Source of the DNA: Terriglobia bacterium
Lineage (GTDB): Bacteria; Acidobacteriota; Terriglobia; JAIQFV01
DNA: 64,000 bases
NCBI GenBank assembly: GCA_020073085.1
Contig: JAIQFV010000009.1
Location: 60,162 to 124,161 of the forward strand
Direction: 5' to 3'
Part shown: positions 1-64,000 of the stretch, piece after piece
Position numbering within the stretch: position 1 is the first letter of the stretch
How the letters are laid out: each line of letters starts with the position of its first letter
The notes under the pieces: model-generated
Databases searched by the model: none
What the model saw: only the letters and a program-made list of their open reading frames with translations
What the model was told of the DNA's origin: nothing
Position numbers and translations under genes: made by a program

Positions 1-1727
1 ATCTCCTTCCCCAGGCGCCGAGGCGGAGTGTCCCTATAATCAATCTCCACTTGATGAGTGCCCGCAGGGAGTTTGAGCACCATGATGCCGAGCCCCTTGT
101 CAGTACTGAGGGCCGCCGGGCGGCCATCCACTGTGGCGGTCCAGCCGGGATAATTGAACGTCCGGATCCTCACCTCATCACTCCGGTCCAACGTGATACG
201 CAGGAGGCGGTGTTCGGGTTTCCATTGCTCGATCGACACGCGACCGTTCCCATGGGCGAGCGTCACACGGCCGAGCGGGGGAAGATCTTCGATGTTCGCG
301 GGCGCGGTGCTCGGGATAATCACATCGTTGAGGTGCTGGGACTCAGGCTCGAATCTCACCGCCCCCCACATGGGCGCTACAACCGTCCGAATACTGAAAG
401 CCGCACTTCCCAGCGTCATCAGGGCCGCAAGGGCGGAAAATGCGATGAGCCTGGATTTGTGCTTTTCACGACGGGCATCGAGAGCGGATTCGATCGCAGC
501 CCCTGCCAGCAGAGCCACCACCAAGGTCGTGATTGTTAGCATCCGCCATGAGAACACGCCGACCTCAATCTCAGGGATTCTGCGGCCGAGAGGAGCCGAA
601 GCCCGTGTCATCATGAAACACGTGAACCCTCCTAACACGGACCACAGCACCACATGCTCCTTAAATCGGGGTGATACACCCTGACCGCGGGTCTTCAGCG
701 CTAGCAACGCAATGGCGGCCGCCCCCATCGCCGCCGTTCCAAAGATCCAAATGTCATCGATCCGCTTGAAAAACTCGGGATTGTCCTTCGTGTATTCTGC
801 GCGGGCAAACACATAGGTCTCGTGGTAAGGCCAATCCTGCTCAATGATCTCGTGGCGGATGAGATTCTGTTCCACGGCGGCTGGGTACAGGTAGGCCGCC
901 GACAAGCCAAGGGCGAGGGTCATTCCACCTGCAACATACAATGCCCCTTTCAGGTCCCGGTGATGAATCATCAGGATGAGCACCAACAAGCCAAGCGCCA
1001 GCGTGAACTGAAATGCGGTCGGCGGGTGAGTCCACAGAAAGGCGCCATAACTCAAGGCCAGTCCCATCACGTTGAGCAAAACTTTCCTCGCCTGCGTGGA
1101 TTTCCCCTCACCTGCAACACGCTGCGGGAGCTCCTCCAAAGCTCCTTCTTGATCCCGCGCCGTTCCCTTCCCTTCCCTGAATAACCGTTCGGTGAAAAGC
1201 AGAACCAGGGGCATCCAAACGAAGGCCAGCAGTTCGGCTATCGCGCCTCGCTGATACTGGTCCAAAAGATAGTAGGGGAAGAAGGCGTAAGCAGCCATGG
1301 CGACGCAGGCCGCGGGGCGCGACATCAGCCGGTGCGCGTAAACATAGAGGGCGCCAGCGGAGCAGACCCTGATCAGGAGCTGCACCGTTAGAATCACCCA
1401 GATCCAGTTGCGAAGAAAGGGGTAGAAGACTGATGTGAGATAGTAGATTCCGGGAGGGTAAAAACTCGTGGTGGGCGCTCCATACCCCTGATTCGTATCC
1501 TCCTCCCACCGGGGATAAGACTCACCGGCTGCAAGGCCGGCATAAAACGATTTCATCTGGTCAAGGTGCAACCCCAGGTCATGGGTGTCCGGCATCCGGA
1601 GGCTCCAAATGCTATCGCCTGGATCCCTCTCCCCCAAAAAGTAAAAAGGCATCACGGCCACTAATGACAGTCCGAGGCACAGGAGCAAGACTCCCCATCG
1701 CGTGCCACGCTCGCCTACTTCATTCAT
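1..1727 (-). CDS. Polytopic integral membrane protein, possibly a YfhO or membrane glycosyltransferase-like protein. The C-terminus runs off the window edge.
   Basis: By-eye reverse-complement translation from the ATG at 1727 gives more than 570 codons without a stop (MNEVGERGTRWGVLLLCLGL..., with many hydrophobic helices). It is missing from the ORF track, probably because no stop codon lies inside the window. The plus-strand ORFs at 51-684 are shadow frames. Confidence 0.5.
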   Translation of the reverse strand, partial: MNEVGERGTRWGVLLLCLGLSLVAVMPFYFLGERDPGDSIWSLRMPDTHDLGLHLDQMKSFYAGLAAGESYPRWEEDTNQGYGAPTTSFYPPGIYYLTSVFYPFLRNWIWVILTVQLLIRVCSAGALYVYAHRLMSRPAACVAMAAYAFFPYYLLDQYQRGAIAELLAFVWMPLVLLFTERLFREGKGTARDQEGALEELPQRVAGEGKSTQARKVLLNVMGLALSYGAFLWTHPPTAFQFTLALGLLVLILMIHHRDLKGALYVAGGMTLALGLSAAYLYPAAVEQNLIRHEIIEQDWPYHETYVFARAEYTKDNPEFFKRIDDIWIFGTAAMGAAAIALLALKTRGQGVSPRFKEHVVLWSVLGGFTCFMMTRASAPLGRRIPEIEVGVFSWRMLTITTLVVALLAGAAIESALDARREKHKSRLIAFSALAALMTLGSAAFSIRTVVAPMWGAVRFEPESQHLNDVIIPSTAPANIEDLPPLGRVTLAHGNGRVSIEQWKPEHRLLRITLDRSDEVRIRTFNYPGWTATVDGRPAALSTDKGLGIMVLKLPAGTHQVEIDYRDTPPRRLGKE

Positions 1728-2527
1728 CTTTCGCACTCAAGGACTGGATTTGACTCTGTCTCAAAGACCGCCGCTTTCAGTCCGGACAGAGGTGGAATGA
1801 GAATACGAAATCACCACACAGATGCACAACGGGAAATCGCGAGATCAGCACGAATATTGGGGATCCCATTTGTGCACGGAAAATTTCGACTTCCTCTCCC
1901 AAGGGGGATTGAGGACATCGATTCGGGAAGGCACCGACTCCACATCCCGATTCGCCATCTTACCAAGCTTCTGAAATACCTTGAGGAATTACTCCAGAGA
2001 ATTTGAAGATCAGAGATCAAATTCTTCGACATGAGAGACGATATTAACTGCTCAAAAAAGATCGCGCATTCGTCGACAAACACTTCCACCTGATGGGCCA
2101 TGGAAGTGGGAAGCGTCGAAGCACGAAGCTAGCCTTACCTTCTTGGACGGGCAAATCGAGTGGGGTTGGCCCTCGAACAGTCTGCTTCCGCCGAGGTCAG
2201 AAATGCCTTTACGAATCTGAGACGAACAATCCCGGAATCGGACATAATGAGCCCGGCATTCAACACAGAAGTTGCCTTATGTCATTCAAAATAGATTGCC
2301 ACACTTACCGTCATCCGTGGCGTGGTAATTGCGGCAGCAAGGATGACCCTTCTGGATCGGTGCCGGGCTGTTGCCGACCGAGTTTAGATCAGTGGAGGCA
2401 CAAAACATTTCTGAAAGCCTCATTCTCACTATTGCGTGTCTCATAGGATCTCGGGCAGACTGGGCGAACGATTGTTGCCGTCTGTTCCCTGAGACTGCCG
2501 ACTGACAGTTTTCTTCTGGCGACTTAC

Positions 2528-4900
2528 ATGGGAACTCTGTTCCAAGACCTCCGTTACGGGCTTCGAATGTTTTCCAAGAATCGGGGCTTCACCCTTGTGG
2601 CGGTCTTCACCCTGGCGCTGGGCATCGGCGCTAACACAGCGATCTTCAGCGTGGTGAACGCCGTGCTCTTGCGTCGGTTGCCATATCCGGACCCTGACAG
2701 AATCGTCACCATCAACGACCTGGGTTACCTGGACCGTCTCTCAGCATCCAATTCCGATCATTTGAGTTGGAAGGACCACGTTCAGTCGTTTGAAAGTGTG
2801 GCATCGTATCAAGTCGGCGAAGTGAACCTGACGGGAGGGGACGAGCCGGAACGAGTGCTGACTGCGCAGGTGACGCGCGATTTCTTTCGTGTCCTCGGGG
2901 TGAGGGCCTCCCTGGGCCGGGATTTTTCTTCCGAACCCACCGGCGGCGCGCCGGACATCGTGCTCAGCGATGGATTGTGGCGACGCCAATATGGAGCGGA
3001 CCCCAATCTTATCGGGAAGTCGGTGATACTCAATGCCAGGGTAGTCACGGTGCGGGGTATCATGCCGCCGCGGGTAGAGTTCCCAGAAGGAGTCAATGCC
3101 TGGGTCCTCCCCGGAACGGGCAACGACACGATCATCCGACAAGTCATACTCCCTCGCCCGATTGCCCGGCTCAAACGAACGTTGTCTCTGGCCCAGGCGC
3201 AAGCTGAAATGGACGCGATCACAGCACGGGCACAGGCCGACGATCCGAGCCTAAAGACCAAGTCTGGAACCCTGCTGACCCCCTTGCAGGTCAGCTTGGC
3301 GCGCGGCAGTCGGACTGCGCTGCTCGTTTTGTTGGGAGCAGTCGGATTTGTGCTGTTGATCGCTTGTGCCAACCTCGCCAATCTACTGCTTGCCCGTGGG
3401 GCCCAACGAACCCGGGAGTTTGCCATTCGAATTGCCCTCGGCGCCAGCCGCCTTCAGTTGATCAGGCAATTGCTCACGGAGAGCGTTTTGCTTTCTCTGG
3501 CAGGGGGAGTACTGGGTGTGTTCATGGCGGAGTGGGGCGTCACTCTCATGCTGTCGTTCCTTCCCATCGACCTGCCCAGGATAAATCCTATTGAGATCGA
3601 TGGCTGGGTGCTGGGGGCAACGGCGTTGCTCGCGGTGGCGGTCGGGCTCTTATTCGGGCTGGCTCCATCGATCATTGCCTCCAAGCCTGACCTCACTCAA
3701 TGTCTGAAGGAAGGCTCACAATCCCCCGCAAGCCGCCCGCGTCGGCGGCTCCAGGGCGCCCTTCTGGTCTCTGAGGTGGGGCTGGCATTCGTTCTGCTGA
3801 TCGGGGCGGGGCTGATGATCCGGACCATGCTGCGTCTGCTCGGGGTCGATCCGGGTTTTCAGGCAAGACGGGTTCTGACGCTGGACATTTCACTGCCTAC
3901 TTCGAAATATATCCACCCCTCTCAGATCAGTTCTTATTACAAGCAAGTGCTCATCCGGATTGAAGCCCTGCCCGCAGTACTCTCTGCTGGGGCGGTGACC
4001 CATCTCCCTCTGGCCGGCGGCGATGACGCTCTCTTTCCAATCCGCCCGGAAGGACGTTCCGGACCGATCGAAGCTTATGCCCCCTATCGCACTGTGACTC
4101 CGGCTTATTTTTCAACCTTGGAAATTCCACTGCTGCGAGGCCGTTTCTTCAGCGCCCAGGATGCTCAAAGCGAAACGAAGCGCGCGATCGTGAACGATGC
4201 CCTGGCACGCCGCTTATGGCCGGGCGAGGATCCGATTGGAAAACATATTAAACTCATTGACGAATACGAAGTTGTCGGAGAGGTCGGGGCGGTCAGAGAT
4301 TACGACCTTCAAGATTCCGGGGGGCCATTGTTGTATGTCTCAATGCAGCAAAGCCCGTCACCTGCGATGAGCCTTGTCATTCGGACTTCAGGTGATCCTA
4401 CCCCACTGATTTCGACCATCCGGGGCCAAGTTTTGGCAGTCGATAAGGATCAGCCCGTGTCGAAAATCACGACGATGGATCGTGTCATTCTCAACTCCAT
4501 CTCGTCGCAGCGATCACACATGCTTTTGTTGACCTTTTTTGCGGCGCTGGCCCTTGTCCTCGCAGCCGTGGGTGTCTATGGGCTCGTTGCCTACCAGGTG
4601 GCGCAGCGCACCCATGAACTTGGCGTTCGTCGGGCGCTCGGCGCGCTGCCAGGGGATGTGCTATGGCTCGTGGTCCGCGAAGGGGTGACGCGGGTGGCGA
4701 TAGGAGTCCTCCTTGGCTTCGCTGTCGCGCTGGGTCTGAGCCGCGTCATCGCCAATTTCTTGTTTGGGGTGACGCCGACCGATCCTCTGACCTTCATCTT
4801 CGTCTCCCTCGTGCTGATTGCGGCGGCGCTCGTCGCCTGCTACGTCCCGGCTCACCGGGCGACGAAGGTCGATCCGGCGATGGCGCTGAGGTACGAGTAG
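2528..4900 (+). CDS. ABC transporter permease with a duplicated FtsX domain, MacB-like (ADOP family)
   Basis: 790 aa. The N-terminus reads [20 protein letters not shown] followed by a TM helix. There are two FtsX 4-TM blocks ([14 protein letters not shown]... and [20 protein letters not shown]...) and the C-terminus ends [16 protein letters not shown]. Confidence 0.85.
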
Positions 4901-5160
4901 GGGTGGCGCAGACGGCTCGTCTGCAAAGGGCTGAGTTGACGGTGGCAGACGAGGACGTCTGCCCCACGAGGGTCGTTCTCGTGGTAACATTGCAGTCCGG
5001 ACGAGCGCCGGATAACAGCAAATCAGACTTGCGGAGGTGAAGGATATATGGTCAAAGCAATTGTTCTACTGATTGTCGTCCTCATCCTCCTGAAATTCGT
5101 ATCGGTATAACCATTTTCCAGTCTCGACATTTTTGAATCGATCAAGGGACTTCACCCGTC

Positions 5161-5964
5161 ATGAGATGCAACGGTAAGAATGCATGCAGATTCCGATTCC
5201 ATCTTCTCCTGCTGATCGCAGCCTTTTCGGTCTCTTGTGGACTCTTTTCGCAGGATAGCGGGCCAAAGCGAGATGAGTGGCAACACCCGCAAGTGGTGAT
5301 GGATGCGCTGCACATTGATCCCGGGAAAATTGTCGCCGACGTCGGGGCCGGAGAAGGGTATTTCACGTTTCATCTGGCAGAGCGCGTCGGGCCCCGGGGC
5401 AAGGTCTATGCGGAGGATATTAGGAACGATGACGTGGAGGAGATCCGTCGGCTGGCTGAGGAAAAGCACCTCACCCAGATTGAAGCCCTGCACGGTGAAC
5501 CGGGCGATCCCAAATTACCCGAAAACTCGTTGGACGTTGTCCTTGTTATGAACTCCTACCACGAATTTCGATCCTACGATGCCATGCTGCAAGCCATCTT
5601 CAAGGCGCTGAAGCCGGACGGACTGCTCGCAATCATCGACTCCCCCACCCCTCCAGGTAGTTCCCGCTCCGACTATTACCCCCGACACCGTATTCCCGAG
5701 GAATTGGTCCGAGAAGACGTCGCCCACGCCGGGTTTCAATTTCTCCGCAAGGAGCCGGGCTTCACAAATCCGGCGAACAAAAAGGATTTCTATTTCTTGA
5801 TTTTCGAGAAACCCAAGCAACGTGCGGGAATTGCGGATTTCGAAATTCGGATTGCGGAGACTCAGGCACTTCCAATGCTTCTATTCCAGAATCCGAAATC
5901 CGCAATCCACAATGGTGAATGTAGTCACGACTTCAGTCGTTACTCCAGGGTTAGTAACGACTGA
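5161..5964 (+). CDS. Class I SAM-dependent methyltransferase with an N-terminal signal peptide
   Basis: It has the VADVGAGEGYFTFHLAERVGPRGKVYAEDI SAM-binding motif I followed by LKPDGLLAII. The hydrophobic N-terminus is likely a signal peptide. The 3' end runs into the repeat R1 and the hairpin region, so the true C-terminus is uncertain. Confidence 0.65.
   Translation: MRCNGKNACRFRFHLLLLIAAFSVSCGLFSQDSGPKRDEWQHPQVVMDALHIDPGKIVADVGAGEGYFTFHLAERVGPRGKVYAEDIRNDDVEEIRRLAEEKHLTQIEALHGEPGDPKLPENSLDVVLVMNSYHEFRSYDAMLQAIFKALKPDGLLAIIDSPTPPGSSRSDYYPRHRIPEELVREDVAHAGFQFLRKEPGFTNPANKKDFYFLIFEKPKQRAGIADFEIRIAETQALPMLLFQNPKSAIHNGECSHDFSRYSRVSND
5827..5912. repeat. Heptad-armed palindromic element, R class (GGATTGC/GGATTTC arms)
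   Basis: The left arm is attgcggatttcgaaattcggattgcgg and the right arm is ccgaaatccgcaatccacaat. The same arm sequence recurs at 12013-12112. Confidence 0.6.
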
Positions 5965-5980
5965 AGTCGTTACTACGGGA
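5925..5980. terminator. Near-perfect 24-bp stem-loop between convergent genes; candidate bidirectional terminator
   Basis: The sequence gtagtcacgacttcagtcgttact..agtaacgactgaagtcgttactac forms the stem. It lies between the + methyltransferase and the - qor gene. It has no strong U-tract. Confidence 0.4.
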
Positions 5981-5981
5981 A

Positions 5982-6950
5982 TTAGGGGAGAAGCAACACC
6001 TTCCCCGTCGTCTTTCTCGCTTCGAGCTCACGGTGTGCATCCGCTGCGTCTTTCAACGCATAGGTTGCACCTATCCTCAATTTCAATTCCCCGGATTCCA
6101 CCCAGCGCAGCACCTCGCCGGCACGCCATAACAATTCTTCCCGGGTTGCCGCGTAATTCGCGAGGCTGGGCCGGGTCATGAAGAGTGATCCCCCCTTTGC
6201 AAGCAAGGAAGGATCAAACGCCGGAACGGGTCCGCTGGATTGACCGTACAGGGCCAACATCCCTCGCGGAGCAAGACAATTCAGGCTTTTCAAATACGTG
6301 TCTTTCCCCACCGAATCATAGGTGACCTGCACACCGCGACCATCCGTCAGACGTTTCACCTCTTGCTCAAAATCCCGTTGGGTGTAAAGGATCACCTCAT
6401 CCGCCCCCGCTTCGCGGGCGAGCTGGGCTTTGGCTTCGGTGGAGACGGTTCCAATCGCCCTGGCGCCGATTCGACTGGCCCGCTGAATAAGCAGGAGTCC
6501 AACTCCCCCGGCGGCGGCATGGATCAGGGCGGTGTCTCCCTTCTTCAACGGGTAGGTCGAGGTGGTAAGGTAATGCGCCGTCATCCCCTGTAACATGGCT
6601 GCGGCCCCCTGTTGAGCATCGATTCTCTCCGGGAGTTTGACGAGCCGCCCTGCCGGCACCAGGGCGTACTCGGCGTATGAGCCCGAGGTCATCGCGTACG
6701 CCACGCGGTCACCCACGGCCACTTCGGACACGCCGGGTCCCAACGCCTCCACTCGCCCGGAAGCCTCCATTCCAATCACTGTTGGAAGAGTCAATGGGTA
6801 GAGACCCATCCGATGGTAAACGTCAATGAAGTTCACTCCAATCGCTTCGGTTTTTACGAGAGCCTCTCCCGCCTTCGGGCTCGGCGTGGGCACCTCTTCA
6901 TACTTTAAAACTTCAGGTCCACCGTTGTTGCGGACGAGAATAGCTTTCAT
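5982..6950 (-). CDS. qor: NADPH:quinone oxidoreductase (zinc-independent MDR family)
   Basis: 322 aa. Begins MKAILVRNNGGPEVLKYEEVPTPSP.GEALVKTEAIGVNFIDVYHRMGLYP. Contains the AAGGVG nucleotide-binding motif. Confidence 0.85.
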   Translation of the reverse strand: MKAILVRNNGGPEVLKYEEVPTPSPKAGEALVKTEAIGVNFIDVYHRMGLYPLTLPTVIGMEASGRVEALGPGVSEVAVGDRVAYAMTSGSYAEYALVPAGRLVKLPERIDAQQGAAAMLQGMTAHYLTTSTYPLKKGDTALIHAAAGGVGLLLIQRASRIGARAIGTVSTEAKAQLAREAGADEVILYTQRDFEQEVKRLTDGRGVQVTYDSVGKDTYLKSLNCLAPRGMLALYGQSSGPVPAFDPSLLAKGGSLFMTRPSLANYAATREELLWRAGEVLRWVESGELKLRIGATYALKDAADAHRELEARKTTGKVLLLP

Positions 6951-7267
6951 ACTGGGTTCTGACCTCCCTTTTCAAAGAATATATGGTGTCTATTCCCGTG
7001 GAGAGCCAATGATATCCACTGGCGTCCGGATTATGCAAATTGATTCTGTGATTTGAGCTCAAGTCTTTCAAGGCAAGTTATCCATCAGTATGCCGTGAAG
7101 TGACAATGTGAGGGTGTCCGGTTTTGCGACAAAACAATCCCATTAGCGGGCAAGTGGAGAGGGTCGTCGGATTATCAGAAGAAGCGCTAAACAGTGTAGT
7201 TACAATTAGATATAAAGAAAGCGCTACTCGGCATTAAAGTTGCCCATAATGGATGTGGAGGAGACCC

Positions 7268-8521
7268 ATGGACATACCAAGGAAGTCGGCAGCACGGCAG
7301 CGGCTGATCAAGCGGATTATTTACATTACCCTCGCCATTATACTTATCTCGGCGACGACTGTGGTTTTGTCGCGTTTGAAGCCTGCTGCGCCAACTGTTG
7401 AACGCGCGACTGTCTGGATTGATACAGTGAAACGGGGGCCCATGTTGCGCCAGGTTCGAGGTCTGGGAACGCTCGTCCCAGAGGAGATCCGCTGGATCCC
7501 CGCCAGCACCGAAGGCAGGGTGGAGCGGCGACTGGTCGAACCCGGGACTGCGGTCAAACCCAGCACGGTGCTTTTGGAACTCAGCAATCCCAGCCTCGAT
7601 CAAGCCGCACTCGATGCCGAAATGCAGGCCAAAGGTGCCGAGGCGCGGTTGGCTGACTTACGGGTGACCCTCCAGAGCCAGTTGCTGACCCAGAAGGCGG
7701 GGGCCGCCCAAGTGGAGGCCGACTACAAGCAGGCGCAATTGAGGGCTGACACCGACGCCGAGCTGGCGCGGCAAGGGCTGACCGCCGATTTGAACCGCCA
7801 GTTGTCGGCGCTGGCCGCGGATCAACTCGCGAACCGCAATCGTATTGAAAAGGAGCGATTGGCCATCAGCGGCGAATCAATCAAGGCCCAGATAGCTGTC
7901 CAGCAAGCTGAGGTGGACCGGTTGCGCGCCCTGGCCGGCTTGAAACGCCAACAAGTCGATCAGTTGCATGTGCGAGCCGGCCTGGACGGCGTGTTGCAAC
8001 AAGTTCCCGTGGAAATCGGACAGCAGGTAACTGCGGGGACAAACCTCGCGCGCGTGGCAGAACCCCGGAAATTGAAAGCGGAGTTGAAGATTGCGGAAAC
8101 ACAGGCCAAGGATGTGCAAGTCGGGCAATTGGCATCGATCGATACGCGTAATGGCATCATTTCCGGTCACGTCATACGGATTGATCCGGCGGTTGTGGCG
8201 GGAACGGTGACGGTGGATGTGAAACTGGAAGGAGCTCTGCCCGATGGAGCGCGGCCGGATTTGAGCGTGGAAGGGACGATTGAGCTCGAACGGCTTGCGG
8301 AGGTCCTCTATGTCGGCCGGCCCGTACAGGGACAAGCCTTCAGCACGGTGGGACTTTTCAAGCTGGTTGAAGATGGCAAGGAAGCGATTCGCGTACCGGT
8401 CAAGCTGGGACGCAGTTCGGTCAACACGATCGAAATCGTTGAGGGGTTGCAAGTAGGTGACTCGGTGATTCTCTCCGACATGTCCGCCCAGGACCGGTCG
8501 GACCGGATCCGCTTGAATTGA
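7268..8521 (+). CDS. HlyD/MacA-family periplasmic adaptor (membrane fusion protein)
   Basis: It has an N-terminal TM anchor and a long coiled-coil region (AEMQAKGAEARLADLRVTLQSQLL...), followed by a beta-barrel C-terminus. A GGAGGA SD precedes the ATG at 7268. The first gene of a putative three-gene operon (adaptor, ATPase, permease; 7268-12013). Confidence 0.8.
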   Translation: MDIPRKSAARQRLIKRIIYITLAIILISATTVVLSRLKPAAPTVERATVWIDTVKRGPMLRQVRGLGTLVPEEIRWIPASTEGRVERRLVEPGTAVKPSTVLLELSNPSLDQAALDAEMQAKGAEARLADLRVTLQSQLLTQKAGAAQVEADYKQAQLRADTDAELARQGLTADLNRQLSALAADQLANRNRIEKERLAISGESIKAQIAVQQAEVDRLRALAGLKRQQVDQLHVRAGLDGVLQQVPVEIGQQVTAGTNLARVAEPRKLKAELKIAETQAKDVQVGQLASIDTRNGIISGHVIRIDPAVVAGTVTVDVKLEGALPDGARPDLSVEGTIELERLAEVLYVGRPVQGQAFSTVGLFKLVEDGKEAIRVPVKLGRSSVNTIEIVEGLQVGDSVILSDMSAQDRSDRIRLN

Positions 8522-8528
8522 AGATGCG

Positions 8529-8627
8529 GTTGTCAGTTCTCAGTTGCCAGTGAAAGGCAAATTGCTATCAGCTCTTTACTGACAACTGGGAACCGGTCAC
8601 TGGCAACTGCTTTCGGCAACTGAGAAC
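8529..8627. repeat. Heptad-armed palindromic element, Q class (CAGTTGC/CAGTTCT arms)
   Basis: The arms are gttgtcagttctcagttgccag ... ctggcaactg..caactgagaac. It occupies the intergenic gap immediately upstream of the ATPase start. Confidence 0.6.
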
Positions 8628-8646
8628 TTCTTCCTGAGGAGAATAC

Positions 8647-9351
8647 ATGATCGCCAACAACGTTTTGATTAAGCTGGAAGGTGTCACAAAAGTATTCTTC
8701 ACCGACGAGGTGGAAACGCATGCCTTGTCGGGGATCCATCTCGACATCCATTCGGGCGAGTACGTTGCGATTGCCGGCCCGTCGGGGTGTGGCAAGTCCA
8801 CTTTGCTGTCGATCCTGGGGCTGCTCGACACTCCCACGGAAGGTCATTACACCTTGAACGCCACGCCGGTCGAAGCACTGAAGCCTTCGGAGCGGGCCCG
8901 CATCCGCAACCAGGAAGTGGGTTTCATTTTCCAGAGTTTCAATCTGATTGGCGACCTGACCGTGTACGAAAACGTGGAATTGCCGCTGACTTATCGGGGA
9001 ATGCGGGCCGTGGAGCGGCGGGAACGCGCAAAGGAAGCACTCGAGAAGGTGGGGATGGGTCACCGGTCCAAGCACCTGCCGAGCCAGTTGTCGGGTGGGC
9101 AACAGCAACGCGTCGCTGTGGCGCGCGCGTTGGTGGGTCGTCCCTCCATCCTGCTGGCGGACGAACCGACCGGAAACCTGGATTCGAAGAACGGCGAAGC
9201 CGTCATGGAACTATTGCGGCAACTGCACCGGGACGGGGCGACGATCTGCATGGTGACACACGACGCGCGCTTTGCCGCCCATGCCGACCGCTCCGTACAC
9301 CTGTTTGACGGCCGCGTGGTGGAAGAAAGCATGGAAGCCGAATCAGTTTGA
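8647..9351 (+). CDS. ABC transporter ATP-binding protein, MacB/LolD type
   Basis: Contains a Walker A ([15 protein letters not shown]), the signature [15 protein letters not shown] and a Walker B ([12 protein letters not shown]). Confidence 0.9.
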   Translation: MIANNVLIKLEGVTKVFFTDEVETHALSGIHLDIHSGEYVAIAGPSGCGKSTLLSILGLLDTPTEGHYTLNATPVEALKPSERARIRNQEVGFIFQSFNLIGDLTVYENVELPLTYRGMRAVERRERAKEALEKVGMGHRSKHLPSQLSGGQQQRVAVARALVGRPSILLADEPTGNLDSKNGEAVMELLRQLHRDGATICMVTHDARFAAHADRSVHLFDGRVVEESMEAESV

Positions 9352-9361
9352 ATTGCAGAAT

Positions 9362-9540
9362 TCAGTTCTCAGTTCTCAGAATTAAATTCTCAGTTGCCAG
9401 TAAGAACCTTTAGCCCGGAAGAATGACCCTGACAGATGCAAACAGAGAAGATGTTTTAAAGTGCATCCTTCGTTTCAAGACATAGAGTCGGCCGACAGCT
9501 AACAAGGGTTTACTGGCAACTGAGAACTGACAACTGACTG
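9362..9540. repeat. Heptad-armed palindromic element, Q class
   Basis: The arms are cagttctcagttctcag..ctcagttgccag ... ctggcaactgagaactgacaactg. Confidence 0.6.
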
Positions 9541-9565
9541 CAGACCACTTCTCGAGGCAAGCCCG

Positions 9566-12013
9566 ATGGATTCAATCCTGGCCGACATCCGGTACAGCCT
9601 GCGTCTGTTGTTCAAACACCCCGGCTTCACGGCCGTCGCCATTGCCACGCTGGCGCTGGGCATCGGAATCAACACCAGCATCTTCACTGTGTTCAACGCC
9701 CTTGCATTGCGCCCGCTTCCCGCGAAGGATCCCGGTAGTGTAGTGAGAATCTACGAGTCATTCGAGGATGGACCCCGATATGGATCCGCCTCCTACCCGG
9801 ACTTCATGGATTTCCGCGAACAAAACAATGTTCTCTCAGGGCTGGTTGCTTACACAGGAGCGGCGCTGCGGCTGGGCGAGAGCAGTGATCCCAACACCCC
9901 CACCGAATCGTTTCAGGGCACACTCGTCTCGGGAAATTTCTTTTCCGTCCTTGGAGTTGACGCGGTTGTTGGTCGAACTTTCATTCCGGAAGAGGATAAG
10001 ACACCCGGTTCGCATCCCGTGACGGTTTTGAGCTATGGTTTATGGCAAAGGAGGTTCGGTTCAGATCCCGGGGTGGTGGGAAAAACGCTGATTCTGAATT
10101 TCCATCCGTACACCGTGGTCGGGGTAGCTCCCAAGTGGTTCACCGGCTTGGAACCGACGGCCACGGATCTATGGATACCCCTGATGATGGAGGCTGAGGC
10201 GGTGCCCGGCGGCAACATCCTCAATAATCGCAATACCCATCGGCTCAAACTGGTGGGCCGGTTGAAACCCGGGGTGAGCCTGAAGCAGGCTGAAGCCCAA
10301 ATTTCAACCCTTGCCGCCCAACTCGATCGAACCGATGGCCAGCCTGTTGCCAAGACCAGAAAAGTCAGCGCGACGATCACCCCGAGCTCATTTCTGGATC
10401 CTACTGACCAAGCGAATGTTATTCCGGTCGCCATCCTTATGATGACTGCCGTCGGACTGGTCCTCCTCATCGCCTGTGCCAATCTCGCCAATCTGTTACT
10501 TTCGCGGGCCGCCTCACGGCAAAAAGAGATTGGAATCCGGCTGTCCTTGGGGGCCACCCGGGGCCGGCTGATCCGACAACTTTTGACCGAGAGCACCCTG
10601 CTTTCTCTGGGCGGGGGAATCACCGGACTTCTCCTTACTTTCTGGATTACGGACCTGCTCCTCAGGTTCGTCCATCCTCCGGGGGAGCTACCGCTCGCCA
10701 TCAATGTGAGCCCCGATGTCAATGTCTTCGTATACGCCCTGTTAATCTCCCTTGCGGCCGGAGTTGCGTTTGGCCTGCTCCCGTCCATGCAATCCACGAA
10801 GCTGAACCTCACATCGGCCTTAAAGGATGAAGGCACCCCCTTCGGACAACGGATCAGCCGCTCTCGACTGCGAAGTCTACTGGTGGGAGCACAGGTCGCG
10901 GTCTCCCTGGTCTTGTTGATCGGTGCCGGCTTGCTGGTGCGAGCGCTTCACAATGCCCAAACGACCGACCCGGGATTTGCCATGAAGGATGTCTTCGTTC
11001 TGTCCCCCGATCTGCGACTGCATGGCTACACCCCGGTCCGTGCTGCCGAATTTGACCGGGAACTTGTGGACAAGCTCCAATCCCTGCCGGGAGTCGAGTC
11101 CGTGGGGATGGCCTGGGTCATCCCCCTGGGCTCATCATTCTCCGATACCAATGTGGAGATCGAAGGCCACGAGACTCCTCCCGGGAAAAAATCGCCCATG
11201 GCCAATGTCAATTTTGTTTCCGGAAAATATTTTGATGCACTGGGCATTTCGATGGTTCATGGCCGAACTTTCACCGAACAGGAGATGGCGAAGGATTCGA
11301 AGGTTGCCCTTGTCAATGAATCGTTTGCACGACGCTTTTGGCCGGGAGAAGATCCCATTGGAAAACGGTTCAATTACGGCATTGAAATTGTTGGGGTCGT
11401 GAAGGACACCCGGAGCGTTTATCTCTGGTCATCGAGCGAGCCCATCGCGTATCGAACGGTCGAGCCGGATTTCCAGCCGGACATGAAATTCTTCGTTCGA
11501 ACTGACGGCAACTCAAAATACCTCTCGACGACGTTACCGGGGATTGTCGGAAGCATCGACGGCAGCGTACAGACTAATGTCAAAACGCTGGAAGATAATC
11601 TTCAGGGATGGCTGTGGCCCTCCCGCATGGGAGCGATGCTCTCCGCTGCACTCGGCCTGCTGGCCCTCTTGCTGGCCTCGGTGGGCATTTACGGCGTGAC
11701 CGCTTACGCGGTCAGCCAGCGGACCCACGAGATTGGCATTCGCCTGGCGCTGGGTGCGGAGCGGCGCGCTGTGCTTCACCTGGTTTTGAGGCAGGGAATG
11801 CGCCCGGTCATCGCAGGGATTGCCGCCGGCCTGGTGATTTCCATTGCGGCGACGAACCTGCTGGCAAAGTTCCTCTATGGGTTGAGCGCCGTTGATGTGG
11901 TGACGTTTGCCCTCGTGTCGGCGATTCTCGCGGCCGTGGCCGCGCTGGCGAATTACCTCCCTGCGCGTCGTGCGGCAAGAGTCAATCCGATGGTGGCGTT
12001 GCATTATGAGTAG
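9566..12013 (+). CDS. ABC transporter permease, duplicated FtsX (ADOP family)
   Basis: 815 aa. The N-terminus reads ILADIRYSLRLLFKHPGFT, with two FtsX blocks. The C-terminus ends PARRAARVNPMVALHYE. Confidence 0.85.
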   Translation: MDSILADIRYSLRLLFKHPGFTAVAIATLALGIGINTSIFTVFNALALRPLPAKDPGSVVRIYESFEDGPRYGSASYPDFMDFREQNNVLSGLVAYTGAALRLGESSDPNTPTESFQGTLVSGNFFSVLGVDAVVGRTFIPEEDKTPGSHPVTVLSYGLWQRRFGSDPGVVGKTLILNFHPYTVVGVAPKWFTGLEPTATDLWIPLMMEAEAVPGGNILNNRNTHRLKLVGRLKPGVSLKQAEAQISTLAAQLDRTDGQPVAKTRKVSATITPSSFLDPTDQANVIPVAILMMTAVGLVLLIACANLANLLLSRAASRQKEIGIRLSLGATRGRLIRQLLTESTLLSLGGGITGLLLTFWITDLLLRFVHPPGELPLAINVSPDVNVFVYALLISLAAGVAFGLLPSMQSTKLNLTSALKDEGTPFGQRISRSRLRSLLVGAQVAVSLVLLIGAGLLVRALHNAQTTDPGFAMKDVFVLSPDLRLHGYTPVRAAEFDRELVDKLQSLPGVESVGMAWVIPLGSSFSDTNVEIEGHETPPGKKSPMANVNFVSGKYFDALGISMVHGRTFTEQEMAKDSKVALVNESFARRFWPGEDPIGKRFNYGIEIVGVVKDTRSVYLWSSSEPIAYRTVEPDFQPDMKFFVRTDGNSKYLSTTLPGIVGSIDGSVQTNVKTLEDNLQGWLWPSRMGAMLSAALGLLALLLASVGIYGVTAYAVSQRTHEIGIRLALGAERRAVLHLVLRQGMRPVIAGIAAGLVISIAATNLLAKFLYGLSAVDVVTFALVSAILAAVAALANYLPARRAARVNPMVALHYE

Positions 12014-12112
12014 ATTGCGGATTTCGGATTGCGGATTTCGGATTACTCAACCCCAGCCGAGGGAATCTATCGCCCATCATTGCGGCATCCGAAATCCGCA
12101 ATCCACAATCTG
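12013..12112. repeat. Heptad-armed palindromic element, R class (GGATTGC arms)
   Basis: The arms are gattgcggatttcggattgcggatttcggatt ... ccgaaatccgcaatccacaatc. A paralog of the 5827-5912 element. Confidence 0.6.
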
Positions 12113-12226
12113 AAATTGGATTGGAACGTGGAGGGCATGAGAGATGCCCCTTCCACTCTTGATCACAGTGCCAAAACCCGGAGGCAGGCAAGAAACCTGC
12201 GCTCCAAACCTGACAAGGAGAATGTA

Positions 12227-12859
12227 ATGAAATCGAAGCTCATCGTCCTCGGCGTGTCAATCTTGACGCTGCTGCTATCGCTCCCCCGGCTCGTCCAGGC
12301 CCAGCCGAAGCAGCCCGCCATTGTCGCCTTTGGGAGCGACTCCCCGGAGCGGGGAACCACGCGCGTCGGGTACTGGAACACACAGAAGAACATGGGCACC
12401 GGCCAGTTTGCCGTCAATTACGGTCGTCCCGTGTGGAACAAGGATTATGAGGATCCCGCGAAGTTCGATCCCATGACCAAAGGCAAGACATGGCGGATGG
12501 GGAGCAACTTCTGGACGGTGCTCGACACGGATATGCCCCTCAAGATTTCCGGGAAGACCGTCCCCGCGGGGCTCTGGTATCTCGGCCTGCATCGGTCTGA
12601 GGACGGTAAGCAATGGAGTCTTGCGTTTATCGACCCGGTCAAGGCCCGGCGTGAACACGTTGATGCTTCGGAAATCGGCCGGGCGCCCACTGAATTCATG
12701 GTGCCGGTGACCATGGACCCTCCCGGCGATCTGAAAGAAAAGCTTGCAATCGACCTGGTTTTCAAGCGGCCCGATATTCAAAATGTCACTCTCAAAATTG
12801 CCTGGGGCACGCTCCGATTGAGCGCTCCGATCATCGTGCCGGTCCCAACCGGGAGCTAG
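12227..12859 (+). CDS. Hypothetical secreted protein
   Basis: An AAGGAGA SD lies 7 nt before the ATG. The N-terminus is a signal peptide (MKSKLIVLGVSILTLLLSLPRLVQAQ). The upstream in-frame extension to 12029 only reads through the R-class repeat. Confidence 0.6.
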   Translation: MKSKLIVLGVSILTLLLSLPRLVQAQPKQPAIVAFGSDSPERGTTRVGYWNTQKNMGTGQFAVNYGRPVWNKDYEDPAKFDPMTKGKTWRMGSNFWTVLDTDMPLKISGKTVPAGLWYLGLHRSEDGKQWSLAFIDPVKARREHVDASEIGRAPTEFMVPVTMDPPGDLKEKLAIDLVFKRPDIQNVTLKIAWGTLRLSAPIIVPVPTGS

Positions 12860-12896
12860 ATTACGAAGGCTGGGTTCGTGCTGAAACCTTGAATGA

Positions 12897-13033
12897 GGTG
12901 TCAGGTGCCGGGTGTCAGGTGTCAGAGTTCAAAGACATCACAGAATCTCGATGCTGCTTTTCTGATTACTGATTCGCTCGGCGGTTGGCAAAGACTATTG
13001 CATTAATCTGCCTGACACCCGACACCTGACACC
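12897..13033. repeat. Heptad-armed palindromic element, G class (GGTGTCA/GGTGCCG arms)
   Basis: The arms are ggtgtcaggtgccgggtgtcaggtgtcag ... cctgacacccgacacctgacacc. The right arm ends about 20 nt before the ADOP start codon. Confidence 0.65.
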
Positions 13034-13053
13034 TTTTTGACATGGATTGAAAA

Positions 13054-15606
13054 ATGGAAACCCTGTTTCAGGATCTTCGCTTCAGTCTTCGGATTCTGCT
13101 GAAGAATCCCGGCTTCACCCTGGTGGCGGTGCTGACCCTGGCCCTTGGCATCGGGGCCAACACCGCCATTTTCAGTGTTGTCAATGCGGTGCTGCTCCGG
13201 ACTCTCCCCGTCCCCCGTCCCCAGGAGTTGGTTGTTCTTGGAAACCCGGATGCCCATGGGATGAGTAATGGGAGCAGTTCGGGCGACCGGGACATTTTCT
13301 CCTATCACGAATTCGAACAGCTTCGCGATCAGAACCGGGTCTTCTCGAGCATCTTTGCTGCAGCGAGCTCCGTGAACTCCATGGACGGCTACTTCGACGA
13401 GACCGGGACGAGCGAACCTGCCGAGCCTGTCAAGGCCAGCCTTGTCAGTGGCGCTTTTTTCTCTGTGCTGGGTGCCAAGCCCATTCTCGGCCGGACCTTT
13501 ACACAGGAAGTCGACAGGGTCCCGGGAGTGAACCCGGTGGCAGTCATCAGCTATGATTTTTGGAGACGGCGGTATAGCCGGGATCCTTCCGTACTGGGAC
13601 GCACGGTCCGACTTCGTCAAACCACTTTTGAGATCATCGGGGTCACAGGTCCCGGATTTTTTGGTGAAACGGTCGGTGAATCGCCGGATTTGTGGGTGCC
13701 CTTGTCGATGCAAATGGCCGTGATCCCTGGAAAAAATCTCCTGGTCGATCCAAACAGCATCATGGAGAGAACCATCTGGATACAAATCATGGGGCGGCTA
13801 AGACCCGGGGTGAGTTTGGAACAAGCCAAGGCGAGCATCAACGTGACGTTTCAGCAGATGCTTCAAACGGATGCCAGTCCGAGCCTGACGGCAGACCAGC
13901 ACAAGGAGTGGATGGATCAACGAATTGCCCCGACGAGCGCCGCGAAAGGCGCATCGACGCTGCGGGGACGCTTTACCGATCCCCTCCGGATTTTGATGGG
14001 ATTGGTCGGACTCGTGCTTCTGATTGCCTGTGCCAATGTAGCCAACCTCCTGCTCTCGCGCGCGACCATGCGTCAGAAGGAAATTGCTATGCGGCTTGCA
14101 TTGGGTGCCCGGCCCTCCCGCCTGGTGCGACAGCTCCTGACCGAGAGTCTCCTGCTCGCGTTGGTGGGCGGAGGCGTCGGCCTTGTTCTCGCGCAATGGG
14201 CAAACAGTTTGCTGGTGCGCCTGGCGTCCGGCGGGCCGGACCTGATCTCGGTTGATCTTCATCCCGATGCTCGCATCCTGGGATTCACGCTTGCCCTCTC
14301 CATCCTCACCGGGGTCATGTTCGGATTGATCCCCTCGCTTCACTCGGCTCGGTTCGATTTGAACTCCATCCTCAAAGGCAGCGGCCGGGGTGCCACCGCT
14401 GACCGCGGCCGCAACCCCATCTCCAGAATGCCCGTGGGCAAGATCCTGGTCGTGGCGCAAGTGACCATATCTCTGCTGCTGCTGGTGGTGGCGGGACTTT
14501 TCGTGCGGAGTTTTCAAAAACTCGTGAACGTCGACCTCGGTTATAAACCTGACCGGTTCTTGTTGTTCCGAATCAACCCGCTTCAAAGCGGTTACCAAGG
14601 CGCCGCCCTGCTTCAGTTTCACCGGACCCTGCTGGAAAAAATCGCAGCAATTCCCGGCGTGCAGGGGGTGACCCTTTCGGAAAATGGTTTGTTCAGCCAC
14701 ACCGAGTCCGCCGACCCCATCTGGGTGGAGGGCTACACGCCGAAGACAGGCCCCGACAAGCATGCGCGATTCGATCAGGTGGGTCCCCGCTATTTTTCGA
14801 CGGTGGGCATCCCTGTGGTAGTGGGTCGTGATGTTGATCCGCACGATGGCGGAAATGGTCCGCGGGTCGGCTGGATCAATCAGACCATGGCCCGATTCTA
14901 TTTTCCAAATACGAATCCGCTGGGAAAACATGTCCGTGACGAGTATCCCGACAACCCCGGGGAATTTGAAATCGTGGGGGTCGTCGCCGATGCGAAGTAC
15001 AACAGCCTTCGGGAAAAGACGCCGCGACGGTTCTATGTCCCCTTTTTCCATCCGATCACCGAGGTGGCCGCCGCTAACTTCGAGATTCGCACCCGGGCAG
15101 AACCGGCGGCAGTCGCGGCTTCGCTCCGCGATCTGGTAAAGTCGTTGGATCGATCCCTCCCCACGCTGCATGTCCATACAATGACGGAACTGGTCGACCA
15201 ATCGTTGGCGCGGGAGCGCCTGATCACCAGTCTATCCGGATTATTTGGGACCCTGGCGGTGTTGCTCGCTTCCATTGGGCTTTACGCCGTCATGGCGTTT
15301 GCGGTGGCTCGAAGAACGAATGAGATCGGCATCCGCATGGCCCTGGGAGCGCAGCGCCGAAACGTCCTGGGGATTGTCATGCGGGAAACCTTGGTGCTGG
15401 TCCTGCTCGGGATCGGCATCGGACTGCCCGTGGTCTTTGCCACCACACGCCTGCTTTCACAACTGCTCTTTGGGCTGACGCCCGTCGACCCCGCCACAAT
15501 CTTGATGGCCACGGTGGGGATGATTTCAGTCGCTGCCCTGGCAGCCTATCTCCCGGCCCATCGGGCAAGCCGGGTGGATCCCATGGTGGCATTGCGATAT
15601 GAGTAG
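13054..15606 (+). CDS. ABC transporter permease, duplicated FtsX (ADOP family)
   Basis: 850 aa. Begins METLFQDLRFSLRILLKNPGFT. The C-terminus ends PAHRASRVDPMVALRYE. Confidence 0.9.
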   Translation: METLFQDLRFSLRILLKNPGFTLVAVLTLALGIGANTAIFSVVNAVLLRTLPVPRPQELVVLGNPDAHGMSNGSSSGDRDIFSYHEFEQLRDQNRVFSSIFAAASSVNSMDGYFDETGTSEPAEPVKASLVSGAFFSVLGAKPILGRTFTQEVDRVPGVNPVAVISYDFWRRRYSRDPSVLGRTVRLRQTTFEIIGVTGPGFFGETVGESPDLWVPLSMQMAVIPGKNLLVDPNSIMERTIWIQIMGRLRPGVSLEQAKASINVTFQQMLQTDASPSLTADQHKEWMDQRIAPTSAAKGASTLRGRFTDPLRILMGLVGLVLLIACANVANLLLSRATMRQKEIAMRLALGARPSRLVRQLLTESLLLALVGGGVGLVLAQWANSLLVRLASGGPDLISVDLHPDARILGFTLALSILTGVMFGLIPSLHSARFDLNSILKGSGRGATADRGRNPISRMPVGKILVVAQVTISLLLLVVAGLFVRSFQKLVNVDLGYKPDRFLLFRINPLQSGYQGAALLQFHRTLLEKIAAIPGVQGVTLSENGLFSHTESADPIWVEGYTPKTGPDKHARFDQVGPRYFSTVGIPVVVGRDVDPHDGGNGPRVGWINQTMARFYFPNTNPLGKHVRDEYPDNPGEFEIVGVVADAKYNSLREKTPRRFYVPFFHPITEVAAANFEIRTRAEPAAVAASLRDLVKSLDRSLPTLHVHTMTELVDQSLARERLITSLSGLFGTLAVLLASIGLYAVMAFAVARRTNEIGIRMALGAQRRNVLGIVMRETLVLVLLGIGIGLPVVFATTRLLSQLLFGLTPVDPATILMATVGMISVAALAAYLPAHRASRVDPMVALRYE

Positions 15607-15762
15607 GTGTCAGGGATCGGGTGTTAGGTGTCAGTTTGCCGGACTGGGGAATCCAAGAACACTTGCGACCGAAGCCAGAGGACAGAAGTCAGAAGAATCA
15701 AGAACCAATCGCTTACGTCGCTGACTCTCCACCCTGACACCTGACACCCGACACCTGGCACC
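15604..15762. repeat. Heptad-armed palindromic element, G class
   Basis: The arms are ggtgtcagggatcgggtgttaggtgtcag ... ccctgacacctgacacccgacacctggcacc. The core contains cagaagt/cagaaga heptads. Confidence 0.65.
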
Positions 15763-15775
15763 TTAAGGAACATCG

Positions 15776-18202
15776 ATGGAAACATTATTTCAAGATCTCC
15801 GGCACGGCCTTCGTTTACTGACGAAATCGCCCGGGTTCACCGTGGTCGCGGTGCTGACGCTCGCCCTGGGAATCGGCGCCAATACGGCCATTTTTAGCCT
15901 TGTCAATGCGTTCCTCCTGAAGCCCCTCGCATTCCCCCAGGAAAGTCAACTGATGGTCCTCACCGGCCAAACCCGCCAGGAGAAGCGAACCGGAATCTCC
16001 TATCCGGATTTTGAGGATTGGCGGAGGCAAAGCGGGTCTTTCTCCGCCCTTTCCACATGGATGACACAGAGTGTGAATCTGACCGGGGTGGAAGAGCCGC
16101 AGCGTGTGCGCGGCGGATTTGTCTCCGCCAATTTCTTCGATGTGTTGGGCATTAAGCCCGCGCAGGGCCGCGCCTTCCTCCCGGGAGAAGATCAGCCGGA
16201 GGGGGCGCGCGTCGTAGTGGTGAATTACGGCCTGTGGCAAACGCGCTTTGGGGCCGATCCGGGGTTTGTCGGAAAACAACTCACTCTCAATGGCGCAGTG
16301 TTTACGGTGGTGGGAATCCTCCCGCCATCCTTCGAGTTTCCGTTGGACAAGGATCGGGATGAAATCTGGATGCCCGTGTCCAGCTATCCCGACTTTTCTC
16401 GAGATCGCAGTGTCTCTAATCTCGTGGCGATCGGCCGCCTGAACCCAGCCACCACCCTTAGCCGGGCACAGGCGGAGATGAATACCATCGCGCAACGACT
16501 TGCGCAGGAGTACCCGGATATAGACGGGCAGCGCGGTGTGGTGGTCGCGCCCTTGCACGAAGTGGCTGTGGAAGAGGTGCGAACCTCCCTCCTGGTGCTG
16601 TTCGCCGCCGTGGGCTTTGTCCTGCTGATCGCGTGCGCCAATGTGTCAAACCTGATGCTTGCCCGAGCGTCCGGGAGACGGAAGGAACTAGCTCTGCGTT
16701 CCGCCCTGGGCGCCAGCCGTGGTCGATTGATCCTGCAGATGATCACGGAAAGCGCCCTGTTGTGGCTGGCAGGAGGGGCACTCGGCCTCCTGGTGGGCGA
16801 TTGGGCTCTACAGGCTATTCAGGCGTCGGCGCCCTTGGCTTTTCCCCCCGGCCTTGTCCCTCGCCTGGACGGAGTGGTCTTCGGGTTTACATTGTTGGTG
16901 GCGGTCGTGACCGGATTCCTTTCGGCGCTTGCTCCCGCGCTTCAGTTCTCCCGGCCGGATTTGAACAACACCCTCAAAGAGGGTGGGAGAATCTCAGGCG
17001 AAGGATCAGGTCAAGGATGGTCGCAGAAGCTGCTCCTGGTATCGCAGGTCGCACTTTCGTTGGTGCTTCTGGCCGGCGCAGGCCTGATGCTGAAGACGGT
17101 CCTCCGGCTCTCGGACATCAGTCCGGGGTTTCGCCCGGAGGATCTTCTGACCCTGGAGTACCGTCTACCTGACACGAAATACCCCGAGCCCGCACAACAA
17201 TGGAATTTCCACCGTGAGGTGGTCGACCGCGTGAGCGGGCTTTCGGGTGTGCGGTCGGCCTCGGTCTCCCTGGGAATCCCATTCAGTGGAAACATCGGCT
17301 CGGATCCGATGGTTTTGCTGGATCGCCCGGAACCTCCTCCAGGGGAAGAACCGATCGCGGAAACCAACCTGGTCGATACCCATTACTTCAAAACCATGGA
17401 AATCCCGCTCCTCGAAGGACGGTTGTTCTCCGACCAGGATCGGGCCGGAACACCTCGCGTCGCGATCATCAACCAGAACATGGCGCGGCGCTATTGGCCG
17501 GGACGTGATCCGTTGGGAAGCCAAATCCGGGTGCGCGATGAGTTGGCGCTCGTGGGGAGTGGACCGTCGACGATCATCGGCGTCGCCGGCAACGTGAAGC
17601 AGGAGGACCTGGAGGACCCGGCAAGCGCGCAAATCTATTTTGCCTTCCAACAGAACCCGTTCAAGTTCGCCACCCTGACCGTTCGGACACAGGGCGATCC
17701 CATGCTGTTTGCCAACACAGTTCGTCGGGCGGTGTGGTCAGTGGACAAGGACCAGCCCATGTGGAAGGTACGTTCCCTCGAATCGATGCTTGACCGCTCT
17801 CTTCGCGCGCGGCGGTACTTGATGTTCTTGCTCGGTATTTACGCAACCCTGGCGCTTGGGTTGGCAACGCTCGGGATTTACGGAGTACTTTCTTACGCGG
17901 TGAACCAGCGCTTCCAGGAAATCGGCGTGCGGATGGCTTTGGGGGCACAAACCGGAGATGTATTTCGTCTGGTCATTCGAGAGGGGATGCAATTGGTGCT
18001 TGCCGGCCTGGGGATCGGACTCGCCGGCGCCTTTGCTCTGACGCGATTGATGGCAGGATTGTTGTTCGGGGTGACGCCCACCGACCCATCAACGATGGCC
18101 GCCGTGTCAGCACTTCTGACGGGAGTGGCATTCCTGGGATGCTATTTGCCGGCGCGCCGGGCAACCCGCGTCGATCCGATGGCCGCACTGAGATGCGAGT
18201 AG
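15776..18202 (+). CDS. ABC transporter permease, duplicated FtsX (ADOP family)
   Basis: 808 aa. Begins METLFQDLRHGLRLLTKSPGFT. The C-terminus ends PARRATRVDPMAALRCE. Confidence 0.9.
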   Translation: METLFQDLRHGLRLLTKSPGFTVVAVLTLALGIGANTAIFSLVNAFLLKPLAFPQESQLMVLTGQTRQEKRTGISYPDFEDWRRQSGSFSALSTWMTQSVNLTGVEEPQRVRGGFVSANFFDVLGIKPAQGRAFLPGEDQPEGARVVVVNYGLWQTRFGADPGFVGKQLTLNGAVFTVVGILPPSFEFPLDKDRDEIWMPVSSYPDFSRDRSVSNLVAIGRLNPATTLSRAQAEMNTIAQRLAQEYPDIDGQRGVVVAPLHEVAVEEVRTSLLVLFAAVGFVLLIACANVSNLMLARASGRRKELALRSALGASRGRLILQMITESALLWLAGGALGLLVGDWALQAIQASAPLAFPPGLVPRLDGVVFGFTLLVAVVTGFLSALAPALQFSRPDLNNTLKEGGRISGEGSGQGWSQKLLLVSQVALSLVLLAGAGLMLKTVLRLSDISPGFRPEDLLTLEYRLPDTKYPEPAQQWNFHREVVDRVSGLSGVRSASVSLGIPFSGNIGSDPMVLLDRPEPPPGEEPIAETNLVDTHYFKTMEIPLLEGRLFSDQDRAGTPRVAIINQNMARRYWPGRDPLGSQIRVRDELALVGSGPSTIIGVAGNVKQEDLEDPASAQIYFAFQQNPFKFATLTVRTQGDPMLFANTVRRAVWSVDKDQPMWKVRSLESMLDRSLRARRYLMFLLGIYATLALGLATLGIYGVLSYAVNQRFQEIGVRMALGAQTGDVFRLVIREGMQLVLAGLGIGLAGAFALTRLMAGLLFGVTPTDPSTMAAVSALLTGVAFLGCYLPARRATRVDPMAALRCE

Positions 18203-18346
18203 GTGTCAGGTGCCGGGTGTCAGGTGTCGGGTGCCAGAAAACCGAATTACTCTGTTCTTTTACTTGTCTGCCGTTACCTCAAAGGACAGGCATTCCAAGA
18301 ACTGTGGGACTCTTCGCCCTGGCACCTGACACCCGACACCTGATAC
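18201..18346. repeat. Heptad-armed palindromic element, G class
   Basis: The arms are aggtgtcaggtgccgggtgtcaggtgtcgggtgccag ... ggcacctgacacccgacacctgatacc. Confidence 0.65.
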
Positions 18347-18365
18347 CTTATCGAAAAAAGGAAAA

Positions 18366-19985
18366 ATGAACATCTCGACGACAATGAATCCCAATCGCAC
18401 TAAACCCAAAGCTCTGATTGCCGACGACCAGACTGATGTCCTGGAAGCACTGCGGCTTTTGTTAAAGGGGGAAGGGTTTCACACGGAAACAGTCACTTCG
18501 CCCGCAGCGGTCATGACGGCCCTTCAAGACCAGAATTTTGACATCCTCCTGATGGATCTCAACTATGCCCGCGACACGACTTCCGGACAGGAAGGATTGA
18601 ACCTGCTTTCCCAGATTCGCGAACTCGATGCCACCCTTCCGGTCGTCGTGATGACCGCCTGGGGGACCATTGAGTTGGCGGTCGAAGCCATGCATCAAGG
18701 GGTTCAGGACTTTGTCCAAAAGCCCTGGGAAAACGAACGCCTGATGAGCATTCTTCGGACCCAGGTTGATCTCGGACGGTCGCGCCGCAAGCTACTTCAC
18801 CTGAAAACTGCAACTAAGAGTCTGGGCGAAAAAATCCGGGAGGTCTCCGAACTCAAACCCCTCATGGAGATTGTCTCTGCACACCTTCAAAGCGCTTTGG
18901 AGAGCGAGTCCATTGTGGTCTTCACACGCGCGCCCCATGAGCCAGCCTTCACGGTGGCTTCTTCCGTAGGTTTTCCGGAGGACGATATCGGCCGCTTAAG
19001 ATTTGACCTCAGCAGCCCGATCTTTGAGCTCCTCGAGGACCTGGTCCGGGTCGAAGGACAGGACTTCCCTTCCCACGAGAAATCCAAGCTGGAAGAGATG
19101 AAGGCCGCCCTCCTTGTCCCGGTTCGAATGGAAGGGACCCTCGTGGCTTTCCTTACCGTGGGATGTAAGAGAACGGGCCAGAGATACGATGAGCAGGACA
19201 GCAAGTTTTTGTCCACCATCGCAGGGCAAGTCGCCGCGGCCGTCAACCACTTGCGCTGGCAGGAGCAGGAGCGAGAGTTCAAGGAAGCCCGGGAGATCCA
19301 GCAGGGGTTGTTGCCCAAGGAGATCCCTCAGATCGCGGGATTTGAAATATCCGGGGCGTGGCAGCCCGCGCGCGCGGTGGGGGGAGATTATTATGATGTT
19401 TTCAAACTCAGCGACACGCAGATCGCCCTCTGCATCGCCGACGTGGTGGGTAAGGGAATGCCTGCGGCCTTGCTGATGTCCAATGTCCAGGCCGCTGTCA
19501 AAGCCTTTGCTTCGGAATTTGTTTCACCGAAGGAATTGTGCGCCAAGGTGAATCGCGTGATCAGCGGCAATATCGCCCCGGAGAGGTTTATCACGTCTTT
19601 TTACTGCGTCCTATATGCCCGGTCAAAGAAACTCGTATATACCAATGCGGGACACAACGCCCCGATGCTGGTGCGTCGCGACGGCTCGCTTTCCCGTCTG
19701 ACCAGAGGGGGCGCGGTGCTGGGGGTGTTTCGCGATGGCCACTACCAGGAGGCGGAGGTGGAGTTGATCTCCGGCGATCGCCTCATTTTGTTCACCGATG
19801 GGGTGACCGAATTGACCAACCCGGAGGGTGACGAATTCGGAGAAGATCGGCTCATTGAACTGGTGCGTGCAAATCTTCATTTGGGCGCCGATGAGCTGCA
19901 GCAGAAGGTAATGAACGCCATCGTGGAATTCAGCGGCGGAGAATTTCAAGACGATGCCACCATGCTGGTGCTGGCGGTGGAGTGA
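18366..19985 (+). CDS. Response regulator with a receiver domain and a PP2C-type (SpoIIE/RsbU-like) phosphatase output
   Basis: The N-terminal receiver has ALIADDQ..LLMDLNY..VVVMTAWG. The C-terminal PP2C region has GAWQPARAVGGDYYDVF, CIADVVGKGMPAALLMS and LFTDGVTE. Confidence 0.8.
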   Translation: MNISTTMNPNRTKPKALIADDQTDVLEALRLLLKGEGFHTETVTSPAAVMTALQDQNFDILLMDLNYARDTTSGQEGLNLLSQIRELDATLPVVVMTAWGTIELAVEAMHQGVQDFVQKPWENERLMSILRTQVDLGRSRRKLLHLKTATKSLGEKIREVSELKPLMEIVSAHLQSALESESIVVFTRAPHEPAFTVASSVGFPEDDIGRLRFDLSSPIFELLEDLVRVEGQDFPSHEKSKLEEMKAALLVPVRMEGTLVAFLTVGCKRTGQRYDEQDSKFLSTIAGQVAAAVNHLRWQEQEREFKEAREIQQGLLPKEIPQIAGFEISGAWQPARAVGGDYYDVFKLSDTQIALCIADVVGKGMPAALLMSNVQAAVKAFASEFVSPKELCAKVNRVISGNIAPERFITSFYCVLYARSKKLVYTNAGHNAPMLVRRDGSLSRLTRGGAVLGVFRDGHYQEAEVELISGDRLILFTDGVTELTNPEGDEFGEDRLIELVRANLHLGADELQQKVMNAIVEFSGGEFQDDATMLVLAVE

Positions 19986-19987
19986 GG

Positions 19988-20178
19988 AGCAGCTGTCAGT
20001 GGTCAGCAACCGGCCGTAACCGATCAGCTATCGGCTGTCAGGTATGAGTAGAGCAAAACATGTCAAAAGACTTAATCACTTCGTTGATCTGATCATCTCA
20101 ATCTGATGCTATCTGAGAGTCAAATGCTGACAGCTTATTACTCGCAACCGACCACTGACCACTGGCCACTGACAACTT
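19988..20178. repeat. Heptad-armed palindromic element, C class (CAGCTAT/CAGCGAT arms), carrying a micro-ORF
   Basis: The arms are gcagctgtcagtggtcagc..gatcagctatcggctgtcagg ... gctgacagc..accactgaccactggccactgacaac. Confidence 0.6.
20044..20106 (+). CDS. Candidate micro-ORF, family A (MSRAKHVKRLNHFVDLIISI, 20 aa)
   Basis: Its N-terminal 9 aa and most of its nucleotides are shared with the 26-aa copies at 26109, 22815(-) and 25530(-). It appears to be a shortened or degenerate member. Confidence 0.3.
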   Translation: MSRAKHVKRLNHFVDLIISI

Positions 20179-20188
20179 TCTGGAGACG

Positions 20189-22694
<2,506 letters not shown>

Positions 22695-22696
<2 letters not shown>

Positions 22697-22902
22697 GTGT
22701 CGGGTGTCGGCAAGCAGCCGTCAGCATTCAGCTATCAGCCATCAGGTGAAATTGGATTCATATGATTGGACTCAACGAGCTGTTCTCGTCTTTTGACATC
22801 TTTCACTCTAATCATAGCTGCCTGCTGATAGCTGATCGCTAACGGCTAATCACTGACAACTGAGAACTGACAACTGCTTGCTGACACCTGGCACCCGACA
22901 CC
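22695..22902. repeat. Composite nested palindrome with G-class outer arms, C-class inner arms and one Q-class right arm, carrying a micro-ORF
   Basis: From the outside in: gtgtcgggtgtcgg then cagccgtcagcattcagctatcagccatcagg, then the core, then ctgatagctgatcgctaacggctaatcactg, then gacaactgagaactgacaactg, and finally ctgacacctggcacccgacacc. Confidence 0.6.
22735..22815 (-). CDS. Candidate micro-ORF, family A (MIRVKDVKRREQLVESNHMNPISPDG, 26 aa)
   Basis: 81 nt, exactly the same length as the copies at 26109-26189 and 25450-25530. The differences between copies are mostly synonymous or conservative (I/V, R/K, ccg/cca/cct Pro). Confidence 0.4.
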   Translation of the reverse strand: MIRVKDVKRREQLVESNHMNPISPDG

Positions 22903-22916
22903 TTCTGGAGGTTAAG

Positions 22917-25352
22917 ATGGAAACCATATTCCAGGATCTTCGCTACGGCTTCCGGATGCTGCTGAAGAATCCCGGCTTCACCGCTGTGGGCATTTTGACG
23001 CTGGCGCTTGGGATTGGCGCCAACACGGCAATCTTCAGTGTCGCGGATGCATTCCTGCTGAAGCCGCTTTCGATCCCCAACGAAAATCGCCTGGTGGTCG
23101 CTCTTGAAGTGGGGCCGAATCAGAGAGGCGATGATACCTCCAGTGTCTCTCCTGCCAACTTTGAGGACTGGAAGAGGCAGGCCAAAGCCTACGAAGCCAT
23201 GGCCGCTTATGATTGGGCGAATGTCAATCTGACCGGTCAGGGGGAGCCCGAGAAGGTCCAGGGATTCGAAGTCACCTCAAATTTCTTCGGGGTCGTGGGT
23301 ATCCAGCCCACTCTGGGCCGGGTTTTCCTTCCCGAGGAGGAAAACCGCGGACATGAACAGGTGGTGATTCTCAGTCATGGCCTGTGGCAACGCCGGTATG
23401 CTTCAGACGCCAACATTGTTGGTAAGAACGTGACGGTTGACGGAAGCACCTTTGAGGTCGTCGGAGTCATGCCCGCGGGGTTCAACTTCCCCACCACCGC
23501 GGAGTTGTGGATGCCGCTCGCACTGGACTCAGCGGCCCGCAGCGTTCGAAACTCACACTACCTGTTTGCCCTAGGTCTGCTCAAACCCGGGATGTCCACC
23601 TCCTCCGCACGAGCCGAATTGAAGACGCTTGCAGCGCAGTTGGCCCAGGCTTACCCGACCACCAACAAGGGTTGGTCAGTTCGTGTCACGTCCATGCGGG
23701 ATTTTGTGACCCAGGACTTAACGCGCCAGTACACCCTGATGTCCGTGGTGGCAGTCGCCTTTGTGCTCCTGATCGCCTGTGCCAACGTCGCCAATCTCCA
23801 GTTCGCCCGGGCCACGAGCCGCCAGAGAGAGATGGCCGTGCGGGTGTCCCTGGGCGCAGGCCGCTGGCGGATCATGCGGCAGCTCTTGACAGAAAGCATT
23901 GCGGTGTCCTTGCTGGGAGCGGCACTCAGCTTGCTTTGGGCCCAATGGGCCATCGAACTTATCCTGGCACACATGCCTCCGGAGACCGCCAAATTTATCC
24001 CCGCCTGGAATCATATCCGCCTGGATTACCGGGCCTTCTTATACACTTTGACCCTGGCCCTGCTGACCGGGATCCTCTCCGGGTTGATCCCTGCTTTTCA
24101 GAGCTCAAAGCCGGACCTGAACGAAGCCCTAAAGGAAGGCGGGCGCAGTGCATCGGCCGGCCAATCGAAACATCGTCTGCGAAGTTTCCTGGTCATGGCT
24201 GAAGTGGCGTTGGCCCTGATTCTGTTGGTGGGATCCGGATTGATGGTGAAGAGCTTTAGAGCCCTGCTGAATCTGAACCAGGGACTTGACCCGAACAATG
24301 TCCTCACCCTCCGCGTCAATCTCCCCCCGGGCAAGTACAAGACGCCGCCGCAAAGGGCGGCCTTCTATGACCAGGTGCTGCAGAATCTGAAAATGATCCC
24401 CGGATTCGAAGCTGCTGCCACTGCAACCAATATCCCCTATGGGGATTATGGGAGCAACGCGCTCATCAGCGTGGAGGGCAAGCCCTCAGTGAATTCCTCG
24501 GACCTCCGCTCGGCCACGAACCAGGTCATTAGCCCCGACTATTTTCGAATGATGCACATTCCGCTGCGAGCAGGGCGCGAGCTCACCGGCCAGGACGGGA
24601 AAGATTCTCCACCCGTGGCGGTGGTGAGCGAGTTGCTGGCGCGCCGGAACTGGCCCAATCAAGACCCGATCGGCAAACGAGTGAAGTTGGGGCTCGAAAA
24701 CAGCAGCTACCCCTGGATGACCGTGGTGGGCGTGGTCGGCGACGTCAAATATGACTGGAGCGAGCGGGATCCGAAACCCGCCCTCTATCATCCATTTCAA
24801 CAAGCTCCCTCGCTGAACTCTTACGTGGCGATCCGCTCCCAGGGTGATCCCAGGCAGTTCATCTCGGCGGTGCGAGACGCGATTGCCCGGGTCGATCCCC
24901 AACAACCCCTCTCCGACATTAAAACGTTGGACAAGGTGATCTCAGATTCCACGGTCGGCATTGCCTATGTTGCCGTCATCATGAGCGTCCTGGCAGTCAT
25001 CGCGTTGATTCTTTCGACCGTGGGCGTCTTCGGGGTGGTGTCTTATCAGGTGACGGAGCGAATCCATGAAATCGGAATCCGCATGGCCCTCGGCGCCAAC
25101 CCGCGCGATGTGCTGGGGATGGTTGTTGCCCGCGGAGCCTGGTTAACATTCGTCGGCTTGGGAGTTGGACTCGTTCTCTCGATCGGCCTGGCGCGCCTGT
25201 TGGCCAGCCTGATCTTTGGAATCGAGGCGATGGATTGGCTCACCTTCGGAAGTGTTTCTGTGACACTCGCCCTGGCCGCCCTGCTGGCCAGTTATCTCCC
25301 CGCTCGGCGCGCCACCCGGGTGGATCCGGTGGTCGCGCTGCGGCATGAATGA
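22917..25352 (+). CDS. ABC transporter permease, duplicated FtsX (ADOP family)
   Basis: Starts at the METIFQDLRYGFRMLLKNPGFT methionine. The upstream in-frame Met at 22878 lies inside the repeat. The C-terminus ends PARRATRVDPVVALRHE. Confidence 0.9.
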   Translation: METIFQDLRYGFRMLLKNPGFTAVGILTLALGIGANTAIFSVADAFLLKPLSIPNENRLVVALEVGPNQRGDDTSSVSPANFEDWKRQAKAYEAMAAYDWANVNLTGQGEPEKVQGFEVTSNFFGVVGIQPTLGRVFLPEEENRGHEQVVILSHGLWQRRYASDANIVGKNVTVDGSTFEVVGVMPAGFNFPTTAELWMPLALDSAARSVRNSHYLFALGLLKPGMSTSSARAELKTLAAQLAQAYPTTNKGWSVRVTSMRDFVTQDLTRQYTLMSVVAVAFVLLIACANVANLQFARATSRQREMAVRVSLGAGRWRIMRQLLTESIAVSLLGAALSLLWAQWAIELILAHMPPETAKFIPAWNHIRLDYRAFLYTLTLALLTGILSGLIPAFQSSKPDLNEALKEGGRSASAGQSKHRLRSFLVMAEVALALILLVGSGLMVKSFRALLNLNQGLDPNNVLTLRVNLPPGKYKTPPQRAAFYDQVLQNLKMIPGFEAAATATNIPYGDYGSNALISVEGKPSVNSSDLRSATNQVISPDYFRMMHIPLRAGRELTGQDGKDSPPVAVVSELLARRNWPNQDPIGKRVKLGLENSSYPWMTVVGVVGDVKYDWSERDPKPALYHPFQQAPSLNSYVAIRSQGDPRQFISAVRDAIARVDPQQPLSDIKTLDKVISDSTVGIAYVAVIMSVLAVIALILSTVGVFGVVSYQVTERIHEIGIRMALGANPRDVLGMVVARGAWLTFVGLGVGLVLSIGLARLLASLIFGIEAMDWLTFGSVSVTLALAALLASYLPARRATRVDPVVALRHE

Positions 25353-25593
25353 CAGTTGCCAGCAAGCAGTTGCCAGTTGTCAGTTCTCAGTTCTCAGTTG
25401 ACAATCGCAAGAGGTTAGTGCTCAGCTATCAGTTTTCTGCAATCAGCGATCAGCCTTCAGCTGAAATAGGATTCAATGGACCGGGAGTAATGAAACATTC
25501 GAATCTCTTGATATGTTTGACCTCAATCATAGCTGACTGCTGAGAGCTGATCGCTGACGGCTGGTTGCTGGCAACTGACAACTGGCAACTATC
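25351..25593. repeat. Composite nested palindrome with Q-class outer arms and C-class inner arms, carrying a micro-ORF
   Basis: The outer arms are cagttgccagcaagcagttgccagttgtcagttctcagttctcagttg ... ggttgctggcaactgacaactggcaact. The inner arms are cagctatcag..cagcgatcagccttcagctg ... agctgactgctgagagctgatcgctgacgg. Confidence 0.6.
25450..25530 (-). CDS. Candidate micro-ORF, family A (MIEVKHIKRFECFITPGPLNPISAEG, 26 aa)
   Basis: 81 nt. The peptide is conserved with the copies at 26109 and 22815(-) through synonymous and conservative codon changes. Confidence 0.4.
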   Translation of the reverse strand: MIEVKHIKRFECFITPGPLNPISAEG

Positions 25594-25614
25594 TTTCAGA
25601 TCGGAGATTCCTCG

Positions 25615-26019
25615 ATGCCATCCTCTCGCGAGATCGGATATGCTCTGTTGCGAGTGACCTTGGGTGTCCTGTTTGCGACCTACGGGATCGGAAAATTCCG
25701 GATGGGGGTCGGCAACTTTGCCGGCATGATGGAAAAAGAGTTCACCGGGAAACTCCCGATGGTCATGGTCTCGCCGTTCGGTTATCTAGTACCGTTCGCT
25801 GAACTGCTGGTCGGTGTCCTGCTGACCTTCGGGCTTTTCACCCTTCTCGCGCTCACCCTGGCCGGGCTGCTCATGATTGCACTGACCTTCGGGATGGCCC
25901 TCTTGGGGCAGGCTCCCGTTGTCGCGCAAAACCTCACTTACGTCCTGGCGATTTTTGTTCTTTTGTGGACCGCGGAAAATAATGGATATTCATTGGATCG
26001 ACTGCGGCAGGGTAGGTAA
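25615..26019 (+). CDS. DoxX-family membrane protein
   Basis: 134 aa. Begins YALLRVTLGVLFATYGIGKF. Four predicted TM helices. Confidence 0.7.
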   Translation: MPSSREIGYALLRVTLGVLFATYGIGKFRMGVGNFAGMMEKEFTGKLPMVMVSPFGYLVPFAELLVGVLLTFGLFTLLALTLAGLLMIALTFGMALLGQAPVVAQNLTYVLAIFVLLWTAENNGYSLDRLRQGR

Positions 26020-26023
26020 CACT

Positions 26024-26244
26024 TGTCAGTTGTCAGTTGCCAGAAATAAGTTGCCAGGTCTCACTTGCCATCAAGGAGCTGTCAGCGATCGGCCATCAGC
26101 AGTCAGCTATGATTAGAGTGAGACACATCAAACAATATGAGGACTTCATTGATTCCAGTCACTTGAATCCGATTCCAGCTTATGGCTGATAGCTGAATGC
26201 TGACAGCTCTTTACTGGCAACTGACAACTGAGAACTGACAACTG
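26024..26244. repeat. Composite nested palindrome with Q-class outer arms and C-class inner arms, carrying a micro-ORF
   Basis: The outer arms are tgtcagttgtcagttgccag..gttgccag ... ctggcaactgacaactgagaactgacaactg. The inner arms are gctgtcagcgatcggccatcagcagtcagct ... ggctgatagctgaatgctgacagc. Confidence 0.6.
26109..26189 (+). CDS. Candidate micro-ORF, family A (MIRVRHIKQYEDFIDSSHLNPIPAYG, 26 aa)
   Basis: The start codon is the last heptad of the left C-arm (cagctATG). The stop TGA lies inside the right arm (ggcTGAtagctg). Confidence 0.4.
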   Translation: MIRVRHIKQYEDFIDSSHLNPIPAYG

Positions 26245-26269
26245 TATTTCCAACTTCACCCCCGGGGGA

Positions 26270-26938
26270 ATGATGATCAAACTCGTTGATTTGGAGAAGT
26301 TCTACGCTCATGGTGTTTCAAAGACCTTTGTGCTGCGGCGCGTGAGTTTTGATGTCCAGGAGGGAGAGTTCGTATCGATTATGGGCCCGTCGGGTGCAGG
26401 CAAATCCACGGTGCTCCATATCCTGGGGATGTACGACAGCGACTGGAGCGGCGAGTTCTATTTCCTCGACCAGCCGATTCACAAACTCGACAGGAAGAAA
26501 CGGGCGGAATTCAACAAGAAGTATGTCGGCTTCGTTTTTCAAAGCTACCACCTGCTGGACAACCTGACGGTCTATGAAAACCTCGAGATCCCCCTCTCGT
26601 ACCGGGACGTCAAGAAGAGTCAGCGAGAGAGCATTGTGTGCGATGTCCTGGATCGATTTCAAATTGTGGGCAAGAAGGATCTCTTTCCAAACCAGCTCTC
26701 CGGGGGACAGCAGCAGTTGGTGGCCGTCGCCCGAGCCGTGATCGCCAACCCCAAAGTCATTCTCGCCGACGAACCCACGGGGAACCTGCACTCCAGCCAG
26801 GGCGAGGAGATCATGGAGCTCTTCAAGAAGCTGAACGCCGAGGGGGCCACCATCATACAGGTCACTCATTCCGACAAGAATGCTTCTTACGGCAGCCGCA
26901 TCATCAAGCTCCGCGACGGATGGGTCGTGAATGATTAG
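26270..26938 (+). CDS. ABC transporter ATP-binding protein, MacB/LolD type
   Basis: Contains a Walker A (GPSGAGKSTVLHILG), the signature LSGGQQQLVAVARAV and a Walker B ([11 protein letters not shown]). Confidence 0.9.
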   Translation: MMIKLVDLEKFYAHGVSKTFVLRRVSFDVQEGEFVSIMGPSGAGKSTVLHILGMYDSDWSGEFYFLDQPIHKLDRKKRAEFNKKYVGFVFQSYHLLDNLTVYENLEIPLSYRDVKKSQRESIVCDVLDRFQIVGKKDLFPNQLSGGQQQLVAVARAVIANPKVILADEPTGNLHSSQGEEIMELFKKLNAEGATIIQVTHSDKNASYGSRIIKLRDGWVVND

Positions 26939-26949
26939 CGTTCCTGCCC

Positions 26950-27385
26950 CGGGTGCCACAGGCATCATGCTTGGGTGCCGCAGGCATCGTGCTCTTTACG
27001 ATGCCTGCGCCAGGTTCCCGATAAGAACACTGGCTGTTCCCGCAACGTCCCTGAAACGACAGATGGGGTGCCGCAGGTATCGTGTTCTTTACGATGCCTG
27101 CGCCAGGTTCCCGATGAGATCACGGGCTGTTCCCGCAACGTCCCTGAAACGACAGATGGGTGCCGCAAGTATCGTGCTCTTTACGATGCCTGCGCCAGGT
27201 TCCCGATGAGATCACGGGCCGTTCCCGCAACGTCCCTGAAACGACAGATGGGTGCCGCAGGCATCATGCTCTTTACGATGCCTGCGCCAGGTTCCCGATG
27301 AGATCACTGGCTGTTCCCGCAACGTCCCTGAAACGACAGATGGGGTGCCGCGGGCATCGTGCTCTTTACGATGCCTGCGCTGGAA
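26950..27385. repeat. Tandem direct repeat with a 92-bp unit, about 4.6 copies, each holding an internal 11-bp hairpin
   Basis: The unit is ggtgccgcaggcatcgtgctctttacgatgcctgcgccaggttcccgatgagatcacgggctgttcccgcaacgtccctgaaacgacagatgg. Copies differ by only a few SNPs. Each has the stem gcaggcatcgt / acgatgcctgc. Confidence 0.85.
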
Positions 27386-27524
27386 CCCTGTTCTAGCACG
27401 CCCTGATGGCCTCGCCCCGATCCATCGGGGCGGGGGCCTTTACGAGCGGATCGAAGAGATTGAGCTCTGAGCCTCAGCAGTCTTTTCATTCTTCAAATGT
27501 CTTGATGTTCGGACCCTGCCGGTT

Positions 27525-27917
27525 TTATGCTCCCGGCATGCAATTCTTCAAATACTCTTTTATTCTCTCCTTGTCCTCAATTTCCTGATCCCCTTTGAAA
27601 TACATCTCGATAAACTCGACTTTTAAGATTTCCCGGTAAAACGCGTAAATCACTCTGAGACCGCTCTTTGAACCGCGCCCTTTTAATGCTCTGCAGGCAA
27701 ATTTCTTCAGCTTGTAAATCTCAACTGCCTCAGTGCCGAATCCTTGGACTCGAAAGACACTTTGGTTGTCAATGTCCTTGAGATGGTAAAGCTCGATGGC
27801 GTCCCGCTTCGCGGTCTGCAAGTCAGACTCGAGGGTTCTGAATCTCTTGAGTAATTTCCTGAAGTCCTTTGTGAAGGAAGCCGTCTCGCAGTAGTCAATC
27901 CTCGTCGGAGGTTCCAT
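27525..27917 (-). CDS. RelE/ParE-fold toxin candidate, partner of the Panacea-domain antitoxin
   Basis: The C-terminal region reads GLRVIYAFYREILKVEFIEMYFKGDQE, which resembles the RelE core (yRiiYrvd..v.vl.ighRkd). It overlaps the upstream antitoxin stop by 23 nt. The start is taken as the internal Met (MEPPTRIDYCETASF...). Confidence 0.55.
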   Translation of the reverse strand: MEPPTRIDYCETASFTKDFRKLLKRFRTLESDLQTAKRDAIELYHLKDIDNQSVFRVQGFGTEAVEIYKLKKFACRALKGRGSKSGLRVIYAFYREILKVEFIEMYFKGDQEIEDKERIKEYLKNCMPGA

Positions 27918-28683
27918 AGTCACGGACTGAAGTGTCAGCAGTTCGATAAAATACCGACTCGTAATCCAACTTTTTTCCTGATTGGGCGCTAATCCAGGGG
28001 ACATCTTTGTGGGAGAGATCAGAGAGAGCCGTGGCTGTCAGATCCGAAAGGCGCCGCATTTCCCAGTCAATATGCTCCTTTTCCTGGCCGTTTAGAATAC
28101 TCAAATCGGGCACTGTCGCCGGATTGACCAGGTACTTTGTCTGGGGGTATTGATAAAATTTACTCTTGACCGGTTCCACATCGCCTTTCTTCACGAGTTC
28201 GTCAATCAGCTTATCAAAGAGAAGCGGCGTAGGGCCATGTTGGTTCTTCAGGTAGACCAAACCCATTAATTGCTCTTCATGTTTCTCGTAATAATCAAAA
28301 TCAATGAAATAGAGCAGCTTGTACAGGGCGGTCATACCAATGTTCGGCTTGCCACCGACTTCTTTGAGGATATAGAGCAGGACCTGCTTGAATTTGTCCA
28401 TCCTCTCCTGCGGGACACTGATTCTGAACTCTTCTCTTCGCTTTCTTGGCTGAATCTTACCTTTCTCAACTCTTACGGTGACATGAGGTTCCTCTTCCCG
28501 TATGAAACTTTCAAATGGGATGCCAAAAACCTCCGCCAGTTTCCTTGCCTCCGACAGATTCAACTCCCGCTTACCTTGCTCAATCTGGACATATGTCGGT
28601 CGCGACATTCTGACTTCTGACGCCAAATATTCCTGCGTCAGCTTGCGCTTCTCACGCAATTTTCGAATAAATTCTGAGAGCAT
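27895..28683 (-). CDS. Antitoxin candidate with an N-terminal HTH-XRE domain and a C-terminal DUF4065 (Panacea) domain
   Basis: The N-terminus has LREKRKLTQEYLASEVRMSRPTYVQIEQGKRELNLSEARKLAEVFGI, a Cro/C1-type HTH. The C-terminus has KLLYFIDFDYYEKHEEQLMGLVYLKNQHGPTP, typical of DUF4065. Confidence 0.65.
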   Translation of the reverse strand: MLSEFIRKLREKRKLTQEYLASEVRMSRPTYVQIEQGKRELNLSEARKLAEVFGIPFESFIREEEPHVTVRVEKGKIQPRKRREEFRISVPQERMDKFKQVLLYILKEVGGKPNIGMTALYKLLYFIDFDYYEKHEEQLMGLVYLKNQHGPTPLLFDKLIDELVKKGDVEPVKSKFYQYPQTKYLVNPATVPDLSILNGQEKEHIDWEMRRLSDLTATALSDLSHKDVPWISAQSGKKLDYESVFYRTADTSVRDYGTSDED

Positions 28684-28746
28684 AATTGTTCACCTGCCTA
28701 CTATCTGAAGTCCCACGCCAGCTCCGTCTAATTCTCAACTGTTGCA

Positions 28747-28775
28747 ATTATATTCTGTGTCAATATATTTATCAA
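28747..28775 (-). promoter_or_regulatory. Sigma-70-like promoter for the antitoxin-toxin operon
   Basis: On the minus strand: TTGATA, then 17 nt, then TATAAT. It lies about 60 nt upstream of the antitoxin ATG in an AT-rich leader. Confidence 0.45.
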
Positions 28776-28880
28776 TTATAATGTAAAGAATACGGACAGT
28801 CGATCTTGCCTGTGACAGCGCAAAATCATACCCCCGTGATAACGCAAATGTCCCCCATCCCCCATCCCTGAATGGGATGC

Positions 28881-28918
28881 CTTCAAAAGCCCAGGGTTGC
28901 GTTCTGTGCAACCCTGGG
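28881..28918 (-). terminator. Rho-independent terminator candidate
   Basis: The stem cccagggttgc / gcaaccctggg has a 7-nt loop. On the minus strand it is followed by CTTTTGAAGG, directly downstream of the DUF433 gene end. Confidence 0.5.
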
Positions 28919-28980
28919 TACCGGAGCCTTTATTAATTTAAATTAACAGAGAACAATGGGATCAAGCTGCTCGGAGGTGG

Positions 28981-29746
28981 GGGAACTCGTAGCGTAGCGC
29001 TTCTTGGATTTCCGACTCTGCCCTGCCATAGTCTTCCGCTAGTACTTCAATCGAGTCGCCGGCATGGAATCGTTCTGCTATGACAGCTGTGGAAATACCC
29101 GTGCCAACGAGGGTTTACCAAAAGAAATCATGGGGTCAATCACCACGATCTTGGGGTCCTCGGAGAGTTTCCCAAGTCTCAATTTTCTCGTGAAGGGATA
29201 GAGGCGTTGGGCAAGGCCGGCCTCGTCACGCTCCACACGTCTGAGATAAGCCTTGATGATCTCCCTCATGGCAAACTGGCCTTTTTGGGAAACGTTGATG
29301 AGACGGTCGGATTCCTGGATGAACAGATTTAAGCCATCCGTTTGAAACCACGGCTCAGCCAACGGATGCTCATATTTGGATTTTTCCATCAGGTATTCGA
29401 TAGCAGACCTGACGTTCTTCAGAGGAACCCGATGGATTTGACGGATCGCATCCAAAACATGCGCTTCTACAAGGTTTATAAACGAGAGCAGGGGAAGAGC
29501 TTTATCTGGCAATGATAATACTGGTTTAAAATGCTTCCTTCCCTTCCGAGTGGGATAGTATCTGCCTCCCACCCAGGGACGGAGTGTTGCCAAAGGGATT
29601 CCCAAATAATGACCTGCTTCGGCAGTCCCGTAGGACGGGATCTCACGGGGATCCAGGCCGTCGTAGATGGCAAAATTCCTTGCTTTTGAAATGGATCCTG
29701 CCATCGGTCGCCACCCCCCGAAGAGACTTCTGCTACAGAGCCGCAA
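28981..29746 (-). pseudogene. DUF433-domain protein gene carrying a -1 frameshift in the DUF433 motif
   Basis: Frame 0 reads ...DPMISFGKPSLARVFPQLS* with a stop at 29078. The neighbouring frame continues (x)LVGTGISTAVIAERFHAGDSIEVLAEDYGRAESEIQEALRYEF to 28981. That matches the DUF433 consensus GKPvIrGTRI.V..vl...a.G.s.eeIledYP.Lt.edi.aAL.Y. A 1-nt deletion is inferred near 29096-29100. Confidence 0.55.
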
Positions 29747-30011
29747 GCGTTACAGTCGATTTCGAGCGCAGATTATCCAATCTGTAGGATTCTGGCATAT
29801 CCACAGGTCTTTCACAGGCGAATGTCCTGTGAATTCCACTCTTATGCACCAAGAATGATTGATGGAGTGTGAACCCAATTGAATATTCCGCCAATCTTTA
29901 TGCTGGGAATTGTCGAATGTCGCAGCCTGACCCCAGTTGTTCTGCAATCTTGGCAAATGCTTTGACGAGGAGCCCCAATAACCTGCTTTCCTCCTGAGGC
30001 GGCGGTGACCC

Positions 30012-30243
30012 AACTCCGTAGGAGTGGCATAGTTATAGACCGGCCTGCTTTCTCTTCCGCTTCGGTTGAACCCCGTCAGGGGTGACATCTGAGCTGCTAT
30101 GCTCATCCACGAAGAGAGATCCATTCTCAAATCTGGGGGGAGGAGGGCTGGTTCGCAGCCCCTATGCCACCCCTGACGGGGTTCAACCCAGAATGAAGAG
30201 AAGCAGTCGGGGAAGGCTATAAAGATACCACTCCTACGGAGTT
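30012..30243. repeat. Large palindromic element (two ~75-bp inverted arms around an ~83-bp core); MITE-like or structured RNA
   Basis: Arm 1 is aactccgtaggagtgg...ggttgaaccccgtcaggggtg. Arm 2 is its reverse complement at about 85% identity (cacccctgacggggttcaacc...ccactcctacggagtt). Confidence 0.6.
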
Positions 30244-30753
30244 GGGGTAGGACCCATTCAAAATGAACGCGTGTCGGCTGCGAAGGCGGGGGGCGGGCGC
30301 GATCGAGCGTGTTATCAGCGCCGCCTGATCAACCGTTTTTACTGGCAAGAAATTTTCTGCGAGCTGCGTTGGCGCCTTTATCTATATAAGTCTCAGGGGC
30401 GTCTGAAAAATATTCAACTTTTGCAAATTAGCCCTGTCCAGTTCTGGCTTGTCCAGATTAGGATTAGGGCCGAATAGATGCGACTGTCTGTATCCTGCAG
30501 CTTTGCCAACCCCTCCACCGACTGGGTGGTCCGGGTCATTTGGTTGCGGCGAGCGCGGAATCGACGGTCCTGTGTGAATTCAGGGAAGAGCCCCCACCGG
30601 GCACAGAGCACCCGGCGTGGCTACCAAGGCTCTGGGAATCGCAACCGTCGGCTGAAATGCGCGTGGCAGCGATGCCAAACTTATCTGTACTCAACTGTGG
30701 TTGTCCTCAAAGCTTCCTTGACCTATAAACATTTCCAATTTCTCCCCTAACCA

Positions 30754-31356
30754 ATGCCCATCGACCCCAGTCTAATGAATCGGATGGAAGGGAATGATGC
30801 TGCTGCCGTGGCTCAGGTGTTGGCCGGCGATGAGGGTGCCTACCGCATGCTCGTCGAACGGCACAGCCGCAGTATCTTCCGCCTGGCTTATCGCATGACG
30901 GCCAATGAACAAGACGCCGAGGACGTGGTTCAGGAAACGTTTCTTCGCGCCTACCGGCAGCTGAAGCGGTTTGAGTCACGGTCCAACTTCGGCACCTGGC
31001 TGTATCGTATCGCGGTGAATTGTTCACTGGACCTCATCCGAAAACGACGGCGGCACGACGACCACCCGTCGGAGCCTTCCTCCGAGGAAGAAACCATGTA
31101 TCAACTGAGGGACGAACGCCCCACACCGGATCGAGTCGTTTTGGGCGGCGAAATACAGAGGAAAGTGAACGCTGTGCTGTCAACCCTTGGCCCCAAAGAG
31201 AGGGCCGCCTTCTCGCTGAGGCACTTTGAGGGGATGAGCATTGAAGAAATAGGCCTGGTGTTGGGGGTTCGTCCGAGTGCGATCAAGAACAGCATTTTCC
31301 GGGCCGTCCAAAAGCTGCGGCGCGAATTACAACCCGTGGTTCATTTGACTCCATGA
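30754..31356 (+). CDS. RNA polymerase ECF sigma factor (sigma-70 family)
   Basis: Region 2 reads ETFLRAYRQLKRFESRSNFGTWLYRIAVNCSLDLIRKRRR. The region 4 HTH reads LRHFEGMSIEEIGLVLGVRPSAIKNSIFRAVQKLR. Confidence 0.85.
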   Translation: MPIDPSLMNRMEGNDAAAVAQVLAGDEGAYRMLVERHSRSIFRLAYRMTANEQDAEDVVQETFLRAYRQLKRFESRSNFGTWLYRIAVNCSLDLIRKRRRHDDHPSEPSSEEETMYQLRDERPTPDRVVLGGEIQRKVNAVLSTLGPKERAAFSLRHFEGMSIEEIGLVLGVRPSAIKNSIFRAVQKLRRELQPVVHLTP

Positions 31357-32114
31357 AACATCTAACGGAAGAACAACTCATCCTTCATTACTACCGGGAC
31401 TTGGCCGATACCGCAGCCGTTGAGGCGCACCTGGCACTGTGTGATGAATGCCGTCGCCATCACGAGGATCTGCGGGCCACCCTGGATACGGTGGAAGCGC
31501 CCAGCCTTCCGCAGCGATCGGAAAGCTATGGAACGGAGGTATGGACACGCCTTCGACCTCGTCTGGAAAAACCTCCCCGCATGGACTGGATGGTGCTCCT
31601 TCAGTCGCGCCGTCTGGTTGCGCTCGGAACCGTCGCCGCACTCGTCGTTGTCGCATTCCTGGCCGGTCGATTCTGGCCAAGACCGGAAGTGTCCCCGCCT
31701 CAGGTCATCTCAGCGAAAGCGCAGGACCGGATTTTCCTCCTGGCGGTCGGTGAACACCTGGACCGTTCGCAAAGGGTGCTGCTGGAACTGTTGAATACCC
31801 CATCGGATGAACCGGTGAATATCACTGCCGAACAGCAACGGGTCGAAGATCTGGTCGCCGCGAACCGCATCTACCGCCAGACGGCGACCCGCGCGGGAGA
31901 GCCGGGAATCGCCAATGTTCTGGATGATTTGGAGCGGGTCCTGCTCGAAATTGCCCGCGGCCCCTCGGAGTTGTCGGCCGCCGATCTCAAGGAAGTCCGG
32001 CAACGGATTGAAAACCAGGGAATTCTTTTCAAGGTACGAGTGACCGACTCGACCGTGCACGAGCGGGAGCGCATAAGCGTGCCGGGAGCAGGAACCGTCA
32101 CGGGAAAAATTTGA
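31353..32114 (+). CDS. Anti-sigma factor with a zf-HC2 domain
   Basis: Its start overlaps the sigma gene stop by 4 bp. The N-terminus has HLALCDECRRHHEDL, a putative zinc finger, then one TM helix (LVALGTVAALVVVAFLAG). Confidence 0.75.
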   Translation: MKHLTEEQLILHYYRDLADTAAVEAHLALCDECRRHHEDLRATLDTVEAPSLPQRSESYGTEVWTRLRPRLEKPPRMDWMVLLQSRRLVALGTVAALVVVAFLAGRFWPRPEVSPPQVISAKAQDRIFLLAVGEHLDRSQRVLLELLNTPSDEPVNITAEQQRVEDLVAANRIYRQTATRAGEPGIANVLDDLERVLLEIARGPSELSAADLKEVRQRIENQGILFKVRVTDSTVHERERISVPGAGTVTGKI

Positions 32115-32115
32115 C

Positions 32116-33543
32116 ATGGGGGCCCACATGAAAAAAGTCAATGGGATCGTCATAAGCATCATCACCTTACTGGTCGCTTCAGCACTCATGGCCTCACAGG
32201 GAATACCGGGAAATTCTAATCCGATCGTGCATCGGGTGATTCCGTCTGCATCCGCGGGGGTCCGGGGCGTTGAACAGTTGGCGGTAGTGCCGGTTGATAC
32301 TTCCGCCGTCGACCGGGACGTTTATGGTGACGAACAAGATATTAAGGAACAGAAGAAAACTAAGCGGACTGAAGAAGAAAAGGAGGTGCAAAAAGAGACG
32401 AAGAGGGAAATTACCCGCACTCGAGACCAAGAGGAAGCCCTCTATGACCGCGGAACACAGGCTTTGGACCAGGGCCACTGGGATCGAGCTGTTGAAATCT
32501 TTGGTCAAGTGGTTGAACTTCATGCCCGACATACTGATGGTGCGTTGTACTGGAAGGCCTATGCCCAGAATAAGCTGGGTCAGAGAACGGAAGCCCTGGC
32601 GGCGCTGGCCGAGTTAAACAAGTCTTTTCCGCAAAGCCGCTGGATTAATGATGCCAAGGCCCTGGAAGTGGAAATCCGATCGCAGGCGGGCCGGCCAGTC
32701 TCTCCTGCCAACGAGGGAGATGAAGACCTCAAACTCATGGCCATCAACGGATTGTTGAACAGCAACCCGGACCAGGCCATTCCGCTTCTGGAGAAGATTC
32801 TCACCGGCAACCAACCTCCCAGGATCAAAGAAAGAGCCCTTTTTGTGCTGAGCCAGAGCGGTTCCCCCAAGGCGCGGGAAATCATCGGTCAGGTCGCCCG
32901 GGGACAGTCCAACCCCGATTTGCAGCGAAAGGCGGTCCAGTACCTGGGATTGTTCGGCGGAAAGGAGAGCCACAAGCTGCTGTCTGACATTTATGCCTCC
33001 AGTTCAGATGTCTCCTTAAAGAAAACGATCCTCCGCAGCTTCATGACCTCGGGGGAACGCGGATTTCTCTTGGAGGCGGCCAAGAGGGAGAAGAATCCGG
33101 ATCTGCGCCTCGAAGCCATACGCCAACTGGGCGTGATGGGGGGCCAGACTGAATTGTGGGAGATCTATCAGGCCGAGCCTTCAGTCGAGGTCAAAGAACA
33201 GATCCTCCACTCCATGTTTGTCGGAGGAAGTTCGGACAAGCTGCTCGAAATCGCCCGAAATGAGAAAGACCCGAAACTCCGACGGGCCGCCATCCACAGC
33301 CTGGGGCTCATGGGCGGAAAGAAGACCGGTGAAGCATTAGTGTCAATTTACACCAGCGAGCGGGATCCGGAAATACGAAAAGCGGTGATCCAGGGATTGT
33401 TTGTACAAGGCAACGCCAAAGCGTTAGTTGAGCTGGCCCGCAAGGAAACCGACCCCGCGATGAAGAAGCAGATCGTTCAACAGCTCTCGGTCATGGGTTC
33501 AAAAGAGGCCACTGATTACTTGATGGAAATCATAAACAAGTGA
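32116..33543 (+). CDS. HEAT-repeat (PBS-lyase-like) protein with a TPR-like N-terminal region
   Basis: It carries repeated motifs such as LRLEAIRQLGVMGG, LRRAAIHSLGLMGG and IRKAVIQGLFVQG. It has a signal or TM segment and a charged KE-rich linker. Confidence 0.7.
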   Translation: MGAHMKKVNGIVISIITLLVASALMASQGIPGNSNPIVHRVIPSASAGVRGVEQLAVVPVDTSAVDRDVYGDEQDIKEQKKTKRTEEEKEVQKETKREITRTRDQEEALYDRGTQALDQGHWDRAVEIFGQVVELHARHTDGALYWKAYAQNKLGQRTEALAALAELNKSFPQSRWINDAKALEVEIRSQAGRPVSPANEGDEDLKLMAINGLLNSNPDQAIPLLEKILTGNQPPRIKERALFVLSQSGSPKAREIIGQVARGQSNPDLQRKAVQYLGLFGGKESHKLLSDIYASSSDVSLKKTILRSFMTSGERGFLLEAAKREKNPDLRLEAIRQLGVMGGQTELWEIYQAEPSVEVKEQILHSMFVGGSSDKLLEIARNEKDPKLRRAAIHSLGLMGGKKTGEALVSIYTSERDPEIRKAVIQGLFVQGNAKALVELARKETDPAMKKQIVQQLSVMGSKEATDYLMEIINK

Positions 33544-33550
33544 AACGCAG

Positions 33551-33592
33551 GCAGGGCGATCCACTCTAGCGGGTCGCCTTGCATTTAGGCAC
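33551..33592 (+). terminator. Stem-loop terminator candidate
   Basis: The stem is ggcgatcc..gggtcgcc, followed by ttgcattt. It shares the 17-mer caggcagggcgatccac with the hairpin at 57441. Confidence 0.3.
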
Positions 33593-33817
33593 TTATCAAC
33601 AGCATTTGTGCCGTCAAGGATAAGGAGATTTGCCATTCGGAAGCCAGGAATACAGGAAGGTAAAAACCTTCAATCTGACATGAACCTAATCATCCCACAC
33701 CGGCGGGCTTCCCATCGACAACCCTCTGGCTTCCTGGTTTCCTAATAGAATCTGGTTTTGGTTCCGGCTCGTCCGGCCTTGAAAGTTAATAATTCTTTAC
33801 CAGCGCCGAGGAGGTGT

Positions 33818-34924
33818 ATGTTGAAGAATGCGAGAACCTGCTCTCTCTGGGTAAGCGCGATCTCCCTGATGGTGGTAACGACCTCCCTTGCCCAAGTCCC
33901 CCACTTCACCAATGCCCGCGTCCAGACTCTCTCTGCGAGCACCGGTTTGGAACGCGAATTTCGAGCGCTTCTCCGCCGTCAGGCAGAACCTGCCTGGGCG
34001 GGTTACACCGTCCCGATGATCCCGGGCGGCGGGACCATGTGTTGTTATGAGTCCAACTCGGATTTCCGCTCCTCAGGGGCCTGTGGCCGATGTCAGCTTG
34101 AGGATCACGCGGAAAGTTTCAGCACTCCGAAAGATGGTTCCAAGAGTGTTAAGCTGGAATCTCCGGAACTTTTGATCGTTCTGTTTCGTCTAAAGGACAA
34201 GAACATTCAGAAGATACGATTTTTCTCACAGGAGTGTGAGCTGGATGCGGGTGGATTGCCTGTTTACTGGTTGACTGAAGTTCGACCCTCCGAGAGCGTT
34301 GCATGGCTCTCTACCTATGCGACAGACCGGTCATCCGGGGAGGAGGAACAATCCAGGCACCTTCGGAATTCGGCGGTCGCCGCCATTGCACTCCATGCCG
34401 ATGAGGCTGCGGACCGGGCGCTCAGTGAGTTTGTCGCGCCCGCTCAGCCGGAAGCGCTGCGAAGAGACGCTGTTTTCTGGCTGGGAAGTGCTCGAGGAAA
34501 GCGTGGTTTTGAAGTTGTCCAACACATCGTCCATGAAGACCCTAGCGAAAAGGTCCGGGAGCACGCCTTGATTGCGTTGTCAATCAGCAAGGAACCGCAA
34601 GCGGTGGACACCATGATCGAAGTGGCGCACCAGGACGGCAACTCTCACGTCCGGGGCCAGGCATTGTTCTGGCTCGCGCACAAGGCGGGCCAAAAGGCCG
34701 TTGGCGCCATCACGGATGCCATCGAAAAGGACCCGGAAACCGAAGTGAAGCGTCGTGCTGTCTTTGCCTTGAGCCAGCTCCCCAAGGATGAGGGGGTTCC
34801 CAAACTCATTGAAGTCGCCCGGACGAACCGCAATCCTGCAGTTCGCAAACAGGCCATCTTCTGGCTGGGCCAGTCGAAAGACCCAAGGGCTTTGGCGTTT
34901 TTTGAAGAAATCTTATTGCATTGA
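33818..34924 (+). CDS. HEAT-repeat protein, secreted
   Basis: A GAGGAGG SD precedes the ATG at 33818. It has a signal peptide (MLKNARTCSLWVSAISLMVVTTSLAQV). Repeats include VRGQALFWLAHKAG, VRKQAIFWLGQSKD and LRRDAVFWLGSARG. Confidence 0.7.
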   Translation: MLKNARTCSLWVSAISLMVVTTSLAQVPHFTNARVQTLSASTGLEREFRALLRRQAEPAWAGYTVPMIPGGGTMCCYESNSDFRSSGACGRCQLEDHAESFSTPKDGSKSVKLESPELLIVLFRLKDKNIQKIRFFSQECELDAGGLPVYWLTEVRPSESVAWLSTYATDRSSGEEEQSRHLRNSAVAAIALHADEAADRALSEFVAPAQPEALRRDAVFWLGSARGKRGFEVVQHIVHEDPSEKVREHALIALSISKEPQAVDTMIEVAHQDGNSHVRGQALFWLAHKAGQKAVGAITDAIEKDPETEVKRRAVFALSQLPKDEGVPKLIEVARTNRNPAVRKQAIFWLGQSKDPRALAFFEEILLH

Positions 34925-34928
34925 GAAG

Positions 34929-35155
34929 AGTTGTCAGTTCTCAGTTGTCAGTGAGGAGCTGCCACACTCATTTGATTCTATTTACGGCCGCTGTAATAGA
35001 ACCAACGTCATAAAAACCATGACTCTTCTTGCGCGTTTTTCAAAGCTGATGGCTGAAAGCTGACAGGCTGAAGTTCAACTCTAACATCTCGCAACTGACA
35101 ACTGAGAACTGGCAACTGGGAACTGAGAACTGAATTCTGGCAACTTCAGTCTAGA
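34929..35155. repeat. Heptad-armed palindromic element, Q class
   Basis: The arms are gttgtcagttctcagttgtcagtg ... caactgacaactgagaactggcaactgggaactgagaactg. The right arm ends 5 nt before the ADOP-fragment start. Confidence 0.6.
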
Positions 35156-35159
35156 AATC

Positions 35160-35651
35160 ATGAATGCATTCTTCAAAGACCTCCGCTTCGGCATTCGCGT
35201 GCTGGTGAAAAGCCCGGGATTCACAGCCATCGCTGTGATCACCCTCGCTCTCGGCATTGGGGCCAATTGCGCCATCTTTAGCGCCGCTAACGCCATCCTC
35301 CGCTCTCTCCCAGTCCGGGATCCGGATCGATTGATCTGGGTTTGGGATGGTCAACCTCAGCTGAAGCAGGCGCCCGCCTCCTATACGGATTTCGTGGACT
35401 GGCGGAACATGAACCTTGTTCTTGAAGAGATGTCCGCAGGCCGCGGCGCCAACTTCAACCTGACCGGGACCGGTGATCCCGAGCGTCTCCCGGGGTTCAA
35501 ATATCAGGTGTCGCGTGTCAGGAGACAGGATGCTGGGGTTTTAGGACACTTGCGACTGAGGTCAGAGGCCAGAAGACTGAAGTCAGGAATCGGAAGACAG
35601 AAGTCAAAAGGTACAGGCTGGAAGTCGGATGAATCAAAAACCATTCTCTAA
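35160..35651 (+). pseudogene. N-terminal fragment of an ADOP permease gene (about 113 aa of roughly 800), truncated into a G-class repeat
   Basis: It begins [41 protein letters not shown], through [14 protein letters not shown]. The reading frame then runs into the gtgtcgcgtgtcagg repeat. No FtsX domain follows. Confidence 0.7.
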
Positions 35652-35699
35652 TTTTTCGCTTCTTGCACCCAGACACCCGACACCTGGCACCCGACACCT
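35505..35699. repeat. Heptad-armed palindromic element, G class
   Basis: The arms are caggtgtcgcgtgtcagg ... cccagacacccgacacctggcacccgacacc. The core contains cagaaga/cagaagt heptads. Confidence 0.6.
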
Positions 35700-35719
35700 T
35701 TGCGTATAAGGAGAAAACT

Positions 35720-36547
35720 ATGCTATCAACCCATTCACTCAAGTCTATGCTTCTCATCATTGCATCACTGCTTCTCGCAACAATCCAGGCGATGGCTTTG
35801 GGAGCAGACCCGCAAGATCGGAGTTTGAACTGCAACGACCAGTGGAAAAACGGCCGGCTGGCGACCTTCTGCGAAATGAGGGAGCAGACCATTCCGGCGG
35901 CTCGAGGGACGCTCTCCGTGGATGGCCGGATGAACGGGGGGATTGGTATCAAAGGATGGGATCGGAATGAAATCCTTGTTCGCGCCCAGGTCCAGGCGTC
36001 CGCCTCTACCGACACAGCGGCCCGCGACTTGGCCAAACAGGTTCGGATCGAAACGGGCGGAGGACAGATTCGGGCCGAGGGCCCTTCCCAAGACCATGAC
36101 CGGAATTGGTCCGTCAGCTATGAAATCTTTGTACCCCGACAGTCCGATCTCTCCCTCAAGACCCACAATGGCGGCATCGGCATCGCCGAGGTCAGCGGCC
36201 ACATCGATTTCTCAGCGCTCAATGGTGGCGTTTCTTTGAAGCGCCTGGGAGGAACGGTCAAAGGCAGCACTACCAACGGGGGTCTCTCCATTGATCTCGC
36301 GGGGAGCCGATGGGAAGGCGAGGGGCTGGACGTCAGGACCACCAATGGCGGGGTCTCCATGTCGGTTCCGGAGAACTATTCAGCCCAGTTGGAAACGGGT
36401 ACGGTGAACGGGGGCCTGGATATCGGATTCCCCGTCACCGTACAGGGTAAGTTGAACAAAGAGCTTTCTGTAACACTGGGCTCCGGCGGCCCGTTGATCC
36501 GCGCCATGACTACCAATGGAGGAGTCCGGGTTCATCGGAAGAGCTGA
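35720..36547 (+). CDS. DUF4097 (toastrack / putative adhesin) domain protein, secreted
   Basis: It has a signal peptide and repeated beta-strand units (NGGIGI, NGGVSL, TNGGLSIDL, TTNGGVSMSV, TVNGGLDIGF, TTNGGVRVH). Confidence 0.7.
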   Translation: MLSTHSLKSMLLIIASLLLATIQAMALGADPQDRSLNCNDQWKNGRLATFCEMREQTIPAARGTLSVDGRMNGGIGIKGWDRNEILVRAQVQASASTDTAARDLAKQVRIETGGGQIRAEGPSQDHDRNWSVSYEIFVPRQSDLSLKTHNGGIGIAEVSGHIDFSALNGGVSLKRLGGTVKGSTTNGGLSIDLAGSRWEGEGLDVRTTNGGVSMSVPENYSAQLETGTVNGGLDIGFPVTVQGKLNKELSVTLGSGGPLIRAMTTNGGVRVHRKS

Positions 36548-36558
36548 AGAGCAGGGTT

Positions 36559-37213
36559 CAGGTGCCGGGGGTCAGGTGTCGGGTGCCAGGTGTCAGAGGA
36601 GCGTTGGGCCAATGAACGCCCGTGAAGGCAACTGAGCCCGCAATGCCCAATCGGGGAGGGCGATGTAACTCCCAAACCCTCACCGAGCACTCTCTGCCAT
36701 AAGCTGCCGCTCGTTAGGTTTTCGCCTTCCTAAGGCTCCTAAATAGGCCAGCCAGCATACGTCCTACCTCCGCTGTCAGGTTAAGGAGCGGCTCCACGGA
36801 ATTCATTGGCACATATGATAGTCGAGACGCCAGCACTAGGTGTGTTTCCAATTCCATCAGGGAACCATTTGCCACCGAAAGATGATGTAGATAGTCTCCC
36901 AAATGTTCACGACCATGTCCTTCTGCAATGTTTGCTGGGACAGAAACAGCTGAACGCTGGATCTGACACGTTAAGCCATACATTTCTCTTCTTGGCAAGA
37001 GTTGAGTCAACTTATAGCTTTCGACGACAAGGTCCATTAACTTTTGCCAGACAACGAGGTCTCTAAAACTACGAACGGACATGGGCGCCTTCATTTCCGG
37101 GGGAAGGGTTTTACAAGAACCTATGATAATTTCAAACAATACACCAATTATGAGATTCTGCCACCCTATAACCAGCCCCTGACACCCGGCACCCGACACC
37201 TGGCACCTGACAT
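36559..37213. repeat. G-class palindromic element whose arms enclose a complete four-helix-bundle gene
   Basis: The left arm is caggtgccgggggtcaggtgtcgggtgccaggtgtcag and the right arm is cctgacacccggcacccgacacctggcacctgaca. Confidence 0.6.
36714..37094 (-). CDS. Four-helix-bundle protein (TIGR02436, the 23S rRNA intervening-sequence protein family; Avd-like fold)
   Basis: Contains FRDLVVWQKLMDL ... LTCQIQRSAVSVPANIAEGHGR ... ANGSLMELETHLVLASRLSYV. The longer upstream frame to 37262 reads through the repeat arm. Confidence 0.7.
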   Translation of the reverse strand: MKAPMSVRSFRDLVVWQKLMDLVVESYKLTQLLPRREMYGLTCQIQRSAVSVPANIAEGHGREHLGDYLHHLSVANGSLMELETHLVLASRLSYVPMNSVEPLLNLTAEVGRMLAGLFRSLRKAKT

Positions 37214-37279
37214 CTGGAATTCTCATCAATGTAAATTTTGGTTGCAGCGACTGAAGAGCCATAGCATCATGTACACCCT

Positions 37280-38803
37280 ATGCGGATCGGAATGCTGGCT
37301 CCTATTTCAAATCGGATACCTCCCCGGCAATTTGGCCCGTGGGAACGCGTGATTTCTCTTCTGACGGAAGGGTTGGTTGAATACGGACTGGATGTCACTC
37401 TGTTCGCAACCGCAGATTCGCTTACCCGGGCCCGGCTCCACAGCGTTTGCCCTCGTCCACTCTCGGAGGATTCCACCCTGGACCCACGGGTGTGGGAATC
37501 CCTGCACCTGGCCGCCGCCTTCGAACGGGCGTCGGAATTCGACCTGATTCACAACTTTGCAGATTTCGCCCCCCTTGCTTACTGCAATCTCGTCAAGACA
37601 CCCATCCTGACCACACTGTACAAGTCGGCATCGAAGCAGAATTTACCCGTCTATGAGAAATACAACGGCCGGACCCGTTACATAGCCATTAGCAAGGCGG
37701 ATCTGAAACCTCAGCTCAATTATCTTGCCACGATCTATCATGGCATAGCGCCGGAGGAGTTCACCTTCCAGCGTGAACCGGGCGACTATTTCCTGTGCTT
37801 CGGGCGCATCCACCCCGAAAAGGGGACCGCTGAAGCGATTCAGGTCGCTCGGCGCGCCAGACAGCGGCTGGTCATCGCGGGGGTGATTGACGATATGGAA
37901 TATTTTAAGCAGGAGGTCGCACCCCAAGTGGATGGAGAACACATTCAATATCTCGGGGCCGTGGGACCGGAACGCCGCAACGAACTGCTCGGTGGCGCGT
38001 GCGCCCTGCTCCACTTGGTCAAATTCGACGAGCCCTTTGGCTTCAGCGTAATTGAAGCCATGGCGTGCGGCACTCCGGTGATTGCCTGTGGCCGGGGTTC
38101 AGTCCCTGAATTGATCCTCCACGAGGAAACCGGTTTCATCGTCAGCTCAATCCCTGAGGCCGTGGCCGCGCTGGAATCGGTCCGCAAGTTGGACCGTGAA
38201 CAGGTTCGTCTTCATGTCGAACAGAACTTCAGCCGCGACCGGATGGTCGATGAATACATCCGCGTTTATATGGAAGCGTTAAGCAAGGAAGGCAAGGCGG
38301 CCACGGTCCCCCCCCAGGCGATCGCAGTGAAGGACGATCCGGTGGTGGCGGAAAATATTCCGGTTGCCGTGGCGGGCGAACCTGCCGTGGGCGCGGTCGA
38401 CGTCGCCGCTGAGGTACCACGGTTTTTCACCGAATCAGCGTTTGCTCCGACGACCTCCTCCAGTCAGGATCAATCCTCTTCGGGCAGTTTTACCGTTATC
38501 GAGGAAGGCACCGGGTACAAAGTCAGGCGCATCGAATTGCTGCCCGGCAAGCAATTGAGTTGCCGGAGGCATGCCCAGCGATCGGAGCAGTGGACGATCG
38601 TCCAGGGTCTTGGAAAAGTGCGGATTGACGGGGACGAGCGGCTTGTTCGCGTCGGTCAGAAGATCAATGTCCCCGTGGGTGTAGCCCACAGCATGGAGAA
38701 CTTTGGAGAACAACTGCTGGTCTTTATTGAAACCCAACGCGGCCCCTACCTGGGAGAAGATGATATCGAACAACTGCAGGATGACGTTGGGATAGTTCCC
38801 TAG
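37280..38803 (+). CDS. Glycosyltransferase family 4 fused to a C-terminal cupin domain
   Basis: The GT4 EX7E region reads EPFGFSVIEAMACGTPVIA. After a low-complexity linker the cupin reads YKVRRIELLPGKQLSCRRHAQRSEQWTIVQGLGKVRIDGDE...VPVGVAHSMEN. Confidence 0.75.
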   Translation: MRIGMLAPISNRIPPRQFGPWERVISLLTEGLVEYGLDVTLFATADSLTRARLHSVCPRPLSEDSTLDPRVWESLHLAAAFERASEFDLIHNFADFAPLAYCNLVKTPILTTLYKSASKQNLPVYEKYNGRTRYIAISKADLKPQLNYLATIYHGIAPEEFTFQREPGDYFLCFGRIHPEKGTAEAIQVARRARQRLVIAGVIDDMEYFKQEVAPQVDGEHIQYLGAVGPERRNELLGGACALLHLVKFDEPFGFSVIEAMACGTPVIACGRGSVPELILHEETGFIVSSIPEAVAALESVRKLDREQVRLHVEQNFSRDRMVDEYIRVYMEALSKEGKAATVPPQAIAVKDDPVVAENIPVAVAGEPAVGAVDVAAEVPRFFTESAFAPTTSSSQDQSSSGSFTVIEEGTGYKVRRIELLPGKQLSCRRHAQRSEQWTIVQGLGKVRIDGDERLVRVGQKINVPVGVAHSMENFGEQLLVFIETQRGPYLGEDDIEQLQDDVGIVP

Positions 38804-38852
38804 ACACCTTGAAGGCTCGCCTGATTTCCATCCTCAAAATTGGGATGCGCTG

Positions 38853-39656
38853 ATGCCGCACATCAATGTCAATGGAGCCCGGTTGTACTACGAGCAGCAT
38901 GGGGCGGGTCCGGAAACCATTCTTTTTGCTCACGGCCTGCTCATGAGCGGACGCATGTTCGACCGCCAGGTCGATGCCCTGAAGGATCGCTATCGATGCA
39001 TCACCTTTGACTTTCGCGGACAGGGGCAGAGTGAAGTTACCGCGTCGGGGTATGACATGGACACGCTTACCGCGGATGCGGCCGCGCTCATCCGGTCATT
39101 AGGTTGCGCGCCCTGCCATTTTCTGGGCCTGTCCATGGGCGGATTCGTCGGGATGCGGCTGGCGATTCACTCTCCCGAACTCATCAGATCGTTGATGCTT
39201 CTTGAGACCACCGCGGACCCGGAACCGAAGGAGAACGTCGGCAGGTATCGCCGGATGAACTTCGTGGCCCGATGGATTAGTCTCTCGCTCGTCGCAGCGC
39301 CGGTCATGAAGATCATGTTCGGGAGGAAATTCCTGGAGGATCCGTCCCGCGCTGCGCTCCGCGCCGACCTTCGCCGGCGTGTTCTCACCAATCATCGGGT
39401 CGGGATCTCCCGCGCGGTCATGGGAGTCATTACGCGTCAGGGCGTCGACGAGCAACTGGACCGGATCAAGACCCCCACCCTTATTCTGGTCGGCGATCAG
39501 GATGTCGCGACCGGACCGGCCAAGGCGGAACGGTTGCATTCACGGATCCGCGGCTCAAGGCTTCAAATCATCCCGGGCGCAGGTCACAGCTCGAGTCTTG
39601 AAGAACCCGAGGCTGTGAACGCGGCTGTCACCGAATTCCTGAACGGCCTGCACTGA
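38853..39656 (+). CDS. Alpha/beta hydrolase of the 3-oxoadipate enol-lactonase type
   Basis: Begins MPHINVNGARLYYEQHGAGPETILFAHGLLMSGRMFDRQV. The nucleophile elbow reads GLSMGG. Confidence 0.8.
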   Translation: MPHINVNGARLYYEQHGAGPETILFAHGLLMSGRMFDRQVDALKDRYRCITFDFRGQGQSEVTASGYDMDTLTADAAALIRSLGCAPCHFLGLSMGGFVGMRLAIHSPELIRSLMLLETTADPEPKENVGRYRRMNFVARWISLSLVAAPVMKIMFGRKFLEDPSRAALRADLRRRVLTNHRVGISRAVMGVITRQGVDEQLDRIKTPTLILVGDQDVATGPAKAERLHSRIRGSRLQIIPGAGHSSSLEEPEAVNAAVTEFLNGLH

Positions 39657-39810
39657 GGACGCCCCCCCACTTCAACACTTCTCTGAACAGCCGCGAGCAG
39701 GAAGGTACGGCTCTCTTGCCTGGCAATTCTTCGCGCGTTCTCGGCGCCTGCTGTGCGCCGTCTCAGCGGTATGCCTTTCCAAGCACAATGGACTCAAGAA
39801 CGGTCCCATC

Positions 39811-40254
39811 TCATGCCGACTGCAAAAGCCGTGCCGCCTCTTCCAGCGAATTTGACTCCCGGAGCTTTGCCAGCTCTGCCGGAGATTCCTGAACCTTCTC
39901 GAGGGCATTGAAGAACCGATCCAGAAGATCGCCGCTGTAACTGGGAAGCAAAAAGATGTGCGTGTGCGGAATCCTCTTGCCGCGCGCATAGAGCAGGACA
40001 AAATCGGGGGAGAAGGCCTTCATGATCTTGTTGGCGACAACCCGCGCCATTTGGAAGAGGCTTGCCGTCTCGTCTTCATTCAACTCGTGCCACCACTGCA
40101 CATGCCGTTTCGAAATGACCAGGCAGTGGCCCTGGGTATGGGGCTGAATGTCGAGAAGGGCGATGGAGAGTTTGTCCTCCGCGATGCGATAGGCGGGGGC
40201 AGTCCCGGCAACGATCTTACAGAAAGCGCAATCCAGATTGGTTTCCATCGCCAT
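39811..40254 (-). CDS. HIT-family (histidine triad) hydrolase
   Basis: Contains CAFCKIVAGTAPAYRIAED..QGHCLVISKRHV and the motif IPHTHIFLLP. Confidence 0.8.
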   Translation of the reverse strand: MAMETNLDCAFCKIVAGTAPAYRIAEDKLSIALLDIQPHTQGHCLVISKRHVQWWHELNEDETASLFQMARVVANKIMKAFSPDFVLLYARGKRIPHTHIFLLPSYSGDLLDRFFNALEKVQESPAELAKLRESNSLEEAARLLQSA

Positions 40255-40290
40255 ACGATAGCAGGTTTTTTCTGGGGTTCCAATGAGATG

Positions 40291-40512
40291 GAAGGTGCCA
40301 GGAACGAGGTGTCAGGTGCCAGGTGTCGGGTGTCAGGGGGCCGAGACACGGTAGCTGGAGTGTTTGAACAGATGCGACCGAGGTCAGAAGCCAGAAGTCA
40401 GAAAGATCAGACACAGTTCATTTGAGTTTCGGATCCTGCCACCTGACACCCGACACCTGGTACCCGACACCTCGTTCCGGCATCCTGACACCCGACACCT
40501 GGCACCCCACAC
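40291..40512. repeat. Heptad-armed palindromic element, G class
   Basis: The arms are ggtgccaggaacgaggtgtcaggtgccaggtgtcgggtgtcagg ... cctgacacccgacacctggtacccgacacctcgttccggcatcctgacacccgacacctggcacc. Confidence 0.6.
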
Positions 40513-40519
40513 CTCTTCC

Positions 40520-42985
40520 CTACTCCTCCCTCAACGCCGCGACCGGATCGATCCTTGCGGCCCGGCGCGCGGGGACGAGGCATGCAACAACCCCGACCAA
40601 GCTGAGAACACCGGTCACTGACGCCAGGACGACGGGATTCAAGGGCCGCACCCCATAGAGCACGCTCTGCACATATCGTCCCAGCGCCACTGTTCCCGCA
40701 ATTCCCAGCACAAAACCAACAATGAGAATTAAAATTCCTTCTTGAAGAATCAGCTTGAAGATTCTCTCGGTCGTTCCTCCCAGTGCCATGCGTATCCCGA
40801 TCTCTTTCGTGCGAAGGGTGACGGTATAAGCGAGCATCCCATAAATCCCGACGGCAGCCAGCACCAGGGCAACGAGGCCGAATCCCATCGACAGCAGCAT
40901 GGGAGACTTGCGGGTAACGAGGGATTCCTCGAGGCGTTCATCCATGGTATGCACGTCGTAAATCGGAATCTCGGCATCCAGCCCAAAAATGGCGTTTCGG
41001 ACCGCGGAGATCAGGCTGTTGGGGTTGCCCGCGGTGAGGATCGCAAGGGTTATCACCGACTGCGGGGCTTGTGAGTCGGGGAAGAAGTAAGCACCCACGC
41101 GTTCATCCGGATCAACCAGCGCCCGTTGTTTGGAGCTCTTTACGACACCCACCACGGTATACCACTTGACATCTTTGCCGGGTTGAACGAGGTCCTCGGC
41201 CCTCGAAGGTTGCCACATCCGCTTCCCGATGGGACTGCTGTTGGGCCAAAACTTGTGGGCCAGCCGGTCGTCAACGATGACGACGCGGGGAGATTTTTCA
41301 TTGTCCCGCTCGTCGAAGTAGCGCCCGTCTAGCAAAGGAATCCGCATCGCCTCGAAGTAACCGGGCGTCACCTCGATCTGGCTGGGGGAGACCAACGACT
41401 CACCTGGCCTCATCGAATACCCCTCGGCCAGGATCACACTGTCGTTGGAGTTGTCTCCAAAAGGAATCGAATCGGTGGCGCCGGCCGCCGACACCCCCGG
41501 CAAGGCGCGTATTTTTTCAAGCGCCTGACCAGTGAAGGCCCGAAGCTCGTTATCGCCTTTGTATCGCGCCTTCGGCATTCCAATCGAAGCGGTCAATACA
41601 CCTTGAGGAACAAAGCCGGGTTTGACGGCGAGCACCTGCCGGAAGCTGGCCAGAAGCAGACCGGCGCCGATGAGCAGGAGGAGCGCGAACGCGACCTGTG
41701 CCACCACCAATGTCTTTCGCAGAAGGCGGGCGCCGCGGCTGCTCGTTCCTGTCCGTCCTTCACCCCGGAATAGGGTGTTGAGATCCGTCCGGAAGGCATG
41801 GGTAATGGGAATGGCGCCGACGGCAAAGCCCACCAGTAGGCTCAAACCGAGGATGAAGAAGACCACTTTGATGTCCATCGCGATCTCGCTGCCCCGGGGA
41901 ATGTGATTGAGTCCCAGGGTGCCAAACACACGGAGTCCCCAGTACCCCAGGACTAATCCAAACAGCGCGCTGATCAGGGTCATCAACACGCTCTCCGTCA
42001 TCAATTGCCGGGCGACCCGCCAGGGGCTCGCCCCCATGGCAAAGCGCGTGGCCAGTTCTTTCACGCGGGCACTGGATCGTGCCAGGGCGAGATTCGCGAT
42101 GTTAACGGCTCCGATCAAAAGGACGAAAAGCACACCGCCCCAGAGCAGATAGAGTGTGCTCTTGATGTCCCCCACAACGTTGTCCCGAAGAGGCACGACC
42201 ACGGTGTGGAACCCCGCGTTAATAAGAAGTTGTTTGAATTCAGGAAAGCGATCGAGGTTCGCAGTGTTCAGGGCATTGACCTGGGCTTGTGCCTGTTCGA
42301 GGGTCGCCCCCGGCTTCAAACGGCCGATCATGTCCCAGCTGTTGCTGTGCCGCCCCTCTTTCGCCTCGGCCGTAAAAGCCAGCGGCCTCCACAGACGAAC
42401 TTCAGGATCCAAATACCGAAAATCCTTCGGCATGACACCCACGATGGTGTACGGATTGCCGTAAATTCGCAGATCTCTGCCTAGAATGGATCGGTCGCCA
42501 CCGTAGAGTTCCTGCCATAGGGGATAACTCAGGATGACTCGGCGCTCGTTACCGATCTCGCCCTCCTCAGGGGCAAAAATGCGGCCCAGCGTCGGCTTCG
42601 AACGCAGCAGGCGGAAGAACGACGGGGTCACGTTCAGGCACTTGGCCCGTTGGACCGAGCCCTTTTCACCCAGCGTCACCCCGGAATCGTTGTACATGGC
42701 AATTTCTTCAAACACGGTGACATCGCGGAGACGATCATAGTAGTCGGCCGCCCCGTTGCTCGATTTCTTCACGCCCACATTGGGATAGCTGTTGTACAGC
42801 GCCAGGAGGCGGCTCGCTTCCGGCACCGGCAGCGGCTTCAAAATCACCGAATGGATGACACTGAAGATGGCCGCATTGGCGGCAATGCATAGCGTTAACG
42901 TTGCAATCGCCGTAATCGCAACACCCTTGTCCTTCCACAGCAGTCTCACTCCAAACCTGATGTCTTGAAGAAAAGATTCCATCAT
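40520..42985 (-). CDS. ABC transporter permease, duplicated FtsX (ADOP family)
   Basis: 821 aa. Begins MMESFLQDIRFGVRLLWKDKGVAI. The C-terminus ends PARRAARIDPVAALREE. Confidence 0.85.
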   Translation of the reverse strand: MMESFLQDIRFGVRLLWKDKGVAITAIATLTLCIAANAAIFSVIHSVILKPLPVPEASRLLALYNSYPNVGVKKSSNGAADYYDRLRDVTVFEEIAMYNDSGVTLGEKGSVQRAKCLNVTPSFFRLLRSKPTLGRIFAPEEGEIGNERRVILSYPLWQELYGGDRSILGRDLRIYGNPYTIVGVMPKDFRYLDPEVRLWRPLAFTAEAKEGRHSNSWDMIGRLKPGATLEQAQAQVNALNTANLDRFPEFKQLLINAGFHTVVVPLRDNVVGDIKSTLYLLWGGVLFVLLIGAVNIANLALARSSARVKELATRFAMGASPWRVARQLMTESVLMTLISALFGLVLGYWGLRVFGTLGLNHIPRGSEIAMDIKVVFFILGLSLLVGFAVGAIPITHAFRTDLNTLFRGEGRTGTSSRGARLLRKTLVVAQVAFALLLLIGAGLLLASFRQVLAVKPGFVPQGVLTASIGMPKARYKGDNELRAFTGQALEKIRALPGVSAAGATDSIPFGDNSNDSVILAEGYSMRPGESLVSPSQIEVTPGYFEAMRIPLLDGRYFDERDNEKSPRVVIVDDRLAHKFWPNSSPIGKRMWQPSRAEDLVQPGKDVKWYTVVGVVKSSKQRALVDPDERVGAYFFPDSQAPQSVITLAILTAGNPNSLISAVRNAIFGLDAEIPIYDVHTMDERLEESLVTRKSPMLLSMGFGLVALVLAAVGIYGMLAYTVTLRTKEIGIRMALGGTTERIFKLILQEGILILIVGFVLGIAGTVALGRYVQSVLYGVRPLNPVVLASVTGVLSLVGVVACLVPARRAARIDPVAALREE

Positions 42986-43385
42986 CTATGGCAGTCCTTT
43001 CAGTCGAAATCCAGCGCAGCCCCAAAGGGCGTCAGTGTCCGAAGAATCCTGGGATATTCCGCCTTTCATACTAATACGTTGATGGATCTGTTTGGGTTCC
43101 CATTTAAAATTCTCTTGCCATTTTCTGATCTGGCCCTGGCTTTCCCTAACCCCTAAAACCTATCACCTCCCCATACGACCTCCCTCTTGAATTCGCGCTG
43201 TCCAAGCTCTACACTTCCACTCGGCCAGCCGCTGAAAAAAGGGTCCTCATCTTCGGATGTTTCATTTCACGGGCGACATCGGTCGTCACTCTACTGCCTT
43301 TGGGGGAGTGGCCGACAAAAGCAGAGACGATGACGCGACCCCATCAGTTTATCAGTCCCATCCATTTGAAGAAAAAGGAGGTTTC

Positions 43386-45272
43386 GTGAAACGGAAAACC
43401 ATCTGGTTTCTATCCGCCGCCCTGCTACTGGCGGGGCGCGCCAGTACGACCCCAGCGACGCTCTACTGCAATCGGTCATACACCCAACTCAGTCAGAACC
43501 CGGGAAAGCCGTACAATGCCGTGGGCTTCCTCAACAACGGTTGCACGGCCTTCCTCATTGACTCCAACCACATCGCCGCTGCGGCGCACTGTTTCGAGGA
43601 CACCTCCACGGGCGCCTGGCAAACGGGACTTCGGTTCTACCCGAACTTTCACCCGGACCGGGTCGTCGCTGACGAGAAACACGTTCCACGGGGCGACGTG
43701 ACGCATGTCGTGGTCGGCTCCCGCGCCGGGGAGTCGGTACTGGGCTCGGGAATGGACTGGGGCATTGCGCGAATTGAAAATTGGAAGGACACGACCGGCC
43801 TTGATCTGACCCCGGTGGCACTGGCCCCCTCCTTGCCGTCGCTGGGCACAGCGCTCGAAAACCCCGCCTACACACGCCATCACTTTCCTTACAATGACAG
43901 CGACTCCGTCACGTGGGACAACATGGAGTGGGACACCACGAACTGCGGCTGGGTGGGCTCCAATCATGGCATGTGGGCGATCCAAATGCACACAGCCCCT
44001 ATTTTTGACGGCACGAACCGCGATATGGTGGGCTGCAATTCCCGGTGGGCGGCGGGGATGATTCACGCAAATTGCTCCCTCACGAGCGTCTCCAATGATG
44101 TCGTGATTCATGACTGCGATACGGTGGGGGGTTCGTCGGGATCCCCCATCATATTCGAGAACGCCCAGGGCAAATGGAGTGTCATCGGGGTCGGGCATGG
44201 CGGAGGACCGGCCGACTTCTCCCAGCTGGCCCCGGTCTGCACCAACGACACCCCGGATCACCAGGACAACGGCGGGGCCAGCGTGGAACGATTCCGAGAC
44301 GCGCCCCGGTTCGCTTCAAATATCGCCGTCCATCGCCGTCCCGATAATGCAGCGGCGACGGCTGTCTTCGCAGTCGACAGCGACTTGAATCAGCTCGTCT
44401 ATCGCACGCGGTCAGGCTCCACCCCCACTTACAACAGCAGCTTCAGCTTCTGGAAGAGTCTCGACACTCCTCTCCAGGGGGTGAAACTCACCAAGGTTGC
44501 AGCCTGTTCCGTTGATGCCACTGCCAGACCCCAAGTCTTCGTCGTGGTAAACAACCAGAGAATTTTTACTCGATGGGTTCTCTCGAACGGGGGCTGGAGC
44601 TTGTGGACCGACTTTGGCCTCCAGGGAATCGCCAACACCGTGGTCGACATCGACACTTCTTCCGATACGCAGGGCCGGTGCCTCCTCTTCGTGACCACTG
44701 AGGGAGGGGCATTCGTTCGGGCAAAGGTCTCCGATTCGACCTGGGGCAGCTGGTTCACGGTCGCCAGCGGGACATTCAGGTCGATCACTGCACTCAACTA
44801 CAACGGAACAGTATGGGCCGCCATGGTGGACACCTCGGGTGAGATCTGGAGAACCTCTCTGGGTCAGGCGGGATGGACCACGCCCATAAAGCTCACTCGC
44901 CCTTCGGGAGTCAGCGCCTGGCGTGACATCGACATGACCTGGGACGAAGCCGCCCGTGGCTTCATGCTCGCTCTTCCCACCAGTGGCGGGAACATGTTGT
45001 GGTTCACTCCGATGTACGGCAATCAAGCCTGGTCCGAGTGGCGGTTCTTCGACACCCACTTGTGGGCCCCCGGCGCCACTCCACAGAACGCCCCGAACCT
45101 GCTGAGCATAACGGCCTCGAGGTGGATGGAGGATCCCGCGGGGACCACCTCACCGGTCATCTTTGCTACTGACGACAACGGCAACGTGTATTTCATTGAA
45201 TACGGCCGGGTCGGCACGCCCGGATGGATACTCAACTGGAAGTCCTTCTACCATGAGTCCATTCCATACTGA
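43386..45272 (+). CDS. Secreted trypsin-like (S1) serine protease with a C-terminal Trp-rich repeat region (beta-propeller or lectin-like)
   Basis: An AAGGAGG SD lies 5 nt before the GTG at 43386. It has a signal peptide (KTIWFLSAALLLAGRAS). The catalytic triad context is His in HIAAAAHCF, Asp in DWGIARI and Ser in GGSSGSPII. The C-terminal 300 aa are rich in W..W motifs. Confidence 0.7.
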   Translation: MKRKTIWFLSAALLLAGRASTTPATLYCNRSYTQLSQNPGKPYNAVGFLNNGCTAFLIDSNHIAAAAHCFEDTSTGAWQTGLRFYPNFHPDRVVADEKHVPRGDVTHVVVGSRAGESVLGSGMDWGIARIENWKDTTGLDLTPVALAPSLPSLGTALENPAYTRHHFPYNDSDSVTWDNMEWDTTNCGWVGSNHGMWAIQMHTAPIFDGTNRDMVGCNSRWAAGMIHANCSLTSVSNDVVIHDCDTVGGSSGSPIIFENAQGKWSVIGVGHGGGPADFSQLAPVCTNDTPDHQDNGGASVERFRDAPRFASNIAVHRRPDNAAATAVFAVDSDLNQLVYRTRSGSTPTYNSSFSFWKSLDTPLQGVKLTKVAACSVDATARPQVFVVVNNQRIFTRWVLSNGGWSLWTDFGLQGIANTVVDIDTSSDTQGRCLLFVTTEGGAFVRAKVSDSTWGSWFTVASGTFRSITALNYNGTVWAAMVDTSGEIWRTSLGQAGWTTPIKLTRPSGVSAWRDIDMTWDEAARGFMLALPTSGGNMLWFTPMYGNQAWSEWRFFDTHLWAPGATPQNAPNLLSITASRWMEDPAGTTSPVIFATDDNGNVYFIEYGRVGTPGWILNWKSFYHESIPY

Positions 45273-45801
45273 TGATGCCAGTTGCCTTCTCCCGGGTGGA
45301 TAGGAACTTAACCGAAGGAACCTGATACATTAAGAATTGATGAAGATGTTTCAATCAATCAACTCATCACGACGGCGTTGGCAGAAAGGTTATCGGCAAT
45401 GATGACGGTCGATTATCTGGAAGAGCGCGCCAAACGCGGTCGGCGCCGGAAGTTTGAGCGTGCCCTGGCCAAGATCAGGGCAGTGGAGCCTGAGGAACGG
45501 GACCGATTGTGAGGCCGAATCCGCGCGGGCATCCGATCCATCGGACCCATTGTAGATGCCACCCGGTTCTTTCTTTTTTGTCTCCGCTGACAATGCGGAT
45601 AGACCTCTTATCGTTCATCTGACCCGGTTCTGCGATACGCTTCGCGACGATGGGCTAAGTCGCTCTCGTGCCCCGGGATTATGATGAGCCTATCGCGTTT
45701 TCCACAGGAGTGCTTCACTTTAACCTGATCGAGGACACCCGCCTGAGTGGCGGCAAGCGGAACTGGTCGTTGAGCGGCTTGCTCAGTCGCCTGGCATCTG
45801 T

Positions 45802-46179
45802 TTGTCTCAAGGAGTAGTTATGAACCAAACCAAGCTCAGATTCACCGTTAGCAGTCACTTTGAGGGCAAAGATCCTGTTGTTCGCCAGATTTACGACCTT
45901 CTGGTGAGCAGAGTGAAGCGACTTGGGCCCGTTGTCGAAGAACCAAAAAAGACTTCAATTCACTTCGTTAATGAGACCGCTCTGGCGGGGGTGGCGACCC
46001 GCAAAACTTGTCTCGTTCTGACTATTAAGAGTAGCCGCCCCCTTGCCAGCCCTCGCATCCACAAGACGCTACAGGTGTCCGCGAATCGGTTTCACCATGA
46101 AGTCAAGCTTCTATCTCTCGGGGAGGTGGATGTTGAATTGATGGGCTGGCTAAAAGAGGCTTATGCCCTGAGCGCATGA
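45802..46179 (+). CDS. Hypothetical protein, possibly DUF5655-like
   Basis: 125 aa. The motif PVVEEPKKTSIHFVNETALAGVATRKTCLVLTIK is reminiscent of DUF5655. Confidence 0.45.
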   Translation: MSQGVVMNQTKLRFTVSSHFEGKDPVVRQIYDLLVSRVKRLGPVVEEPKKTSIHFVNETALAGVATRKTCLVLTIKSSRPLASPRIHKTLQVSANRFHHEVKLLSLGEVDVELMGWLKEAYALSA

Positions 46180-46186
46180 TGGAACC

Positions 46187-46903
46187 ATGATGAACAAATG
46201 GGGGATCGCAATGATCGGAATGCTTATCGGTGTGATCGCGGCCGACAGCAATTCGCAACCGAAGGCGCTGGACGAGTTGCCGGCCAGAGTCGACCACCTT
46301 GTGTATGGAACCCCGGACTTGGATACCGGGATTGAGCAGCTCGCGGAATTGCTCGGTGTGCGGGCAACTCCGGGAGGTCAGCACCCAGGCCGGGGAACGC
46401 GCAATGCCCTGATCGCGCTGGGTCCGGCTTGCTACCTGGAGATTATCGGGCCCGATCCCCAACAGCCGAAACCCGGCAGTCCGCGGCCGTTCGGTATTGA
46501 CGATCTCAAAACATCCAGGCTTGTGGCGTGGGCAGCCAAGGGCAAGGACCTGGAACAGTTGGTTTTCGAAGCGGGACGTCGCGGTGTGAAACTGGGAGAG
46601 GTTCTTTCCGGAAGCCGGCAACGGCCGGACGGCGTTCTCCTCTCTTGGCGATACACGGATCCCCATTCGGTTGTGGCGGACGGCATTGTTCCATTCTTTA
46701 TCGAGTGGGGAAAGACGCCCCATCCGGCCAGAACCGCAGTTGCAGGGGTCTCACTAATCGGACTTCGCGCGGAACATCCTGATGCGGAGCGAGTCCGAAA
46801 GATGCTTGACCCCTTTGGACTCCCCCTTCCCTTGCGGACCGGCCCTGTTCCGGCGCTCATCGCGACCGTCAGCTGTCCGCGAGGTCGGGTTGAATTACGC
46901 TAA
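46187..46903 (+). CDS. Glyoxalase-like (VOC family) domain protein with a signal peptide
   Basis: Contains VDHLVYGTPDLDTGIEQLAELLGV...YLEIIGPD. Confidence 0.55.
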   Translation: MMNKWGIAMIGMLIGVIAADSNSQPKALDELPARVDHLVYGTPDLDTGIEQLAELLGVRATPGGQHPGRGTRNALIALGPACYLEIIGPDPQQPKPGSPRPFGIDDLKTSRLVAWAAKGKDLEQLVFEAGRRGVKLGEVLSGSRQRPDGVLLSWRYTDPHSVVADGIVPFFIEWGKTPHPARTAVAGVSLIGLRAEHPDAERVRKMLDPFGLPLPLRTGPVPALIATVSCPRGRVELR

Positions 46904-47152
46904 AACTAACATTGGAAATCGAGTCATATGGGGTAATTGGTGAACCCGCAGAGTAGGGGCGTCCGCCGCGGCGTCCTTACTGAATCATACATAGTTTGTG
47001 ACTTTTTCAATGGTTTTCGTACTTGTGATGGTCTGAGTCAAGAGAACATTCGCAAACCGCGCCGCTTTATTGCTTGTAACGGCGCCCTTCTTACAGGAAC
47101 TGAAGAGCCGTATCGGGAAGAGAATTACGGACGCCGGCTCCCGGGTGTCAAC

Positions 47153-48073
47153 ATGACGGCCATGGCTGAAACGGGAAAAGAGCGAAAGGGCGAACCAACG
47201 TTTTTCGAAGTTGCAGGCCAGCGCCTCGAATACCGCTGGATCGGTCCGCAACCCGCCGAGGCCCCAACGATCGTGTTCCTGCACGAAGGTCTCGGCTGTG
47301 TGGGAATGTGGCGCGACTTTCCTGATCGTGTGGCGGGCGAGACCGGCTGCGGAGCGCTCGTCTACAGCCGGAGAGGCTATGGCGCGTCTGATCCGGTCGG
47401 CGGACCCCGCCCGGTCCGTTTTATGCATGACGAGGCGCTCCAAATCCTTCCTCTGGTAATCGCACGCTTCAAACTCCGCGACGTCATCCTGTTCGGCCAC
47501 AGCGATGGCGCGTCGATCGGGATCGTCTATGCCGGGGCGCACCCGCGCTCCGTTCGCGGGCTGGTCCTTGAGGCGCCGCACGTTTTTGTGGAACCTGTCT
47601 GCATCGAAAGCATCTCGCGTGTCGCGAAGCAATTCTGCTCGGCCGAATCTGCAGCCACGCCGGTGCTCGATCCACAAGCATCCTTGCCAACCCCCCGCAT
47701 GGATGACACAACACTGCAAAAAAATGATACCTACGAAGACGAGATGGCCGGCATGCGTCACAGGCTGGCGCGGCATCATGGCGCCAACACCGATTCGATG
47801 TTCCAGACCTGGGCGGAAGTTTGGCTGAATCCGGAGTTTCAACACTGGAACATCGAAGAGTATTTGTCCCCGATAGAGGCCCCCTTGCTGGTCATTCAGG
47901 GCAAAGAGGACGAGTACGGGACCCTCAAACAGGTCGACGCCGTAGTGACGCAGGCGCGCGGTCCGGCGGAATCGCTCCTGCTCGCGGACTGTGGTCACTC
48001 GCCCCACCGCGATCAGCCGGACCGGGTGATGTCTTCAACCCGCCGATTTGTCCGCCGGATCCTCCGCGCTTGA
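47153..48073 (+). CDS. Alpha/beta hydrolase
   Basis: Contains PTIVFLHEGLGCVGMWRDF and the nucleophile elbow FGHSDGASIG. The in-frame upstream Met at 46937 is less likely to be the true start. Confidence 0.7.
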   Translation: MTAMAETGKERKGEPTFFEVAGQRLEYRWIGPQPAEAPTIVFLHEGLGCVGMWRDFPDRVAGETGCGALVYSRRGYGASDPVGGPRPVRFMHDEALQILPLVIARFKLRDVILFGHSDGASIGIVYAGAHPRSVRGLVLEAPHVFVEPVCIESISRVAKQFCSAESAATPVLDPQASLPTPRMDDTTLQKNDTYEDEMAGMRHRLARHHGANTDSMFQTWAEVWLNPEFQHWNIEEYLSPIEAPLLVIQGKEDEYGTLKQVDAVVTQARGPAESLLLADCGHSPHRDQPDRVMSSTRRFVRRILRA

Positions 48074-48140
48074 CGCCAGGCCGGAGGTGTCGTATAGAGA
48101 AGGCTATTTTCCCAAAGACTGTTCGGACAGTCCCGCATTT

Positions 48141-48920
48141 ATGAGACTTCAGATCCTCTCAGACCTCCACCTCGGCGTAGGTGCGATGGAGGTCCCTCAG
48201 ACCGACGCGGACATCGTCATTCTGGCAGGCGACATTGCCCGCCCCAAAGAGGCTGTGTCCTGGGCCTCGGCTTTTCCGCAGCCCGTTCTGTACGTCATCG
48301 GGAATCACGAATTCTACGGTGGGAGCCTGGATCAGACGGTCGAAGAACTGAGACGCCTGTGTGCTGGAACACGGATCCGCCTGCTCGATAACGACGAGGA
48401 GGTCATCGGCGGTGTTCGTTTTCTTGGGAGCACACTCTGGACCGACTTCAGGTTATTCGATGCCGATGGCCAGCGCGAGCGTTCGATCCAGGAGGCACAG
48501 CGTTTCATGAGGGACTTCAGCCGGATCCGCACAACAGAAGCGTCCCCAACCGTTTTTACCCCGGCGGATTCGGCAAAGTTGTTTGCCCGTCACGTGGAGT
48601 GGCTTGAGAAAAAGCTGGGTGAGTATTTTCCGGGGCCGACTGTGGTGATCACTCATCACGCCCCCTCGCCGAGAAGCATCCACCCGCGCTTCATCGGATC
48701 GCTCATCAATGCCTGCTTCGTCTCAGATGCGGAAAGGATCATCGACGGCAACCGCGTCCCGTTGTGGATTCACGGACACACGCACGACAGCTTTGACTAT
48801 GTGGTGAACGGAACGCGGGTCGTCTGCAACGCGCGCGGGTATGCCAAGAACGGCATGAACGAAAACAGTCTGTTCAATCCGAGCTTTGTGATTGACCTCC
48901 CATCGGTCCCCGTTTCGTAG
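48141..48920 (+). CDS. Calcineurin-like metallophosphoesterase
   Basis: Contains MRLQILSDLHLG..DADIVILAGDI..GNHEF..ITHHAP..HGHTH. Confidence 0.8.
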   Translation: MRLQILSDLHLGVGAMEVPQTDADIVILAGDIARPKEAVSWASAFPQPVLYVIGNHEFYGGSLDQTVEELRRLCAGTRIRLLDNDEEVIGGVRFLGSTLWTDFRLFDADGQRERSIQEAQRFMRDFSRIRTTEASPTVFTPADSAKLFARHVEWLEKKLGEYFPGPTVVITHHAPSPRSIHPRFIGSLINACFVSDAERIIDGNRVPLWIHGHTHDSFDYVVNGTRVVCNARGYAKNGMNENSLFNPSFVIDLPSVPVS

Positions 48921-48943
48921 GCTCGAATCGGGGCAAATCCGTC

Positions 48944-49387
48944 ATGGTCCAAACTGAATTGCACGTGACAGAAAAGGAACTCCGGCAGATTTTGAAGGAT
49001 TCGCCGTTTGCCAGAATTTACCGTTTCAAATTACACTCCTTCTCCAGCGGGACATGCACGCTGCTTGTCCCGTTCATGAAATCCATGGAGCGCCCCGGCG
49101 GGATCATCGCGGGCGCGATCTTCATGACCGCAGCCGATGTCGCCATGTGGTTGGCCATCATGACCCGGCTGGGGAGAAAAGCCGTCTCTGTCACATCGGA
49201 AATGACAACGGCGTTTCTTAATCCGGCCCGCCGGGAAAATGTCCACTGCACGGCGAGGATCCTGAAGCTGGGGCAGAGCCGGATCTATGGAGTGGCCGAA
49301 TGCAGCAATGAGGCAGGTCAACTGTTAACCCATCACACCCTGACGTACGCCCGGATTCCCTATGGACAAAAACATAAACGACCTTGA
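48944..49387 (+). CDS. PaaI/YbgC-type hotdog-fold thioesterase
   Basis: Contains GGIIAGAIFMTAADVAMWLAI...RILKLGQSRIYGVAEC. Confidence 0.75.
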   Translation: MVQTELHVTEKELRQILKDSPFARIYRFKLHSFSSGTCTLLVPFMKSMERPGGIIAGAIFMTAADVAMWLAIMTRLGRKAVSVTSEMTTAFLNPARRENVHCTARILKLGQSRIYGVAECSNEAGQLLTHHTLTYARIPYGQKHKRP

Positions 49388-50063
49388 TGCCAACGACCCT
49401 CTCGATCGGCTTACACAACTAAAGGACCGGGGCCCCCGAGACGAGCGTTTATTGATCCGACTCAAATCTCGAACCACCGCAAGCCCCTCTTGCCCACGCC
49501 GTCGGTCCATTTCCGGATTATTTGTTCTCTCACTCCTCATTGCGCTTGCGCCTGGGAGGACGAATGGTTCGCCTGAAGAACGCCCCTTGGCGGCGATTAC
49601 CCCTGCCGGCAAGGTGTTGGTCGCAGGCGGGACCGTCATTCCGGTTTACCCCAAGCCAGGCAAGTGGTCCGAGTTGACGCGCGACTCGTCCAAGCGTTTT
49701 GAGACCCGCCATTTTGTCTATATGGTCACGGGCGAGTCTCCAGCGATTGAATTGTTTGTCACGAGGGACCGGAAAGCTGAGCCCCCCGACGGGGTGTTTG
49801 AGATGGGACTGGTGAAGGGTTTTCTGGCCGGATTTGCCACCAACGCTGGTTTCAAATTCAACAACCTCGTTTTTCGGGACCGCATGCTCGGTGCGACCAA
49901 AGTCAAATACGCTGTGCTGAGACTCACCACTGACCGGCGAACACTCTGGGTTCATGCGTATATCTACCCCCGGAAGACCTCCCTGACTTTCATCGCGATC
50001 CGCACCCAGGACGGGGCTCAAGCGGAACTTGAGAAGTACCTGGCTGGGCTTGAATTGAAATGA
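49362..50063 (+). CDS. Hypothetical membrane-anchored or secreted protein
   Basis: An ORF with an internal hydrophobic segment (SGLFVLSLLIALAP). It has no recognisable domain. It overlaps the previous gene by 26 nt. Confidence 0.45.
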   Translation: MDKNINDLDANDPLDRLTQLKDRGPRDERLLIRLKSRTTASPSCPRRRSISGLFVLSLLIALAPGRTNGSPEERPLAAITPAGKVLVAGGTVIPVYPKPGKWSELTRDSSKRFETRHFVYMVTGESPAIELFVTRDRKAEPPDGVFEMGLVKGFLAGFATNAGFKFNNLVFRDRMLGATKVKYAVLRLTTDRRTLWVHAYIYPRKTSLTFIAIRTQDGAQAELEKYLAGLELK

Positions 50064-50097
50064 GCTGGGTCCGGCGCCTGAGTTAATCCTCCGGAGA

Positions 50098-50137
50098 GGG
50101 ACAGTCCCTGGCGTGTCGGGGACTGTCCTTTTTTTTG
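50098..50137 (+). terminator. Rho-independent terminator
   Basis: The stem gggacagtccc has a 9-nt loop, then ggggactgtcc, followed by an 8-T tract. Confidence 0.8.
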
Positions 50138-50181
50138 CGTAACCTTTTTGAGTTTCTTCGGTATACATAAGTGACCGGACG

Positions 50182-50763
50182 ATGAGCGAGGTATCCAAAG
50201 GCGTGAGTTCACTGACCGATCAAGCGTTGATGCAGCAAGTGAAGGATGGCGACGTGGGGAAACTGGGCATCCTCTTTGAGCGGCACCATGGGATGTTGTT
50301 CAATTTTCTCCTCCGCCTCACGGGGGACCGGCAATTGAGCGAAGACCTCGTCCAGGAAGTTTTCGTCCGGCTACTCAAGTACCGGCACACCTATCGTGGG
50401 GAGAGCCAGTTCACGACCTGGATGTTCCAGATTGCACGCAATCTGCGCGTGGATCACTTCAGAAAGCATCGGCGGGAGGATGACTTGAACGAAGAGGACG
50501 CTGCGGAATTTACCAGTCCCGGTCCCTCGCCGGGCGACCAGGTGATCCAGAACCAGGAGATGCGACACCTGAACGATGCCCTGGATCGGCTCCCGCGGGA
50601 GAAGCGTGAAGTGCTCCTACTGACCCGGTTCCACAATTTGAAACACGAAGATATCGCAGAAATCCTTGGTTGCTCGGTTCCCAGTGTGAAGGCAAAAGTC
50701 TTTCGTGCCATGCAGGATCTGAGGGAACACTATTTTGAACTCACAGGTGAGAGAGTGTCATGA
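50182..50763 (+). CDS. RNA polymerase ECF sigma factor
   Basis: Region 2 reads EDLVQEVFVRLLKYRHTY...FTTWMFQIARNLRVDHFRK. Region 4 reads LLTRFHNLKHEDIAEILGCSVPSVKAKVFRAMQDLR. Confidence 0.85.
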   Translation: MSEVSKGVSSLTDQALMQQVKDGDVGKLGILFERHHGMLFNFLLRLTGDRQLSEDLVQEVFVRLLKYRHTYRGESQFTTWMFQIARNLRVDHFRKHRREDDLNEEDAAEFTSPGPSPGDQVIQNQEMRHLNDALDRLPREKREVLLLTRFHNLKHEDIAEILGCSVPSVKAKVFRAMQDLREHYFELTGERVS

Positions 50764-51578
50764 AATGCGATGAAGTAAGAGAACTGTTTCCGGATTTATG
50801 GGCTGGAGTTCTGGAGGAGGATACCCGATCGAAAATCCAGTCCCATCTGACCAGGTGCCCTGCCTGCCAGGATGAGAATGAAAGCCTGAGCATGGTCTGG
50901 ATGAAGCTCGGTGAGTTGCCGGAGGAAAAACCTAGTGCTGCAGTCCGGCCCCGTTTCTATGCCATGCTGGAGGGTTACAAGCAAGGGCTGGACCAAGCAA
51001 AGCCTTCACGCCGATGGCGAGAAGCAGCGGGCAGCTGGCTTGGCAAACTTCCCTATCGCCAACCGGCATTCCAGTTCGGCGTGGCTGCCGTGCTGCTGGT
51101 GGCGGGGTTTCTGGGAGGATACTTCTACAAACCCGCCGGCTCCGGCAATCGCGACGAATTGGCGCAGCTCCGGGAAGAGGTCCACGACATGCGCCAGATG
51201 GTCACCGTTTCTCTGTTGAAACAGCAGTCGGCCAGTGAACGGCTCAAGGGCGTGAGTTGGAGCAACCAGGTGATGCATCCGGATCCGGAGCTTCTCTCGG
51301 CCCTTTTGCAGACCTTGAACTACGACCCCAACGTTGACGTGCGCCTGGCGGCGATCGATGCGCTGTACCGTTTCTCCAGCGAGCCGAACGTGAGAAAGGG
51401 TCTCATCGAATCCCTTCCCCGGCAGGACTCGCCTCTGGTCCAGATCGCCGTAATTGATTTGCTGGTTCAATTGCAGGAGCGGCAATCCATCGATGCTCTC
51501 AAGCAACTCATCCGGGACCAGGACATCAACAAGGTCGTCAGAGAAAGGGCTCAATGGGGGCTCCGAAAGTTGAGTTAA
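50760..51578 (+). CDS. Anti-sigma factor with a zf-HC2 domain, one TM helix and a C-terminal HEAT-like repeat region
   Basis: Its start overlaps the sigma stop by 4 bp. Contains HLTRCPACQDE, a TM segment (FGVAAVLLVAGFLGGYF) and C-terminal VRLAAIDALYRF / IAVIDLLVQL repeats. Confidence 0.75.
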   Translation: MKCDEVRELFPDLWAGVLEEDTRSKIQSHLTRCPACQDENESLSMVWMKLGELPEEKPSAAVRPRFYAMLEGYKQGLDQAKPSRRWREAAGSWLGKLPYRQPAFQFGVAAVLLVAGFLGGYFYKPAGSGNRDELAQLREEVHDMRQMVTVSLLKQQSASERLKGVSWSNQVMHPDPELLSALLQTLNYDPNVDVRLAAIDALYRFSSEPNVRKGLIESLPRQDSPLVQIAVIDLLVQLQERQSIDALKQLIRDQDINKVVRERAQWGLRKLS

Positions 51579-51591
51579 GGAGAATCATGCG

Positions 51592-52467
51592 ATGAAGAAC
51601 CGGATAGGGATCCTTGCTGCCACCGCCGTGCTGATCGCAACGGTCATTGCTTACGGCTCCGACTGGGGAGTTCGAGACCTTCCACTGGTTGAAAAAGAGA
51701 CCATTCAGAAGACCCTCAATTTTCCGAATCCCTCCAGCACGATGGAGGTGAAGGTCGACAACGTGGATGGTTCGATTCAGGTGAGCGGATATGATGGGAC
51801 CACGGTTCAGTTGGTGGTCGAGAAAACCACTCGCGCACGTTCCAAGGAGGATTTCCAGGTTGCCGAGAAAGAGGTCGAGCTCAAGATCTCAGAGAAAGGC
51901 ATCGCGATTGAGTTGTTTGTGGACGGTCCCTTCCGATGCAAGGACGGGTCAAGCAGCCATCGCGGATCGCGGTTCGAAGGATATCTTGTCAACTTCGACT
52001 TTCAACTCAAAGTTCCAAGAAAGTCTGATCTCTATCTCCGAACGGTCAATCATGGAGAAATCGCCATTGACGGTGTTGAGGGTAAGTACGACGTCGAGAA
52101 CGTCAACGGCGGGGTCAAGATGAAAGAAGTGACCGGCTCCGGCCGCGTTTATGCATTGAATGGCGGCGTGAATGTGTTGTTCAGCAGGAATCCCAACTCA
52201 GAATCCTATTTTGGTTCGCTGAACGGCAACGTGGAGGTTGGGTTTCGCCCTGACCTGTCCGCCGACCTGCGATTCAAGACGTTCAATGGGGGTGCCTACA
52301 CTGATTTTCCGGTCACCGCTCTTCCCAACCTCACCCCGGTTCAGGAGCGGAGCAATGGGAAGTTTGTTTACAAGAGCAATCGCTTTTTCGGTGCCCGGGT
52401 GGGGGCGGGCGGTCCAGAACTGAAATTTGATGCCTTCAATGGAGACATTCGCATCACCAAACGGTGA
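51592..52467 (+). CDS. DUF4097 (toastrack / putative adhesin) domain protein
   Basis: It has a signal peptide and repeats VNGGVKMKEV, LNGGVNVLFS, LNGNVEVGF and FNGDIRITKR. Confidence 0.7.
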   Translation: MKNRIGILAATAVLIATVIAYGSDWGVRDLPLVEKETIQKTLNFPNPSSTMEVKVDNVDGSIQVSGYDGTTVQLVVEKTTRARSKEDFQVAEKEVELKISEKGIAIELFVDGPFRCKDGSSSHRGSRFEGYLVNFDFQLKVPRKSDLYLRTVNHGEIAIDGVEGKYDVENVNGGVKMKEVTGSGRVYALNGGVNVLFSRNPNSESYFGSLNGNVEVGFRPDLSADLRFKTFNGGAYTDFPVTALPNLTPVQERSNGKFVYKSNRFFGARVGAGGPELKFDAFNGDIRITKR

Positions 52468-52491
52468 AGGCCAATCCCAGGGAGAATTCAT

Positions 52492-53331
52492 ATGAAAATA
52501 GGTAATTCGATTTGCTACGCGGGCCTGGCTCTTATGCTATCCAGCGCGTCGAGCTTTGCCCAGGAAAACTATGCCGACAAAGCCACTGTCCCCTTCAGCG
52601 ACCCCTCGCGGCCGGGAACTGTTAAAGTCGGTCTTGTGGCAGGGAGTATCACGGTCAAAGGTTACGCTGGCAAGGAGGTCATCGTGGAGGCCCAAGGCCG
52701 AACAGACGGCCGCTCAAAGGGTCGAAGCCGCCCCGAACCGGAAGGCTTGAAGCGAATTCCCAACACGGCCAGCGGTCTGAACGTCGAAGAGGAAAACAAT
52801 GTGATCACCGTGGGGACCAGTTCATTCAACAAACCGGTCGACGTGACGCTTCAAGTCCCCTTTCACACTTCATTGAAGTTAAAGACAATAAACGATGGCA
52901 ACATACAGGTCGAACAGGTGGAAGGTGAGATCGAGGTGAATAACATCAACGGGGCAGTGACGCTCACCAACGTTTCCGGCAGTGTGGTCGCCCATGCGTT
53001 GAACGGCAATGTGGTTGTCAGCCTGGGGAAGGTGGACCCCGCCAAGTCCATGTCGTTCAGCTCCCTCAATGGAAATATCGACGTGACTTTTCCTGCTGAT
53101 ACCAAGGCTACGGTAGCGATGAAATCCGACCAGGGGGAGATTTACAGCGACTTTGACATCCACATGGATCAAACCGGGCACAAACCTGTCGTCGAAGACA
53201 CCCGCGGCAAGGGGGGTGCCTATCGATTCCGCATTGATAAGACCATGTACGGGACCATCAATGGGGGCGGGCCGGAGATGCAATTCAAGACCTTCAATGG
53301 AAGTATCTACATCCGTAAGAAGACAAAATAG
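52492..53331 (+). CDS. DUF4097 domain protein
   Basis: It has a signal peptide and repeats INGAVTLTNV, LNGNVVVSLG, LNGNIDVTFP and FNGSIYIRKK. Confidence 0.7.
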   Translation: MKIGNSICYAGLALMLSSASSFAQENYADKATVPFSDPSRPGTVKVGLVAGSITVKGYAGKEVIVEAQGRTDGRSKGRSRPEPEGLKRIPNTASGLNVEEENNVITVGTSSFNKPVDVTLQVPFHTSLKLKTINDGNIQVEQVEGEIEVNNINGAVTLTNVSGSVVAHALNGNVVVSLGKVDPAKSMSFSSLNGNIDVTFPADTKATVAMKSDQGEIYSDFDIHMDQTGHKPVVEDTRGKGGAYRFRIDKTMYGTINGGGPEMQFKTFNGSIYIRKKTK

Positions 53332-53527
53332 TTCCACCGACCGCAGTTCAATGGGTTTTTCTCAAACCGGATCGATTTTTTTCATATTCCACGGAACTAA
53401 ATGGCGGGTGCCCTCGTCTAACCTAATATCGGAGACACGGATAATTTCTGTCCAACTCTCGATATCCCGGGCTTCCGAGGTCCCCCGGAGTTCGGAAGTC
53501 TGATACCCACACAGGAGCCGACGACGA

Positions 53528-54241
53528 ATGAATTCTTCGAGCCCAGCCATTATTCGCATGGAAGCGGTCAGTAAGGTCTTCTTTACAGAAGAAGTCGAAA
53601 CACATGCCCTTGAAGGAACCCACCTGGAGATCAACCAGGGGGAATTTGTCGCCATTGCGGGCCCTTCCGGCTGCGGCAAATCGACTCTCCTCTCGATCCT
53701 GGGACTGCTCGACACCCCGACCGAGGGGAAATACTGGCTGAGTGGTCATGCCGTCGAGTCTCTGGACCGCGCCGAACGGGCCCGCGTAAGGAATCGTGAG
53801 ATTGGATTTGTGTTCCAGAGCTTCAATCTCATTGGTGACCTGACCGTTTTCGAGAACGTGGAGCTGCCCCTGACCTACCGCGGGATGCGGGCGGCAGAGC
53901 GCAAACAGCGGGTCGTGGCGGCTCTTGAGAAGGTCGGCATGGCCCATCGAGTCAAACACCTCCCCAGCCAACTCTCTGGCGGGCAACAGCAGCGGGTCGC
54001 CGTTGCTCGGGCCCTGGTCGGGGAACCTTCCATCCTCCTGGCTGATGAGCCCACTGGCAATCTGGACTCCAAGAACAGCGAAGCGGTTATGGAACTCCTC
54101 CATGAACTCCATCAAAAAGGGGCCACAATCTGCATGGTCACGCACGACCCTCGTTTCGCCCAGTCCGCGGAACGAACCATCCATCTGTTTGATGGTCGGG
54201 TGGTCAGCGAGGACGAAAGCGAACCAGCGGAAGTGCAGTAG
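53528..54241 (+). CDS. ABC transporter ATP-binding protein, MacB/LolD type
   Basis: Contains a Walker A ([15 protein letters not shown]) and the signature [15 protein letters not shown]. It is 75% identical to the 8647 ATPase. Confidence 0.9.
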
Positions 54242-54246
54242 AGAGC

Positions 54247-54465
54247 AGTTGTCAGTTCTCAGTTGCCAGTTGCCAGTTGCCAGAAAACAGTTGCCAGTTC
54301 TCAGTGGCCAGTTGCCAGTGAAAACCGTTTATTCCAATGGTCTTTTTTGTCGCAGATGTGTGCACAGCTGTTTCGCAGATACCCTCGATTGGGATGTGAA
54401 TCCAAATTTGATGAAAATCGCGAATCCCTTGTCATCCACTGACAACTGAGAACTGACAACTGGCT
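54247..54465. repeat. Heptad-armed palindromic element, Q class, carrying a family-B micro-ORF
   Basis: The left arm is a CAGTTGC array repeated nine times or more (cagttgtcagttctcagttgccagttgccagttgccag...). The right arm is ctgacaactgagaactgacaactgg. The core is homologous to the 58950-59135 element. Confidence 0.6.
54301..54435 (-). CDS. Candidate micro-ORF, family B (MTRDSRFSSNLDSHPNRGYLRNSCAHICDKKDHWNKRFSLATGH, 44 aa)
   Basis: It shares an in-frame peptide at about 60% identity with the minus-strand ORF starting at 59094 (MTPDFRFSPDSDTHADRGHLRNSRARACNKR...). Confidence 0.35.
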   Translation of the reverse strand: MTRDSRFSSNLDSHPNRGYLRNSCAHICDKKDHWNKRFSLATGH

Positions 54466-54491
54466 ACTGCTTTCTGACAGCTGCTTCTTTC

Positions 54492-56253
54492 ATGGAAACA
54501 CTGCTTCAAGACCTGCGATATGGCCTTCGATTGCTGGCCAATAACCCCGGCTTCACGCTGGTTGCGCTTCTCGCCCTGGCACTGGGAATTGGGGCCAACT
54601 GCGCCATCTTCAGCGTGGTGAACGCGGTCCTTCTCCGTCCACTGCCCTATCCGGAATCCAACCGCCTGATTTTTCTCGCCGAGAGAGAACCCCAGTTGGA
54701 TGGGATGTCCGTGGCTTACCCCAACTTCTCGGATTGGCGCGAACAAAACACCGTTTTTGAGAAGATCGCCGTTTTTCGACGGCAAAGTTACAACCTGACC
54801 GGAACGGGCGAGCCTGAACGGCTGATCGGTGGGCAGGTATCCGCCGATCTCTTCCCAATCCTCAGGGCCGCCCCGGAACTGGGACGCACTTTCTCCGCGG
54901 ACGAAGACAAACCTGGGGGTAATCAAGTTGTCATCTTAAGCCATGGATTGTGGCAACGTCGCTACGGGTCCGATCCGTACCTTCTGGGTAAGACCCTCAT
55001 TTTGAGCGGCAGAGCTTACACCGTGATCGGAATCATGCCGGCTGAATACCAGTTTCCCAGTCGAGTCGAGCTGTGAGTACCGGTGGGGCAGGAGTCTGGA
55101 CAACCTGGCTGGCAGGAACGCGGCAATCATCCCGGGCTTTATGGAGTAGCCCGCCTCAAGACAGGCGTATCCCTTGGCCAGGCTCGGGCCGAGATGGATA
55201 CCATCGCCGCTCGACTCGAGAAACAATATCCCCGGACCAACACGGGCAACCGGGTGACCATGAGCCCTTTGCTCGAGGTGTTTGTAAAGGAGATTCGCCC
55301 CCTCTTGTTGGTTCTTCTGGGAGCGGTCGGTTTTGTACTGTTGATTGCCTGCGCCAATGTCGCCAATCTTCAGCTCACGCGCGCGGCTGCACGGCAGAAA
55401 GAAATTGCTATTCGCATGGCACTCGGTGAGCCCTGATTACTTTCGGACGATGGGTATCCCGCTGTTGCGCGGACGCACTTTTACGGTTCAAGACACGAAG
55501 GATGCCCCCAAGGTGGTTGTCATCGACGAGAGTTTTGCAAAACAATACTGGCCCGGCGAGGATGCCATTGGACGGCATTTGACATTTGGCGGACATGATT
55601 CCAAGAGTGTTATGAACACCGTCGTGGGGATTGTAGGCAGGGTCAAAATGGAGGGATTGGATACCGACTCCAACCGCGTCCAGGCCTATCAACCCCTTAC
55701 TCAAAACACATGGAATGGAATGACCTTTGTCTTGCGGACCACGGCGGACCCTCTGGGGTTGGTCTCTGCGGCGCGAAAGCAAGTCCTCGCGGTCGACCCC
55801 GACGAACCCATGTACAATGTAAGGAGCATCGAACAAGTCTGGGAAGAGTCGGTGGCACCACAGCGTTTGAACCGGTTGTTGTTTGGCCTCTTTGCAGGAT
55901 TGGCCCTACTGCTCTCCGCCGTCGGGATCTATGGGGTGATGGCCTACGCGGTAACGCAACGGACGCATGAGATCGGGATACGAATTGCCCTCGGCGCGGG
56001 AGCTGGACAAGTGGTTCGATTGGTCGTCGGGCATGGAATGTTGCTGGCGCTGACTGGAATTGCGATCGGATTGACAGCAGCATTGGCGCTGACCCGCCTC
56101 ATGTCGACCTTTCTTTTTGGGGTCAGAGCCTTCGACCCGTTGACCTTTGTGGTTATTTCATTCTTGCTGGGAACTGTGGGCCTCGTCTCGAGCTATATTC
56201 CGGCGCGCAAGGCCACGAAAGTCGATCCCATCATTGCGCTCAGGTATGAGTAA
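54492..56253 (+). pseudogene. Decayed ADOP permease gene, with an in-frame TGA at a conserved Trp codon and an internal deletion/frameshift
   Basis: Its N-terminus ([22 protein letters not shown]) and C-terminus (PARKATKVDPIIALRYE) are intact. A TGA at 55074-55076 sits where the paralogs have the (E/D)LW(M/V)P Trp codon. The frame changes near 55425, where the first FtsX block ends abruptly (AIRMALGEP*) and the frame 1 reading ([16 protein letters not shown]) picks up from about 55345, about 80 nt upstream. The total is only about 590 codons. Confidence 0.7.
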
Positions 56254-56418
56254 GTGTCGGGTGTCAGGTGTCGGGTGTCAGAAAGACCCACTCGATTACT
56301 TTGAAACTGAAGGCGAGGCCAGAAATCGGAAGCCAGAAATCAGAAAATACATTCTTATTCCTCCTGGCATCGCTGGGGTGCCCTTTCCCTGACACCCGGC
56401 ACCTGACACCCGACACCT
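56252..56418. repeat. Heptad-armed palindromic element, G class
   Basis: The arms are agtgtcgggtgtcaggtgtcgggtgtcag ... ccctgacacccggcacctgacacccgacacc. The core has cagaaat/cggaagc heptads. Confidence 0.65.
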
Positions 56419-56440
56419 CAAATCCAATGGAGGAAAGCAC

Positions 56441-57421
56441 ATGAAACAAAGTACTCGCTGGTATTCAATCTTTGTTGTGACGCTACTGCTCCTCGCCGTG
56501 GCTCCTTTGCTGGCCCGAGACAGTGCCGAAGGTTCATTCAACCGCACTTTGAAGGTCGAGGGGCCAGTGGACCTCACTGTGGAGACCGGTTCGGGCCACA
56601 TCAATATTCGGGCCGGGGGCGGGACCGCCGTCGTAGTTACCGGCACAATCAAGGCGCAGGACTCGGCTGGAAGCCGCGCCGAGGAGCGGGTTCGGCAATT
56701 GGAATCGAATCCCCCCATCGAACAGACCGGAAATATCATCCACATCGGCCGCATCACGGACCACGACTTGCGGCAGAACATCTCCATTAGCTACGAGGTG
56801 GTGGTTCCGGCTGACACCCGCGTCCATGCCTCCACGGGTTCCGGCAGTCAGACCATCGAAGGAATCCGCGGACCCTTAAGTGTAAGCTCGGGTTCGGGCA
56901 GCCTCAAGATCCTGAATATCGGAGGCGAGGTGCGGGCAGAAGCGGGTTCTGGAAGTATCGGACTGGATGCGATCAAGGGCAGCGTCCATGCCCGTGCCGG
57001 CAGCGGCTCAATTCACGCCTCGGACATTGCAGGCGGATTCACGGCAAACACCGGCAGTGGGAGCGTGGTCGTCAGTTTGAGCGCCATAGGCGATGTAAAT
57101 GTGGAAACAGGCTCCGGCAGTGTGGAGGTCAATGGAATTCGCGGCTTGCTGGGGGCACGCACCGGCAGCGGGCGGATCCGGGTTGAGGGGGCCCCCACGG
57201 GAAACTGGAAGTTGCATACCGGGTCCGGAGGCATCGACGTGAAGCTGCCTCCGGACGCGGCGTTTGATCTGTACGCCCATACCGGCTCGGGCCGTGTTAC
57301 TACCAGCCACCCCATCACCGTCCAGGGTACCCTTCGCCCCAGCGAGATCCAGGGCAAGGTGCGCGGGGGAGGCTTTCTGCTGGATGTTCACACTGGCTCA
57401 GGCAACATTCAGATCAATTGA
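56441..57421 (+). CDS. DUF4097-like beta-helical repeat protein (GSGS repeat variant), secreted
   Basis: It has a signal peptide and ten or more repeats of the x-GSGS-φ-x-φ type (ETGSGHINIRAGG, STGSGSQTIEG, SSGSGSLKILN, EAGSGSIGLDA ...). Confidence 0.65.
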   Translation: MKQSTRWYSIFVVTLLLLAVAPLLARDSAEGSFNRTLKVEGPVDLTVETGSGHINIRAGGGTAVVVTGTIKAQDSAGSRAEERVRQLESNPPIEQTGNIIHIGRITDHDLRQNISISYEVVVPADTRVHASTGSGSQTIEGIRGPLSVSSGSGSLKILNIGGEVRAEAGSGSIGLDAIKGSVHARAGSGSIHASDIAGGFTANTGSGSVVVSLSAIGDVNVETGSGSVEVNGIRGLLGARTGSGRIRVEGAPTGNWKLHTGSGGIDVKLPPDAAFDLYAHTGSGRVTTSHPITVQGTLRPSEIQGKVRGGGFLLDVHTGSGNIQIN

Positions 57422-57443
57422 CCCCACCCACAGCGGTTTTCAG

Positions 57444-57475
57444 GCAGGGCGATCCACCGTGACCGATCGCCCTGC
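57444..57475 (+). terminator. Stem-loop terminator candidate
   Basis: A perfect 11-bp stem (gcagggcgatc / gatcgccctgc) with a 10-nt loop. The U-rich run is distal. It shares the 17-mer caggcagggcgatccac with the 33551 hairpin. Confidence 0.3.
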
Positions 57476-57571
57476 AAGCGGCACCTCCCCTGACCCCCTT
57501 CTTTTCCATTGAAAACAAAAACTTTCTTCCTTGAAGTTCGTACTATAATCTTGAGTGCGCGACCATTCACA

Positions 57572-58942
57572 ATGAAAACTCCCGACTCAGCCACGCCTCG
57601 CATCCTTATTGCAGACGACCAGCCCGATGTGCGTGAAGCGCTTCGTCTCATGCTCAAGGGTGAGGAATATGCAATTGAAGCGGTTCCTTCACCGGAGCGG
57701 GTTCTCGCCGCTCTGGAAGAACAGGATTTCGATGTCCTATTGATGGATCTCAATTACACGCGCGACACCACTTCAGGAGAGGAGGGCCTCGAGTTGTTGT
57801 CGCAAGTCCAGAAACTGGACAGCATGCTCCCGGTGGTCGTGATGACGGCGTGGGGAAGTGTTGAGTTGGCCGTGCAGGCAATGCGACGGGGGGCGCGGGA
57901 CTTTATTCAGAAGCCTTGGGAGAATGCCCGCCTGCTAACGATTCTACGAACGCAGATCGAGTTGGGTCAGGCGCTTCGCCGAGAGCAGCGGCTGGAAGCA
58001 GAGAACCGTCTCCTGCGGGCCCAGGGCAGCCCCACCTTAATCGCTAAGTCCGCAGTCATGCAGCCCATCCTCCAGCTTATTGCGCGGGTGGGTCCCTCGG
58101 ACGCCAATGTGCTTATTACCGGTGAGCACGGGACGGGAAAGGAGGTCATCGCCCGAACACTGCATGCCCTCTCCCCCCGCGCCTCCACCCCAATGGTCAT
58201 CGTCAACGCAGGTGGACTCTCCGAAGGAGTGTTTGAGAGTGAACTCTTCGGCCATGTCAAAGGGGCCTTCACGGATGCCAAAATGGACCGGGTCGGCCGC
58301 TTTGAGTTGGCGGACAAAGGGACCCTCTTTCTGGATGAGATTGCCAATGTCCCTCTCAACCAGCAGGCGAAACTTTTGCGCGTGCTGGAAACCGGCGAAA
58401 TGGAGCGGGTGGGATCTTCGAAGACCCGTCGTGTGGATGTCCGTCTCATTTCGGCGACGAATGCAGATATCGTCGCGGAGGTTTCCTCAGGCCGATTTCG
58501 TGAAGACTTGCTCTTCCGATTGAATACGGTCGAGATCCATCTCCCACCTCTCCGGGAGCGCCGCGAGGACATTCCTTTGTTAGCCATGCATTTTCTCCGG
58601 CAGTATTCCGAGCGTTACCGCAAGACCGTCAATGGTTTTGATGGAGCAGCCCTGCAAGTCATCAAGGACCACCCTTGGCCGGGAAATGTGAGGGAGATGG
58701 ATCATGCGGTGGAACGGTCAGTGCTGCTCGCCCAGGGAAATCTGGTCAAAGCGAGTGATCTGGGCCTCCGCCAAATCCGCGAAAGCACCTCTCGCCTGGA
58801 GGAAATGAGTTTGGAAGAAGTGGAGTGTCTGCTGATCCGGAAGGCCCTGAGCCGATTCGACGGGAACGTGAGTCAGGCCGCACAGGCATTGGGTTTGAGC
58901 CGGAGCGGATTGTACCGGAGACTCCAGAAGTATGGATTGTGA
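57572..58942 (+). CDS. NtrC-family response regulator (receiver, sigma-54-interaction AAA+ and Fis-type HTH domains) with a variant GAFTDA motif
   Basis: The receiver is about 70% identical to that of the 18366 protein. The AAA+ Walker A reads GEHGTGKEVIAR. ESELFGHVKGAFTDA replaces the canonical GAFTGA. The C-terminal HTH reads SQAAQALGLSRSGLYRRL. Confidence 0.8.
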   Translation: MKTPDSATPRILIADDQPDVREALRLMLKGEEYAIEAVPSPERVLAALEEQDFDVLLMDLNYTRDTTSGEEGLELLSQVQKLDSMLPVVVMTAWGSVELAVQAMRRGARDFIQKPWENARLLTILRTQIELGQALRREQRLEAENRLLRAQGSPTLIAKSAVMQPILQLIARVGPSDANVLITGEHGTGKEVIARTLHALSPRASTPMVIVNAGGLSEGVFESELFGHVKGAFTDAKMDRVGRFELADKGTLFLDEIANVPLNQQAKLLRVLETGEMERVGSSKTRRVDVRLISATNADIVAEVSSGRFREDLLFRLNTVEIHLPPLRERREDIPLLAMHFLRQYSERYRKTVNGFDGAALQVIKDHPWPGNVREMDHAVERSVLLAQGNLVKASDLGLRQIRESTSRLEEMSLEEVECLLIRKALSRFDGNVSQAAQALGLSRSGLYRRLQKYGL

Positions 58943-59094
58943 AGAGAGGAGTTGTCGGTTGCCAGTTCCCAGTTTCCAGTGAACACGGATTCCTCGGATG
59001 GTCTTTTATTGCAGGCCCGGGCACGGCTATTTCGCAAATGCCCTCGATCGGCATGGGTATCCGAATCTGGTGAAAATCGAAAGTCCGGTGTCAT
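58873..59094 (-). CDS. Candidate micro-ORF, family B (MTPDFRFSPDSDTHADRGHLRNSRARACNKRPSEE...); its 3' end is uncertain
   Basis: The first roughly 35 codons are conserved in frame with the 54301-54435 ORF. The listed ORF runs on into the 3' end of the regulator gene, which is probably not real coding sequence. Confidence 0.3.
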   Translation of the reverse strand: MTPDFRFSPDSDTHADRGHLRNSRARACNKRPSEESVFTGNWELATDNSSLHNPYFWSLRYNPLRLKPNACAA

Positions 59095-59135
59095 CCACTG
59101 GCAACTGGGAACTGGCAACTGAGAACTGACAACTC
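58950..59135. repeat. Heptad-armed palindromic element, Q class, carrying a family-B micro-ORF
   Basis: The arms are gttgtcggttgccagttcccagtttccagtg ... ctggcaactgggaactggcaactgagaactgacaactc. The core is about 75% identical to the 54320-54440 core. Confidence 0.6.
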
Positions 59136-59172
59136 TTTTCTGAAAGCTGATAGCTGCTTTTCAGGTACCTCC

Positions 59173-60513
59173 ATGAGTTCACCCCCACGATTCCGCGATC
59201 GATTCCGATTGAGCCTGGAACAGCGCCTCTTCGTCATGGCGTTGATGGCCGGATTCCCGGCGGCCCTGGTCTCGCTCATCCTCCTCTGGAAGGGAGATTA
59301 CACCTCGAAGGTCCAATGGACTCTGATGGTGGTAATCCTCGGATTCTGGTGGGGCTTCGCCTATGCGCTCCGGGGGCGTGTTGTCATTCCATTGCAGACT
59401 CTTTCAAATTTACTGGCAGCCCTGCGTGAAGGAGATTACTCCATTCGGGCGCGCAGCTCGAAGCACGAGGACAGCCTGGGAGAAGTCATCCTGGAAGTAA
59501 ATTCTCTCGGTGAAACCTTGCGAGAGCAACGTCTCGGGGCTTTGGAGGCCACCACGCTGCTTCGAACCGTGATGGCGGAAATCGACGTCTCCATTTTTGC
59601 TTTTGACGAAAGGCAGAGACTGAAGTTGGTGAACCGGGCGGGAGAGCGGCTTCTGGCACAGCCGGCGGAAAGACTCCTGGATCGTACGGCCGAGGAGTTG
59701 GGACTGGCCGACTGCCTCCAGGGCGAGGACATTCAAACGCTTCAAAAGTCGTTCCCGGGTGGCGAAGGCCGATGGGGAGTCCGTCGTAACGCCATCCGTG
59801 AGAAAGGGCTGCCCAATCACCTGCTGGTGATTTCGGATTTAAGCCGTGCCTTGCGCGAGGAAGAGCGGCAGGCGTGGCAACGCCTTGTGCGGGTCCTGGG
59901 TCATGAACTGAATAACTCCCTGGCGCCCATTAAGTCAATGGCTGGAACGCTTGAGAATCTGATCCTTCGGGATCCACTCCCGCAGGACTGGCAGGAAGAC
60001 ACACGGAGAGGCCTCAGCGTGATCGGCTCGCGAGCCGAGGCGTTGAGCCGCTTCATGGGAAGCTATGCCCGTCTGGCCCGGCTTCCTCCACCGAAGTTTC
60101 AGCCGGTGGAGGTAGGCCCCTGGATACGAAGGGTCGTCGGGCTGGAAACCCGCCTCAATGTCACCCTTCAACCCGGGCCCGAATTGACCATCCAGGCTGA
60201 CAGCGATCAACTGGAGCAGTTGATGATCAATCTCGTCCGGAATGCCGTTGACGCATCCCTGGAAACAGGGGGAGGAGTCCAGGCGGGCTGGAAGAAGAAG
60301 GGGAATTACATCGAGGTGTGGGTCGTCGATGAAGGCCCTGGCCTCTCGAATACGGCGAATCTGTTCGTCCCCTTCTTTACAACCAAGCCCGGAGGTTCAG
60401 GAATCGGACTGGTTTTGAGCCGTCAGATCGCTGAGGCTCACGACGGCAGCCTTACTCTCCGGAACCGCCCCGCGAGTCGTGGTTGCGAGGCTCGGCTTCT
60501 TTTGCCACGATGA
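59173..60513 (+). CDS. Membrane sensor histidine kinase (HisKA + HATPase_c), the likely partner of the NtrC-family regulator
   Basis: It has two N-terminal TM helices. The H-box reads VLGHELNNSLAPIKS. The N-box reads LEQLMINLVRNAVDA. The G-boxes are DEGPGL and GGSGIGL. Confidence 0.8.
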   Translation: MSSPPRFRDRFRLSLEQRLFVMALMAGFPAALVSLILLWKGDYTSKVQWTLMVVILGFWWGFAYALRGRVVIPLQTLSNLLAALREGDYSIRARSSKHEDSLGEVILEVNSLGETLREQRLGALEATTLLRTVMAEIDVSIFAFDERQRLKLVNRAGERLLAQPAERLLDRTAEELGLADCLQGEDIQTLQKSFPGGEGRWGVRRNAIREKGLPNHLLVISDLSRALREEERQAWQRLVRVLGHELNNSLAPIKSMAGTLENLILRDPLPQDWQEDTRRGLSVIGSRAEALSRFMGSYARLARLPPPKFQPVEVGPWIRRVVGLETRLNVTLQPGPELTIQADSDQLEQLMINLVRNAVDASLETGGGVQAGWKKKGNYIEVWVVDEGPGLSNTANLFVPFFTTKPGGSGIGLVLSRQIAEAHDGSLTLRNRPASRGCEARLLLPR

Positions 60514-60559
60514 TGTCCATAGTACGTTATAATGGCTCGACTAATCATGGAGGTTCAGG

Positions 60560-61285
60560 ATGAAAAAGGCCCTGGTGGCTGGTGTTGTGTTGTGTCTGGG
60601 AATTGCCGTGGCTGTGCCGGCTGTGGCGAAAGAAGGTGAAAAGGAAGAGGATCGACTGGAGGAATGCGGTCAGGTGTTGAAGGAGGTTTTAGATGTCCCT
60701 GAGGATATCCCCCAGGATCTTCTCGACAAGGCGGAATGCGTGGTGATTGTCCCTTCCACCAAGAAGTTGGCAATTGGAATTGGCGGCAGCTACGGTCGCG
60801 GGGCCATGTCATGCCGCACCGGATCGAATTTCACGGGCCCTTGGAGTCCGCCGGCCCTCTATGCGTTGGAGGGTGGGAGCATCGGCTTCCAGCTGGGCGG
60901 GCAGGAAACTGACTTTGTACTGCTGATCATGAACCCTCGCGGCGTGTCGTCCCTTTTGAGAAGCAAGGTGAAAATCGGCGCGGACGCCTCTGCAGCGGCA
61001 GGTCCAAAAGGACGCAACGCGACCGCCGATACCGACGTCGCCCTGCGTGCGGAAATTCTGACGTATTCGCGTTCACGCGGCCTGTTCGCGGGTATCTCAC
61101 TCGCGGGCTCCACATTGAGGCAGGATAGCACCGCCAACCTCCGGGTCTATCAAAAAGACGTCAGCGCGCGGGACATCGTTCGCAAGGGAGTCGTCAAGAC
61201 GCCTCAGGCCGGGCAATTGATGGTCGATGTGTTGAACAAGCGCTCTCCCAAGAACCTATCTGACCCGAATTCGCTCAAAGAATAA
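60560..61285 (+). CDS. Lipid-binding SYLF (Ysc84/DUF500) domain protein, secreted
   Basis: It has a signal peptide and contains AECVVIVPSTKKLAIGIGGSYGRGAMSCR...GGSIGFQLGGQETDFVLLIMN...VKIGADASAAAGPKGR. A GGAGG SD precedes the start. Confidence 0.75.
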   Translation: MKKALVAGVVLCLGIAVAVPAVAKEGEKEEDRLEECGQVLKEVLDVPEDIPQDLLDKAECVVIVPSTKKLAIGIGGSYGRGAMSCRTGSNFTGPWSPPALYALEGGSIGFQLGGQETDFVLLIMNPRGVSSLLRSKVKIGADASAAAGPKGRNATADTDVALRAEILTYSRSRGLFAGISLAGSTLRQDSTANLRVYQKDVSARDIVRKGVVKTPQAGQLMVDVLNKRSPKNLSDPNSLKE

Positions 61286-61505
61286 TGGCGGGATAAGTGT
61301 TCCAGAGGGGAAGGCGTAATCCCGGGCGTGAAAAGTTATCAGGCCGGATTAACCTTCCTTTTTTGGAGATCCGGGGCGCTGCTTCGACGCGTTGCTTCAT
61401 GGCCGATGCCACAGGAAGACCCTGATCCCGATCGGAGATGTTTTACTGAACCTTTCTGGTTCCCCATCGTAGTATTAGAGGTACATAACGGGAGAGGGTG
61501 AACTT

Positions 61506-61706
61506 ATGATCAAGTTCTTGCTCTGGTGCATTCTGCTGGTGCTGTGCTGGCCCCTTGCCCTACTTGCCTTGATTCTGTATCCCTTGGTGTGGCTGTTGCT
61601 GCTTCCCTTCCGGCTTCTGGGCATCGCTGTCGAAGGGGTCCTCGATTTGATTTGGGCCCTATTTACATTTCCCGCACGGGTCCTGGGTGGCTCTCCCCAC
61701 CGGTAG
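61506..61706 (+). CDS. Small hydrophobic membrane protein (66 aa)
   Basis: Two predicted TM helices (MIKFLLWCILLVLCWPLALLALILYPLVWLLLLPF...). A GGGAGAGGG SD lies 7 nt upstream. Confidence 0.45.
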   Translation: MIKFLLWCILLVLCWPLALLALILYPLVWLLLLPFRLLGIAVEGVLDLIWALFTFPARVLGGSPHR

Positions 61707-62114
61707 CCTGTCCTCTTATCCAAACGTCGCCTGGTATTGAGGGTGACGTTTATCCTGCCATCAATTTTCGCCGACAAATCAAATTCAATTCACGGGGTCA
61801 AGAGTCAAAACTCACCACCGGAAGGTAGTGGATCGTTCAGATCCTGCCTACCCACCGACGCATCCTGAACTGAGAATCCCCCCAGCAGGAGCTGGTGGAT
61901 TGTTCAGGTCCTGTCTCCCGTCAAGGTAAGACTTGAACCATCCCCTCCGCCCGGGCGGACCGTCGGGGGGATTCGAATATGAATAGGGAAGTGCTGGGTA
62001 GGTCGAACCTGAAGGATCCCCCAACTCCCGTTAGGGGAATTGACTTAACGTGAGCTGCTCCCACCCTGTCGTCAGAACCTTACGGTATCCGCTTAACCGA
62101 TGTGGGGGGGTGGC

Positions 62115-62531
62115 TCAATCCCCCATCACCTGCACAACGATGTTGCGCTGCCTTCTTCGATTGTCAAAATCGATGAAAACCACTTGCTGCCAGGTTCCCA
62201 ACGCGAGACTCCCTTGGCTCAACGGAATTGAAAGCGAAGGCTTCATCAGGGCCGCCCTGACATGGGAAAAACCGTTGTCGTCGCCCCATCGTTTGTTGTG
62301 GTCATAGGGAATATCGGAAGGGACGATCCGCTCCAGGGCACGCTTTAAGTCCTCCAGGACCCCCGATTCGAATTCAATGGTAGTGATGGAACCCGTGGAG
62401 CCAGGGCAAAAGACCGTGACCAGCCCCTCTTTCATCGCCGACCGGTTCACAATCGCGACCACCTGGCCGGTGATATCCAGGATATCGTTAAGTCCTTTGG
62501 TATTCAGCGAAAGAGTCTCGGAGTAGATCAT
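62115..62531 (-). CDS. YjbQ/UPF0047-family protein (secondary thiamine-phosphate synthase-like)
   Basis: The start is taken as [24 protein letters not shown]...[24 protein letters not shown]...[14 protein letters not shown], about 138 aa as is typical. The longer upstream frame to 62804 has an Arg/Pro-rich low-complexity N-terminus and is probably not translated. The 4-bp ATGA overlap with the upstream gene stop suggests an operon. Confidence 0.7.
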
Positions 62532-64000
62532 AGGGATTCCATGGAGGAGACTGACGTAAACTGGCGCGGGCCTCCCGATCGTCGGATCCCGAGCTTTTGC
62601 ATGCGGGAGTTCAGGGTCGTCCGGTTGATCCCCAGGCGTCGAGCGGCTCCGTGGGGCCCGCCGATCACTCCACCGGTCTCCTCCAGGGTACGGAGAATGT
62701 GCTCGCGTTCGAAATCCTCCAGTGTTCTCGCCTTCGTGGGTACCCCCTCGGCAATGGACAGGGCCGTGGCGACATGCTTCAATTCCAGGGTATCCCCCTC
62801 GCACAAGATCACTCCCCGTTCAATGACGTTTTCCAACTCGCGGATATTTCCTGGCCAAGGATATTGCTGGAGGGCCTCGATGGCTTTCGCCGAGATCTTT
62901 GTGATGTCTTTGTTGAATCTCAACGAGTGCCGATGTACAAAGTAGTGAACCAGGGGAACGATGTCATCCCGGCGATCTCTGAGGGGCGGCAGGTGCAGCG
63001 GAAAGATGTTCAAACGGTAGTACAGGTCCTGGCGGAATTCGCCGCTTTGAACCATGGCCGTCAAATCCCGGTTTGTGGCCGCGACGATGCGTACATCCAC
63101 CTTGAGGGTCTTTATGCCCCCGACGCGTTCGAACTCGTGCTCCTGCAAAACTCGCAGCAGCTTGGACTGAACGTCCTTGGGAACTTCCCCGATCTCATCC
63201 AGAAAAATTGACCCCCCGTCCGCTAACTCGAAGCGGCCATTCTTGCGGGTGATGGCGCCCGTAAAGGCCCCTTTCTCATGTCCGAACAGCTCGCTCTCGA
63301 TCAATCCCATCGGGATGGCGGCGCAATTGACCCGCACAAAGGCACGCTCCTTCCGCGGGCTGAGGTCATGGATCGCCCGCGCAATGAGTTCCTTGCCGGT
63401 TCCCGTTTCCCCTGTGATCAGGACGGTGGAATCCGTCTTCGCGACGCGTTCGACGCCGCGGAGGATCTTGCGAAGCTGGCGGCTTTGCCCCACAATTTCT
63501 TCAAAATTCTGCTCCGTCTTGATCTCCTCCTGCAAATATACATTTTCCTCTTTGAGCTGATTCTTCAACCGCGTGATTTCCTCGTAAGCCAACACGTTGC
63601 GGAGGGCGACGGCGACCTGCTTGGCCACCTGCCTTAAGAAGCCCCGATCCGTATTGTCAAAATGGTGGGCCTCCCGACTGGCAAGATTGAATCCCCCGAG
63701 TAGTTTTTCCTGGACAATCAGCGGGACAATGAGAACGGAGAGAAACCCTTCCTTCAAATAGATGTCCGTAAACCACTTGAATCGTGGGCCGGTCCGCAGG
63801 TCACTGATCAGGACAATGTCCTTGTGCTGCATCAGGTATTGACCCAGGGTATCATCTTCTAAAGGGAATTCCAGTTGAGGTTCAAACACATTGAAGTCAT
63901 CCGCCTCGGTAGGCGGGTGGTGGACTCCCCCCAACTGGATGTGCCTGGGCTCGTCAGCGGAAAGCACCACAAACAACCGGACCACTTGTTTGGCCTCCTC
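62528..64000 (-). CDS. Sigma-54-dependent Fis-family transcriptional activator (GAF, AAA+ and HTH domains). The N-terminus runs off the window edge.
   Basis: Contains [17 protein letters not shown], the canonical [18 protein letters not shown] and a C-terminal HTH ([25 protein letters not shown]). The upstream GAF-like region has no stop before position 64000. Confidence 0.8.

Follow-up and report, generated by a model that had tools for sequence, protein, structure and literature searches.

Intergenic inverted heptad arrays in an acidobacterial genome and their likeness to IVS elements carrying a PF05635 gene

IVSs of 23S rRNA with an S23p/PF05635 open reading frame (ORF) are found in Leptospira, Coxiella, Xanthomonas, Brucella and other bacteria. 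Relatives of the encoded protein of the bAvd type assemble into a pentameric ring of four-helix bundles and bind nucleic acid. Heptanucleotide arrays and rRNA IVSs with an S23p ORF have both been known for decades, without a mechanism and without a link between them. The Coxiella IVS, whose ORF is decaying, contains three to four GACAGAT heptamers, and RNase III cuts it out at the first of these (PMC4990558); XCC0516, a PF05635 relative, is cited in the same paper as a pentamer. Contiguous heptamer repeats in Nostoc 7120 have neither an identified function nor an identified binding partner (10.1101/2022.06.06.494920). Direct repeats of TAACTGA occur in Beggiatoaceae, Cyanobacteria and Bacteroidetes (MacGregor 2015, PMC4679880), and the 'class 3 global regulator sites' of Geobacter metallireducens consist of five tandem MTYCTGA units, paired on opposite strands (PMC2700814).

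Here we analyze heptad palindromes in a 64,000-nucleotide stretch of Terriglobia DNA (the window). The eight G-class palindromes of a preliminary description of this DNA were all recovered, in place or a few nucleotides away (Table 1). Their arms have the form (R-GGTG-Y-C)n, with '+' copies of RGGTGYC always on the left and '-' copies always on the right. Three tandem units, with at most one mismatch allowed, were matched 30 times in the window versus 0 in 100 dinucleotide shuffles, and the period-7 rows reported by TRF show that the arrays are head-to-tail; these counts and shuffles bear out the claim that the palindromes are non-random and 7-nt periodic. That the periodicity runs through several sequence classes was correct, but the proposed number of four is too low: we found at least five, all of the form C(A/G)G+NNNN, with the G-class as one among them. 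The CAGTTSY class gave 25 three-unit matches in the window against 0 expected, and further classes are GGATTKC, CAGCNAT, CAGTGGY and CAGAAGT. All classes together build ~18 palindromes, often in concentric or nested layers. A second heptad array in the core, described as frequent, was found in four of the eight G-class elements, as CAGAAGT-type units. Cores belong to dispersed repeat families, and conserved cores are seen in both orientations.

Table 1. Heptad elements of the window and the gene enclosed by one of them. Percentages are arm complementarity.
Feature	Coordinates	Strand	Remarks
G-class palindrome, ORF-less (studied site)	12896..13034	.	left arm AGGTGTC AGGTGCC GGGTGTC AGGTGTC; right arm its reverse complement x3; arm pair 12896-12919 / 13011-13034 (24 nt, 96%); core ~90 nt, unique; z -7.5 / -9.7
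G-class palindrome, CAGAAGT-type core array	15604..15763	.	first heptad overlaps stop of ADOP 13054-15606
G-class palindrome	18201..18348	.	between ADOP 15776-18202 and RR-SpoIIE phosphatase gene; arm pair 18196-18231 / 18318-18353 (36 nt, 83%)
Layered palindrome	22695..22903	.	G-class arms outside; CAGCNAT arms inside, enclosing conserved ~100-nt core; CAGTTGT array on right side only (22852-22876)
G-class palindrome, long CAGAAGT/CAGAGGC core array	35505..35699	.	ADOP N-terminal remnant 35178-35494 before, DUF4097 (start ~35720) after
Full-length G-class element enclosing four-helix-bundle gene	36559..37216	-	heptad arm pair 36559-36599 / 37176-37216 (41 nt, 83%)
Four-helix-bundle protein gene, 122 aa (MSVRSFRDL...)	36714..37082 (or 37094)	-	PF05635 23S_rRNA_IVP / bAvd-like, TIGR02436
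G-class palindrome, right arm duplicated, CAGAAGY core	40293..40514	.	between stop of ADOP(-) 40520-42985 and start of HIT gene(-) at 40254; arm pair 40301-40341 / 40438-40478 (41 nt, 93%)
G-class palindrome, CAGAAAT core array	56252..56418	.	between ADOP C-terminal fragment and DUF4097 56441-57421; arm pair 56254-56281 / 56389-56416 (28 nt, 96%); z -9.6
CAGTTSY-class palindrome	8526..8642	.	pattern match and fold
CAGTTSY-class palindrome	9354..9545	.	pattern match and fold
GGATTKC-class palindrome	12010..12116	.	class kept in both relatives
CAGTGGY outer arms, CAGC-class inner arms	19988..20180	.	conserved core reversed
CAGTTSY outer arms, CAGC-class inner element	25350..25592	.	arms, pattern, fold
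CAGTTSY outer arms, CAGC-class inner element	26018..26246	.	core inverted versus 25350-25592
CAGTTSY-class palindrome	34927..35146	.	arms and pattern
CAGTTSY-class palindrome	54244..54485	.	core related to that of 58948-59165
CAGTTSY-class palindrome	58948..59165	.	arms 32 nt, 91%
GGATTKC-class palindrome	5826..5916	.	inside 3' end of annotated methyltransferase ORF

At gathering thresholds, Rfam found no family and no rRNA in the whole window, and the G-class unit GGTGYCR matched no published unit in the literature searched. The reverse complement of CAGTTSY, SAACTGA, is one base from TAACTGA. The repeats had been left without a named family, but named relatives do exist: the rRNA IVSs, the cyanobacterial heptanucleotide repeats and the TAACTGA repeats.

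As originally observed, the palindromes sit between a stop codon and the following start codon, and after spurious overlaps with ORFs had been sorted out, 16 of the 18 window elements proved intergenic. A left arm within a few nucleotides of the upstream stop holds for the elements at 15604, 18201, 22695 and 56252, where TAG or TAA overlaps the first heptad, and for the element at 40291 in minus-strand orientation (its arm lies 6 nt past the ADOP stop), but not for those at 12897 (36 nt) and 36559 (11 nt). Right arms end 12-22 nt short of the next start codon in six of the eight G-class elements. Adjacency to an ADOP or DUF4097 gene, put at seven of eight, extends to all eight if remnants are counted, as at 35505-35699, where the preceding ADOP gene is not intact. 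Among the 56 ORFs of the window there is no transposase, RAYT (PF01797-type), reverse transcriptase or integrase, and a promoter and terminator scan of 36500-37300 gave no match.

All of the window elements form long hairpins (z -2.7 to -9.6 on the + strand), with interrupted helices of 25-40 bp as had been predicted, and the reverse strand folds about as strongly. Compensatory changes between the arms, a check named in the preliminary description, did not appear: arm identity at variable heptad positions was 0.746 versus 0.764 +/- 0.014 with shuffled heptad order across 63 elements, and 0.775 versus 0.713 +/- 0.058 in the window only, with no position-specific covariation in either set. Given that covariation is absent, that both strands fold alike, that G-U and A-C juxtapositions in the arms number 44:65, and that cores lie both ways round, a strand-specific 5'-UTR RNA element, selected for its structure, is not indicated, and we reject it. 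Shine-Dalgarno/anti-Shine-Dalgarno mimicry by the AGGTG/CACCT arms was also considered, but does not extend to the CAGTTSY, CAGCNAT and GGATTKC classes.

One element differs from the others in its contents. What had been taken as a 655-nt core of the palindrome at 36559-37213 contains a minus-strand PF05635 gene inside the arms. Its 122-aa product matches PF05635 (E 3.9e-34), TIGR02436 (115.6 bits, cut-off 24) and PDB 2GSC (E 6.6e-30), has no catalytic domain, and is 100% identical to entry P0001. It also matches the bAvd-like family PF22296, and scores 37.3 bits against the Avd equivalog NF033474 (cut-off 80). The element folds as a whole with its arms paired and has a positional orthologue with 77.5% nucleotide identity in a relative (L216); the gene is under purifying selection (dN/dS 0.11/0.85 versus its orthologue). 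Its G-class arms recur on all seven ORF-less copies in the window (ORF-less to ORF-bearing, 7:1), and similarity to these is confined to the arms. No PF05635 remnant beyond noise was detected in the ORF-less cores at E <= 10, leaving descent by internal deletion without support.

The Avd match brings to mind a scheme in which heptads are added to DNA ends during break repair, by templated telomerase-like or Avd-assisted reverse transcription, and the palindrome arises incidentally when one G-rich unit is added to both ends. In either arm the G-rich strand has its 5' end at the flank and its 3' end toward the core, the polarity of 3'-end extension; the arms are independent in heptad order and unequal in number, and PF05635 is homologous to DGR Avd, a reverse transcriptase cofactor. 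However, any element with terminal inverted repeats has the same polarity by descent, no reverse transcriptase is present in the window or beside the elements examined, and the protein scores 37 bits where an Avd equivalog needs 80. We consider this scheme extremely unlikely.

Palindromes of this kind beyond the window, for which a wider search had been proposed, occur in two relatives, at hundreds of loci in metagenomes and genomes of various phyla, and on viral-collection contigs. The collection scans cover the matches listed, and their frequencies are those of samples, not of a census. Among the matches listed, inverted heptad arrays (at least three periodic xGGxxxx heptads, inverted, on both sides of the gene) flank 51 of 59 metagenomic PF05635 homologues with 60-73% identity, versus 0 of 168 control windows from the same loci. 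The array usually starts at the upstream stop codon, and in 38 of the 51 loci a co-directional gene lies upstream of the PF05635 (IVP) gene. Among 120 genome loci with the G pattern in the matches listed, only two PF05635 ORFs were present, both beside or inside G arrays (ORF-less to ORF-bearing, 118:2). The G pattern also occurs in 118 viral-collection stretches, and no close PF05635 relative was found in that collection.

More distant PF05635 homologues (26-53% identity) likewise lie between inverted arrays, of other repeat units. They come from Anabaena, Nostoc, Calothrix, Geminocystis, Stanieria, Picosynechococcus, Riemerella and Gemmatirosa, and their units are CAGGTGA, TAGGGAG, TAGGGTG, CAGGGAA, AAGGGAA, GGCAGAR and AAGGTTY and the octad GGCAGGAG; distant homologues are carried on cyanobacterial, Gemmatimonadota and Bacteroidota plasmids. 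An Azospirillum 23S rRNA IVS (L217, matched to LSU by Rfam) likewise has its PF05635 gene inside a stem of C(A/G)GA(G/T)GA heptads. PF05635 genes thus lie between inverted, clade-specific heptad arrays in at least five phyla, and a few heptad sequences recur across phyla. Heptad variants group with protein subclades, each clade having its own heptad even inside one host: the paralogues of N. punctiforme differ in heptad (CAGGAGT versus TAGGGTG), as do those of Nostoc ATCC 53789. This co-variation could be explained as plain co-inheritance. In our sample, PF05635 genes occur with AGG-type heptads and with CAGGAGT/CAGAAGT, and none occurs with CAGTTSY, CAGCNAT or GGATTKC arms, so that stretching any protein-based model to these three classes is an extrapolation. 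A literature search of incomplete coverage found no paper that connects PF05635/S23p with heptamer arrays other than those of rRNA.

To follow the elements at fixed positions, we compared the window with two syntenic relatives whose genes are ~70-87% identical in DNA, with synteny anchored on the RR-SpoIIE gene; loci L009 and L058 of one relative are not syntenic with the window. Six public contigs containing the region are 99.99-100% identical and so carry no signal of strain-level microevolution. A heptad element of some kind is present in every orthologous gap compared. Its class has been replaced at g1 (9354-9545; CAGTTSY in the window versus a GGATTKC and CAGC-class element in a relative), at g3 (12896-13034; the G-class is absent in both relatives, which have a CAGTTGT/CAGC-class element instead), at g9 (26018-26246), and at 34927-35146 (CAGTTSY in the window versus G-class/CAGAAGT in a relative). 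At g6 (19988-20180), the three genomes have three different structures. Outer G arms are retained at g4 (15604-15763), where the core has been exchanged for a CAGC-class element, at g5 (18201-18348; both relatives, with a different core) and at g7 (22695-22903), where the loop varies; at g2 (12010-12116), all three genomes have the GGATTKC class. The core at 40293-40514 is inverted in a relative, and two differences in gene content between genomes, one additional ADOP gene and the exchange of ADOP for DUF4097 or the reverse, map exactly to palindromes. Turnover of the elements is thus far more rapid than that of the genes around them. Of the four roles suggested earlier, that of recombination substrates driving paralogue turnover is directly supported by the exchange and inversion of cores and classes, and by the ADOP/DUF4097 cassettes that differ at palindromes, in three syntenic genomes; the elements may also serve in processing or stabilization. 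Class replacement, core swaps and inversions, and the gain, loss and truncation of cassettes at the elements indicate that the near-identical arms act as dispersed homology, on which recombination and gene conversion draw.

These comparisons also bear on the possibility that the palindromes are non-mobile, cis-acting RNA hairpins in polycistronic mRNA (stabilizers, RNase III sites or translational insulators of the ADOP array), with the PF05635 gene as incidental loop cargo. In all three genomes, no gap of the ADOP array is without a hairpin, and outer G arms are kept at g4, g5 and g7 while loops vary, as if only the stem mattered. The stereotyped stop/start placement, the co-directional gene upstream of the IVP gene at 38 of 51 loci and the fact that RNase III cuts the homologous stem of the Coxiella IVS (PMC4990558) point the same way. 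Yet RNA function predicts neither the replacement of one class by another at a single site (g1, g3, g9) nor cores that are dispersed families in both orientations; covariation at individual arm positions is absent, neither folding nor the G-U versus A-C counts favor one strand, the heptad sequence itself is conserved across phyla beyond pairing, and the clade-specific link to PF05635 is left unaccounted for. We judge this explanation to be rather unlikely.

Heptad copy number differs between orthologous elements, arrays can be very long (22 units in L146), and some are one-sided (L343, gap g6). The latter are a better fit to array accretion or slippage than to movement of whole palindromes. 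They would also suit neutral long simple sequence repeats (SSRs) expanded by polymerase slippage, with palindromes arising from chance juxtaposition or template switching and no dedicated protein; arm-to-arm covariation is absent, and heptanucleotides are reportedly the commonest prokaryotic long-SSR unit, for which slippage has been proposed (Mrazek 2007, as cited in PMC4679880). Against neutral expansion, the same few heptads recur across phyla, arrays abut stop codons, and the topology is fixed, with a same-class partner downstream in 25 loci versus 2 in the reverse arrangement (matches listed). The association with one gene family (51 of 59 versus 0 of 168, matches listed) and a heptad type that tracks the protein clade inside one host argue further against it, and we regard neutral SSRs as a very unlikely explanation.

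Alternatively, the palindromes could be non-autonomous elements of the REP/REPIN or MITE type, moved by a transposase elsewhere in the genome (RAYT/IS200-IS605 Y1 or DDE) with the four-helix-bundle gene as a passenger. They are extragenic, multi-copy, nested, of several families and in both orientations, and copies without an ORF are far more numerous than copies with one (window, 7:1; genome loci listed, 118:2). The GTAG ahead of several left arms (15602, 18199, 22694) recalls that of REPs, but is the last codon of ADOP plus its stop codon. The 64-kb window contains no transposase, and the arms, being tandem arrays of variable length, differ from fixed terminal inverted repeats. The TA flanks of some metagenome loci belong to a palindrome of the form TAGG...CCTA and are absent in the window, and no target-site duplication is definable. 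Nor would a passenger be expected to recur, phylum after phylum, as the one gene inside clade-matched arms. Such transposase-driven elements seem unlikely to us.

We somewhat favor a joint reading, in which the G-class palindromes are ORF-less members of an IVS-like family of selfish hairpin elements and are subject to turnover at the DNA level. The family would be a large one that spans phyla; each arm is an inverted array of C-(A/G)-G plus four class-specific bases, and the complete form, present once in the window at 36559-37216, carries a ~120-aa PF05635/TIGR02436 four-helix-bundle gene in the loop. The elements occupy short stop-to-start gaps between genes. The comparison turned up neither a clean empty site nor a target-site duplication nor two near-identical dispersed copies, which leaves transposition as such undemonstrated. 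Read-through transcripts would form duplexes of 25-40 bp that RNase III cuts, separating cistrons or releasing the loop; by analogy with rRNA IVSs, among which such excision is documented for Coxiella only, we give this step about an even chance for the window elements. The heptad array may serve as the cognate binding platform of a pentameric four-helix-bundle protein, which could maintain or propagate its own element and, in trans, the ORF-less copies. Heptad binding is suggested by the fact that the heptad follows the protein clade rather than the host; taken alone, and judged from sequence comparison, we propose it only tentatively.

The pairing of PF05635 with heptads provides a concrete candidate protein-repeat pair, and turnover of heptad elements is a possible reason for the plasticity of acidobacterial ADOP/DUF4097 paralogue arrays. 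There is also a practical aspect: contigs break at heptad arms, which calls for caution in metagenome assembly. Many metagenome contigs of ~1 kb hold a PF05635 gene alone.

Among known systems, the rRNA IVSs share with the element at 36559-37216 a long stem of terminal inverted repeats with a PF05635 gene in the loop. Instead of helix 25 or 45 of 23S rRNA, the window elements occupy gaps between genes for proteins. Most lack the ORF, and the elements are nested, of several classes and in either orientation to transcription. Given these protein-coding flanks and the lack of rRNA in the window, they are IVS-like rather than strict IVSs. Unlike the decaying ORF of the Coxiella IVS, the window ORF is under purifying selection.

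REP/REPIN-RAYT systems and MITEs are similar as dispersed families of extragenic palindromes between co-directional genes, mostly ORF-less. The arms of the window elements are variable-number heptad arrays, not a fixed 20-40-nt palindrome with 5' GTAG; no RAYT or transposase is present in the window, and the enclosed gene encodes a non-catalytic four-helix bundle. As in a MITE, the ORF-less copies share their termini with an ORF-bearing element, but no core derived from that element was detected, and a target-site duplication is not definable. The window protein is homologous in fold and sequence to DGR Avd, but its Avd score is under the cut-off, and no reverse transcriptase or TR/VR pair is nearby.

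Cyanobacterial STRRs and long heptanucleotide SSRs are likewise multi-class tandem heptamers in intergenic DNA near start codons, and STRR-like arrays surround the PF05635 genes carried by plasmids of Nostoc, Calothrix and Anabaena. STRRs have been described as direct arrays, whereas the window has two inverted arms in an acidobacterial host; the literature searched mentions no inverted two-arm layout for STRRs and does not connect them with any protein gene. With the TAACTGA repeats, the CAGTTSY right arms, which read (S)AACTGA, share a position a few nucleotides before start codons, two to six copies and a distribution across phyla; nearly all TAACTGA repeats in BOGUAY are one-sided and direct, with one inverted set reported (PMC4679880), whereas those of the window are two-armed around other layers. 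The reverse complement of the Geobacter class 3 unit, CAGRAKT, matches the CAGAAGT class, and both systems have strand-switching tandem heptads, but the Geobacter sites were annotated only as putative protein-binding sites, without an analysis of element, ORF or turnover (PMC2700814).

The stems of rRNA IVSs in Azospirillum and Coxiella are built in the same way as the PF05635-associated heptad arrays, while ORF-less arrays of the same heptads fill intergenic gaps and evolve by rapid replacement. PF05635 genes are tied to clade-specific inverted heptad arrays, which may join three unexplained bacterial repeat phenomena. It is possible, if doubtful, that rRNA IVSs, cyanobacterial STRR/heptamer repeats, taken together with the arrays of TAACTGA type and those of Geobacter, and the window palindromes form one superfamily of protein-guided selfish hairpins, in which a pentameric PF05635 protein would read its own tandem heptad, at about one unit per subunit, and maintain, copy or recombine its own element and ORF-less arrays, and in which the arrays would reshuffle neighboring cassettes.

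The palindrome at 12897-13033 spans 137 nt and has 24-nt arms that are 96% complementary, the left arm reading AGGTGTC AGGTGCC GGGTGTC AGGTGTC and the right arm its reverse complement. The preliminary description had claimed eight such G-class sites; the remaining seven carry arms of the same type, confirming that observation. The window has 30 runs of three RGGTGYC heptads (at most one mismatch) whereas 100 dinucleotide shuffles have none, and plus-strand copies lie invariably to the left of minus-strand copies. A long interrupted hairpin is predicted for every element (z-scores to about -10), the reverse strand folding about as well as the forward strand, and Rfam recognized no family anywhere in the window. 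The window comes from a metagenomic Terriglobia contig, and six public copies of this region agree at 99.99-100% identity. The described start of the arms within a few nt of the upstream stop codon holds at 15604, 18201, 22695 and 56252, where the stop overlaps the first heptad (gap zero), and for the 40291 element if read on the minus strand, but not at 12897 (gap 36 nt) or 36559 (gap 11 nt); the 35505 element is preceded by a truncated ADOP permease remnant. The 655-nt 'palindrome' at 36559 has the expected arms but not a plain core, since a gene sits inside.

These sites are part of a larger family of hairpin elements whose arms are tandem heptads. For CAGTTSY, 25 three-unit matches were counted in the window versus 0 expected, and further arrays are formed by GGATTKC, CAGCNAT, CAGTGGY and CAGAAGT; all window units have the common form C-(A/G)-G followed by NNNN. 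About 18 intergenic palindromes in the window are built from these classes, often in concentric layers (see table). The copies of one ~100-nt core family at 22697 and 25353 point one way and those at 19986 and 26020 the other way; two more core families are each common to more than one element. The GGATTKC-class palindrome at 5826-5916 lies well beyond the Pfam domain (aa 39-161) of the methyltransferase; the annotated ORF may run on artifactually into the element, or the C-terminus of the protein may be element-encoded. Each 92-nt unit of the tandem repeat, directly downstream of an ABC ATPase gene (26270-26938), holds a hairpin (GCAGGCATCGTGCTCTTTACGATGCCTGC); an overlapping ORF (26975-27301) has no Pfam match. 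Elsewhere, a Blastocatellia contig (L114) has ~36 CTCAGSA units at 2205-2461, and a PF05635 gene in a metagenome (L146) has 22 TAGGTGC units upstream; these examples show that heptad arrays can expand far past the usual 3-8 units.

Repeat features of the window and arms of PF05635 genes on plasmids
Feature or source	Position or context	Arms, units and remarks
Layered element	22695-22903	Outer G arms, inner CAGCNAT arms, conserved ~100-nt core
GGATTKC-class palindrome	5826-5916	Within 3' end of annotated methyltransferase ORF 5161-5964
Separate hairpin	5921-5976	24 nt, 96%; after 5826-5916, between convergent genes
Tandem repeat	26972-27380	92-nt unit, 4.4 copies, 94% matches
Nested inverted repeats, non-heptad	30009-30246	30-nt arms 90%, 48-nt arms 81% complementary; divergent region upstream of ECF-sigma operon
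Anabaena sp. 90 (L207)	Between cas6 and cas4	CAGGTGA / CAGGGAA
Nostoc edaphicum		TAGGGAG
Calothrix brevissima; N. punctiforme pNPUN01		TAGGGTG
Nostoc C052		CAGGGAA
Geminocystis	Between parA and parB	AAGGGAA
Stanieria		GGCAGAR on both arms
Nostoc 7120; Nostoc HK-01	Transposase gene directly upstream of four-helix-bundle gene	GGCAGAR, single arm
N. punctiforme pNPUN02; Nostoc ATCC 53789 pNsp_a		CAGGAGT / CAGAAGT
Riemerella		AAGGTTY
Picosynechococcus (L221)	Between cmr2 and cmr3	GGAGATA-type
Gemmatirosa kalamazoonensis plasmid 1 (L211)		Octads: GGCAGGAG x4 / CTCCTGCC x4

The minus-strand ORF within 36559-37216 encodes a bAvd-like PF05635 '23S rRNA intervening-sequence protein', probably of 122 aa (MSVRSFRDL...), identical to an NCBI 'four helix bundle protein'. 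It matches TIGR02436 and PDB entries 2GSC and 2RLD, and scores under the equivalog cut-off for Avd, the accessory protein of DGRs. Genes for a transposase, a RAYT, an integrase or a reverse transcriptase are absent from the window. The gene-bearing element is kept at the orthologous site in a relative with 77.5% nucleotide identity, and the protein is under purifying selection (dN 0.11, dS 0.85). Among other window genes, a split ADOP pseudogene (N-terminal ORF 54492-55076, C-terminal ORF 55345-56253) adjoins a G-class palindrome, and a likely toxin-antitoxin pair occupies 27525-28683 on the minus strand, with an HTH + SocA/Panacea antitoxin at 27895-28683 and, upstream of it, a small ORF without a Pfam match; the pair is conserved in a related genome (L343).

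A scan of metagenome contigs recovered at least 80 loci encoding relatives of this protein at 60-73% identity. In nearly all of those listed with adequate flanks, the top-ranking inverted repeat that spans the gene consists of consecutive (A/C/G/T)GGTG(T/C)(C/T) heptads. Under a stricter test, at least three periodic xGGxxxx heptads on each side in inverted orientation, 51 of 59 genes among the matches listed were positive versus 0 of 168 control windows from the same loci. Typically the stop codon of the preceding gene marks the start of the array, and at many loci the ATG of the following gene marks its end; both neighbors are co-directional at 23 loci, both antisense at 8 and mixed at 20. 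Heptad variants (TAGGTGY, GAGGGNC, CAGGGGT, TAGGTGG, CAGGATT) group by protein subclade. Conversely, among 120 listed genome loci selected by the G pattern alone, an HMM of the protein finds only two ORFs, one in L103 (Gemmatimonadaceae) and one in L086 (Bacteroidales), which G arrays directly bracket or abut. Arrays without an ORF are thus by far the more common. The exact three-heptad G pattern also occurs in 118 IMG/VR contig stretches (L225-L304), with several copies on both strands in L237 and L300; none of these stretches yielded a close PF05635 relative. In two independent assemblies (Logan contigs L005 and L006) the exact starting point is the first G heptad, at window position 12898, and many PF05635 homologs lie on contigs of just 0.6-1.5 kb; short-read assemblies are evidently broken by heptad arms.

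Searching plasmids with tblastn returned 33 records, mostly cyanobacterial, of which 21 were inspected. The octads of Gemmatirosa indicate that periodicity is not strictly fixed across the family. N. punctiforme and Nostoc ATCC 53789 each have two paralogs with different heptads; thus, the unit follows the element rather than the host. Heptad-armed PF05635 genes lie inside cyanobacterial plasmid CRISPR-cas operons, at cas6/cas4 twice (L207 and Pseudanabaena L219) and at cmr2/cmr3 once (L221), and other insertions split parA/parB (L212) and, in antisense, RNR alpha/beta (L208). The Azospirillum lipoferum match falls within a gene for 23S rRNA (Rfam LSU, 926 bits) and is a genuine intervening sequence (IVS), with a stem of CAGAGGA CGGATGA CAGAGGA CGGAGGA paired with its complement (z -9.8). 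In the Coxiella IVS, three to four GACAGAT copies are reported on the 5' side of the stem, and RNase III cuts at the first of them (PMC4990558). The architecture is common to rRNA IVSs, and its link with PF05635 is consistent and clade-specific across Acidobacteriota, Gemmatimonadota, Cyanobacteriota, Bacteroidota and Pseudomonadota.

Compensatory covariation between arms, which the preliminary description named as a check, was not found. Left arms were aligned to reverse-complemented right arms, each pair in its best register; at the two variable positions of the heptad, identity was 0.746 (63 elements), versus 0.764 +/- 0.014 when heptad order was shuffled within arms; window elements gave 0.775 versus 0.713 +/- 0.058. 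On the sense strand of the gene, arm mismatches comprised 44 would-be G-U and 65 would-be A-C pairs. The arms pair because both are composed of one heptad family, not through upkeep of individual base pairs.

To compare orthologous positions, we used two related MAGs, JBGQBO01 and JBGPTE01, both fully syntenic with the window over ~8.6-27 kb and one also over 30.4-45.3 kb. RR-SpoIIE proteins are 88-89% identical and gene DNA ~70-87%, and the intergenic elements are less conserved than their flanking genes: at fixed positions between cistrons they are rapidly replaced or inverted at the DNA level, with turnover of cassettes. The labels g1-g9 denote, in window order, the nine intergenic gaps within the ADOP-gene array that is syntenic over 8.6-27 kb. 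At g3, the gap of 12897-13033, the window has its G-class palindrome whereas both relatives have a 289-nt CAGTTGT/CAGC-class element, and JBGPTE01 (L344, 1727-4679) adds an 824-aa ADOP gene followed by a TAGGTRA (TAGGTAA/TAGGTGA) palindrome. Outer G arms are retained at g4, g5 and g7 around cores that are unrelated or from another repeat family; heptad class differs outright between genomes at g1 and g9, and the GGATTKC class is retained at g2. Three different structures occupy g6, one a minimal 109-nt G hairpin and another with a left-side-only array of eight G heptads and CAGTGGT units; one-sided arrays of this kind point to an added contribution from slippage or accretion. The counterpart of the window's CAGTTSY element at 34925 is, in the relative, of the G/CAGAAGT type, and the core at 40291 lies in opposite orientations in the two genomes. 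At 35.2-36.5 kb, the relative has one intact ADOP gene where the window has an ADOP N-terminal remnant (35178-35494; 320 nt, 82.5% identical to the intact gene), the adjoining G palindrome and a DUF4097 gene. Across the window and its syntenic relatives we found no clean empty site, target duplication or gene remnants in ORF-less cores, leaving transposition in the strict sense unproven.

The preliminary reading of these elements as 5' UTR hairpins or recombination substrates is partly supported. Near-identical arms would supply homology at dispersed sites on which recombination and gene conversion could act; this would account for core swaps with retained arms and for ADOP/DUF4097 turnover. 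In read-through transcripts, the 25-40-bp stems may be RNase III substrates, by analogy with IVSs. The heptad array is a putative binding platform for a pentameric four-helix-bundle protein, which would work in trans on ORF-less copies; this binding is predicted from the co-variation of protein clade and heptad and from homology to nucleic-acid-binding Avd, although the co-variation could reflect co-inheritance only.

Short tandemly repeated repetitive (STRR) sequences are one known type of heptanucleotide array. In a partial survey of the literature, we found no paper joining heptanucleotide arrays with S23p-bearing IVSs, and none describing, outside rRNA, PF05635 genes flanked by heptad arrays in inverted orientation. 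S23p ORFs within IVSs are already known (PMC4990558), and heptanucleotide arrays are counted among long SSRs (Mrazek 2007, as cited in PMC4679880). The TAACTGA repeats located just upstream of start codons (PMC4679880) are one base off the reverse complement of CAGTTSY, and the paired MTYCTGA arrays of Geobacter (PMC2700814), reverse-complemented, are the CAGAAGT class of the window. The main interest of these elements is that they link IVSs, STRR-type repeats and an orphan protein family, and that they offer a protein-repeat hypothesis open to direct testing. By definition they are neither REP/RAYT, nor DGRs, nor IVSs in the strict sense; they are heptanucleotide tandem repeats, and conform to a 'stem plus PF05635 ORF' arrangement.

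Follow-up and report, generated by a model that had tools for sequence, protein, structure and literature searches.

The real unit of this locus is a gene cluster at 7253–26938, which brings together an adaptor, an ATPase of type 1, five ADOP permeases, a regulator and an ATPase of type 2. It lies in a 64,000-nucleotide stretch of DNA from a soil acidobacterium of the Terriglobia, called here the window. The explanation that we consider likely as a whole is that of an old and conserved cluster, in which the ATPases and the adaptor are most likely shared, the divergent periplasmic domains of the permeases would represent different specificities, and the palindromes found at the gene junctions are younger than the genes. 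The original prediction had instead delimited an array of four permease genes at 13054–25352, generated by repeat-mediated duplication. The locus is overall an ordinary member of the known ADOP family with a curious repeat overlay. The genes of the cluster all lie on the plus strand, in the following order:

7253..8521, +, HlyD/MacA-type periplasmic adaptor (Pfam HlyD_3, HlyD_D23), first gene of the cluster
8647..9351, +, ABC ATPase type 1 (ATPase1; MacB/LolD/DarD-type NBD, Pfam ABC_tran), directly upstream of ADOP2
9566..12013, +, ADOP2, TIGR03434 931.9 bits; fifth ADOP of the cluster, outside 13054–25352
12227..12859, +, DUF2911 protein (Pfam DUF2911), between ADOP2 and ADOP3
13054..15606, +, ADOP3, 850 aa, TIGR03434 925.5 bits
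15776..18202, +, ADOP4, 808 aa, TIGR03434 984.8 bits
18366..19985, +, response regulator–GAF–PP2C (SpoIIE) phosphatase (RR/PP2C; Pfam Response_reg, GAF and SpoIIE/PP2C)
20189..22696, +, ADOP5, 835 aa, TIGR03434 934.8 bits
22917..25352, +, ADOP6, 811 aa, TIGR03434 987.6 bits
25615..26019, +, small DoxX/MauE-type membrane protein (Pfam)
26270..26938, +, ABC ATPase type 2 (ATPase2), which closes the cluster and has 43% identity with type 1

Elsewhere in the window are found:

2528..4900, +, ADOP1, TIGR03434 907 bits, solitary copy
35160..35516, +, ADOP N-terminal fragment, about 117 aa kept
40520..42985, −, ADOP7, TIGR03434 846 bits, solitary copy
53528..54241, +, ABC ATPase, second type-1 copy, directly upstream of the 54492 wreck
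54492..56253, +, ADOP pseudogene, broken by an in-frame stop (55074), a change of frame near 55427 and an internal loss

All seven intact ADOPs score 846–988 bits against the NCBIfam profile TIGR03434 ('ADOP family duplicated permease', curated cutoff 622.3 bits) and cover its positions 1–803. The four genes of 13054–25352 are matched end to end at 925–988 bits, all on the plus strand, as had been proposed, and the further copies announced at 2528, 9566 and 40520 (minus strand) are full-length as well (907, 932 and 846 bits); the quoted N- and C-terminal motifs are found in the sequences. The longest reading frame of ADOP6 begins with a TTG at 22878, and the ATG start giving 811 aa is the one chosen by the gene callers on L001, L002 and L004. 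The two announced wrecks are a fragment of about 117 residues and a copy broken by a stop and a frame change, which brings the count of ADOP loci to nine, seven intact and two wrecks, in place of the ten first claimed. The closest contigs are Terriglobia MAGs.

The likeness to the ADOP family lies in the duplicated MacB_PCD+FtsX unit (two MacB_PCD and two FtsX Pfam domains per protein), the acidobacterial host, the many paralogs and the excess of permeases over ATPases. ADOPs are among the largest paralogous families of soil Acidobacteriota, and we are aware of none for which a substrate has been established or a source of energy demonstrated. To our knowledge, the TIGR03434 description states that ADOPs are never adjacent or fused to an ABC ATPase, from which their name derives; here, in contrast, two copies lie directly behind a MacB-type ATPase and the array is bracketed by the adaptor, ATPase1 and ATPase2. 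The family, whose name stands for 'Acidobacterial duplicated orphan permease', first came to notice in genomes of Acidobacteria (Ward et al. 2009, cited in PMC3914696). A comparable grouping has been described in genomic island 43 of Psychroflexus torquis, with about ten clustered ADOP paralogs, transporter genes including ATP-binding ones, and abundant proteins (PMC3914696). That organism belongs to the Bacteroidota, unlike the present host, and its island carries transposases (PMC3914696); neither a conserved PP2C regulator nor junction palindromes are reported for it.

The partner genes are of the expected types. The three ATPases that had been listed (8647, 26270 and 53528) are all of the MacB/LolD/DarD type with intact catalytic motifs, and the single adaptor is HlyD-type, with NCBIfam matches to RND_mfp and, weakly, to DarC. 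ATPase1, whose best NCBIfam matches are DarD, MacB, LolD and YbbA, has canonical Walker A, Q-loop, LSGGQ, Walker B and H-loop motifs. The segment 7253–12013 looks like MacAB-TolC and the darobactin exporter DarBCD in placing an FtsX-domain permease in one operon with an adaptor and a MacB-type ATPase, and the best NCBIfam matches of the ATPases are DarD and MacB. It differs from these systems by its separate ATPase gene, by a permease duplicated in one chain, by one adaptor for up to five permeases, and by the lack of a nearby outer-membrane duct gene: no TolC/OEP Pfam match was obtained among the scanned window ORFs, and the duct may be encoded elsewhere in the genome.

Conservation in other genomes further defines the unit. 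Two congeneric MAGs, L007 and L009, keep the order ATPase1-ADOP2-DUF2911-ADOP3-ADOP4-RR-ADOP5-ADOP6-DoxX-ATPase2, including the adjacency of ATPase1 and ADOP2, which are separated by 214 nt in the window. The DUF2911 gene is kept at this position only in these congeners, and the DoxX gene is kept in both. In the Pyrinomonadaceae L016 and L018, the order is adaptor-ATPase1-ATPase2-RR followed by three or four ADOPs, and the short contig L019 agrees with them up to its first ADOP. L022 reads adaptor-A1-ADOP-A2...RR, and L207 reads ADOPx3-RR-ADOP-A2-ADOP-x-ADOPx2. Adaptor orthologs of 55–57% identity precede the type-1 ATPase in L016, L018, L019, L022 and L042; ATPase1 orthologs, at 77–79% identity across orders, always follow the adaptor gene. 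ATPase2 orthologs (68–70% identity) adjoin type 1 in L016, L018 and L019, and in L207 lie within the ADOP array. The RR/PP2C gene had been taken as the only interruption of the array. Its orthologs (47–92% identity) are followed by one to six ADOP genes in L007–L020, and one is embedded in the L207 array; in each of the 14 orthologous loci, which span two classes, ADOP genes come after the regulator. To judge from this gene order, it is a conserved member of ADOP arrays and not an interruption. The module comprises one MacA-like adaptor, two strongly conserved MacB-type ATPase orthogroups, an RR/PP2C phosphatase and several divergent permeases.

An inverted repeat occupies every junction from 8522 to 26269, with arms of 24–60 nt that are 71–96% complementary. 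The arms are built of tandem heptamers, whose classes are Q (CAGTTNN), C (GCGGATT/TCGGATT) and G (GGTGYCR):

8526..8640, adaptor/ATPase1, Q heptamer arms
9356..9545, ATPase1/ADOP2, Q arms
12014..12116, 3' of ADOP2, C heptamer arms, beginning directly after the ADOP2 stop codon
12896..13034, DUF2911/ADOP3, G arms of 24 nt, 96% complementary
15605..15763, ADOP3/ADOP4, G arms
18196..18353, ADOP4/regulator, G arms
19990..20176, regulator/ADOP5, CAGTGGT arms, inner CAGCNNT arms and core A (reverse)
22696..22902, ADOP5/ADOP6, nested, the G outer arms enclosing CAGCNNT inner arms and a core A of about 80 nt, with a Q block on one side only
25350..25592, ADOP6/DoxX, Q outer arms, inner arms and core A
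26019..26246, DoxX/ATPase2, Q outer arms, inner arms and core A reversed
40282–40521, ADOP7/HIT, G, between the ADOP7 stop codon and the downstream HIT gene

The claim of a palindrome at every junction holds throughout 8522–26269 and fails at both ADOP1 junctions and on the promoter side of ADOP7. The window contains 38 period-7 CAG/CTG arrays, against 2.4 in shuffled sequences. Their polarity is fixed, 5'-(xxCAGxx)n ... (xxCTGxx)n-3': a CTG array lies within 400 nt downstream of 15 of the 20 CAG arrays, and only one of the 20 is preceded by such an array. The elements are identical across independent assemblies of the host species, and are therefore not assembly artefacts. Palindromes are found at 13 of 16 ADOP-flanking junctions versus 4 of 18 others (Fisher p = 0.0016). 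In ADOP-free segments, a single array was found in window positions 1–7000, just upstream of ADOP1, and none elsewhere, L025/L060 included. The likely explanation given above does not account for this confinement to ADOP-bearing segments in the host genus, which hints at a functional or mechanistic link.

Heptamer repeats are not restricted to this locus; the cyanobacterial STRR are further heptamer tandem repeats, and we know of no function for heptamer repeats in any phylum. TAACTGA repeats occur in Beggiatoaceae, Cyanobacteria and Bacteroidetes, often just upstream of start codons, and the counts of MacGregor gave 169 direct sets against a single inverted one (PMC4679880). The right arms in the window read (C/G)AACTGA, one base from TAACTGA, with the start-proximal arm in the NAACTGA orientation. 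Nostoc PCC 7120 carries the heptamer repeat ttgtcagttgtcagttgtca (PMC2408588), and its unit TTGTCAG is the Q unit of the window. In contrast to these known repeats, the arrays of the window form inverted pairs of fixed polarity that enclose 60–180 nt, and their unit classes are nested and concentrated at ADOP loci. Their confinement to ADOP segments, their fixed polarity and their link with four-helix-bundle genes, described below, make the palindromes a tractable case of heptamer repeat.

The palindromes could be selfish MITE-like elements, miniature relatives of heptamer-armed PF05635 carriers that spread locally and play no part in ADOP biology, a plausible reading if one we lean against. 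Several traits of such elements are present: inverted-repeat arms, a nested architecture, and two core sequences, A and B, whose copies, about 75% identical and in either orientation, are confined to the host genus. The same sites also turn over between species, in presence, absence and class. The junctions of the window, L007, L008 and L009 differ in palindrome class and length: in L007 and L009 the DUF2911/ADOP3 junction has Q arms with a core of about 150 nt, the ADOP3/ADOP4 junction has Q arms and core A in L007, and the regulator/ADOP5 junction holds a 106-nt G-type element in L008 and a 347-nt composite in L009. In the window, a PF05635 gene at 36560–37215 (four-helix bundle, 23S rRNA intervening-sequence protein) lies between G arms. 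Of 80 unrelated metagenome loci, 4 have a PF05635 gene beside G arrays, and G arrays are widespread in contigs of 36–76% GC with no ADOP nearby. However, no transposase or integrase gene was found among the scanned window ORFs, no target-site duplication was evident on reading the palindrome flanks by eye, and random spread would not yield about one array per kb in ADOP segments and leave some 80 kb of other DNA of the genus nearly free of arrays.

A second, rather unlikely reading is that the palindromes are intercistronic RNA elements, which would serve RNase III-type processing or 3'-end protection and set permease-to-ATPase levels or uncouple translation. They start at or a few bases from the upstream stop codon and reach to just short of the next gene's ribosome-binding site, and so occupy the whole gap. 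Their fixed polarity and very strong predicted stability go in the same direction: the RNA fold of the 18196..18353 element reaches −80.3 kcal/mol (z = −8.8 against dinucleotide shuffles), and the predicted hairpin at 22696..22902 has z = −7.7 on the same scale. The junctions remain occupied in every congener even after sequence replacement, and pairing is kept with some compensatory changes, as in the 12014..12116 hairpin, which is retained in L007 and L009 with three compensatory pairs. The restriction to ADOP-bearing segments also fits, and the related TAACTGA repeats have been proposed as post-transcriptional sites (PMC4679880). On the other side, the ADOP arrays of other Acidobacteriota do without such elements, core A occurs in both orientations, the sequence classes vary freely, and the palindromes have no Rfam match. 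A narrower form of this reading, still less probable, is that heptamer elements were recruited specifically to ADOP clusters as intercistronic RNA hairpins that tune the permeases relative to two shared ATPases. It includes, at the same low probability, a kinship with the cyanobacterial and Beggiatoa heptamer repeats and with the inverted repeats flanking four-helix-bundle genes. If true, this recruitment would be the first function for a widespread class of heptamer repeat.

Structural prediction provides insights into how the permeases may work. The AF2 model of ADOP4 (pLDDT 84.5, pTM 0.72) shows eight TM helices and a MacB fold, each half consisting of TM1, a periplasmic core domain, TM2–4 and long stalk helices, with a short disordered cytoplasmic linker at residues 402–413. 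Its best Foldseek match is YbbP of YbbAP (9ge6_A, E = 7e-21, full length), ahead of MacB, LolCDE and BceAB, and YbbP, MacB, LolC/E, HrtB and BceB are all retrieved at probability 1.00; the PDB sequence matches of the ADOP halves are MacB chains, with 5nik, 5gko and 5lil. As modelled, two MacB-type halves joined in one chain make each ADOP a pseudo-dimer with eight TM helices, of the type VII ABC permease kind. E. coli YbbAP-TesA (PDB 9GE6) is a type VII ABC system in which YbbP is a pseudo-symmetric single chain mimicking the MacB dimer, its loops TM2-3 and TM8-9 (of 10 TM) forming coupling helices that contact two YbbA ATPases (PMC12646458). The TM2-3 and TM6-7 cytoplasmic loops of the ADOPs correspond in place to these helices. 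In all seven paralogs they carry the motif RxxE(I/L)(G/A)xRxALGA in both halves, with helices at 302–310 and 713–721 in the ADOP4 model. This motif is near-invariant over 71 homologs, with R301, E304, R308, G312, A313, G717, R719 and G723 invariant. The two systems also differ: YbbP counts a linking pair, TM5-6, among its 10 TM helices, whereas the ADOPs have 8, a short disordered linker and two full MacB-like periplasmic core domains; sequence identity between ADOP4 and YbbP is about 13%, and no TesA-like partner is evident here.

Because the coupling motif is kept in both halves of all paralogs, ATPase sharing appears the likelier reading at the sequence level. It is also a sensible one, as had been suggested, given that permeases outnumber ATPases by 7 intact to 3 in the window, 8 to 1 in L207 and 6 to 0 in L208. 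Points against it are that the ADOP arrays of L011, L012, L014 and L208 have no ATPase within 10 kb, that ADOP1 and ADOP7 stand alone, and that the scanned window ORFs include no TolC-like outer-membrane gene. An ADOP-rich cluster with few, probably shared, ATPases is typical of Acidobacteriota. The ATPases and adaptor of the cluster would most likely be common to all five permeases. The periplasmic domains diverge the most, as stated at the outset (pairwise identity 0.19–0.35, versus 0.4–0.68 in the membrane segments and termini); they may adapt the permeases to different substrates or partners in extrusion out of the membrane or the periplasm, and the RR/PP2C regulator would control the permease set. 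ADOP1, ADOP7 and the internal array genes have no adjacent ATPase, and the array ends two genes before ATPase2. The statement that most permeases are orphans is nevertheless too strong, with ADOP2 and the 54492 wreck directly behind an ATPase and ADOP3–6 bracketed by ATPase1 and ATPase2. The 'orphan' label can be replaced by a specific, testable hypothesis of shared ATPases. It is quite improbable that the ADOPs work without ATPases, for example as sensors or scaffolds signalling to the PP2C regulator and a sigma-54 two-component system. The large excess of permeases, the response-regulator phosphatase conserved within arrays, and the sigma-54 response regulator and kinase that follow ADOP genes in the window (57509, 59173) and in L207 would fit such a role, and BceAB is among the structural matches, BceB being known to signal to BceS. 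Yet both coupling-helix motifs are kept in every paralog, and the arrays are accompanied by two MacB-type ATPase orthogroups of high conservation.

The age of the paralogs weighs against the proposed origin of the array. The ADOP paralogs of the window are 33–43% identical (the nearest to ADOP3 is ADOP5, at 40%), each of the four ADOPs has a 1:1 ortholog in two congeneric MAGs (89% identity for ADOP3, in L007 and L009), and ADOP4 has relatives of 50–65% identity in Acidiferrales and Blastocatellia, closer than any window paralog. The duplications are therefore ancient, and the paralogs arose long before the host lineage existed. Synonymous sites are saturated at the conserved ADOP termini (third-position identity about 0.40), and neighbouring copies resemble each other no more than distant copies do. 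In a neighbour-joining tree, a simple distance tree without support values, the window paralogs interleave with copies from other orders. The phylogeny had been expected to follow the repeat class; neither this tree nor the sister junctions show such a relation, an outcome that the original prediction had itself named as contrary. The palindromes came after the duplications, because the same junction holds another class in sister species and the ADOP arrays of other lineages, with junctions of 23–209 bp, have no heptamer arrays or palindromes; other ADOP loci contain 0–3 short arrays each, at or near background, none forming a comparable junction palindrome. The junction palindromes are a later, genus-specific overlay which did not create the array, and they count less for ADOP biology than first supposed. 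A recent construction of the array by recombination between these palindromes, yielding substrate-diversified orphan permeases, is for all these reasons very improbable. A palindrome is indeed present at every array junction, the palindromes cluster at ADOP loci in the host genus, and the coding similarity of the 35160 fragment ends exactly at the start of a G-type element (35505–35700), so that one deletion at least may be due to these elements.

An integron-like cassette array, with the palindromes as attC-type recombination sites, was rejected with near certainty: co-directional ORFs are each trailed by an imperfect palindrome of variable sequence, but the gene order, fixed in three species and partly across classes, contradicts variable cassette order, the scanned window ORFs include no integrase gene, palindromes also lie between non-cassette genes, and the arms are heptamer arrays in which reading revealed no attC-type R/L boxes.

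The ATPase at 53528 is 75% identical to ATPase1 and ends 250 nt upstream of the 54492 pseudogene, which has lost residues 313–532 or thereabouts and is flanked by Q (54245–54483) and G (56252–56420) palindromes. The same broken form is found in other assemblies.

The four co-directional permease genes predicted at 13054-25352 were all recovered, and each open reading frame is a full-length match to the NCBIfam model TIGR03434 ("ADOP family duplicated permease"; 925-988 bits for a cutoff of 622). Each one combines two MacB_PCD and two FtsX domains, and the N- and C-terminal motifs initially quoted for the family members are found. The region 13054-25352 contains real genes, but it is only the middle of a longer cluster (7253-26938), which is encoded on one strand in the order adaptor-A1-ADOP2-DUF2911-ADOP3-ADOP4-RR-ADOP5-ADOP6-DoxX-A2. 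Three further intact copies and two wrecks bring the total to nine ADOP loci, not the ten of the original prediction.

Permease loci and their partner genes in the window
2528, ADOP1, intact permease gene
7253, HlyD/MacA-type adaptor gene
8647, ATPase1 (A1, type 1)
9566, ADOP2, intact permease gene
13054-15606, plus strand, ADOP3
15776-18202, plus strand, ADOP4
18366-19985, response regulator (RR) with receiver, GAF and PP2C/SpoIIE domains
20189-22696, plus strand, ADOP5
22917-25352, plus strand, ADOP6
26270, ATPase2 (A2, type 2)
35160, ADOP wreck reduced to the first ~117 residues
40520, minus strand, ADOP7, intact permease gene
53528, ATPase3 (type 1)
54492-56250, ADOP wreck with an in-frame stop and a frame change, ~220 residues being missing internally

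The response regulator had been read as an interruption of the array. It is instead one of its regular parts, since ADOP genes lie directly downstream of its ortholog in all 14 loci that have one (L007-L020). These orthologs span Terriglobia and Blastocatellia, with 47-92% identity over the best-aligned segment, and an Acidiferrales chromosome carries a receiver-SpoIIE gene within an array of eight ADOPs. The window stems from an uncultured member of the Terriglobia (Acidobacteriota); the closest genome records are Terriglobia MAGs, with a regulator 88-92% identical to that of the window, and exact copies of the ADOP4 protein are encoded on 13 metagenome contigs. The three ATPases and the single adaptor are present as first described. 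The ATPases form two orthogroups. Type 1 (ATPase1 and ATPase3, 75% identical to each other) shows 77-79% identity across orders and always follows the adaptor gene. Type 2 (ATPase2), 43% identical to type 1, shows 68-70% identity across orders and either adjoins type 1 or sits inside the arrays. The same parts are found elsewhere in a different order: adaptor-A1-A2-RR followed by three or four ADOPs in two Pyrinomonadaceae loci (L016, L018), the same series up to the first ADOP on the short contig of a third (L019), and adaptor-A1-ADOP-A2...RR in L022. No PadR regulator of the acidobacterial type was found among the small open reading frames scanned next to the ADOPs, and the tRNA search of the window returned none.

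The origin of the array was initially attributed to repeat-mediated duplication. This does not hold, because the duplications are old and the repeats are young. The seven intact ADOPs share 33-43% pairwise identity, and neighbours are no closer than distant copies (37% for each of the pairs 3-4, 4-5 and 5-6, 43% for 1-4 and 41% for 4-6). Every one of them has a one-to-one ortholog, at 81-91% identity, in the loci of two congeneric MAGs (L007, L009; JAIQFY01, JBGQBO01). A neighbour-joining tree shows deep splits between the paralog lineages, which are interleaved with copies from Blastocatellia, Acidiferrales and Acidobacteriales. A database search retrieved ADOP4 relatives from these same groups at 50-65% identity, above any paralog in the window. 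Together with the saturated third codon positions, these comparisons place the ADOP duplications, as judged from sequence, before the separation of the orders. The highly conserved gene termini could have reflected recent gene conversion carrying the palindromes along, which is excluded by the third-codon identity of ~0.40 in the first and last 99 nt; their conservation thus results from selection at the protein level.

The palindromes predicted between the array genes are real. Every junction from 8522 to 26269 is occupied by an inverted repeat whose arms measure 24-60 nt, and the intergenic regions are predicted to fold into long hairpins; the two compared with dinucleotide shuffles gave z = -8.8 and -7.7. 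Since their sequences are identical across independent assemblies of the same species, they are not artefacts. The arms consist of tandem heptamers (GGTGYCR, CAGTTSY, CAGTGGT, CAGCNNT, GCGGATT), all of which fit the form xxCAGxx except GCGGATT; three arm classes are designated G (GGTGYCR), Q (CAGTTNN) and C (GCGGATT/TCGGATT). Period-7 CAG/CTG runs form 38 arrays in the window versus 2.4 in shuffles. Their polarity is fixed, a CTG array lying within 400 nt downstream of 15 of the 20 CAG arrays and upstream of only one. The left arm begins at the stop codon or a few bases off (TAG followed by GTGTCAGG...), and the right arm stops 10-30 nt ahead of the next start codon. Some palindromes are nested, with outer arms enclosing inner CAGCNNT arms and a core of ~80 nt; this core (core A) recurs in either orientation with ~75% identity.

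From ATPase1 to ATPase2, the window, L007 and L009 have their genes in the same order, and the junction elements differ.

Elements at orthologous junctions
ADOP3/ADOP4: window, G arms; L007, Q arms and core A; L009, G+Q composite
RR/ADOP5: window, 203 nt; L008, 106 nt, purely G-type; L009, 347 nt
DUF2911/ADOP3: window, G-type; L007 and L009, Q-type with a different core of ~150 nt

Another core of ~160 nt (core B, its copies sharing 74-79% identity) is found inside Q-armed palindromes of L007 (4438-4517) and L009 (860-1019, 4415-4574, 11746-11906) and is absent from the window. Heptamer palindromes are lacking in the ADOP arrays of six loci from other lineages (L012, L014, L016, L018, L020 and the Acidiferrales locus L207), where the junctions measure 23-209 bp. 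These differences at orthologous junctions and the palindrome-free arrays elsewhere show that the repeats came after the array had formed and turn over much faster than its genes. Repeat class is unrelated to the ADOP phylogeny, the outcome initially named as one that would refute the duplication reading. The sole hint of a repeat-associated rearrangement concerns a loss, not a gain: the 35160 fragment stops exactly at the start of a G-type element.

Only the repeat overlay is unusual in this locus. Within this genus (~115 kb covered), ADOP-bearing segments contain 8.6-12.9 heptamer arrays per 10 kb, versus 0.43 per 10 kb in other Acidobacteriota loci (1.15 Mb). None occurs in window segments 27-34.8, 43.3-53.4 and 59.2-64 kb, in two 21-kb loci of the L007 and L009 MAGs, or in the 10 kb downstream of the Ysc84 gene in L211, of which ~7 kb extends past the right end of the window. 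Palindromes are present at 13 of 16 ADOP-flanking junctions versus 4 of 18 others (p = 0.0016, the junctions not being independent). A general association of GGTGYCR arrays with ADOPs was rejected: none of the 80 loci among the matches listed in a metagenome scan for at least three GGTGYCR units (GC 36-76%) carries an ADOP gene, so this heptamer class occurs widely and has no general link to ADOPs. A palindrome of GATTTTA/GATTTTG units and their inverse lies just upstream of the RR-PP2C ortholog in a Blastocatellia MAG (L011, 9789-9960); paired heptamer arrays are thus not confined to the genus, though rare elsewhere.

These repeats represent a variant form of a heptamer class already known. 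In Beggiatoaceae, Cyanobacteria and Bacteroidetes, direct repeats of TAACTGA are found immediately upstream of start codons (PMC4679880), and Nostoc PCC 7120 has 44 occurrences of the unit TTGTCAG (PMC2408588). The start-proximal arms of the window read (C/G)AACTGA. What differs here is the paired, polar and nested arrangement and the local distribution at ADOPs. A literature search with the heptamer strings matched only a Nostoc hyp-operon paper.

Two explanations of the palindromes are possible. They could be locally spreading MITE-like elements. A gene of the four-helix-bundle "23S rRNA intervening-sequence protein" family (PF05635/TIGR02436; 36714-37064, minus strand, within 36560-37215) is flanked exactly by a GGTGYCR array (36560-36597) and its inverse (37178-37215). 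A PF05635 homolog lies 26-85 nt from the array in 4 of the 80 unrelated metagenome loci among the matches listed, which were picked only by their GGTGYCR array, and in one of the metagenome loci (L099) arms stand on both sides of the gene. The heptamer inverted repeats may thus be the ends of elements carrying this gene; the literature searched on the family yielded nothing on flanking repeats. Alternatively, the palindromes could function as intercistronic RNA hairpins. The ADOP2/DUF2911 hairpin is kept in three species with a few compensatory pairs, which lends weak support to selection on pairing. The promoter/terminator scan detected neither a U-tract terminator at the junction hairpins nor a promoter excess, and sigma-54 promoters (TGGCAC-N5-TTGCW, one mismatch) gave 2 matches versus 2.1 expected, with none in the junctions. 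Rfam searches of the whole window (gathering thresholds) and of 8400-27600 (E <= 1) returned no relevant match, a microRNA precursor hit on a C-type hairpin being due to chance.

The AF2 model of ADOP4 (pLDDT 84.5, pTM 0.72) comprises eight TM helices and two periplasmic core domains, with a disordered linker at residues 402-413. Its best full-length structural match is E. coli YbbP, the permease of YbbAP (9ge6_A, E = 7e-21), followed by MacB, LolCDE, BceAB and HrtBA. YbbP is a pseudo-symmetric single-chain permease, whose two coupling helices bind two ATPase subunits (PMC12646458). The corresponding ADOP loops, TM2-3 and TM6-7, contain RxxE(I/L)(G/A)xRxALGA in each half of every one of the seven paralogs, and this motif is near-invariant in 71 homologs. 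Such conserved coupling motifs argue for ATPase dependence. The three ATPases are of the MacB/LolD/DarD type with intact catalytic motifs, and the window contains no TolC-like gene. As predicted, conservation within the ADOPs is lowest in the periplasmic domains. From the fold match, the coupling motifs and the intact ATPases, the ADOPs would be ATP-driven type VII ABC permeases, several of which could share the ATPases and adaptor of the cluster, their divergent periplasmic domains conferring different specificities. The type 1 and type 2 ATPases might each form homodimers or pair with each other as a heterodimer.

The genes themselves are ordinary members of a curated family. Its defining traits have long been described: the permeases are duplicated, the host is acidobacterial, paralogs are numerous and ATPases few. 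Within the literature searched, only two papers use the full family name; a tandem ADOP cluster with ATP-binding transporters was reported in Psychroflexus (PMC3914696). The present analysis adds, modestly, a conserved module including the PP2C regulator and two ATPase orthogroups, coupling motifs pointing to ATPase dependence, and a clear distinction between old duplications and young repeats.

The ATPase2 stop codon is directly followed by 4.4 tandem copies of a 92-nt unit (26972-27380, 94% matches), each with its own hairpin, GGTGCCGCAGGCATC...GATGCCTGCGCC; a locus of the same species (L001) departs from the window after two units. The following stretch (27500-30300) has a GC content of 48-53% versus ~57%, and resembles an island inserted at the end of the ADOP cluster. 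Behind its genes come nested palindromes of a different kind, at 30009-30246 and 30050-30202.

Other genes around the cluster
27895-28683, minus strand, SocA/Panacea-domain HTH antitoxin-like gene, in the low-GC stretch
29078-29746, minus strand, HTH_66 gene, in the low-GC stretch
35663-36547, 52492-53331 and 56441-57421, three DUF4097 "toastrack" genes, each beside an ADOP wreck or ATPase
50182-51578, ECF sigma/zf-HC2 anti-sigma pair, in the same neighbourhood as the DUF4097 genes
57509-60513, sigma-54 response regulator and histidine kinase, in that same neighbourhood

The DUF4097/sigma neighbourhood hints at a link with envelope-stress signalling; the L207 ADOP array also ends in a sigma-54 regulator and kinase pair. 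A GC-rich hairpin, GCAGGGCGATCC ... GGATCGCCCTGC, is common to two junctions without heptamer palindromes (33550-33585 and 57440-57480) and may represent either a type of terminator or a second, small family of repeats. Lastly, within 5885-5976, the 3' end of a methyltransferase open reading frame carries a C-type heptamer run (TCCAGAATCCGAAATCCGCAATCCACAAT); next comes a 24-nt hairpin that is nearly perfect (5921-5976), at the junction with a convergent dehydrogenase gene.

Follow-up and report, generated by a model that had tools for sequence, protein, structure and literature searches.

Two overlapping minus-strand genes in the window, by which we mean the whole 64,000-nucleotide stretch of the Terriglobia bacterium contig JAIQFV010000009.1 that was analysed, raise the question of whether they constitute a toxin-antitoxin (TA) module and, if so, of what kind. 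A first-pass annotation had described the upstream gene as a fusion of an HTH with a DUF4065 (Panacea) domain, and the overlapping downstream gene as ending in a RelE/ParE-like core. The fusion and the overlap are confirmed, and the RelE-like core is supported by several lines of evidence given below (Table 1). We posit, with a probability of roughly 0.75, that the pair is a chromosomal, autorepressed type II TA operon of the PanAT class, comprising an HTH-Panacea antitoxin and a HigB-2-like RNase toxin.

Table 1. Features of the gene pair and its upstream region (window positions)
Feature	Position	Strand	Details and basis
panA-type antitoxin gene	27895..28683	minus	product 262 aa; HTH and SocA_Panacea profile matches
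Antitoxin HTH segment	28501-28683 (residues 1-61)	minus	HTH_3 match, AF2
Antitoxin linker, variable and predicted disordered	28411-28500 (residues 62-91)	minus	AF2, conservation profile
Antitoxin extended Panacea module	27916-28410 (residues 92-256)	minus	profile match and viral alignment
Toxin gene, HigB-2-like, RelE/ParE superfamily	27525..27917	minus	product 130 aa; PDB profile match, AF2/Foldseek, invariant residues
Putative catalytic codons	R88 27654-27656; Y106 27600-27602; K108 27594-27596	minus	alignment to HigB2
Antitoxin/toxin gene overlap	27895..27917	minus	23 nt (antitoxin stop codon, toxin start codon)
Shine-Dalgarno-like AGGTGA	28690..28695	minus	6 nt before antitoxin ATG; read from sequence
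Sigma-70-type promoter	28747..28775	minus	-35 TTGATA 28775-28770, 17-nt spacer, -10 TATAAT 28752-28747
Operator-like array, three hexamers in 12-bp phase	28758..28787	minus	spans -35 box and spacer
Array hexamers	TTTACA 28787-28782; TTGATA 28775-28770; TTGACA 28763-28758	minus	
Perfect hairpin, 11-bp stem, then CTTTTG (minus strand)	28890..28918	minus	inverted repeat I1

Domains of the antitoxin and fold of the toxin

The Pfam profiles HTH_3 (PF01381) and SocA_Panacea (PF13274) both match the antitoxin at E 1.8e-15, the former over residues 6-58 with 57.1 bits (cutoff 23) and the latter over residues 120-230 with 58.3 bits (cutoff 25.7), covering profile positions 1-112 of 113. In the AF2 model, an XRE/Cro-C1 HTH with a five-helix fold and helices across residues 2-61 (pLDDT ~87) is followed by a linker with pLDDT values of 32-38 and by a Panacea part modelled with moderate confidence only. 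Searching the PDB with this model by Foldseek returned matches to the HTH only and retrieved no solved Panacea structure, the best matches being the restriction-modification controller (C) proteins C.BclI and C.AhdI together with DdrO and CapH (target TM-score ~0.7-0.8, rmsd 1.4-1.7 A). All four are small XRE regulators with an HTH like that of the antitoxin but, unlike it, they stand alone without a Panacea module. PADLOC models also reach the antitoxin through the HTH only, with 'Control_protein' matching at E 7e-9. The C-terminal tail (about residues 224-262), which lies partly beyond the Pfam Panacea domain, ranks with the most strongly conserved segments of the antitoxin (SH.DvPW, YE.VFYRT..TSVR.Y) and is predicted to be disordered (pLDDT <50, AF2). 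The low pLDDT of this tail may simply reflect the shallow alignment of 40 sequences.

The toxin start at ATG 27917 is backed by an alignment of 43 homologues, whose N-termini coincide with it, and an alternative ATG at 28004 (159 aa) was rejected on this ground. Two profile searches had been proposed in the first-pass annotation, and while that for PF13274 was positive, that for RelE/ParE was not: neither the toxin of the window nor any of 43 relatives matched a RelE/ParE family in Pfam up to E 10 (PF06296, PF05016, PF05015, PF09907, PF06769 and others were considered). Searches of NCBIfam and PADLOC models gave no meaningful match to the toxin, and a CRPV_capsid match at E 0.0013, yet below threshold, was judged spurious. 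Sub-threshold RelE and ParE similarity was seen among divergent family members, with PF06296 RelE reaching E 0.0065 (17 bits against 27) and PF05016 ParE_toxin aligning over its full length with two members (E 0.027 and 0.16).

The link to RelE-type toxins comes chiefly from a profile search of the PDB and a comparison of folds. When the toxin family profile was compared with the PDB, the sole match was V. cholerae HigB-2, at a borderline E of 0.014 and over 45 residues (77-121), a segment which includes LRVIYAFYREILKVEFIEMYFKGDQE (residues 87-112). The AF2 model of the toxin (pLDDT 87, pTM 0.84) has a beta-alpha-alpha-beta4-alpha topology in which, as in the RelE/BECR-type fold, helices of the N-terminal part pack against an antiparallel beta-sheet, and nearly all of its top 40 Foldseek matches in the PDB are RelE, HigB2, YafQ, YoeB and HigB. 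The E-values are modest (best 1.1e-3, probability 1.0), with TM-scores of ~0.5 on the query and 0.5-0.7 on the targets, and the viral folds of BFVD yielded nothing named or convincing. R88, Y106 and K108 are invariant in 44 toxin-family sequences and align with HigB2 R64, Y82 and K84, residues whose alanine variants lower activity 350- to 3000-fold (PMC5416850). The fourth HigB2 active-site residue, R51, falls beyond the aligned stretch; ungapped extension places it at C75, with the conserved K69, K71, K72 and K76 nearby. The PDB profile, the fold, the aligned residues and the sub-threshold Pfam signal of divergent members together support placement of the toxin in the RelE family as a HigB-2-like member, and it probably cuts mRNA on the ribosome. 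A haemagglutinin-repeat protein of 3334 aa also ends in the toxin domain, an arrangement that is characteristic of polymorphic toxins.

Pairing, selection and the upstream region

The toxin family is large: it falls into at least 688 clusters when grouped at 50% identity and into about 1000 when grouped at 90%. Members were found in 207 GTDB species representatives, of which those retrieved belong mostly to the Patescibacteria. Nearly all members are labelled 'hypothetical' in databases. Toxin and antitoxin form an obligate pair: in 83 of 84 related loci, mostly from Patescibacteria, the gene directly upstream of the toxin encodes a full-length HTH-Panacea homologue, and the single exception is interrupted by a contig end. 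Neighbouring genes vary between related loci while the pair stays, as expected of a type II TA system, and the distance matrices of antitoxin and toxin are correlated (r = 0.72, Mantel p = 0.001). Both genes are under purifying selection: comparison of the window with a related Terriglobia locus (L005) gives dN/dS values of 0.11 (antitoxin) and 0.15 (toxin); combined with conservation over about 1000 clusters at 90% identity, this indicates that neither ORF is a product of chance. A Methanobacteriales virus encodes a toxin homologue paired with a stand-alone Panacea protein which lacks an HTH, retains the C-terminal tail and matches antitoxin residues 96-256 at 40% identity (E 2e-39). The Panacea module is thus the only part of the antitoxin that always accompanies the toxin.

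Overlap between the two genes is a property of the family as a whole, amounting to 11-35 nt in 79 of 81 related pairs, with 23 nt (in 28 of them) and 17 nt (in 26) as the most common lengths, and the 23-nt overlap in the window suggests translational coupling. The near-consensus sigma-70 promoter noted earlier at about 60 nt upstream was recovered, matching the consensus at 11 of 12 positions with its -10 box ending 63 nt from the antitoxin ATG; the surrounding 2-kb region holds four promoter-like sites against 1.5 +/- 1.5 in shuffles. Palindromes at the promoter had been put forward as the binding sites of the HTH, but only weak inverted repeats of 9-12 nt were found there, and the region is better explained by three direct TTKACA hexamers in 12-bp phase, which look like an operator. 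The array, scored at no more than two mismatches over 18 positions, precedes the antitoxin gene at 36 of 71 related loci compared with 0.1% of 3962 control windows, and is conserved across phyla, although part of this enrichment may be promoter consensus since the hexamers resemble -35 boxes. Further upstream, the hairpin is likely the terminator of the preceding gene and would thereby delimit the TA transcription unit at its 5' end.

Known systems, proposed mechanism and alternatives

The Panacea-RelE pairing, initially singled out as worth testing, is not new: a computational survey already lists pairs of HTH-PanA with HigB-2-like toxins as group T14 (pT15), all untested there (Kurata et al. 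2022, PNAS 119:e2102212119, Dataset S1). T14 toxins are annotated as 'hypothetical protein' with HigB-2 as the best remote match (HHpred 99.7%), and accessions include WP_015641600.1, WP_129619247.1 and WP_067091868.1; the group comprises Candidatus Saccharibacteria with HTH-PanA and Methanobacteriales without the N-terminal domain and with an 8-nt overlap (Kurata et al. 2022). The pair in the window resembles T14 in its Panacea (DUF4065) antitoxin, which carries an N-terminal HTH in bacterial members, in its antitoxin-then-toxin order, in its short overlap and in having HigB-2 as remote toxin match. The T14 taxa also agree with the Saccharibacteria loci and the Methanobacteriales virus found here, whereas Terriglobia are missing from the T14 rows. 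Judging from architecture, gene order, overlap, taxa and remote match, the toxin family described here is probably the T14 cluster. Since a pairing of this kind was catalogued in 2022, the cassette adds a further member to a type already on record and does not constitute a new system. A literature search found no published experimental test of a Panacea/HigB2-like pair.

Comparison with characterised modules shows partial likeness in each case. V. cholerae HigB2-HigA2 (PDB 5JA8, 5JA9, 8A0X; Hadzi et al. 2017) shares with the pair an XRE-type HTH antitoxin and a toxin that is among the best structural matches, and HigB2 and the window toxin both have a basic K-G-x-G-rich loop, an R-(V/I)-I-Y strand and an I-Y-x-K strand, the strands bearing the HigB2 residues R64, Y82 and K84. 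However, the match extends over 45 residues only, with ~17-21% overall identity, and the window toxin gives no PF06296 match. In higBA2 the toxin gene comes first, in contrast to the window, and HigA2 neutralises through a disordered N-terminal segment with its HTH at the C-terminus, whereas the window antitoxin has an N-terminal HTH and a Panacea module. The experimentally validated MqsR:PanA of Burkholderia fungorum (Ernits et al. 2023, PNAS 120:e2305393120) likewise has an HTH-plus-Panacea antitoxin, and MqsR is a ribosome-related RNase whose fold belongs to the RelE-like class, as proposed for the window toxin. In MqsR:PanA, though, the gene order is toxin/antitoxin, the reverse of the window, and a zinc-binding domain neutralises, Panacea or HTH-Panacea alone being insufficient; the window antitoxin lacks this domain and has only a variable disordered linker. 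The Panacea/SocA domain (PF13274) is also common to the antitoxin of the type VI system SocAB of Caulobacter crescentus, although SocA is a ClpXP adaptor with no HTH and an unrelated toxin, while the window antitoxin carries an HTH.

Under the type II reading, a single sigma-70 promoter would drive both overlapping genes, and the HTH would dimerise and repress the operon through the phased array of three TTKACA hexamers that covers the -35 box and the spacer. Behind the disordered linker, the extended Panacea module (residues ~92-256) would bind and neutralise the toxin directly. The toxin, judging from its fold and R88/Y106/K108, would enter the ribosomal A site and cleave mRNA under translation, so that loss or inactivation of the antitoxin would lead to growth arrest. 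Stand-alone Panacea is reported to neutralise directly, whereas in multidomain PanAs it is the appended elements rather than Panacea itself that do so, and a sensor role has been proposed for Panacea (Ernits et al. 2023). The conserved, predicted-disordered C-tail could be the real neutralising element instead of Panacea.

That tail is central to another account, in which the cassette serves chiefly in phage defence by abortive infection, Panacea senses the trigger and the predicted-disordered C-tail (~225-256) folds onto the toxin to neutralise it. The roles ascribed to Panacea and to appended elements in multidomain PanAs (Ernits et al. 2023) would fit, as would a conserved low-pLDDT tail lying outside the Pfam Panacea domain and present in the viral stand-alone version, and the location of the cassette within a variable stretch of low GC, upstream of which two related genomes carry different neighbours. 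Nonetheless we regard this as unlikely: no PADLOC defence model detects the toxin and the antitoxin is reached through its HTH only, recognised defence genes are absent nearby, and the shallow 40-sequence alignment may account for the disorder prediction. Moreover, a tblastn search of a plasmid collection gave no match to the toxin and phages gave one match to the family (two database records), leaving mobility or a trigger unsupported. The broader conjecture of a triggerable defence module, in which Panacea senses a phage or stress cue, the C-tail neutralises and the phased TTKACA array is a new operator type, is doubtful though somewhat less so.

The remaining alternatives concern what the two proteins do. 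As RelE and ParE have the same fold, the fold alone cannot tell an RNase from a gyrase poison, and the full-length PF05016 alignments would be in keeping with a TA module whose toxin poisons DNA gyrase in the manner of ParE instead of cleaving mRNA as RelE-type endonucleases do. This is improbable, given that the sole PDB sequence match is the RNase HigB-2, that RelE, HigB2, YafQ, YoeB and HigB are the top structural matches, that HigB2 R64/Y82/K84 align with identical invariant residues, and that the best sub-threshold Pfam match, PF06296, is the family of HigB-2. A SocA-like type VI mechanism, in which the antitoxin would serve as a proteolytic adaptor and bring the toxin to ClpXP instead of inhibiting it stoichiometrically, is suggested by the name of PF13274 and by a weak NCBIfam match (SocA_antitoxin, NF047745; residues 114-232, E 5.5e-4). 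At 19.7 bits against a cutoff of 190, however, the antitoxin is not a SocA equivalog, and this mechanism was rejected as the main reading. SocB, a DnaN-binding replication inhibitor, is in addition unrelated to the RelE fold, and an HTH with an operator array suits type II autoregulation. PanAs moreover form complexes with their toxins (Kurata et al. 2022), which indicates direct neutralisation, and adaptor-mediated delivery is therefore scarcely credible here. We also think it very improbable that the downstream ORF encodes a small protein that partners or co-regulates with an HTH transcription factor, the pair then being no TA system at all; every T14 row in Dataset S1 is marked 'notest' (Kurata et al. 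2022), but the protein has a RelE-type fold with conserved catalytic-type residues, is always paired with a domain known as an antitoxin, and recurs as a domain at the C-terminal end of the giant haemagglutinin-repeat protein.

The cassette represents a large toxin family that is invisible to current annotation, with no Pfam, NCBIfam or PADLOC model detecting it. The candidate residues R88/Y106/K108, which link it to HigB-2-type RNases, offer a direct target for mutagenesis, and the conserved operator-like array one for DNA binding. The occurrence of HTH-fused and stand-alone Panacea with the same toxin also provides a natural comparison for whether Panacea itself neutralises, a question left by Ernits et al. 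(2023).

Genomic setting

In the context of the window, the cassette is an accessory TA module of an ordinary sort. An Rfam search across the whole window gave no match, so that the 92-bp repeats it contains are not a known RNA. Homology to the related Terriglobia locus L005 stops at position 28947. The low-GC island reported in the first-pass annotation extends over ~27450-30050, and the antitoxin-toxin pair itself has a GC content of 46.7% compared with 56.7% for the window, a contrast which suggests that the cassette was probably acquired horizontally by this Terriglobia (Acidobacteriota) genome.

The gene pair and the fold of the candidate toxin

Both open reading frames called in the first-pass annotation are present, co-oriented on the minus strand and at agreeing coordinates, and profile searches bear out the HTH plus DUF4065 architecture proposed for the antitoxin, with matches to both HTH_3 and PF13274. 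The pair lies in a low-GC island, as had been suggested (46.7% GC vs 56.7% for the window; low-GC stretch ~27450 to 30050), and the near-consensus sigma-70 promoter described earlier is found at 28775..28747 (TTGATA-17-TATAAT, 11 of 12 consensus positions). The proteins of the window show 100% identity to database entries of an Acidobacteriia/Terriglobia MAG. The toxin gene starts at ATG 27917, 23 nt inside the antitoxin gene, and encodes 130 aa; a start at the upstream ATG 28004 is disfavoured, as the N-termini of 43 aligned homologues back ATG 27917. A terminator scan returned no canonical intrinsic terminator of the operon. A GC-rich hairpin, GCCCCGAT-GG-ATCGGGGC, occupies 27410-27440 on the minus strand, ~85 nt past the toxin stop codon, with no T-run after it.

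Features of the toxin-antitoxin cassette, its relatives and nearby repeats
Feature	Location	Strand	Details
Antitoxin gene	27895-28683	-	262 aa
Toxin gene	27525-27917	-	RelE/HigB-2-like candidate
HTH_3 (XRE-type)	antitoxin residues 6-58	-	E 1.8e-15
SocA_Panacea PF13274	antitoxin residues 120-230	-	E 1.8e-15, 58 bits vs cutoff 25.7
HTH part	antitoxin residues 1-61		confident in AF2
Linker	antitoxin residues 62-91		variable, predicted disordered
Panacea core	antitoxin residues 92-226		well conserved
C-terminal tail	antitoxin residues 224-262		strongly conserved (SH.DvPW, YE.VFYRT..TSVR.Y), pLDDT < 50
Shine-Dalgarno-like AGGTGA	6 nt 5' of antitoxin ATG	-	
TTTACA	28787-28782	-	first hexamer
TTGATA	28775-28770	-	second hexamer, the -35 box
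TTGACA	28763-28758	-	third hexamer, inside spacer
Viral Panacea and toxin pair	BK063677.1 (L085) 1605-2490		both annotated 'hypothetical protein'
Haemagglutinin-repeat protein P0331	L086 1753-11757		toxin-family domain at residues 3215-3330
Palindromic elements	22695-22900, 25350-25590, 26024-26244		similar pieces 34929-35118, 54246-54483

The earlier assignment of the downstream product to the RelE fold is supported, though not by the HMM search proposed with it: no Pfam RelE, ParE or HigB model matched the toxin or any of 44 family members, and NCBIfam and PADLOC likewise gave nothing, whereas four other lines of evidence are concordant. Among all PDB sequences the only credible match of a 44-homologue profile is V. 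cholerae HigB-2 (VcHigB2; E 0.014, residues 77-121). In a confident AF2 model of the toxin (pLDDT 87, pTM 0.84) one strand, two helices, four strands and a last helix follow one another, and nearly all of its top 40 Foldseek matches in the PDB are RelE, HigB2, YafQ, YoeB, HigB, Cami1 and PfiT (best E 1.1e-3, probabilities up to 1.0, target TM-scores 0.5-0.7). Replacing VcHigB2 R51, R64, Y82 and K84 by alanine reduces activity 170- to 3000-fold (PMC5416850); in the profile alignment R64, Y82 and K84 fall on R88, Y106 and K108 of the toxin, all three invariant in the family, and R51 lies just beyond the aligned stretch. Divergent relatives also give sub-threshold matches to PF06296 (E 0.0065), the Pfam family of HigB-2 itself, and to PF05016 ParE_toxin (E 0.027). 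Since profile match, fold, catalytic-type residues and sub-threshold matches concur, we place the toxin in the RelE/ParE superfamily, as a distant HigB-2-like protein outside current Pfam coverage that is far more likely to act as an RNase than in the manner of ParE.

Pairing, spread and catalogued relatives

The toxin family comprises ~1000 clusters at 90% identity and 688 at 50% identity (E up to 1e-3), with relatives in 207 GTDB species representatives. A full-length antitoxin homologue (47-93% identity) lies directly upstream of the toxin in 83 of the 84 loci retrieved, the sole exception being a locus cut by a contig end, and the two genes overlap by 11-35 nt in 79/81 pairs. Pairwise distances of antitoxins and toxins are correlated (r = 0.72, Mantel p = 0.001), and dN/dS relative to a related Terriglobia locus, L005, is 0.11 for the antitoxin and 0.15 for the toxin. 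The genes flanking the pair vary between loci; in L005 the cassette adjoins the same ABC-ATPase gene and the opposite flank is different. Roughly two thirds of the loci belong to Patescibacteria, with the rest across Nitrospirota, Desulfobacterota, Pseudomonadota, Actinomycetota and other phyla, and this scatter and the low GC content of the window's cassette together fit horizontal spread.

A relative of the toxin domain makes up the final 116 residues of P0331, a 3334-aa filamentous-haemagglutinin-repeat protein (E 2.9e-21), with R, Y and K kept. P0331 is known from a single metagenomic contig that ends 77 nt past the gene, so any immunity gene would lie outside it. Because its layout is that of contact-dependent, polymorphic toxins, this protein would by analogy add support for toxicity of the family.

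Panacea antitoxins (PanA) were defined, and their toxins (PanT) catalogued, by Kurata et al. (2022, PNAS 119:e2102212119), who reported HTH N-terminal domains in 343 PanAs and toxins including MqsR-like and ParE domains. In group T14 (pT15) of their Dataset S1 the representative toxin has a 99.7% HHpred match to HigB-2. The group includes HTH-PanA pairs from Candidatus Saccharibacteria, Cryosericum, Pedobacter and Flexibacter, as well as pairs from Methanobacteriales whose PanA lacks an N-terminal domain; the antitoxin precedes the toxin with short overlaps, and all rows are marked 'notest'. Architecture, taxon pattern and remote HigB-2 match are all the same as here, and the window pair very probably belongs to T14, as matched by description rather than by accession. 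The window copy therefore adds to a kind already catalogued computationally, and the pairing itself is known. A literature search found no published experimental test of an HTH-PanA/HigB-2-like pair.

Parts of the antitoxin and a putative operator

Conservation and an AF2 model divide the antitoxin into HTH, linker, Panacea core and C-terminal tail. A natural counterpart without the HTH occurs in BK063677.1 (Caudoviricetes sp. vir080, Methanobacteriales host), where a 170-aa stand-alone Panacea protein (PF13274 E 5.8e-20) adjoins an integrase and aligns with antitoxin residues 96-256 (40% identity, E 2e-39). Its gene shares 8 nt with that of a toxin homologue (hhalign probability 97.3%, E 2e-11), which retains R, Y and K. 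The constant partner of a toxin of this family is thus the Panacea module plus its tail; the HTH has been added in bacteria. Ernits et al. (2023, PNAS 120:e2305393120) report direct neutralisation by stand-alone Panacea, whereas in some multidomain PanAs an appended domain takes that role. From this precedent and the viral protein we infer that residues 92-256 would neutralise the toxin and the HTH would regulate; contact with the toxin may be made by either the globular Panacea or the tail. Across 73 related loci, HTH distances track toxin distances (r = 0.66) more closely than Panacea-module distances of the same protein (r = 0.28), which hints at HTH/Panacea shuffling or very different evolutionary rates.

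The HTH resembles those of restriction-modification controller proteins, DdrO and CapH. The promoter palindromes mentioned in the first-pass annotation were not recovered, an inverted-repeat search finding no convincing one; the promoter region instead carries three hexamers in exact 12-bp phase. A search for TT[G/T]ACA, 6 nt, TTGACA, 6 nt, TT[G/T]ACA with a -10 box shortly after (up to 2 mismatches in 18 positions) found this array in the 150 nt preceding the antitoxin gene in 36/71 loci from several phyla, compared with 0.1% of 3962 control windows of the same loci, although part of this enrichment may reflect the -35 consensus. The first hexamer is inverted (TTGTCAA) in some loci. Judged from sequence, the array looks like a conserved putative operator, and because it overlaps the core promoter, autorepression by the antitoxin would be the natural reading.

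We posit, with a probability of roughly 0.75 for the reading as a whole, that the pair is a type II PanAT module whose toxin would act as a HigB-2-like ribosome-dependent mRNase, whose Panacea module would neutralise that toxin directly, and whose HTH would autorepress the operon at the phased hexamer operator. Its interest lies in a large toxin family missed by current annotation, a conserved operator-like array upstream of antitoxin genes, and a case for asking how Panacea neutralises.

Repeats and a neighbouring gene

A 92-bp tandem repeat (4.4 copies, 94% matches; 26972-27380) separates the 3' end of the toxin gene from the convergent ABC-ATPase gene (26270-26938, +), and matched no Rfam family. 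Each unit contains a hairpin, GCAGGCATCGT-GCTCTTT-ACGATGCCTGC (11-bp stem), present in 5 copies there and nowhere else in the window. The corresponding interval of L005 measures only ~141 bp; the array is thus expanded in the window. Imperfect palindromic intergenic elements of ~200 nt, built of 7-bp units (CAGTTGN in one arm, ACTGACA in the other), flank two MacB-like permease genes (20189-22696, 22878-25352) and a DoxX-like gene; related pieces also occur in L005, and the elements look like a dispersed repeat family.

Upstream of the cassette, in the same low-GC stretch, the gene at 29078-29746 (-) encodes an HTH_66 domain (PF21321, E 3.2e-9) and ends in ...DPMISFGKPSLARVFPQLS*, which we take to resemble a DUF433 start cut short by the stop; the gene may be truncated. 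It is absent from the syntenic L005, where a 254-aa ORF (WYL-like by eye) and another ORF are found instead.

Follow-up and report, generated by a model that had tools for sequence, protein, structure and literature searches.

Inverted heptad repeat arrays around a gene for a four-helix-bundle protein of the 23S rRNA intervening sequence family in a Terriglobia bacterium and at homologous loci

Proteins of PF05635/TIGR02436 form a very large family with solved structures, for which, to our knowledge, neither a function nor a catalytic activity is known. The over-representation of heptamer repeats in bacterial genomes has been known for decades and is without an explanation. Intervening sequences of 23S rRNA are removed by RNase III, which cuts in the terminal stem, and that of Coxiella has a 28-bp terminal stem with tandem GACAGAT heptamers of variable copy number, which is cut by this enzyme (PMC4990558). 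In Xanthomonas campestris, 186 GGGAATC arrays (70 convergent pairs) were interpreted as G-quadruplex elements, and a GGGGAYT repeat is described for Nostoc (PMC4692102). TAACTGA heptamer repeats are found in Beggiatoaceae and cyanobacteria (PMC4679880), while heptanucleotide-repeat stem-loops are described for P6b of the Nostoc trnL intron (PMC4476775). Avd, the four-helix-bundle protein of diversity-generating retroelements, is a nucleic-acid-binding pentamer, and XCC0516 of X. campestris is a pentamer as well (Lin et al. 2006, to the extent cited in PMC4990558). Searches of the openly searchable literature for TIGR02436, PF05635 or S23 in connection with heptamer or STRR repeats gave the Coxiella paper as the single match (PMC4990558). 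As far as the searchable literature goes, inverted heptad arrays as a general rule for the PF05635/TIGR02436 family appear to be undescribed.

The locus analysed here lies in a 64-kb stretch of DNA (the window) from a Terriglobia bacterium. A minus-strand ORF (36714-37094) matched TIGR02436 (1.4e-33, 115 bits, cut-off 24), PF05635 (1.3e-34, 119 bits, cut-off 33.8) and NF008911 (150.5 bits, cut-off 137); the closest solved structure is PDB 2GSC, the XCC0516 protein of X. campestris (1e-21). [quoted passage not shown] A 182-aa ORF running through the right arm was rejected as an artefact of ORF extension. According to tblastn, the gene is the sole TIGR02436 gene in the 64-kb window, and its coding sequence has a GC content of 47%, compared to 57-58% in the flanking genes. 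The dN/dS ratio between the window copy and its orthologues at three related loci (L004, L002 and L151) was 0.10-0.14, including the comparison of a sense with an antisense copy. The gene is intact and under purifying selection in both orientations (dN/dS 0.10-0.15), and it is not a pseudogene.

The enclosing arms are inverted arrays of approximately 5.6 heptads each. The left arm, (GGTGYCR)n on the plus strand, extends from 36554 to 36599 and is C-rich, (YGRCACC)n, on the gene strand, where it lies downstream of the stop codon. The right arm, (YGRCACC)n on the plus strand, extends from 37176 to 37217 and is G-rich, (GGTGYCR)n, upstream of the gene on the gene strand. The best inverted repeat (36559-36599 with 37176-37216) has a length of 41 nt, a complementarity of 83% and a spacing of 576 nt, and TRF detected period-7 arrays of 5.6 copies each at 36558-36596 and 37178-37216. 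With one scoring scheme, the stem around the four-helix-bundle gene reached a score of 27.75, whereas the median over the whole window was 8.5 and positions free of arrays scored at most 13.25; the same score was reached at 0.8% of the window positions, every one of which is another palindrome. A heptad dimer (GGTGYCRGGTGYCR, up to 2 mismatches) had 65 matches in the 64-kb window compared to 6.8 ± 2.8 in shuffled sequences, corresponding to an approximately 10-fold over-representation.

The whole module (36550..37217), as delimited by the identity drop and the inversion in two related loci described below, consists of arm, trailer, gene, leader and arm. The 5' leader (37083..37175, minus strand) is AT-rich (43% GC) and conserved among orthologues, with GAAGG located 8-12 nt before the ATG. 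The 3' trailer (36600..36713, minus strand), approximately 115 nt from stop codon to arm, is kept in this lineage only: the copies of the window, L004, L002 and L151 can be aligned, while the segment is missing from L148 and most other cassettes, and in most other loci the 3' arm begins 0-40 nt past the stop codon. The trailer may have a structural or regulatory role specific to this lineage. On the left, a DUF4097 'toastrack' host gene (35720..36547, plus strand) ends with its stop codon 7 nt before the arm; on the right, a gene for a glycosyltransferase fused to a mannose-6-P isomerase/cupin domain (37292..38803, plus strand) starts 75 nt past the arm. A consensus scan of the cassette for sigma-70 promoters and terminators gave no match, PADLOC gave zero matches to defence systems, and no consistent target-site duplication was seen at the arm edges. 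An Rfam search of the 64-kb window returned zero families and no rRNA, which places the locus outside helix 25 or 45 of 23S rRNA, the sites of intervening sequences in the strict sense.

The original prediction, made from the sequence of the window, had described a complete minus-strand four-helix-bundle gene of family TIGR02436 enclosed by arms and related to Avd. The enclosure is borne out by the inverted repeat, the TRF arrays and the intact ORF, the family assignment by scores far above the curated cut-offs, and the relationship to Avd, a distant one, by weak matches to Avd models (NF033474, 37 bits, cut-off 80; PF22296, 36 bits, cut-off 40; phrog_3206, 1.9e-10). These matches would also be expected of an orphan Avd gene left by a diversity-generating retroelement. 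Such an origin is, nevertheless, extremely improbable, since the Avd models stayed under their cut-offs while those for intervening-sequence proteins were far above theirs, and a Pfam search of the flanking genes and ten neighbours within approximately 9 kb gave no reverse transcriptase and no transposase, recombinase or invertase either.

For comparison, 80 loci encoding relatives of the protein (51-82% identity) were drawn from species-representative genomes of approximately nine phyla, the taxa being Acidobacteriota, Gemmatimonadota, Planctomycetota, Verrucomicrobiota, Chloroflexota, Cyanobacteriota, Desulfobacterota, Bacteroidota and Rhizobium. For each gene, the 260 nt upstream and the 260 nt downstream were searched for their best complementary stem, whose score was compared to the 95th percentile of shifted-position controls; this threshold was exceeded in 74 of the 77 analysable loci. 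Period-7 arrays were present on both sides in 67 of 75 loci, with a median of 5.4 heptads per arm, and the consensus heptads of the two arms were complementary within one mismatch in 52 of these 67. Array density was 2.69 per kb within 320 nt of the gene and 0.19 per kb in the remaining parts of these loci (14-fold); control loci picked via an unrelated protein (193 kb, four-helix-bundle gene absent) had 0.28 arrays per kb. In most of the sampled genomes, no heptad array other than the arms is present within approximately 5 kb. A chance juxtaposition of arrays around an unrelated gene, to which we assign as little probability as to the orphan Avd gene, is excluded by the 74 of 77 loci.

The heptad varies by lineage (CAGGTGT, TAGGTGC, CAGGGGT, CAGGATT, CGGTGTT, AAGGGAC and others), while the arms of one locus agree, and two paralogues within one genome were found to have different heptad dialects. 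The polarity, with the G-rich arm 5' and the C-rich arm 3' of the gene, was the same in 69 loci, reversed in none and mixed in one. Because of the palindromic arrangement, this polarity is the same on both strands, and the gene has AGG-rich repeats upstream in either orientation. The upstream neighbour was co-directional with the gene in 55 loci and not in 17, and the neighbour pattern '+F+' (35 loci) was found more often than '-F-' (7 loci). We propose a class defined as a PF05635 gene between inverted period-7 arrays, G-rich upstream, with arms at most approximately 150 nt from the start and stop codons; the window locus and 67-74 of 75-77 relatives belong to it. That other TIGR02436 genes should lie between heptad arms, the test put forward with the original prediction, was thus found in the large majority of relatives, and the insertion-like placement suggested there is reflected in the tight packing of the gene between host genes, often inside operons.

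Several features of the heptads themselves were observed in the survey. Those of the upstream arm almost always contain YAGG (CAG 38, TAG 15 and CGG 7 of 67 loci), which resembles the Shine-Dalgarno core, and the downstream arm (…CACCT…) is similar to the 3' end of 16S rRNA. The YAGG heptads also resemble the CAGGAUG repeats of CsrB-type RNAs. CCCCAGY heptad arrays were located in two acidobacterial loci (L012, 2025-2063; L033, 2035-2109); since the cyanobacterial STRR1 repeat is CCCCAGT, repeats of this type also occur outside the cyanobacteria.

Heptad arms were also found with more distant relatives (31-52% identity). In Anabaena sp. 90, the gene is located between cas6 and cas4, where (AGGTGAC/AGGGAAC)n forms the upstream and (GTCACCT)n the downstream arm, and in Picosynechococcus between cmr2 and cmr3, again with heptad arms, which are present at the copies of Nostoc punctiforme, Leptolyngbya and Gemmatirosa as well. 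The copy of Azospirillum lipoferum (L089) lies with its heptad arms inside an LSU rRNA gene and on the same strand, and is therefore a genuine intervening sequence. The XCC0516-type gene of Xanthomonas (L157, 2001-2330; L160/L162, 2001-2378) is inserted in sense orientation between accB and accC, an essential gene pair. Its arms, (CGGGAAT)n and the complement, correspond to the GGGAATC repeat, and this heptad also forms a palindrome without the gene just downstream of accC (L160/L162, 3802-4051). Exceptions are two copies in Nostoc PCC 7120, whose upstream side, adjacent to a transposase gene, has been lost, a Pseudanabaena copy with direct instead of inverted arrays, and an Avd-like phage match without arrays. 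No relatives of the four-helix-bundle protein were detected in viral contigs.

The history of the locus can be followed in its close relatives. The cassette is located upstream of the same glycosyltransferase gene where the glycosyltransferase is 100%, 86% and 77% identical, and also in L002/L003; judged by these orthologous positions, it is inherited vertically at this locus. The two flanks of L004 align colinearly with those of the window (82% and 78% identity) and window positions 36712-37165 align in reverse (84%), from which it follows that the arm-bounded segment was flipped. Between L148 and the window, identity is 86-88% for the flanking proteins, compared to only 69%, with saturated dS, for the four-helix-bundle protein. 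The arms of L148 are of a different heptad type (TAGGTTA/TAGGGGA, CAGGTAT), and the nearest relatives of its four-helix-bundle protein have TAGG-type arms too. At the nucleotide level, the flanks of L148 and the window share 80-93% identity; the decrease to 28-77% is confined precisely to the segment delimited by the outer arm edges (36550 to approximately 37210). Across loci, protein identity and heptad similarity were related with a rho of -0.44, a value confounded with phylogeny. The alignments show arms and gene as what is evidently one heritable module, inverted once and replaced once at this locus with breakpoints at the arms. With respect to the suggestion in the original prediction that the palindrome is a carrier for a small gene, the gene does lie inside the arms, whereas a generic carrier capturing a gene is not in line with the joint replacement and inversion of arms and gene.

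An orthologous empty site was not found: a metagenome scan with the glycosyltransferase gave only relatives of at most 61% identity in which the synteny is different, exact-protein look-ups led to close relatives that all have the cassette already, and relatives of 58% identity have a different gene order.

The inversion of the arm-bounded segment between the window and L004 might indicate that the arms are recombination sites of an invertible, phase-variable switch flipping the gene on and off. This is very improbable, considering that a single orientation was found in all same-strain contigs among the matches listed (16 with a 100%-identical glycosyltransferase) and that the orientation is the same in three related species. 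Furthermore, no invertase is encoded among the neighbours within approximately 9 kb, and homologous recombination across any 40-bp inverted repeat would give a single inversion.

Other rearrangements were observed next to the cassette. A gene for a MacB-type permease (window 35160-35698) is cut to its first approximately 110 codons and ends at a G-class palindrome. L002 and L151 have a full 797-aa MacB-type gene at the position of this fragment and no DUF4097 gene, and in L004 the fragment is wholly missing; the endpoints of the MacB/DUF4097 rearrangement coincide with heptad arrays. A 3.7-kb contig from another metagenome (L001, 1-1895) is 100% identical to window 35489-37272. Past window 37272/37273, a truncated ATP synthase alpha/beta gene replaces the glycosyltransferase. 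This junction lies 55 nt beyond the right arm and reflects a strain-level rearrangement unless the assembly is chimeric.

Heptad palindromes are not restricted to the gene. Approximately 17 of them are present in the 64-kb window and only one contains the gene, so that arms can exist without it. Their classes are G (GGTGYCR), T (CAGTTGY), GATTGCG/GATTTCG and inner CAGAAGY and CAGCNAT arrays; some of the palindromes are nested. The nearest gene-free G-class palindrome (35507..35698), with an inner purine-rich (CAGAAGY)n half-array, is located at the end of the truncated MacB fragment; other gene-free G-class palindromes are found at 12896-13034, 15606-15763, 18202-18348, 22696-22903, 40293-40514 and 56253-56418. 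Gene-free palindromes of the other classes (CAGTTGY, GATTGCG/GATTTCG) are located at 5830-5913, 8529-8612, 9356-9545, 12010-12111, 25365-25593, 26017-26246, 34928-35135, 54244-54469 and 58951-59134. The loops are approximately 25-170 nt long in all window palindromes except the gene-bearing one. Gene-free palindromes and cassette have arm class and polarity in common. No sequence similarity was detected between the leader or trailer of the cassette and the interiors of gene-free palindromes, and a derivation by internal deletion is thus unsupported.

Several palindromes of the other classes enclose inner CAGCNAT palindromes in a nested arrangement, and super-periods of 14 or 21 nt are common. 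Unpaired (CAGAAGY)n half-arrays are found inside G-class palindromes at 15660-15700, 35540-35625, 40375-40405 and 56310-56346, always on the plus strand and with a ACTTGCGACCGAGG-like sequence just before. The CAGAAGY heptad type forms the cassette arms in Nostoc punctiforme and, in a related form, those of the Azospirillum intervening sequence. Elsewhere in the window, a tandem repeat (26972-27380; 92-nt unit, 4.4 copies, 94% matches) overlaps a 108-aa ORF, and each of its units holds a short palindrome (GCAGGCATCGTGCTCTTTACGATGCCTGC). A gene encoding an HTH and SocA/Panacea-domain protein of the antitoxin type (27895-28683, minus strand) is unrelated to the cassette.

The window palindromes occupy spacers between co-directional genes, many of them encoding MacB-type permease paralogues, with the left arm at or just past the stop codon and the right arm ending 10-25 nt before the next start. 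This placement is what would be expected if the palindromes were intergenic punctuation of the host, i.e. regulatory or structural elements (mRNA stabilisers, processing sites or G-quadruplex formers) with the gene as an incidental passenger, and Rehm et al. read the GGGAATC arrays of Xanthomonas as G4 regulators (PMC4692102). We regard this explanation as improbable. With the arms being the only arrays near the gene in most sampled genomes and a 14-fold enrichment around it, the association is gene-centred; moreover, the arm type changes together with the protein, and many classes (CAGTTGY, GATTGCG, AAAAGCT) cannot form a G4.

The palindromes might alternatively be a mobile element at the DNA level, similar to MITEs or REPs, of which the gene-bearing copy is the autonomous or master copy and whose protein spreads or maintains the arrays in trans. 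A single gene among approximately 17 palindromes in 64 kb would fit this, as would Xanthomonas, where 186 GGGAATC arrays, 70 as inverted pairs (PMC4692102), share their heptad with the four-helix-bundle gene. The replacement of the module as a unit in L148, the very diverse insertion sites including essential operons and rRNA, the low GC of the cassette, a symmetric pairing without RNA-strand bias (see below) and the two paralogues with different dialects in one genome point in the same direction. We nevertheless consider a mobile element rather unlikely. Neither a transposase, recombinase or reverse transcriptase among the neighbours within approximately 9 kb nor a target-site duplication at the arm edges was found, no viral carriers were detected, and the protein family is without known catalytic activity. 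In addition, the locus was inherited vertically through approximately 20% nucleotide divergence. Close to other four-helix-bundle loci, most gene-free arrays belong to another heptad class than the local arms (same class in 17% compared to 11% background), unlike in Xanthomonas, where the dominant repeat class is that of the gene's arms.

Taken together, the locus is probably, if by no means certainly, an intervening-sequence-type cassette in an intergenic spacer, with arms and gene as one heritable module and a putative stem of the RNase III type. The gene is bracketed by a G-rich array of the YAGGNNN type (here CAGGTGY) upstream and its complement downstream. In the proposed mechanism, transcription would normally occur via read-through from the upstream host gene, which is suggested by the mostly co-directional orientation of the relatives with that gene. 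Once transcribed, the arms would pair into a duplex of approximately 40 bp and seal the cassette off from the host transcript. By analogy with 23S rRNA intervening sequences, this duplex may be a substrate of RNase III, and its cleavage would make an insertion into spacers, operons or rRNA harmless to the host. The gene-free palindromes in the spacers of this genome may be the same chassis minus the gene. The protein, as an Avd-like pentamer, might bind the heptad arrays as RNA or DNA, which is a guess.

Predicted folds of both strands have the arms as closing stem (-260.6 kcal/mol, z -5.2, and -235.8 kcal/mol, z -3.3), and the predicted RNase III-type duplex fits the tight, co-oriented placement of relatives in operons. 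Among the stem mismatches, G-U pairs numbered 106 in sense and 111 in antisense orientation; without an excess on the sense strand, nothing points specifically to selection at the RNA level over a constraint at the DNA level. The mirror order of heptad variants between the arms was weak (mean z 0.46, with significance at 3 of 55 individual loci). The arms are complementary chiefly in their consensus motif, which would be expected for a factor binding this motif as well. Although the window copy and its closest orthologues run antisense to the genes on either side, they are under purifying selection. Read-through can therefore not be the sole source of expression, and the copy in this lineage must have a promoter of its own, for which the consensus scan gave no match. 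The G-U symmetry, the weak mirroring and the antisense conservation leave room for a constraint on the heptad motif at the level of DNA or of protein recognition.

Beyond the cassette itself, a possible though doubtful extension is that PF05635/TIGR02436 proteins are dedicated trans-acting partners of a pan-bacterial class of heptad palindromes. Each protein would recognise its own dialect, perhaps with one heptad per subunit of the pentamer, as the median of approximately 5 heptads per arm might suggest, and would control processing, stability or spread of gene-bearing and gene-free palindromes alike. If true, this would unite ORF-bearing 23S rRNA intervening sequences, the GGGAATC arrays of Xanthomonas and the STRR-type repeats of cyanobacteria.

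The window locus appears to be a typical member of a widespread and seemingly undescribed architecture of gene plus repeats. The near-universal pairing of gene and heptads provides a concrete handle on a protein family without a function and on heptamer repeats without an explanation. In the cassette reading, ORF-bearing 23S rRNA intervening sequences are suggested to be one insertion site of a general cassette, and the presence of four-helix-bundle genes inside cas operons and accBC would be explained. The same reading predicts that the protein binds heptad RNA or DNA and that RNase III cuts within the arms.

Compared to known systems, the locus resembles REP/BIME elements and MITEs in being a short palindromic intergenic element of a kind that occurs in many copies and often inside operons. 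It differs from them in that the arms are tandem 7-nt repeats of several classes and that no RAYT, transposase or target-site duplication was found. With the bacterial heptamer repeats (GGGAATC, GGGGAYT, STRR, TAACTGA), it has the 7-nt period, the intergenic location, the frequent convergent pairs and the variable copy number in common, and the T-class heptad of the window, CAACTGA, is one base off the published TAACTGA. In the respective studies, these repeats were taken as free-standing G-quadruplex or translational regulators, and a four-helix-bundle gene is unmentioned (PMC4692102, PMC4679880). Avd of diversity-generating retroelements belongs to a homologous four-helix-bundle fold family; in contrast to these retroelements, neither a reverse transcriptase nor template/variable repeats were found in the flanks and the neighbourhood of approximately 9 kb, and the Avd models remained below threshold. 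The closest likeness in architecture is that to the ORF-bearing 23S rRNA intervening sequences of Leptospira, Coxiella, Brucella and some Alphaproteobacteria, which have a protein of the same family encoded in the loop and complementary termini forming a long stem. Their stem has its counterpart here in the arms (41 nt, 83% complementary), which close the predicted minimum-free-energy fold on both strands, whereas the window copy is located in a spacer between protein-coding genes and antisense to its neighbours. Since one feature of intervening sequences, the location in rRNA, and two features of diversity-generating retroelements are missing, the locus is best described as a putative intervening-sequence-type cassette outside rRNA.
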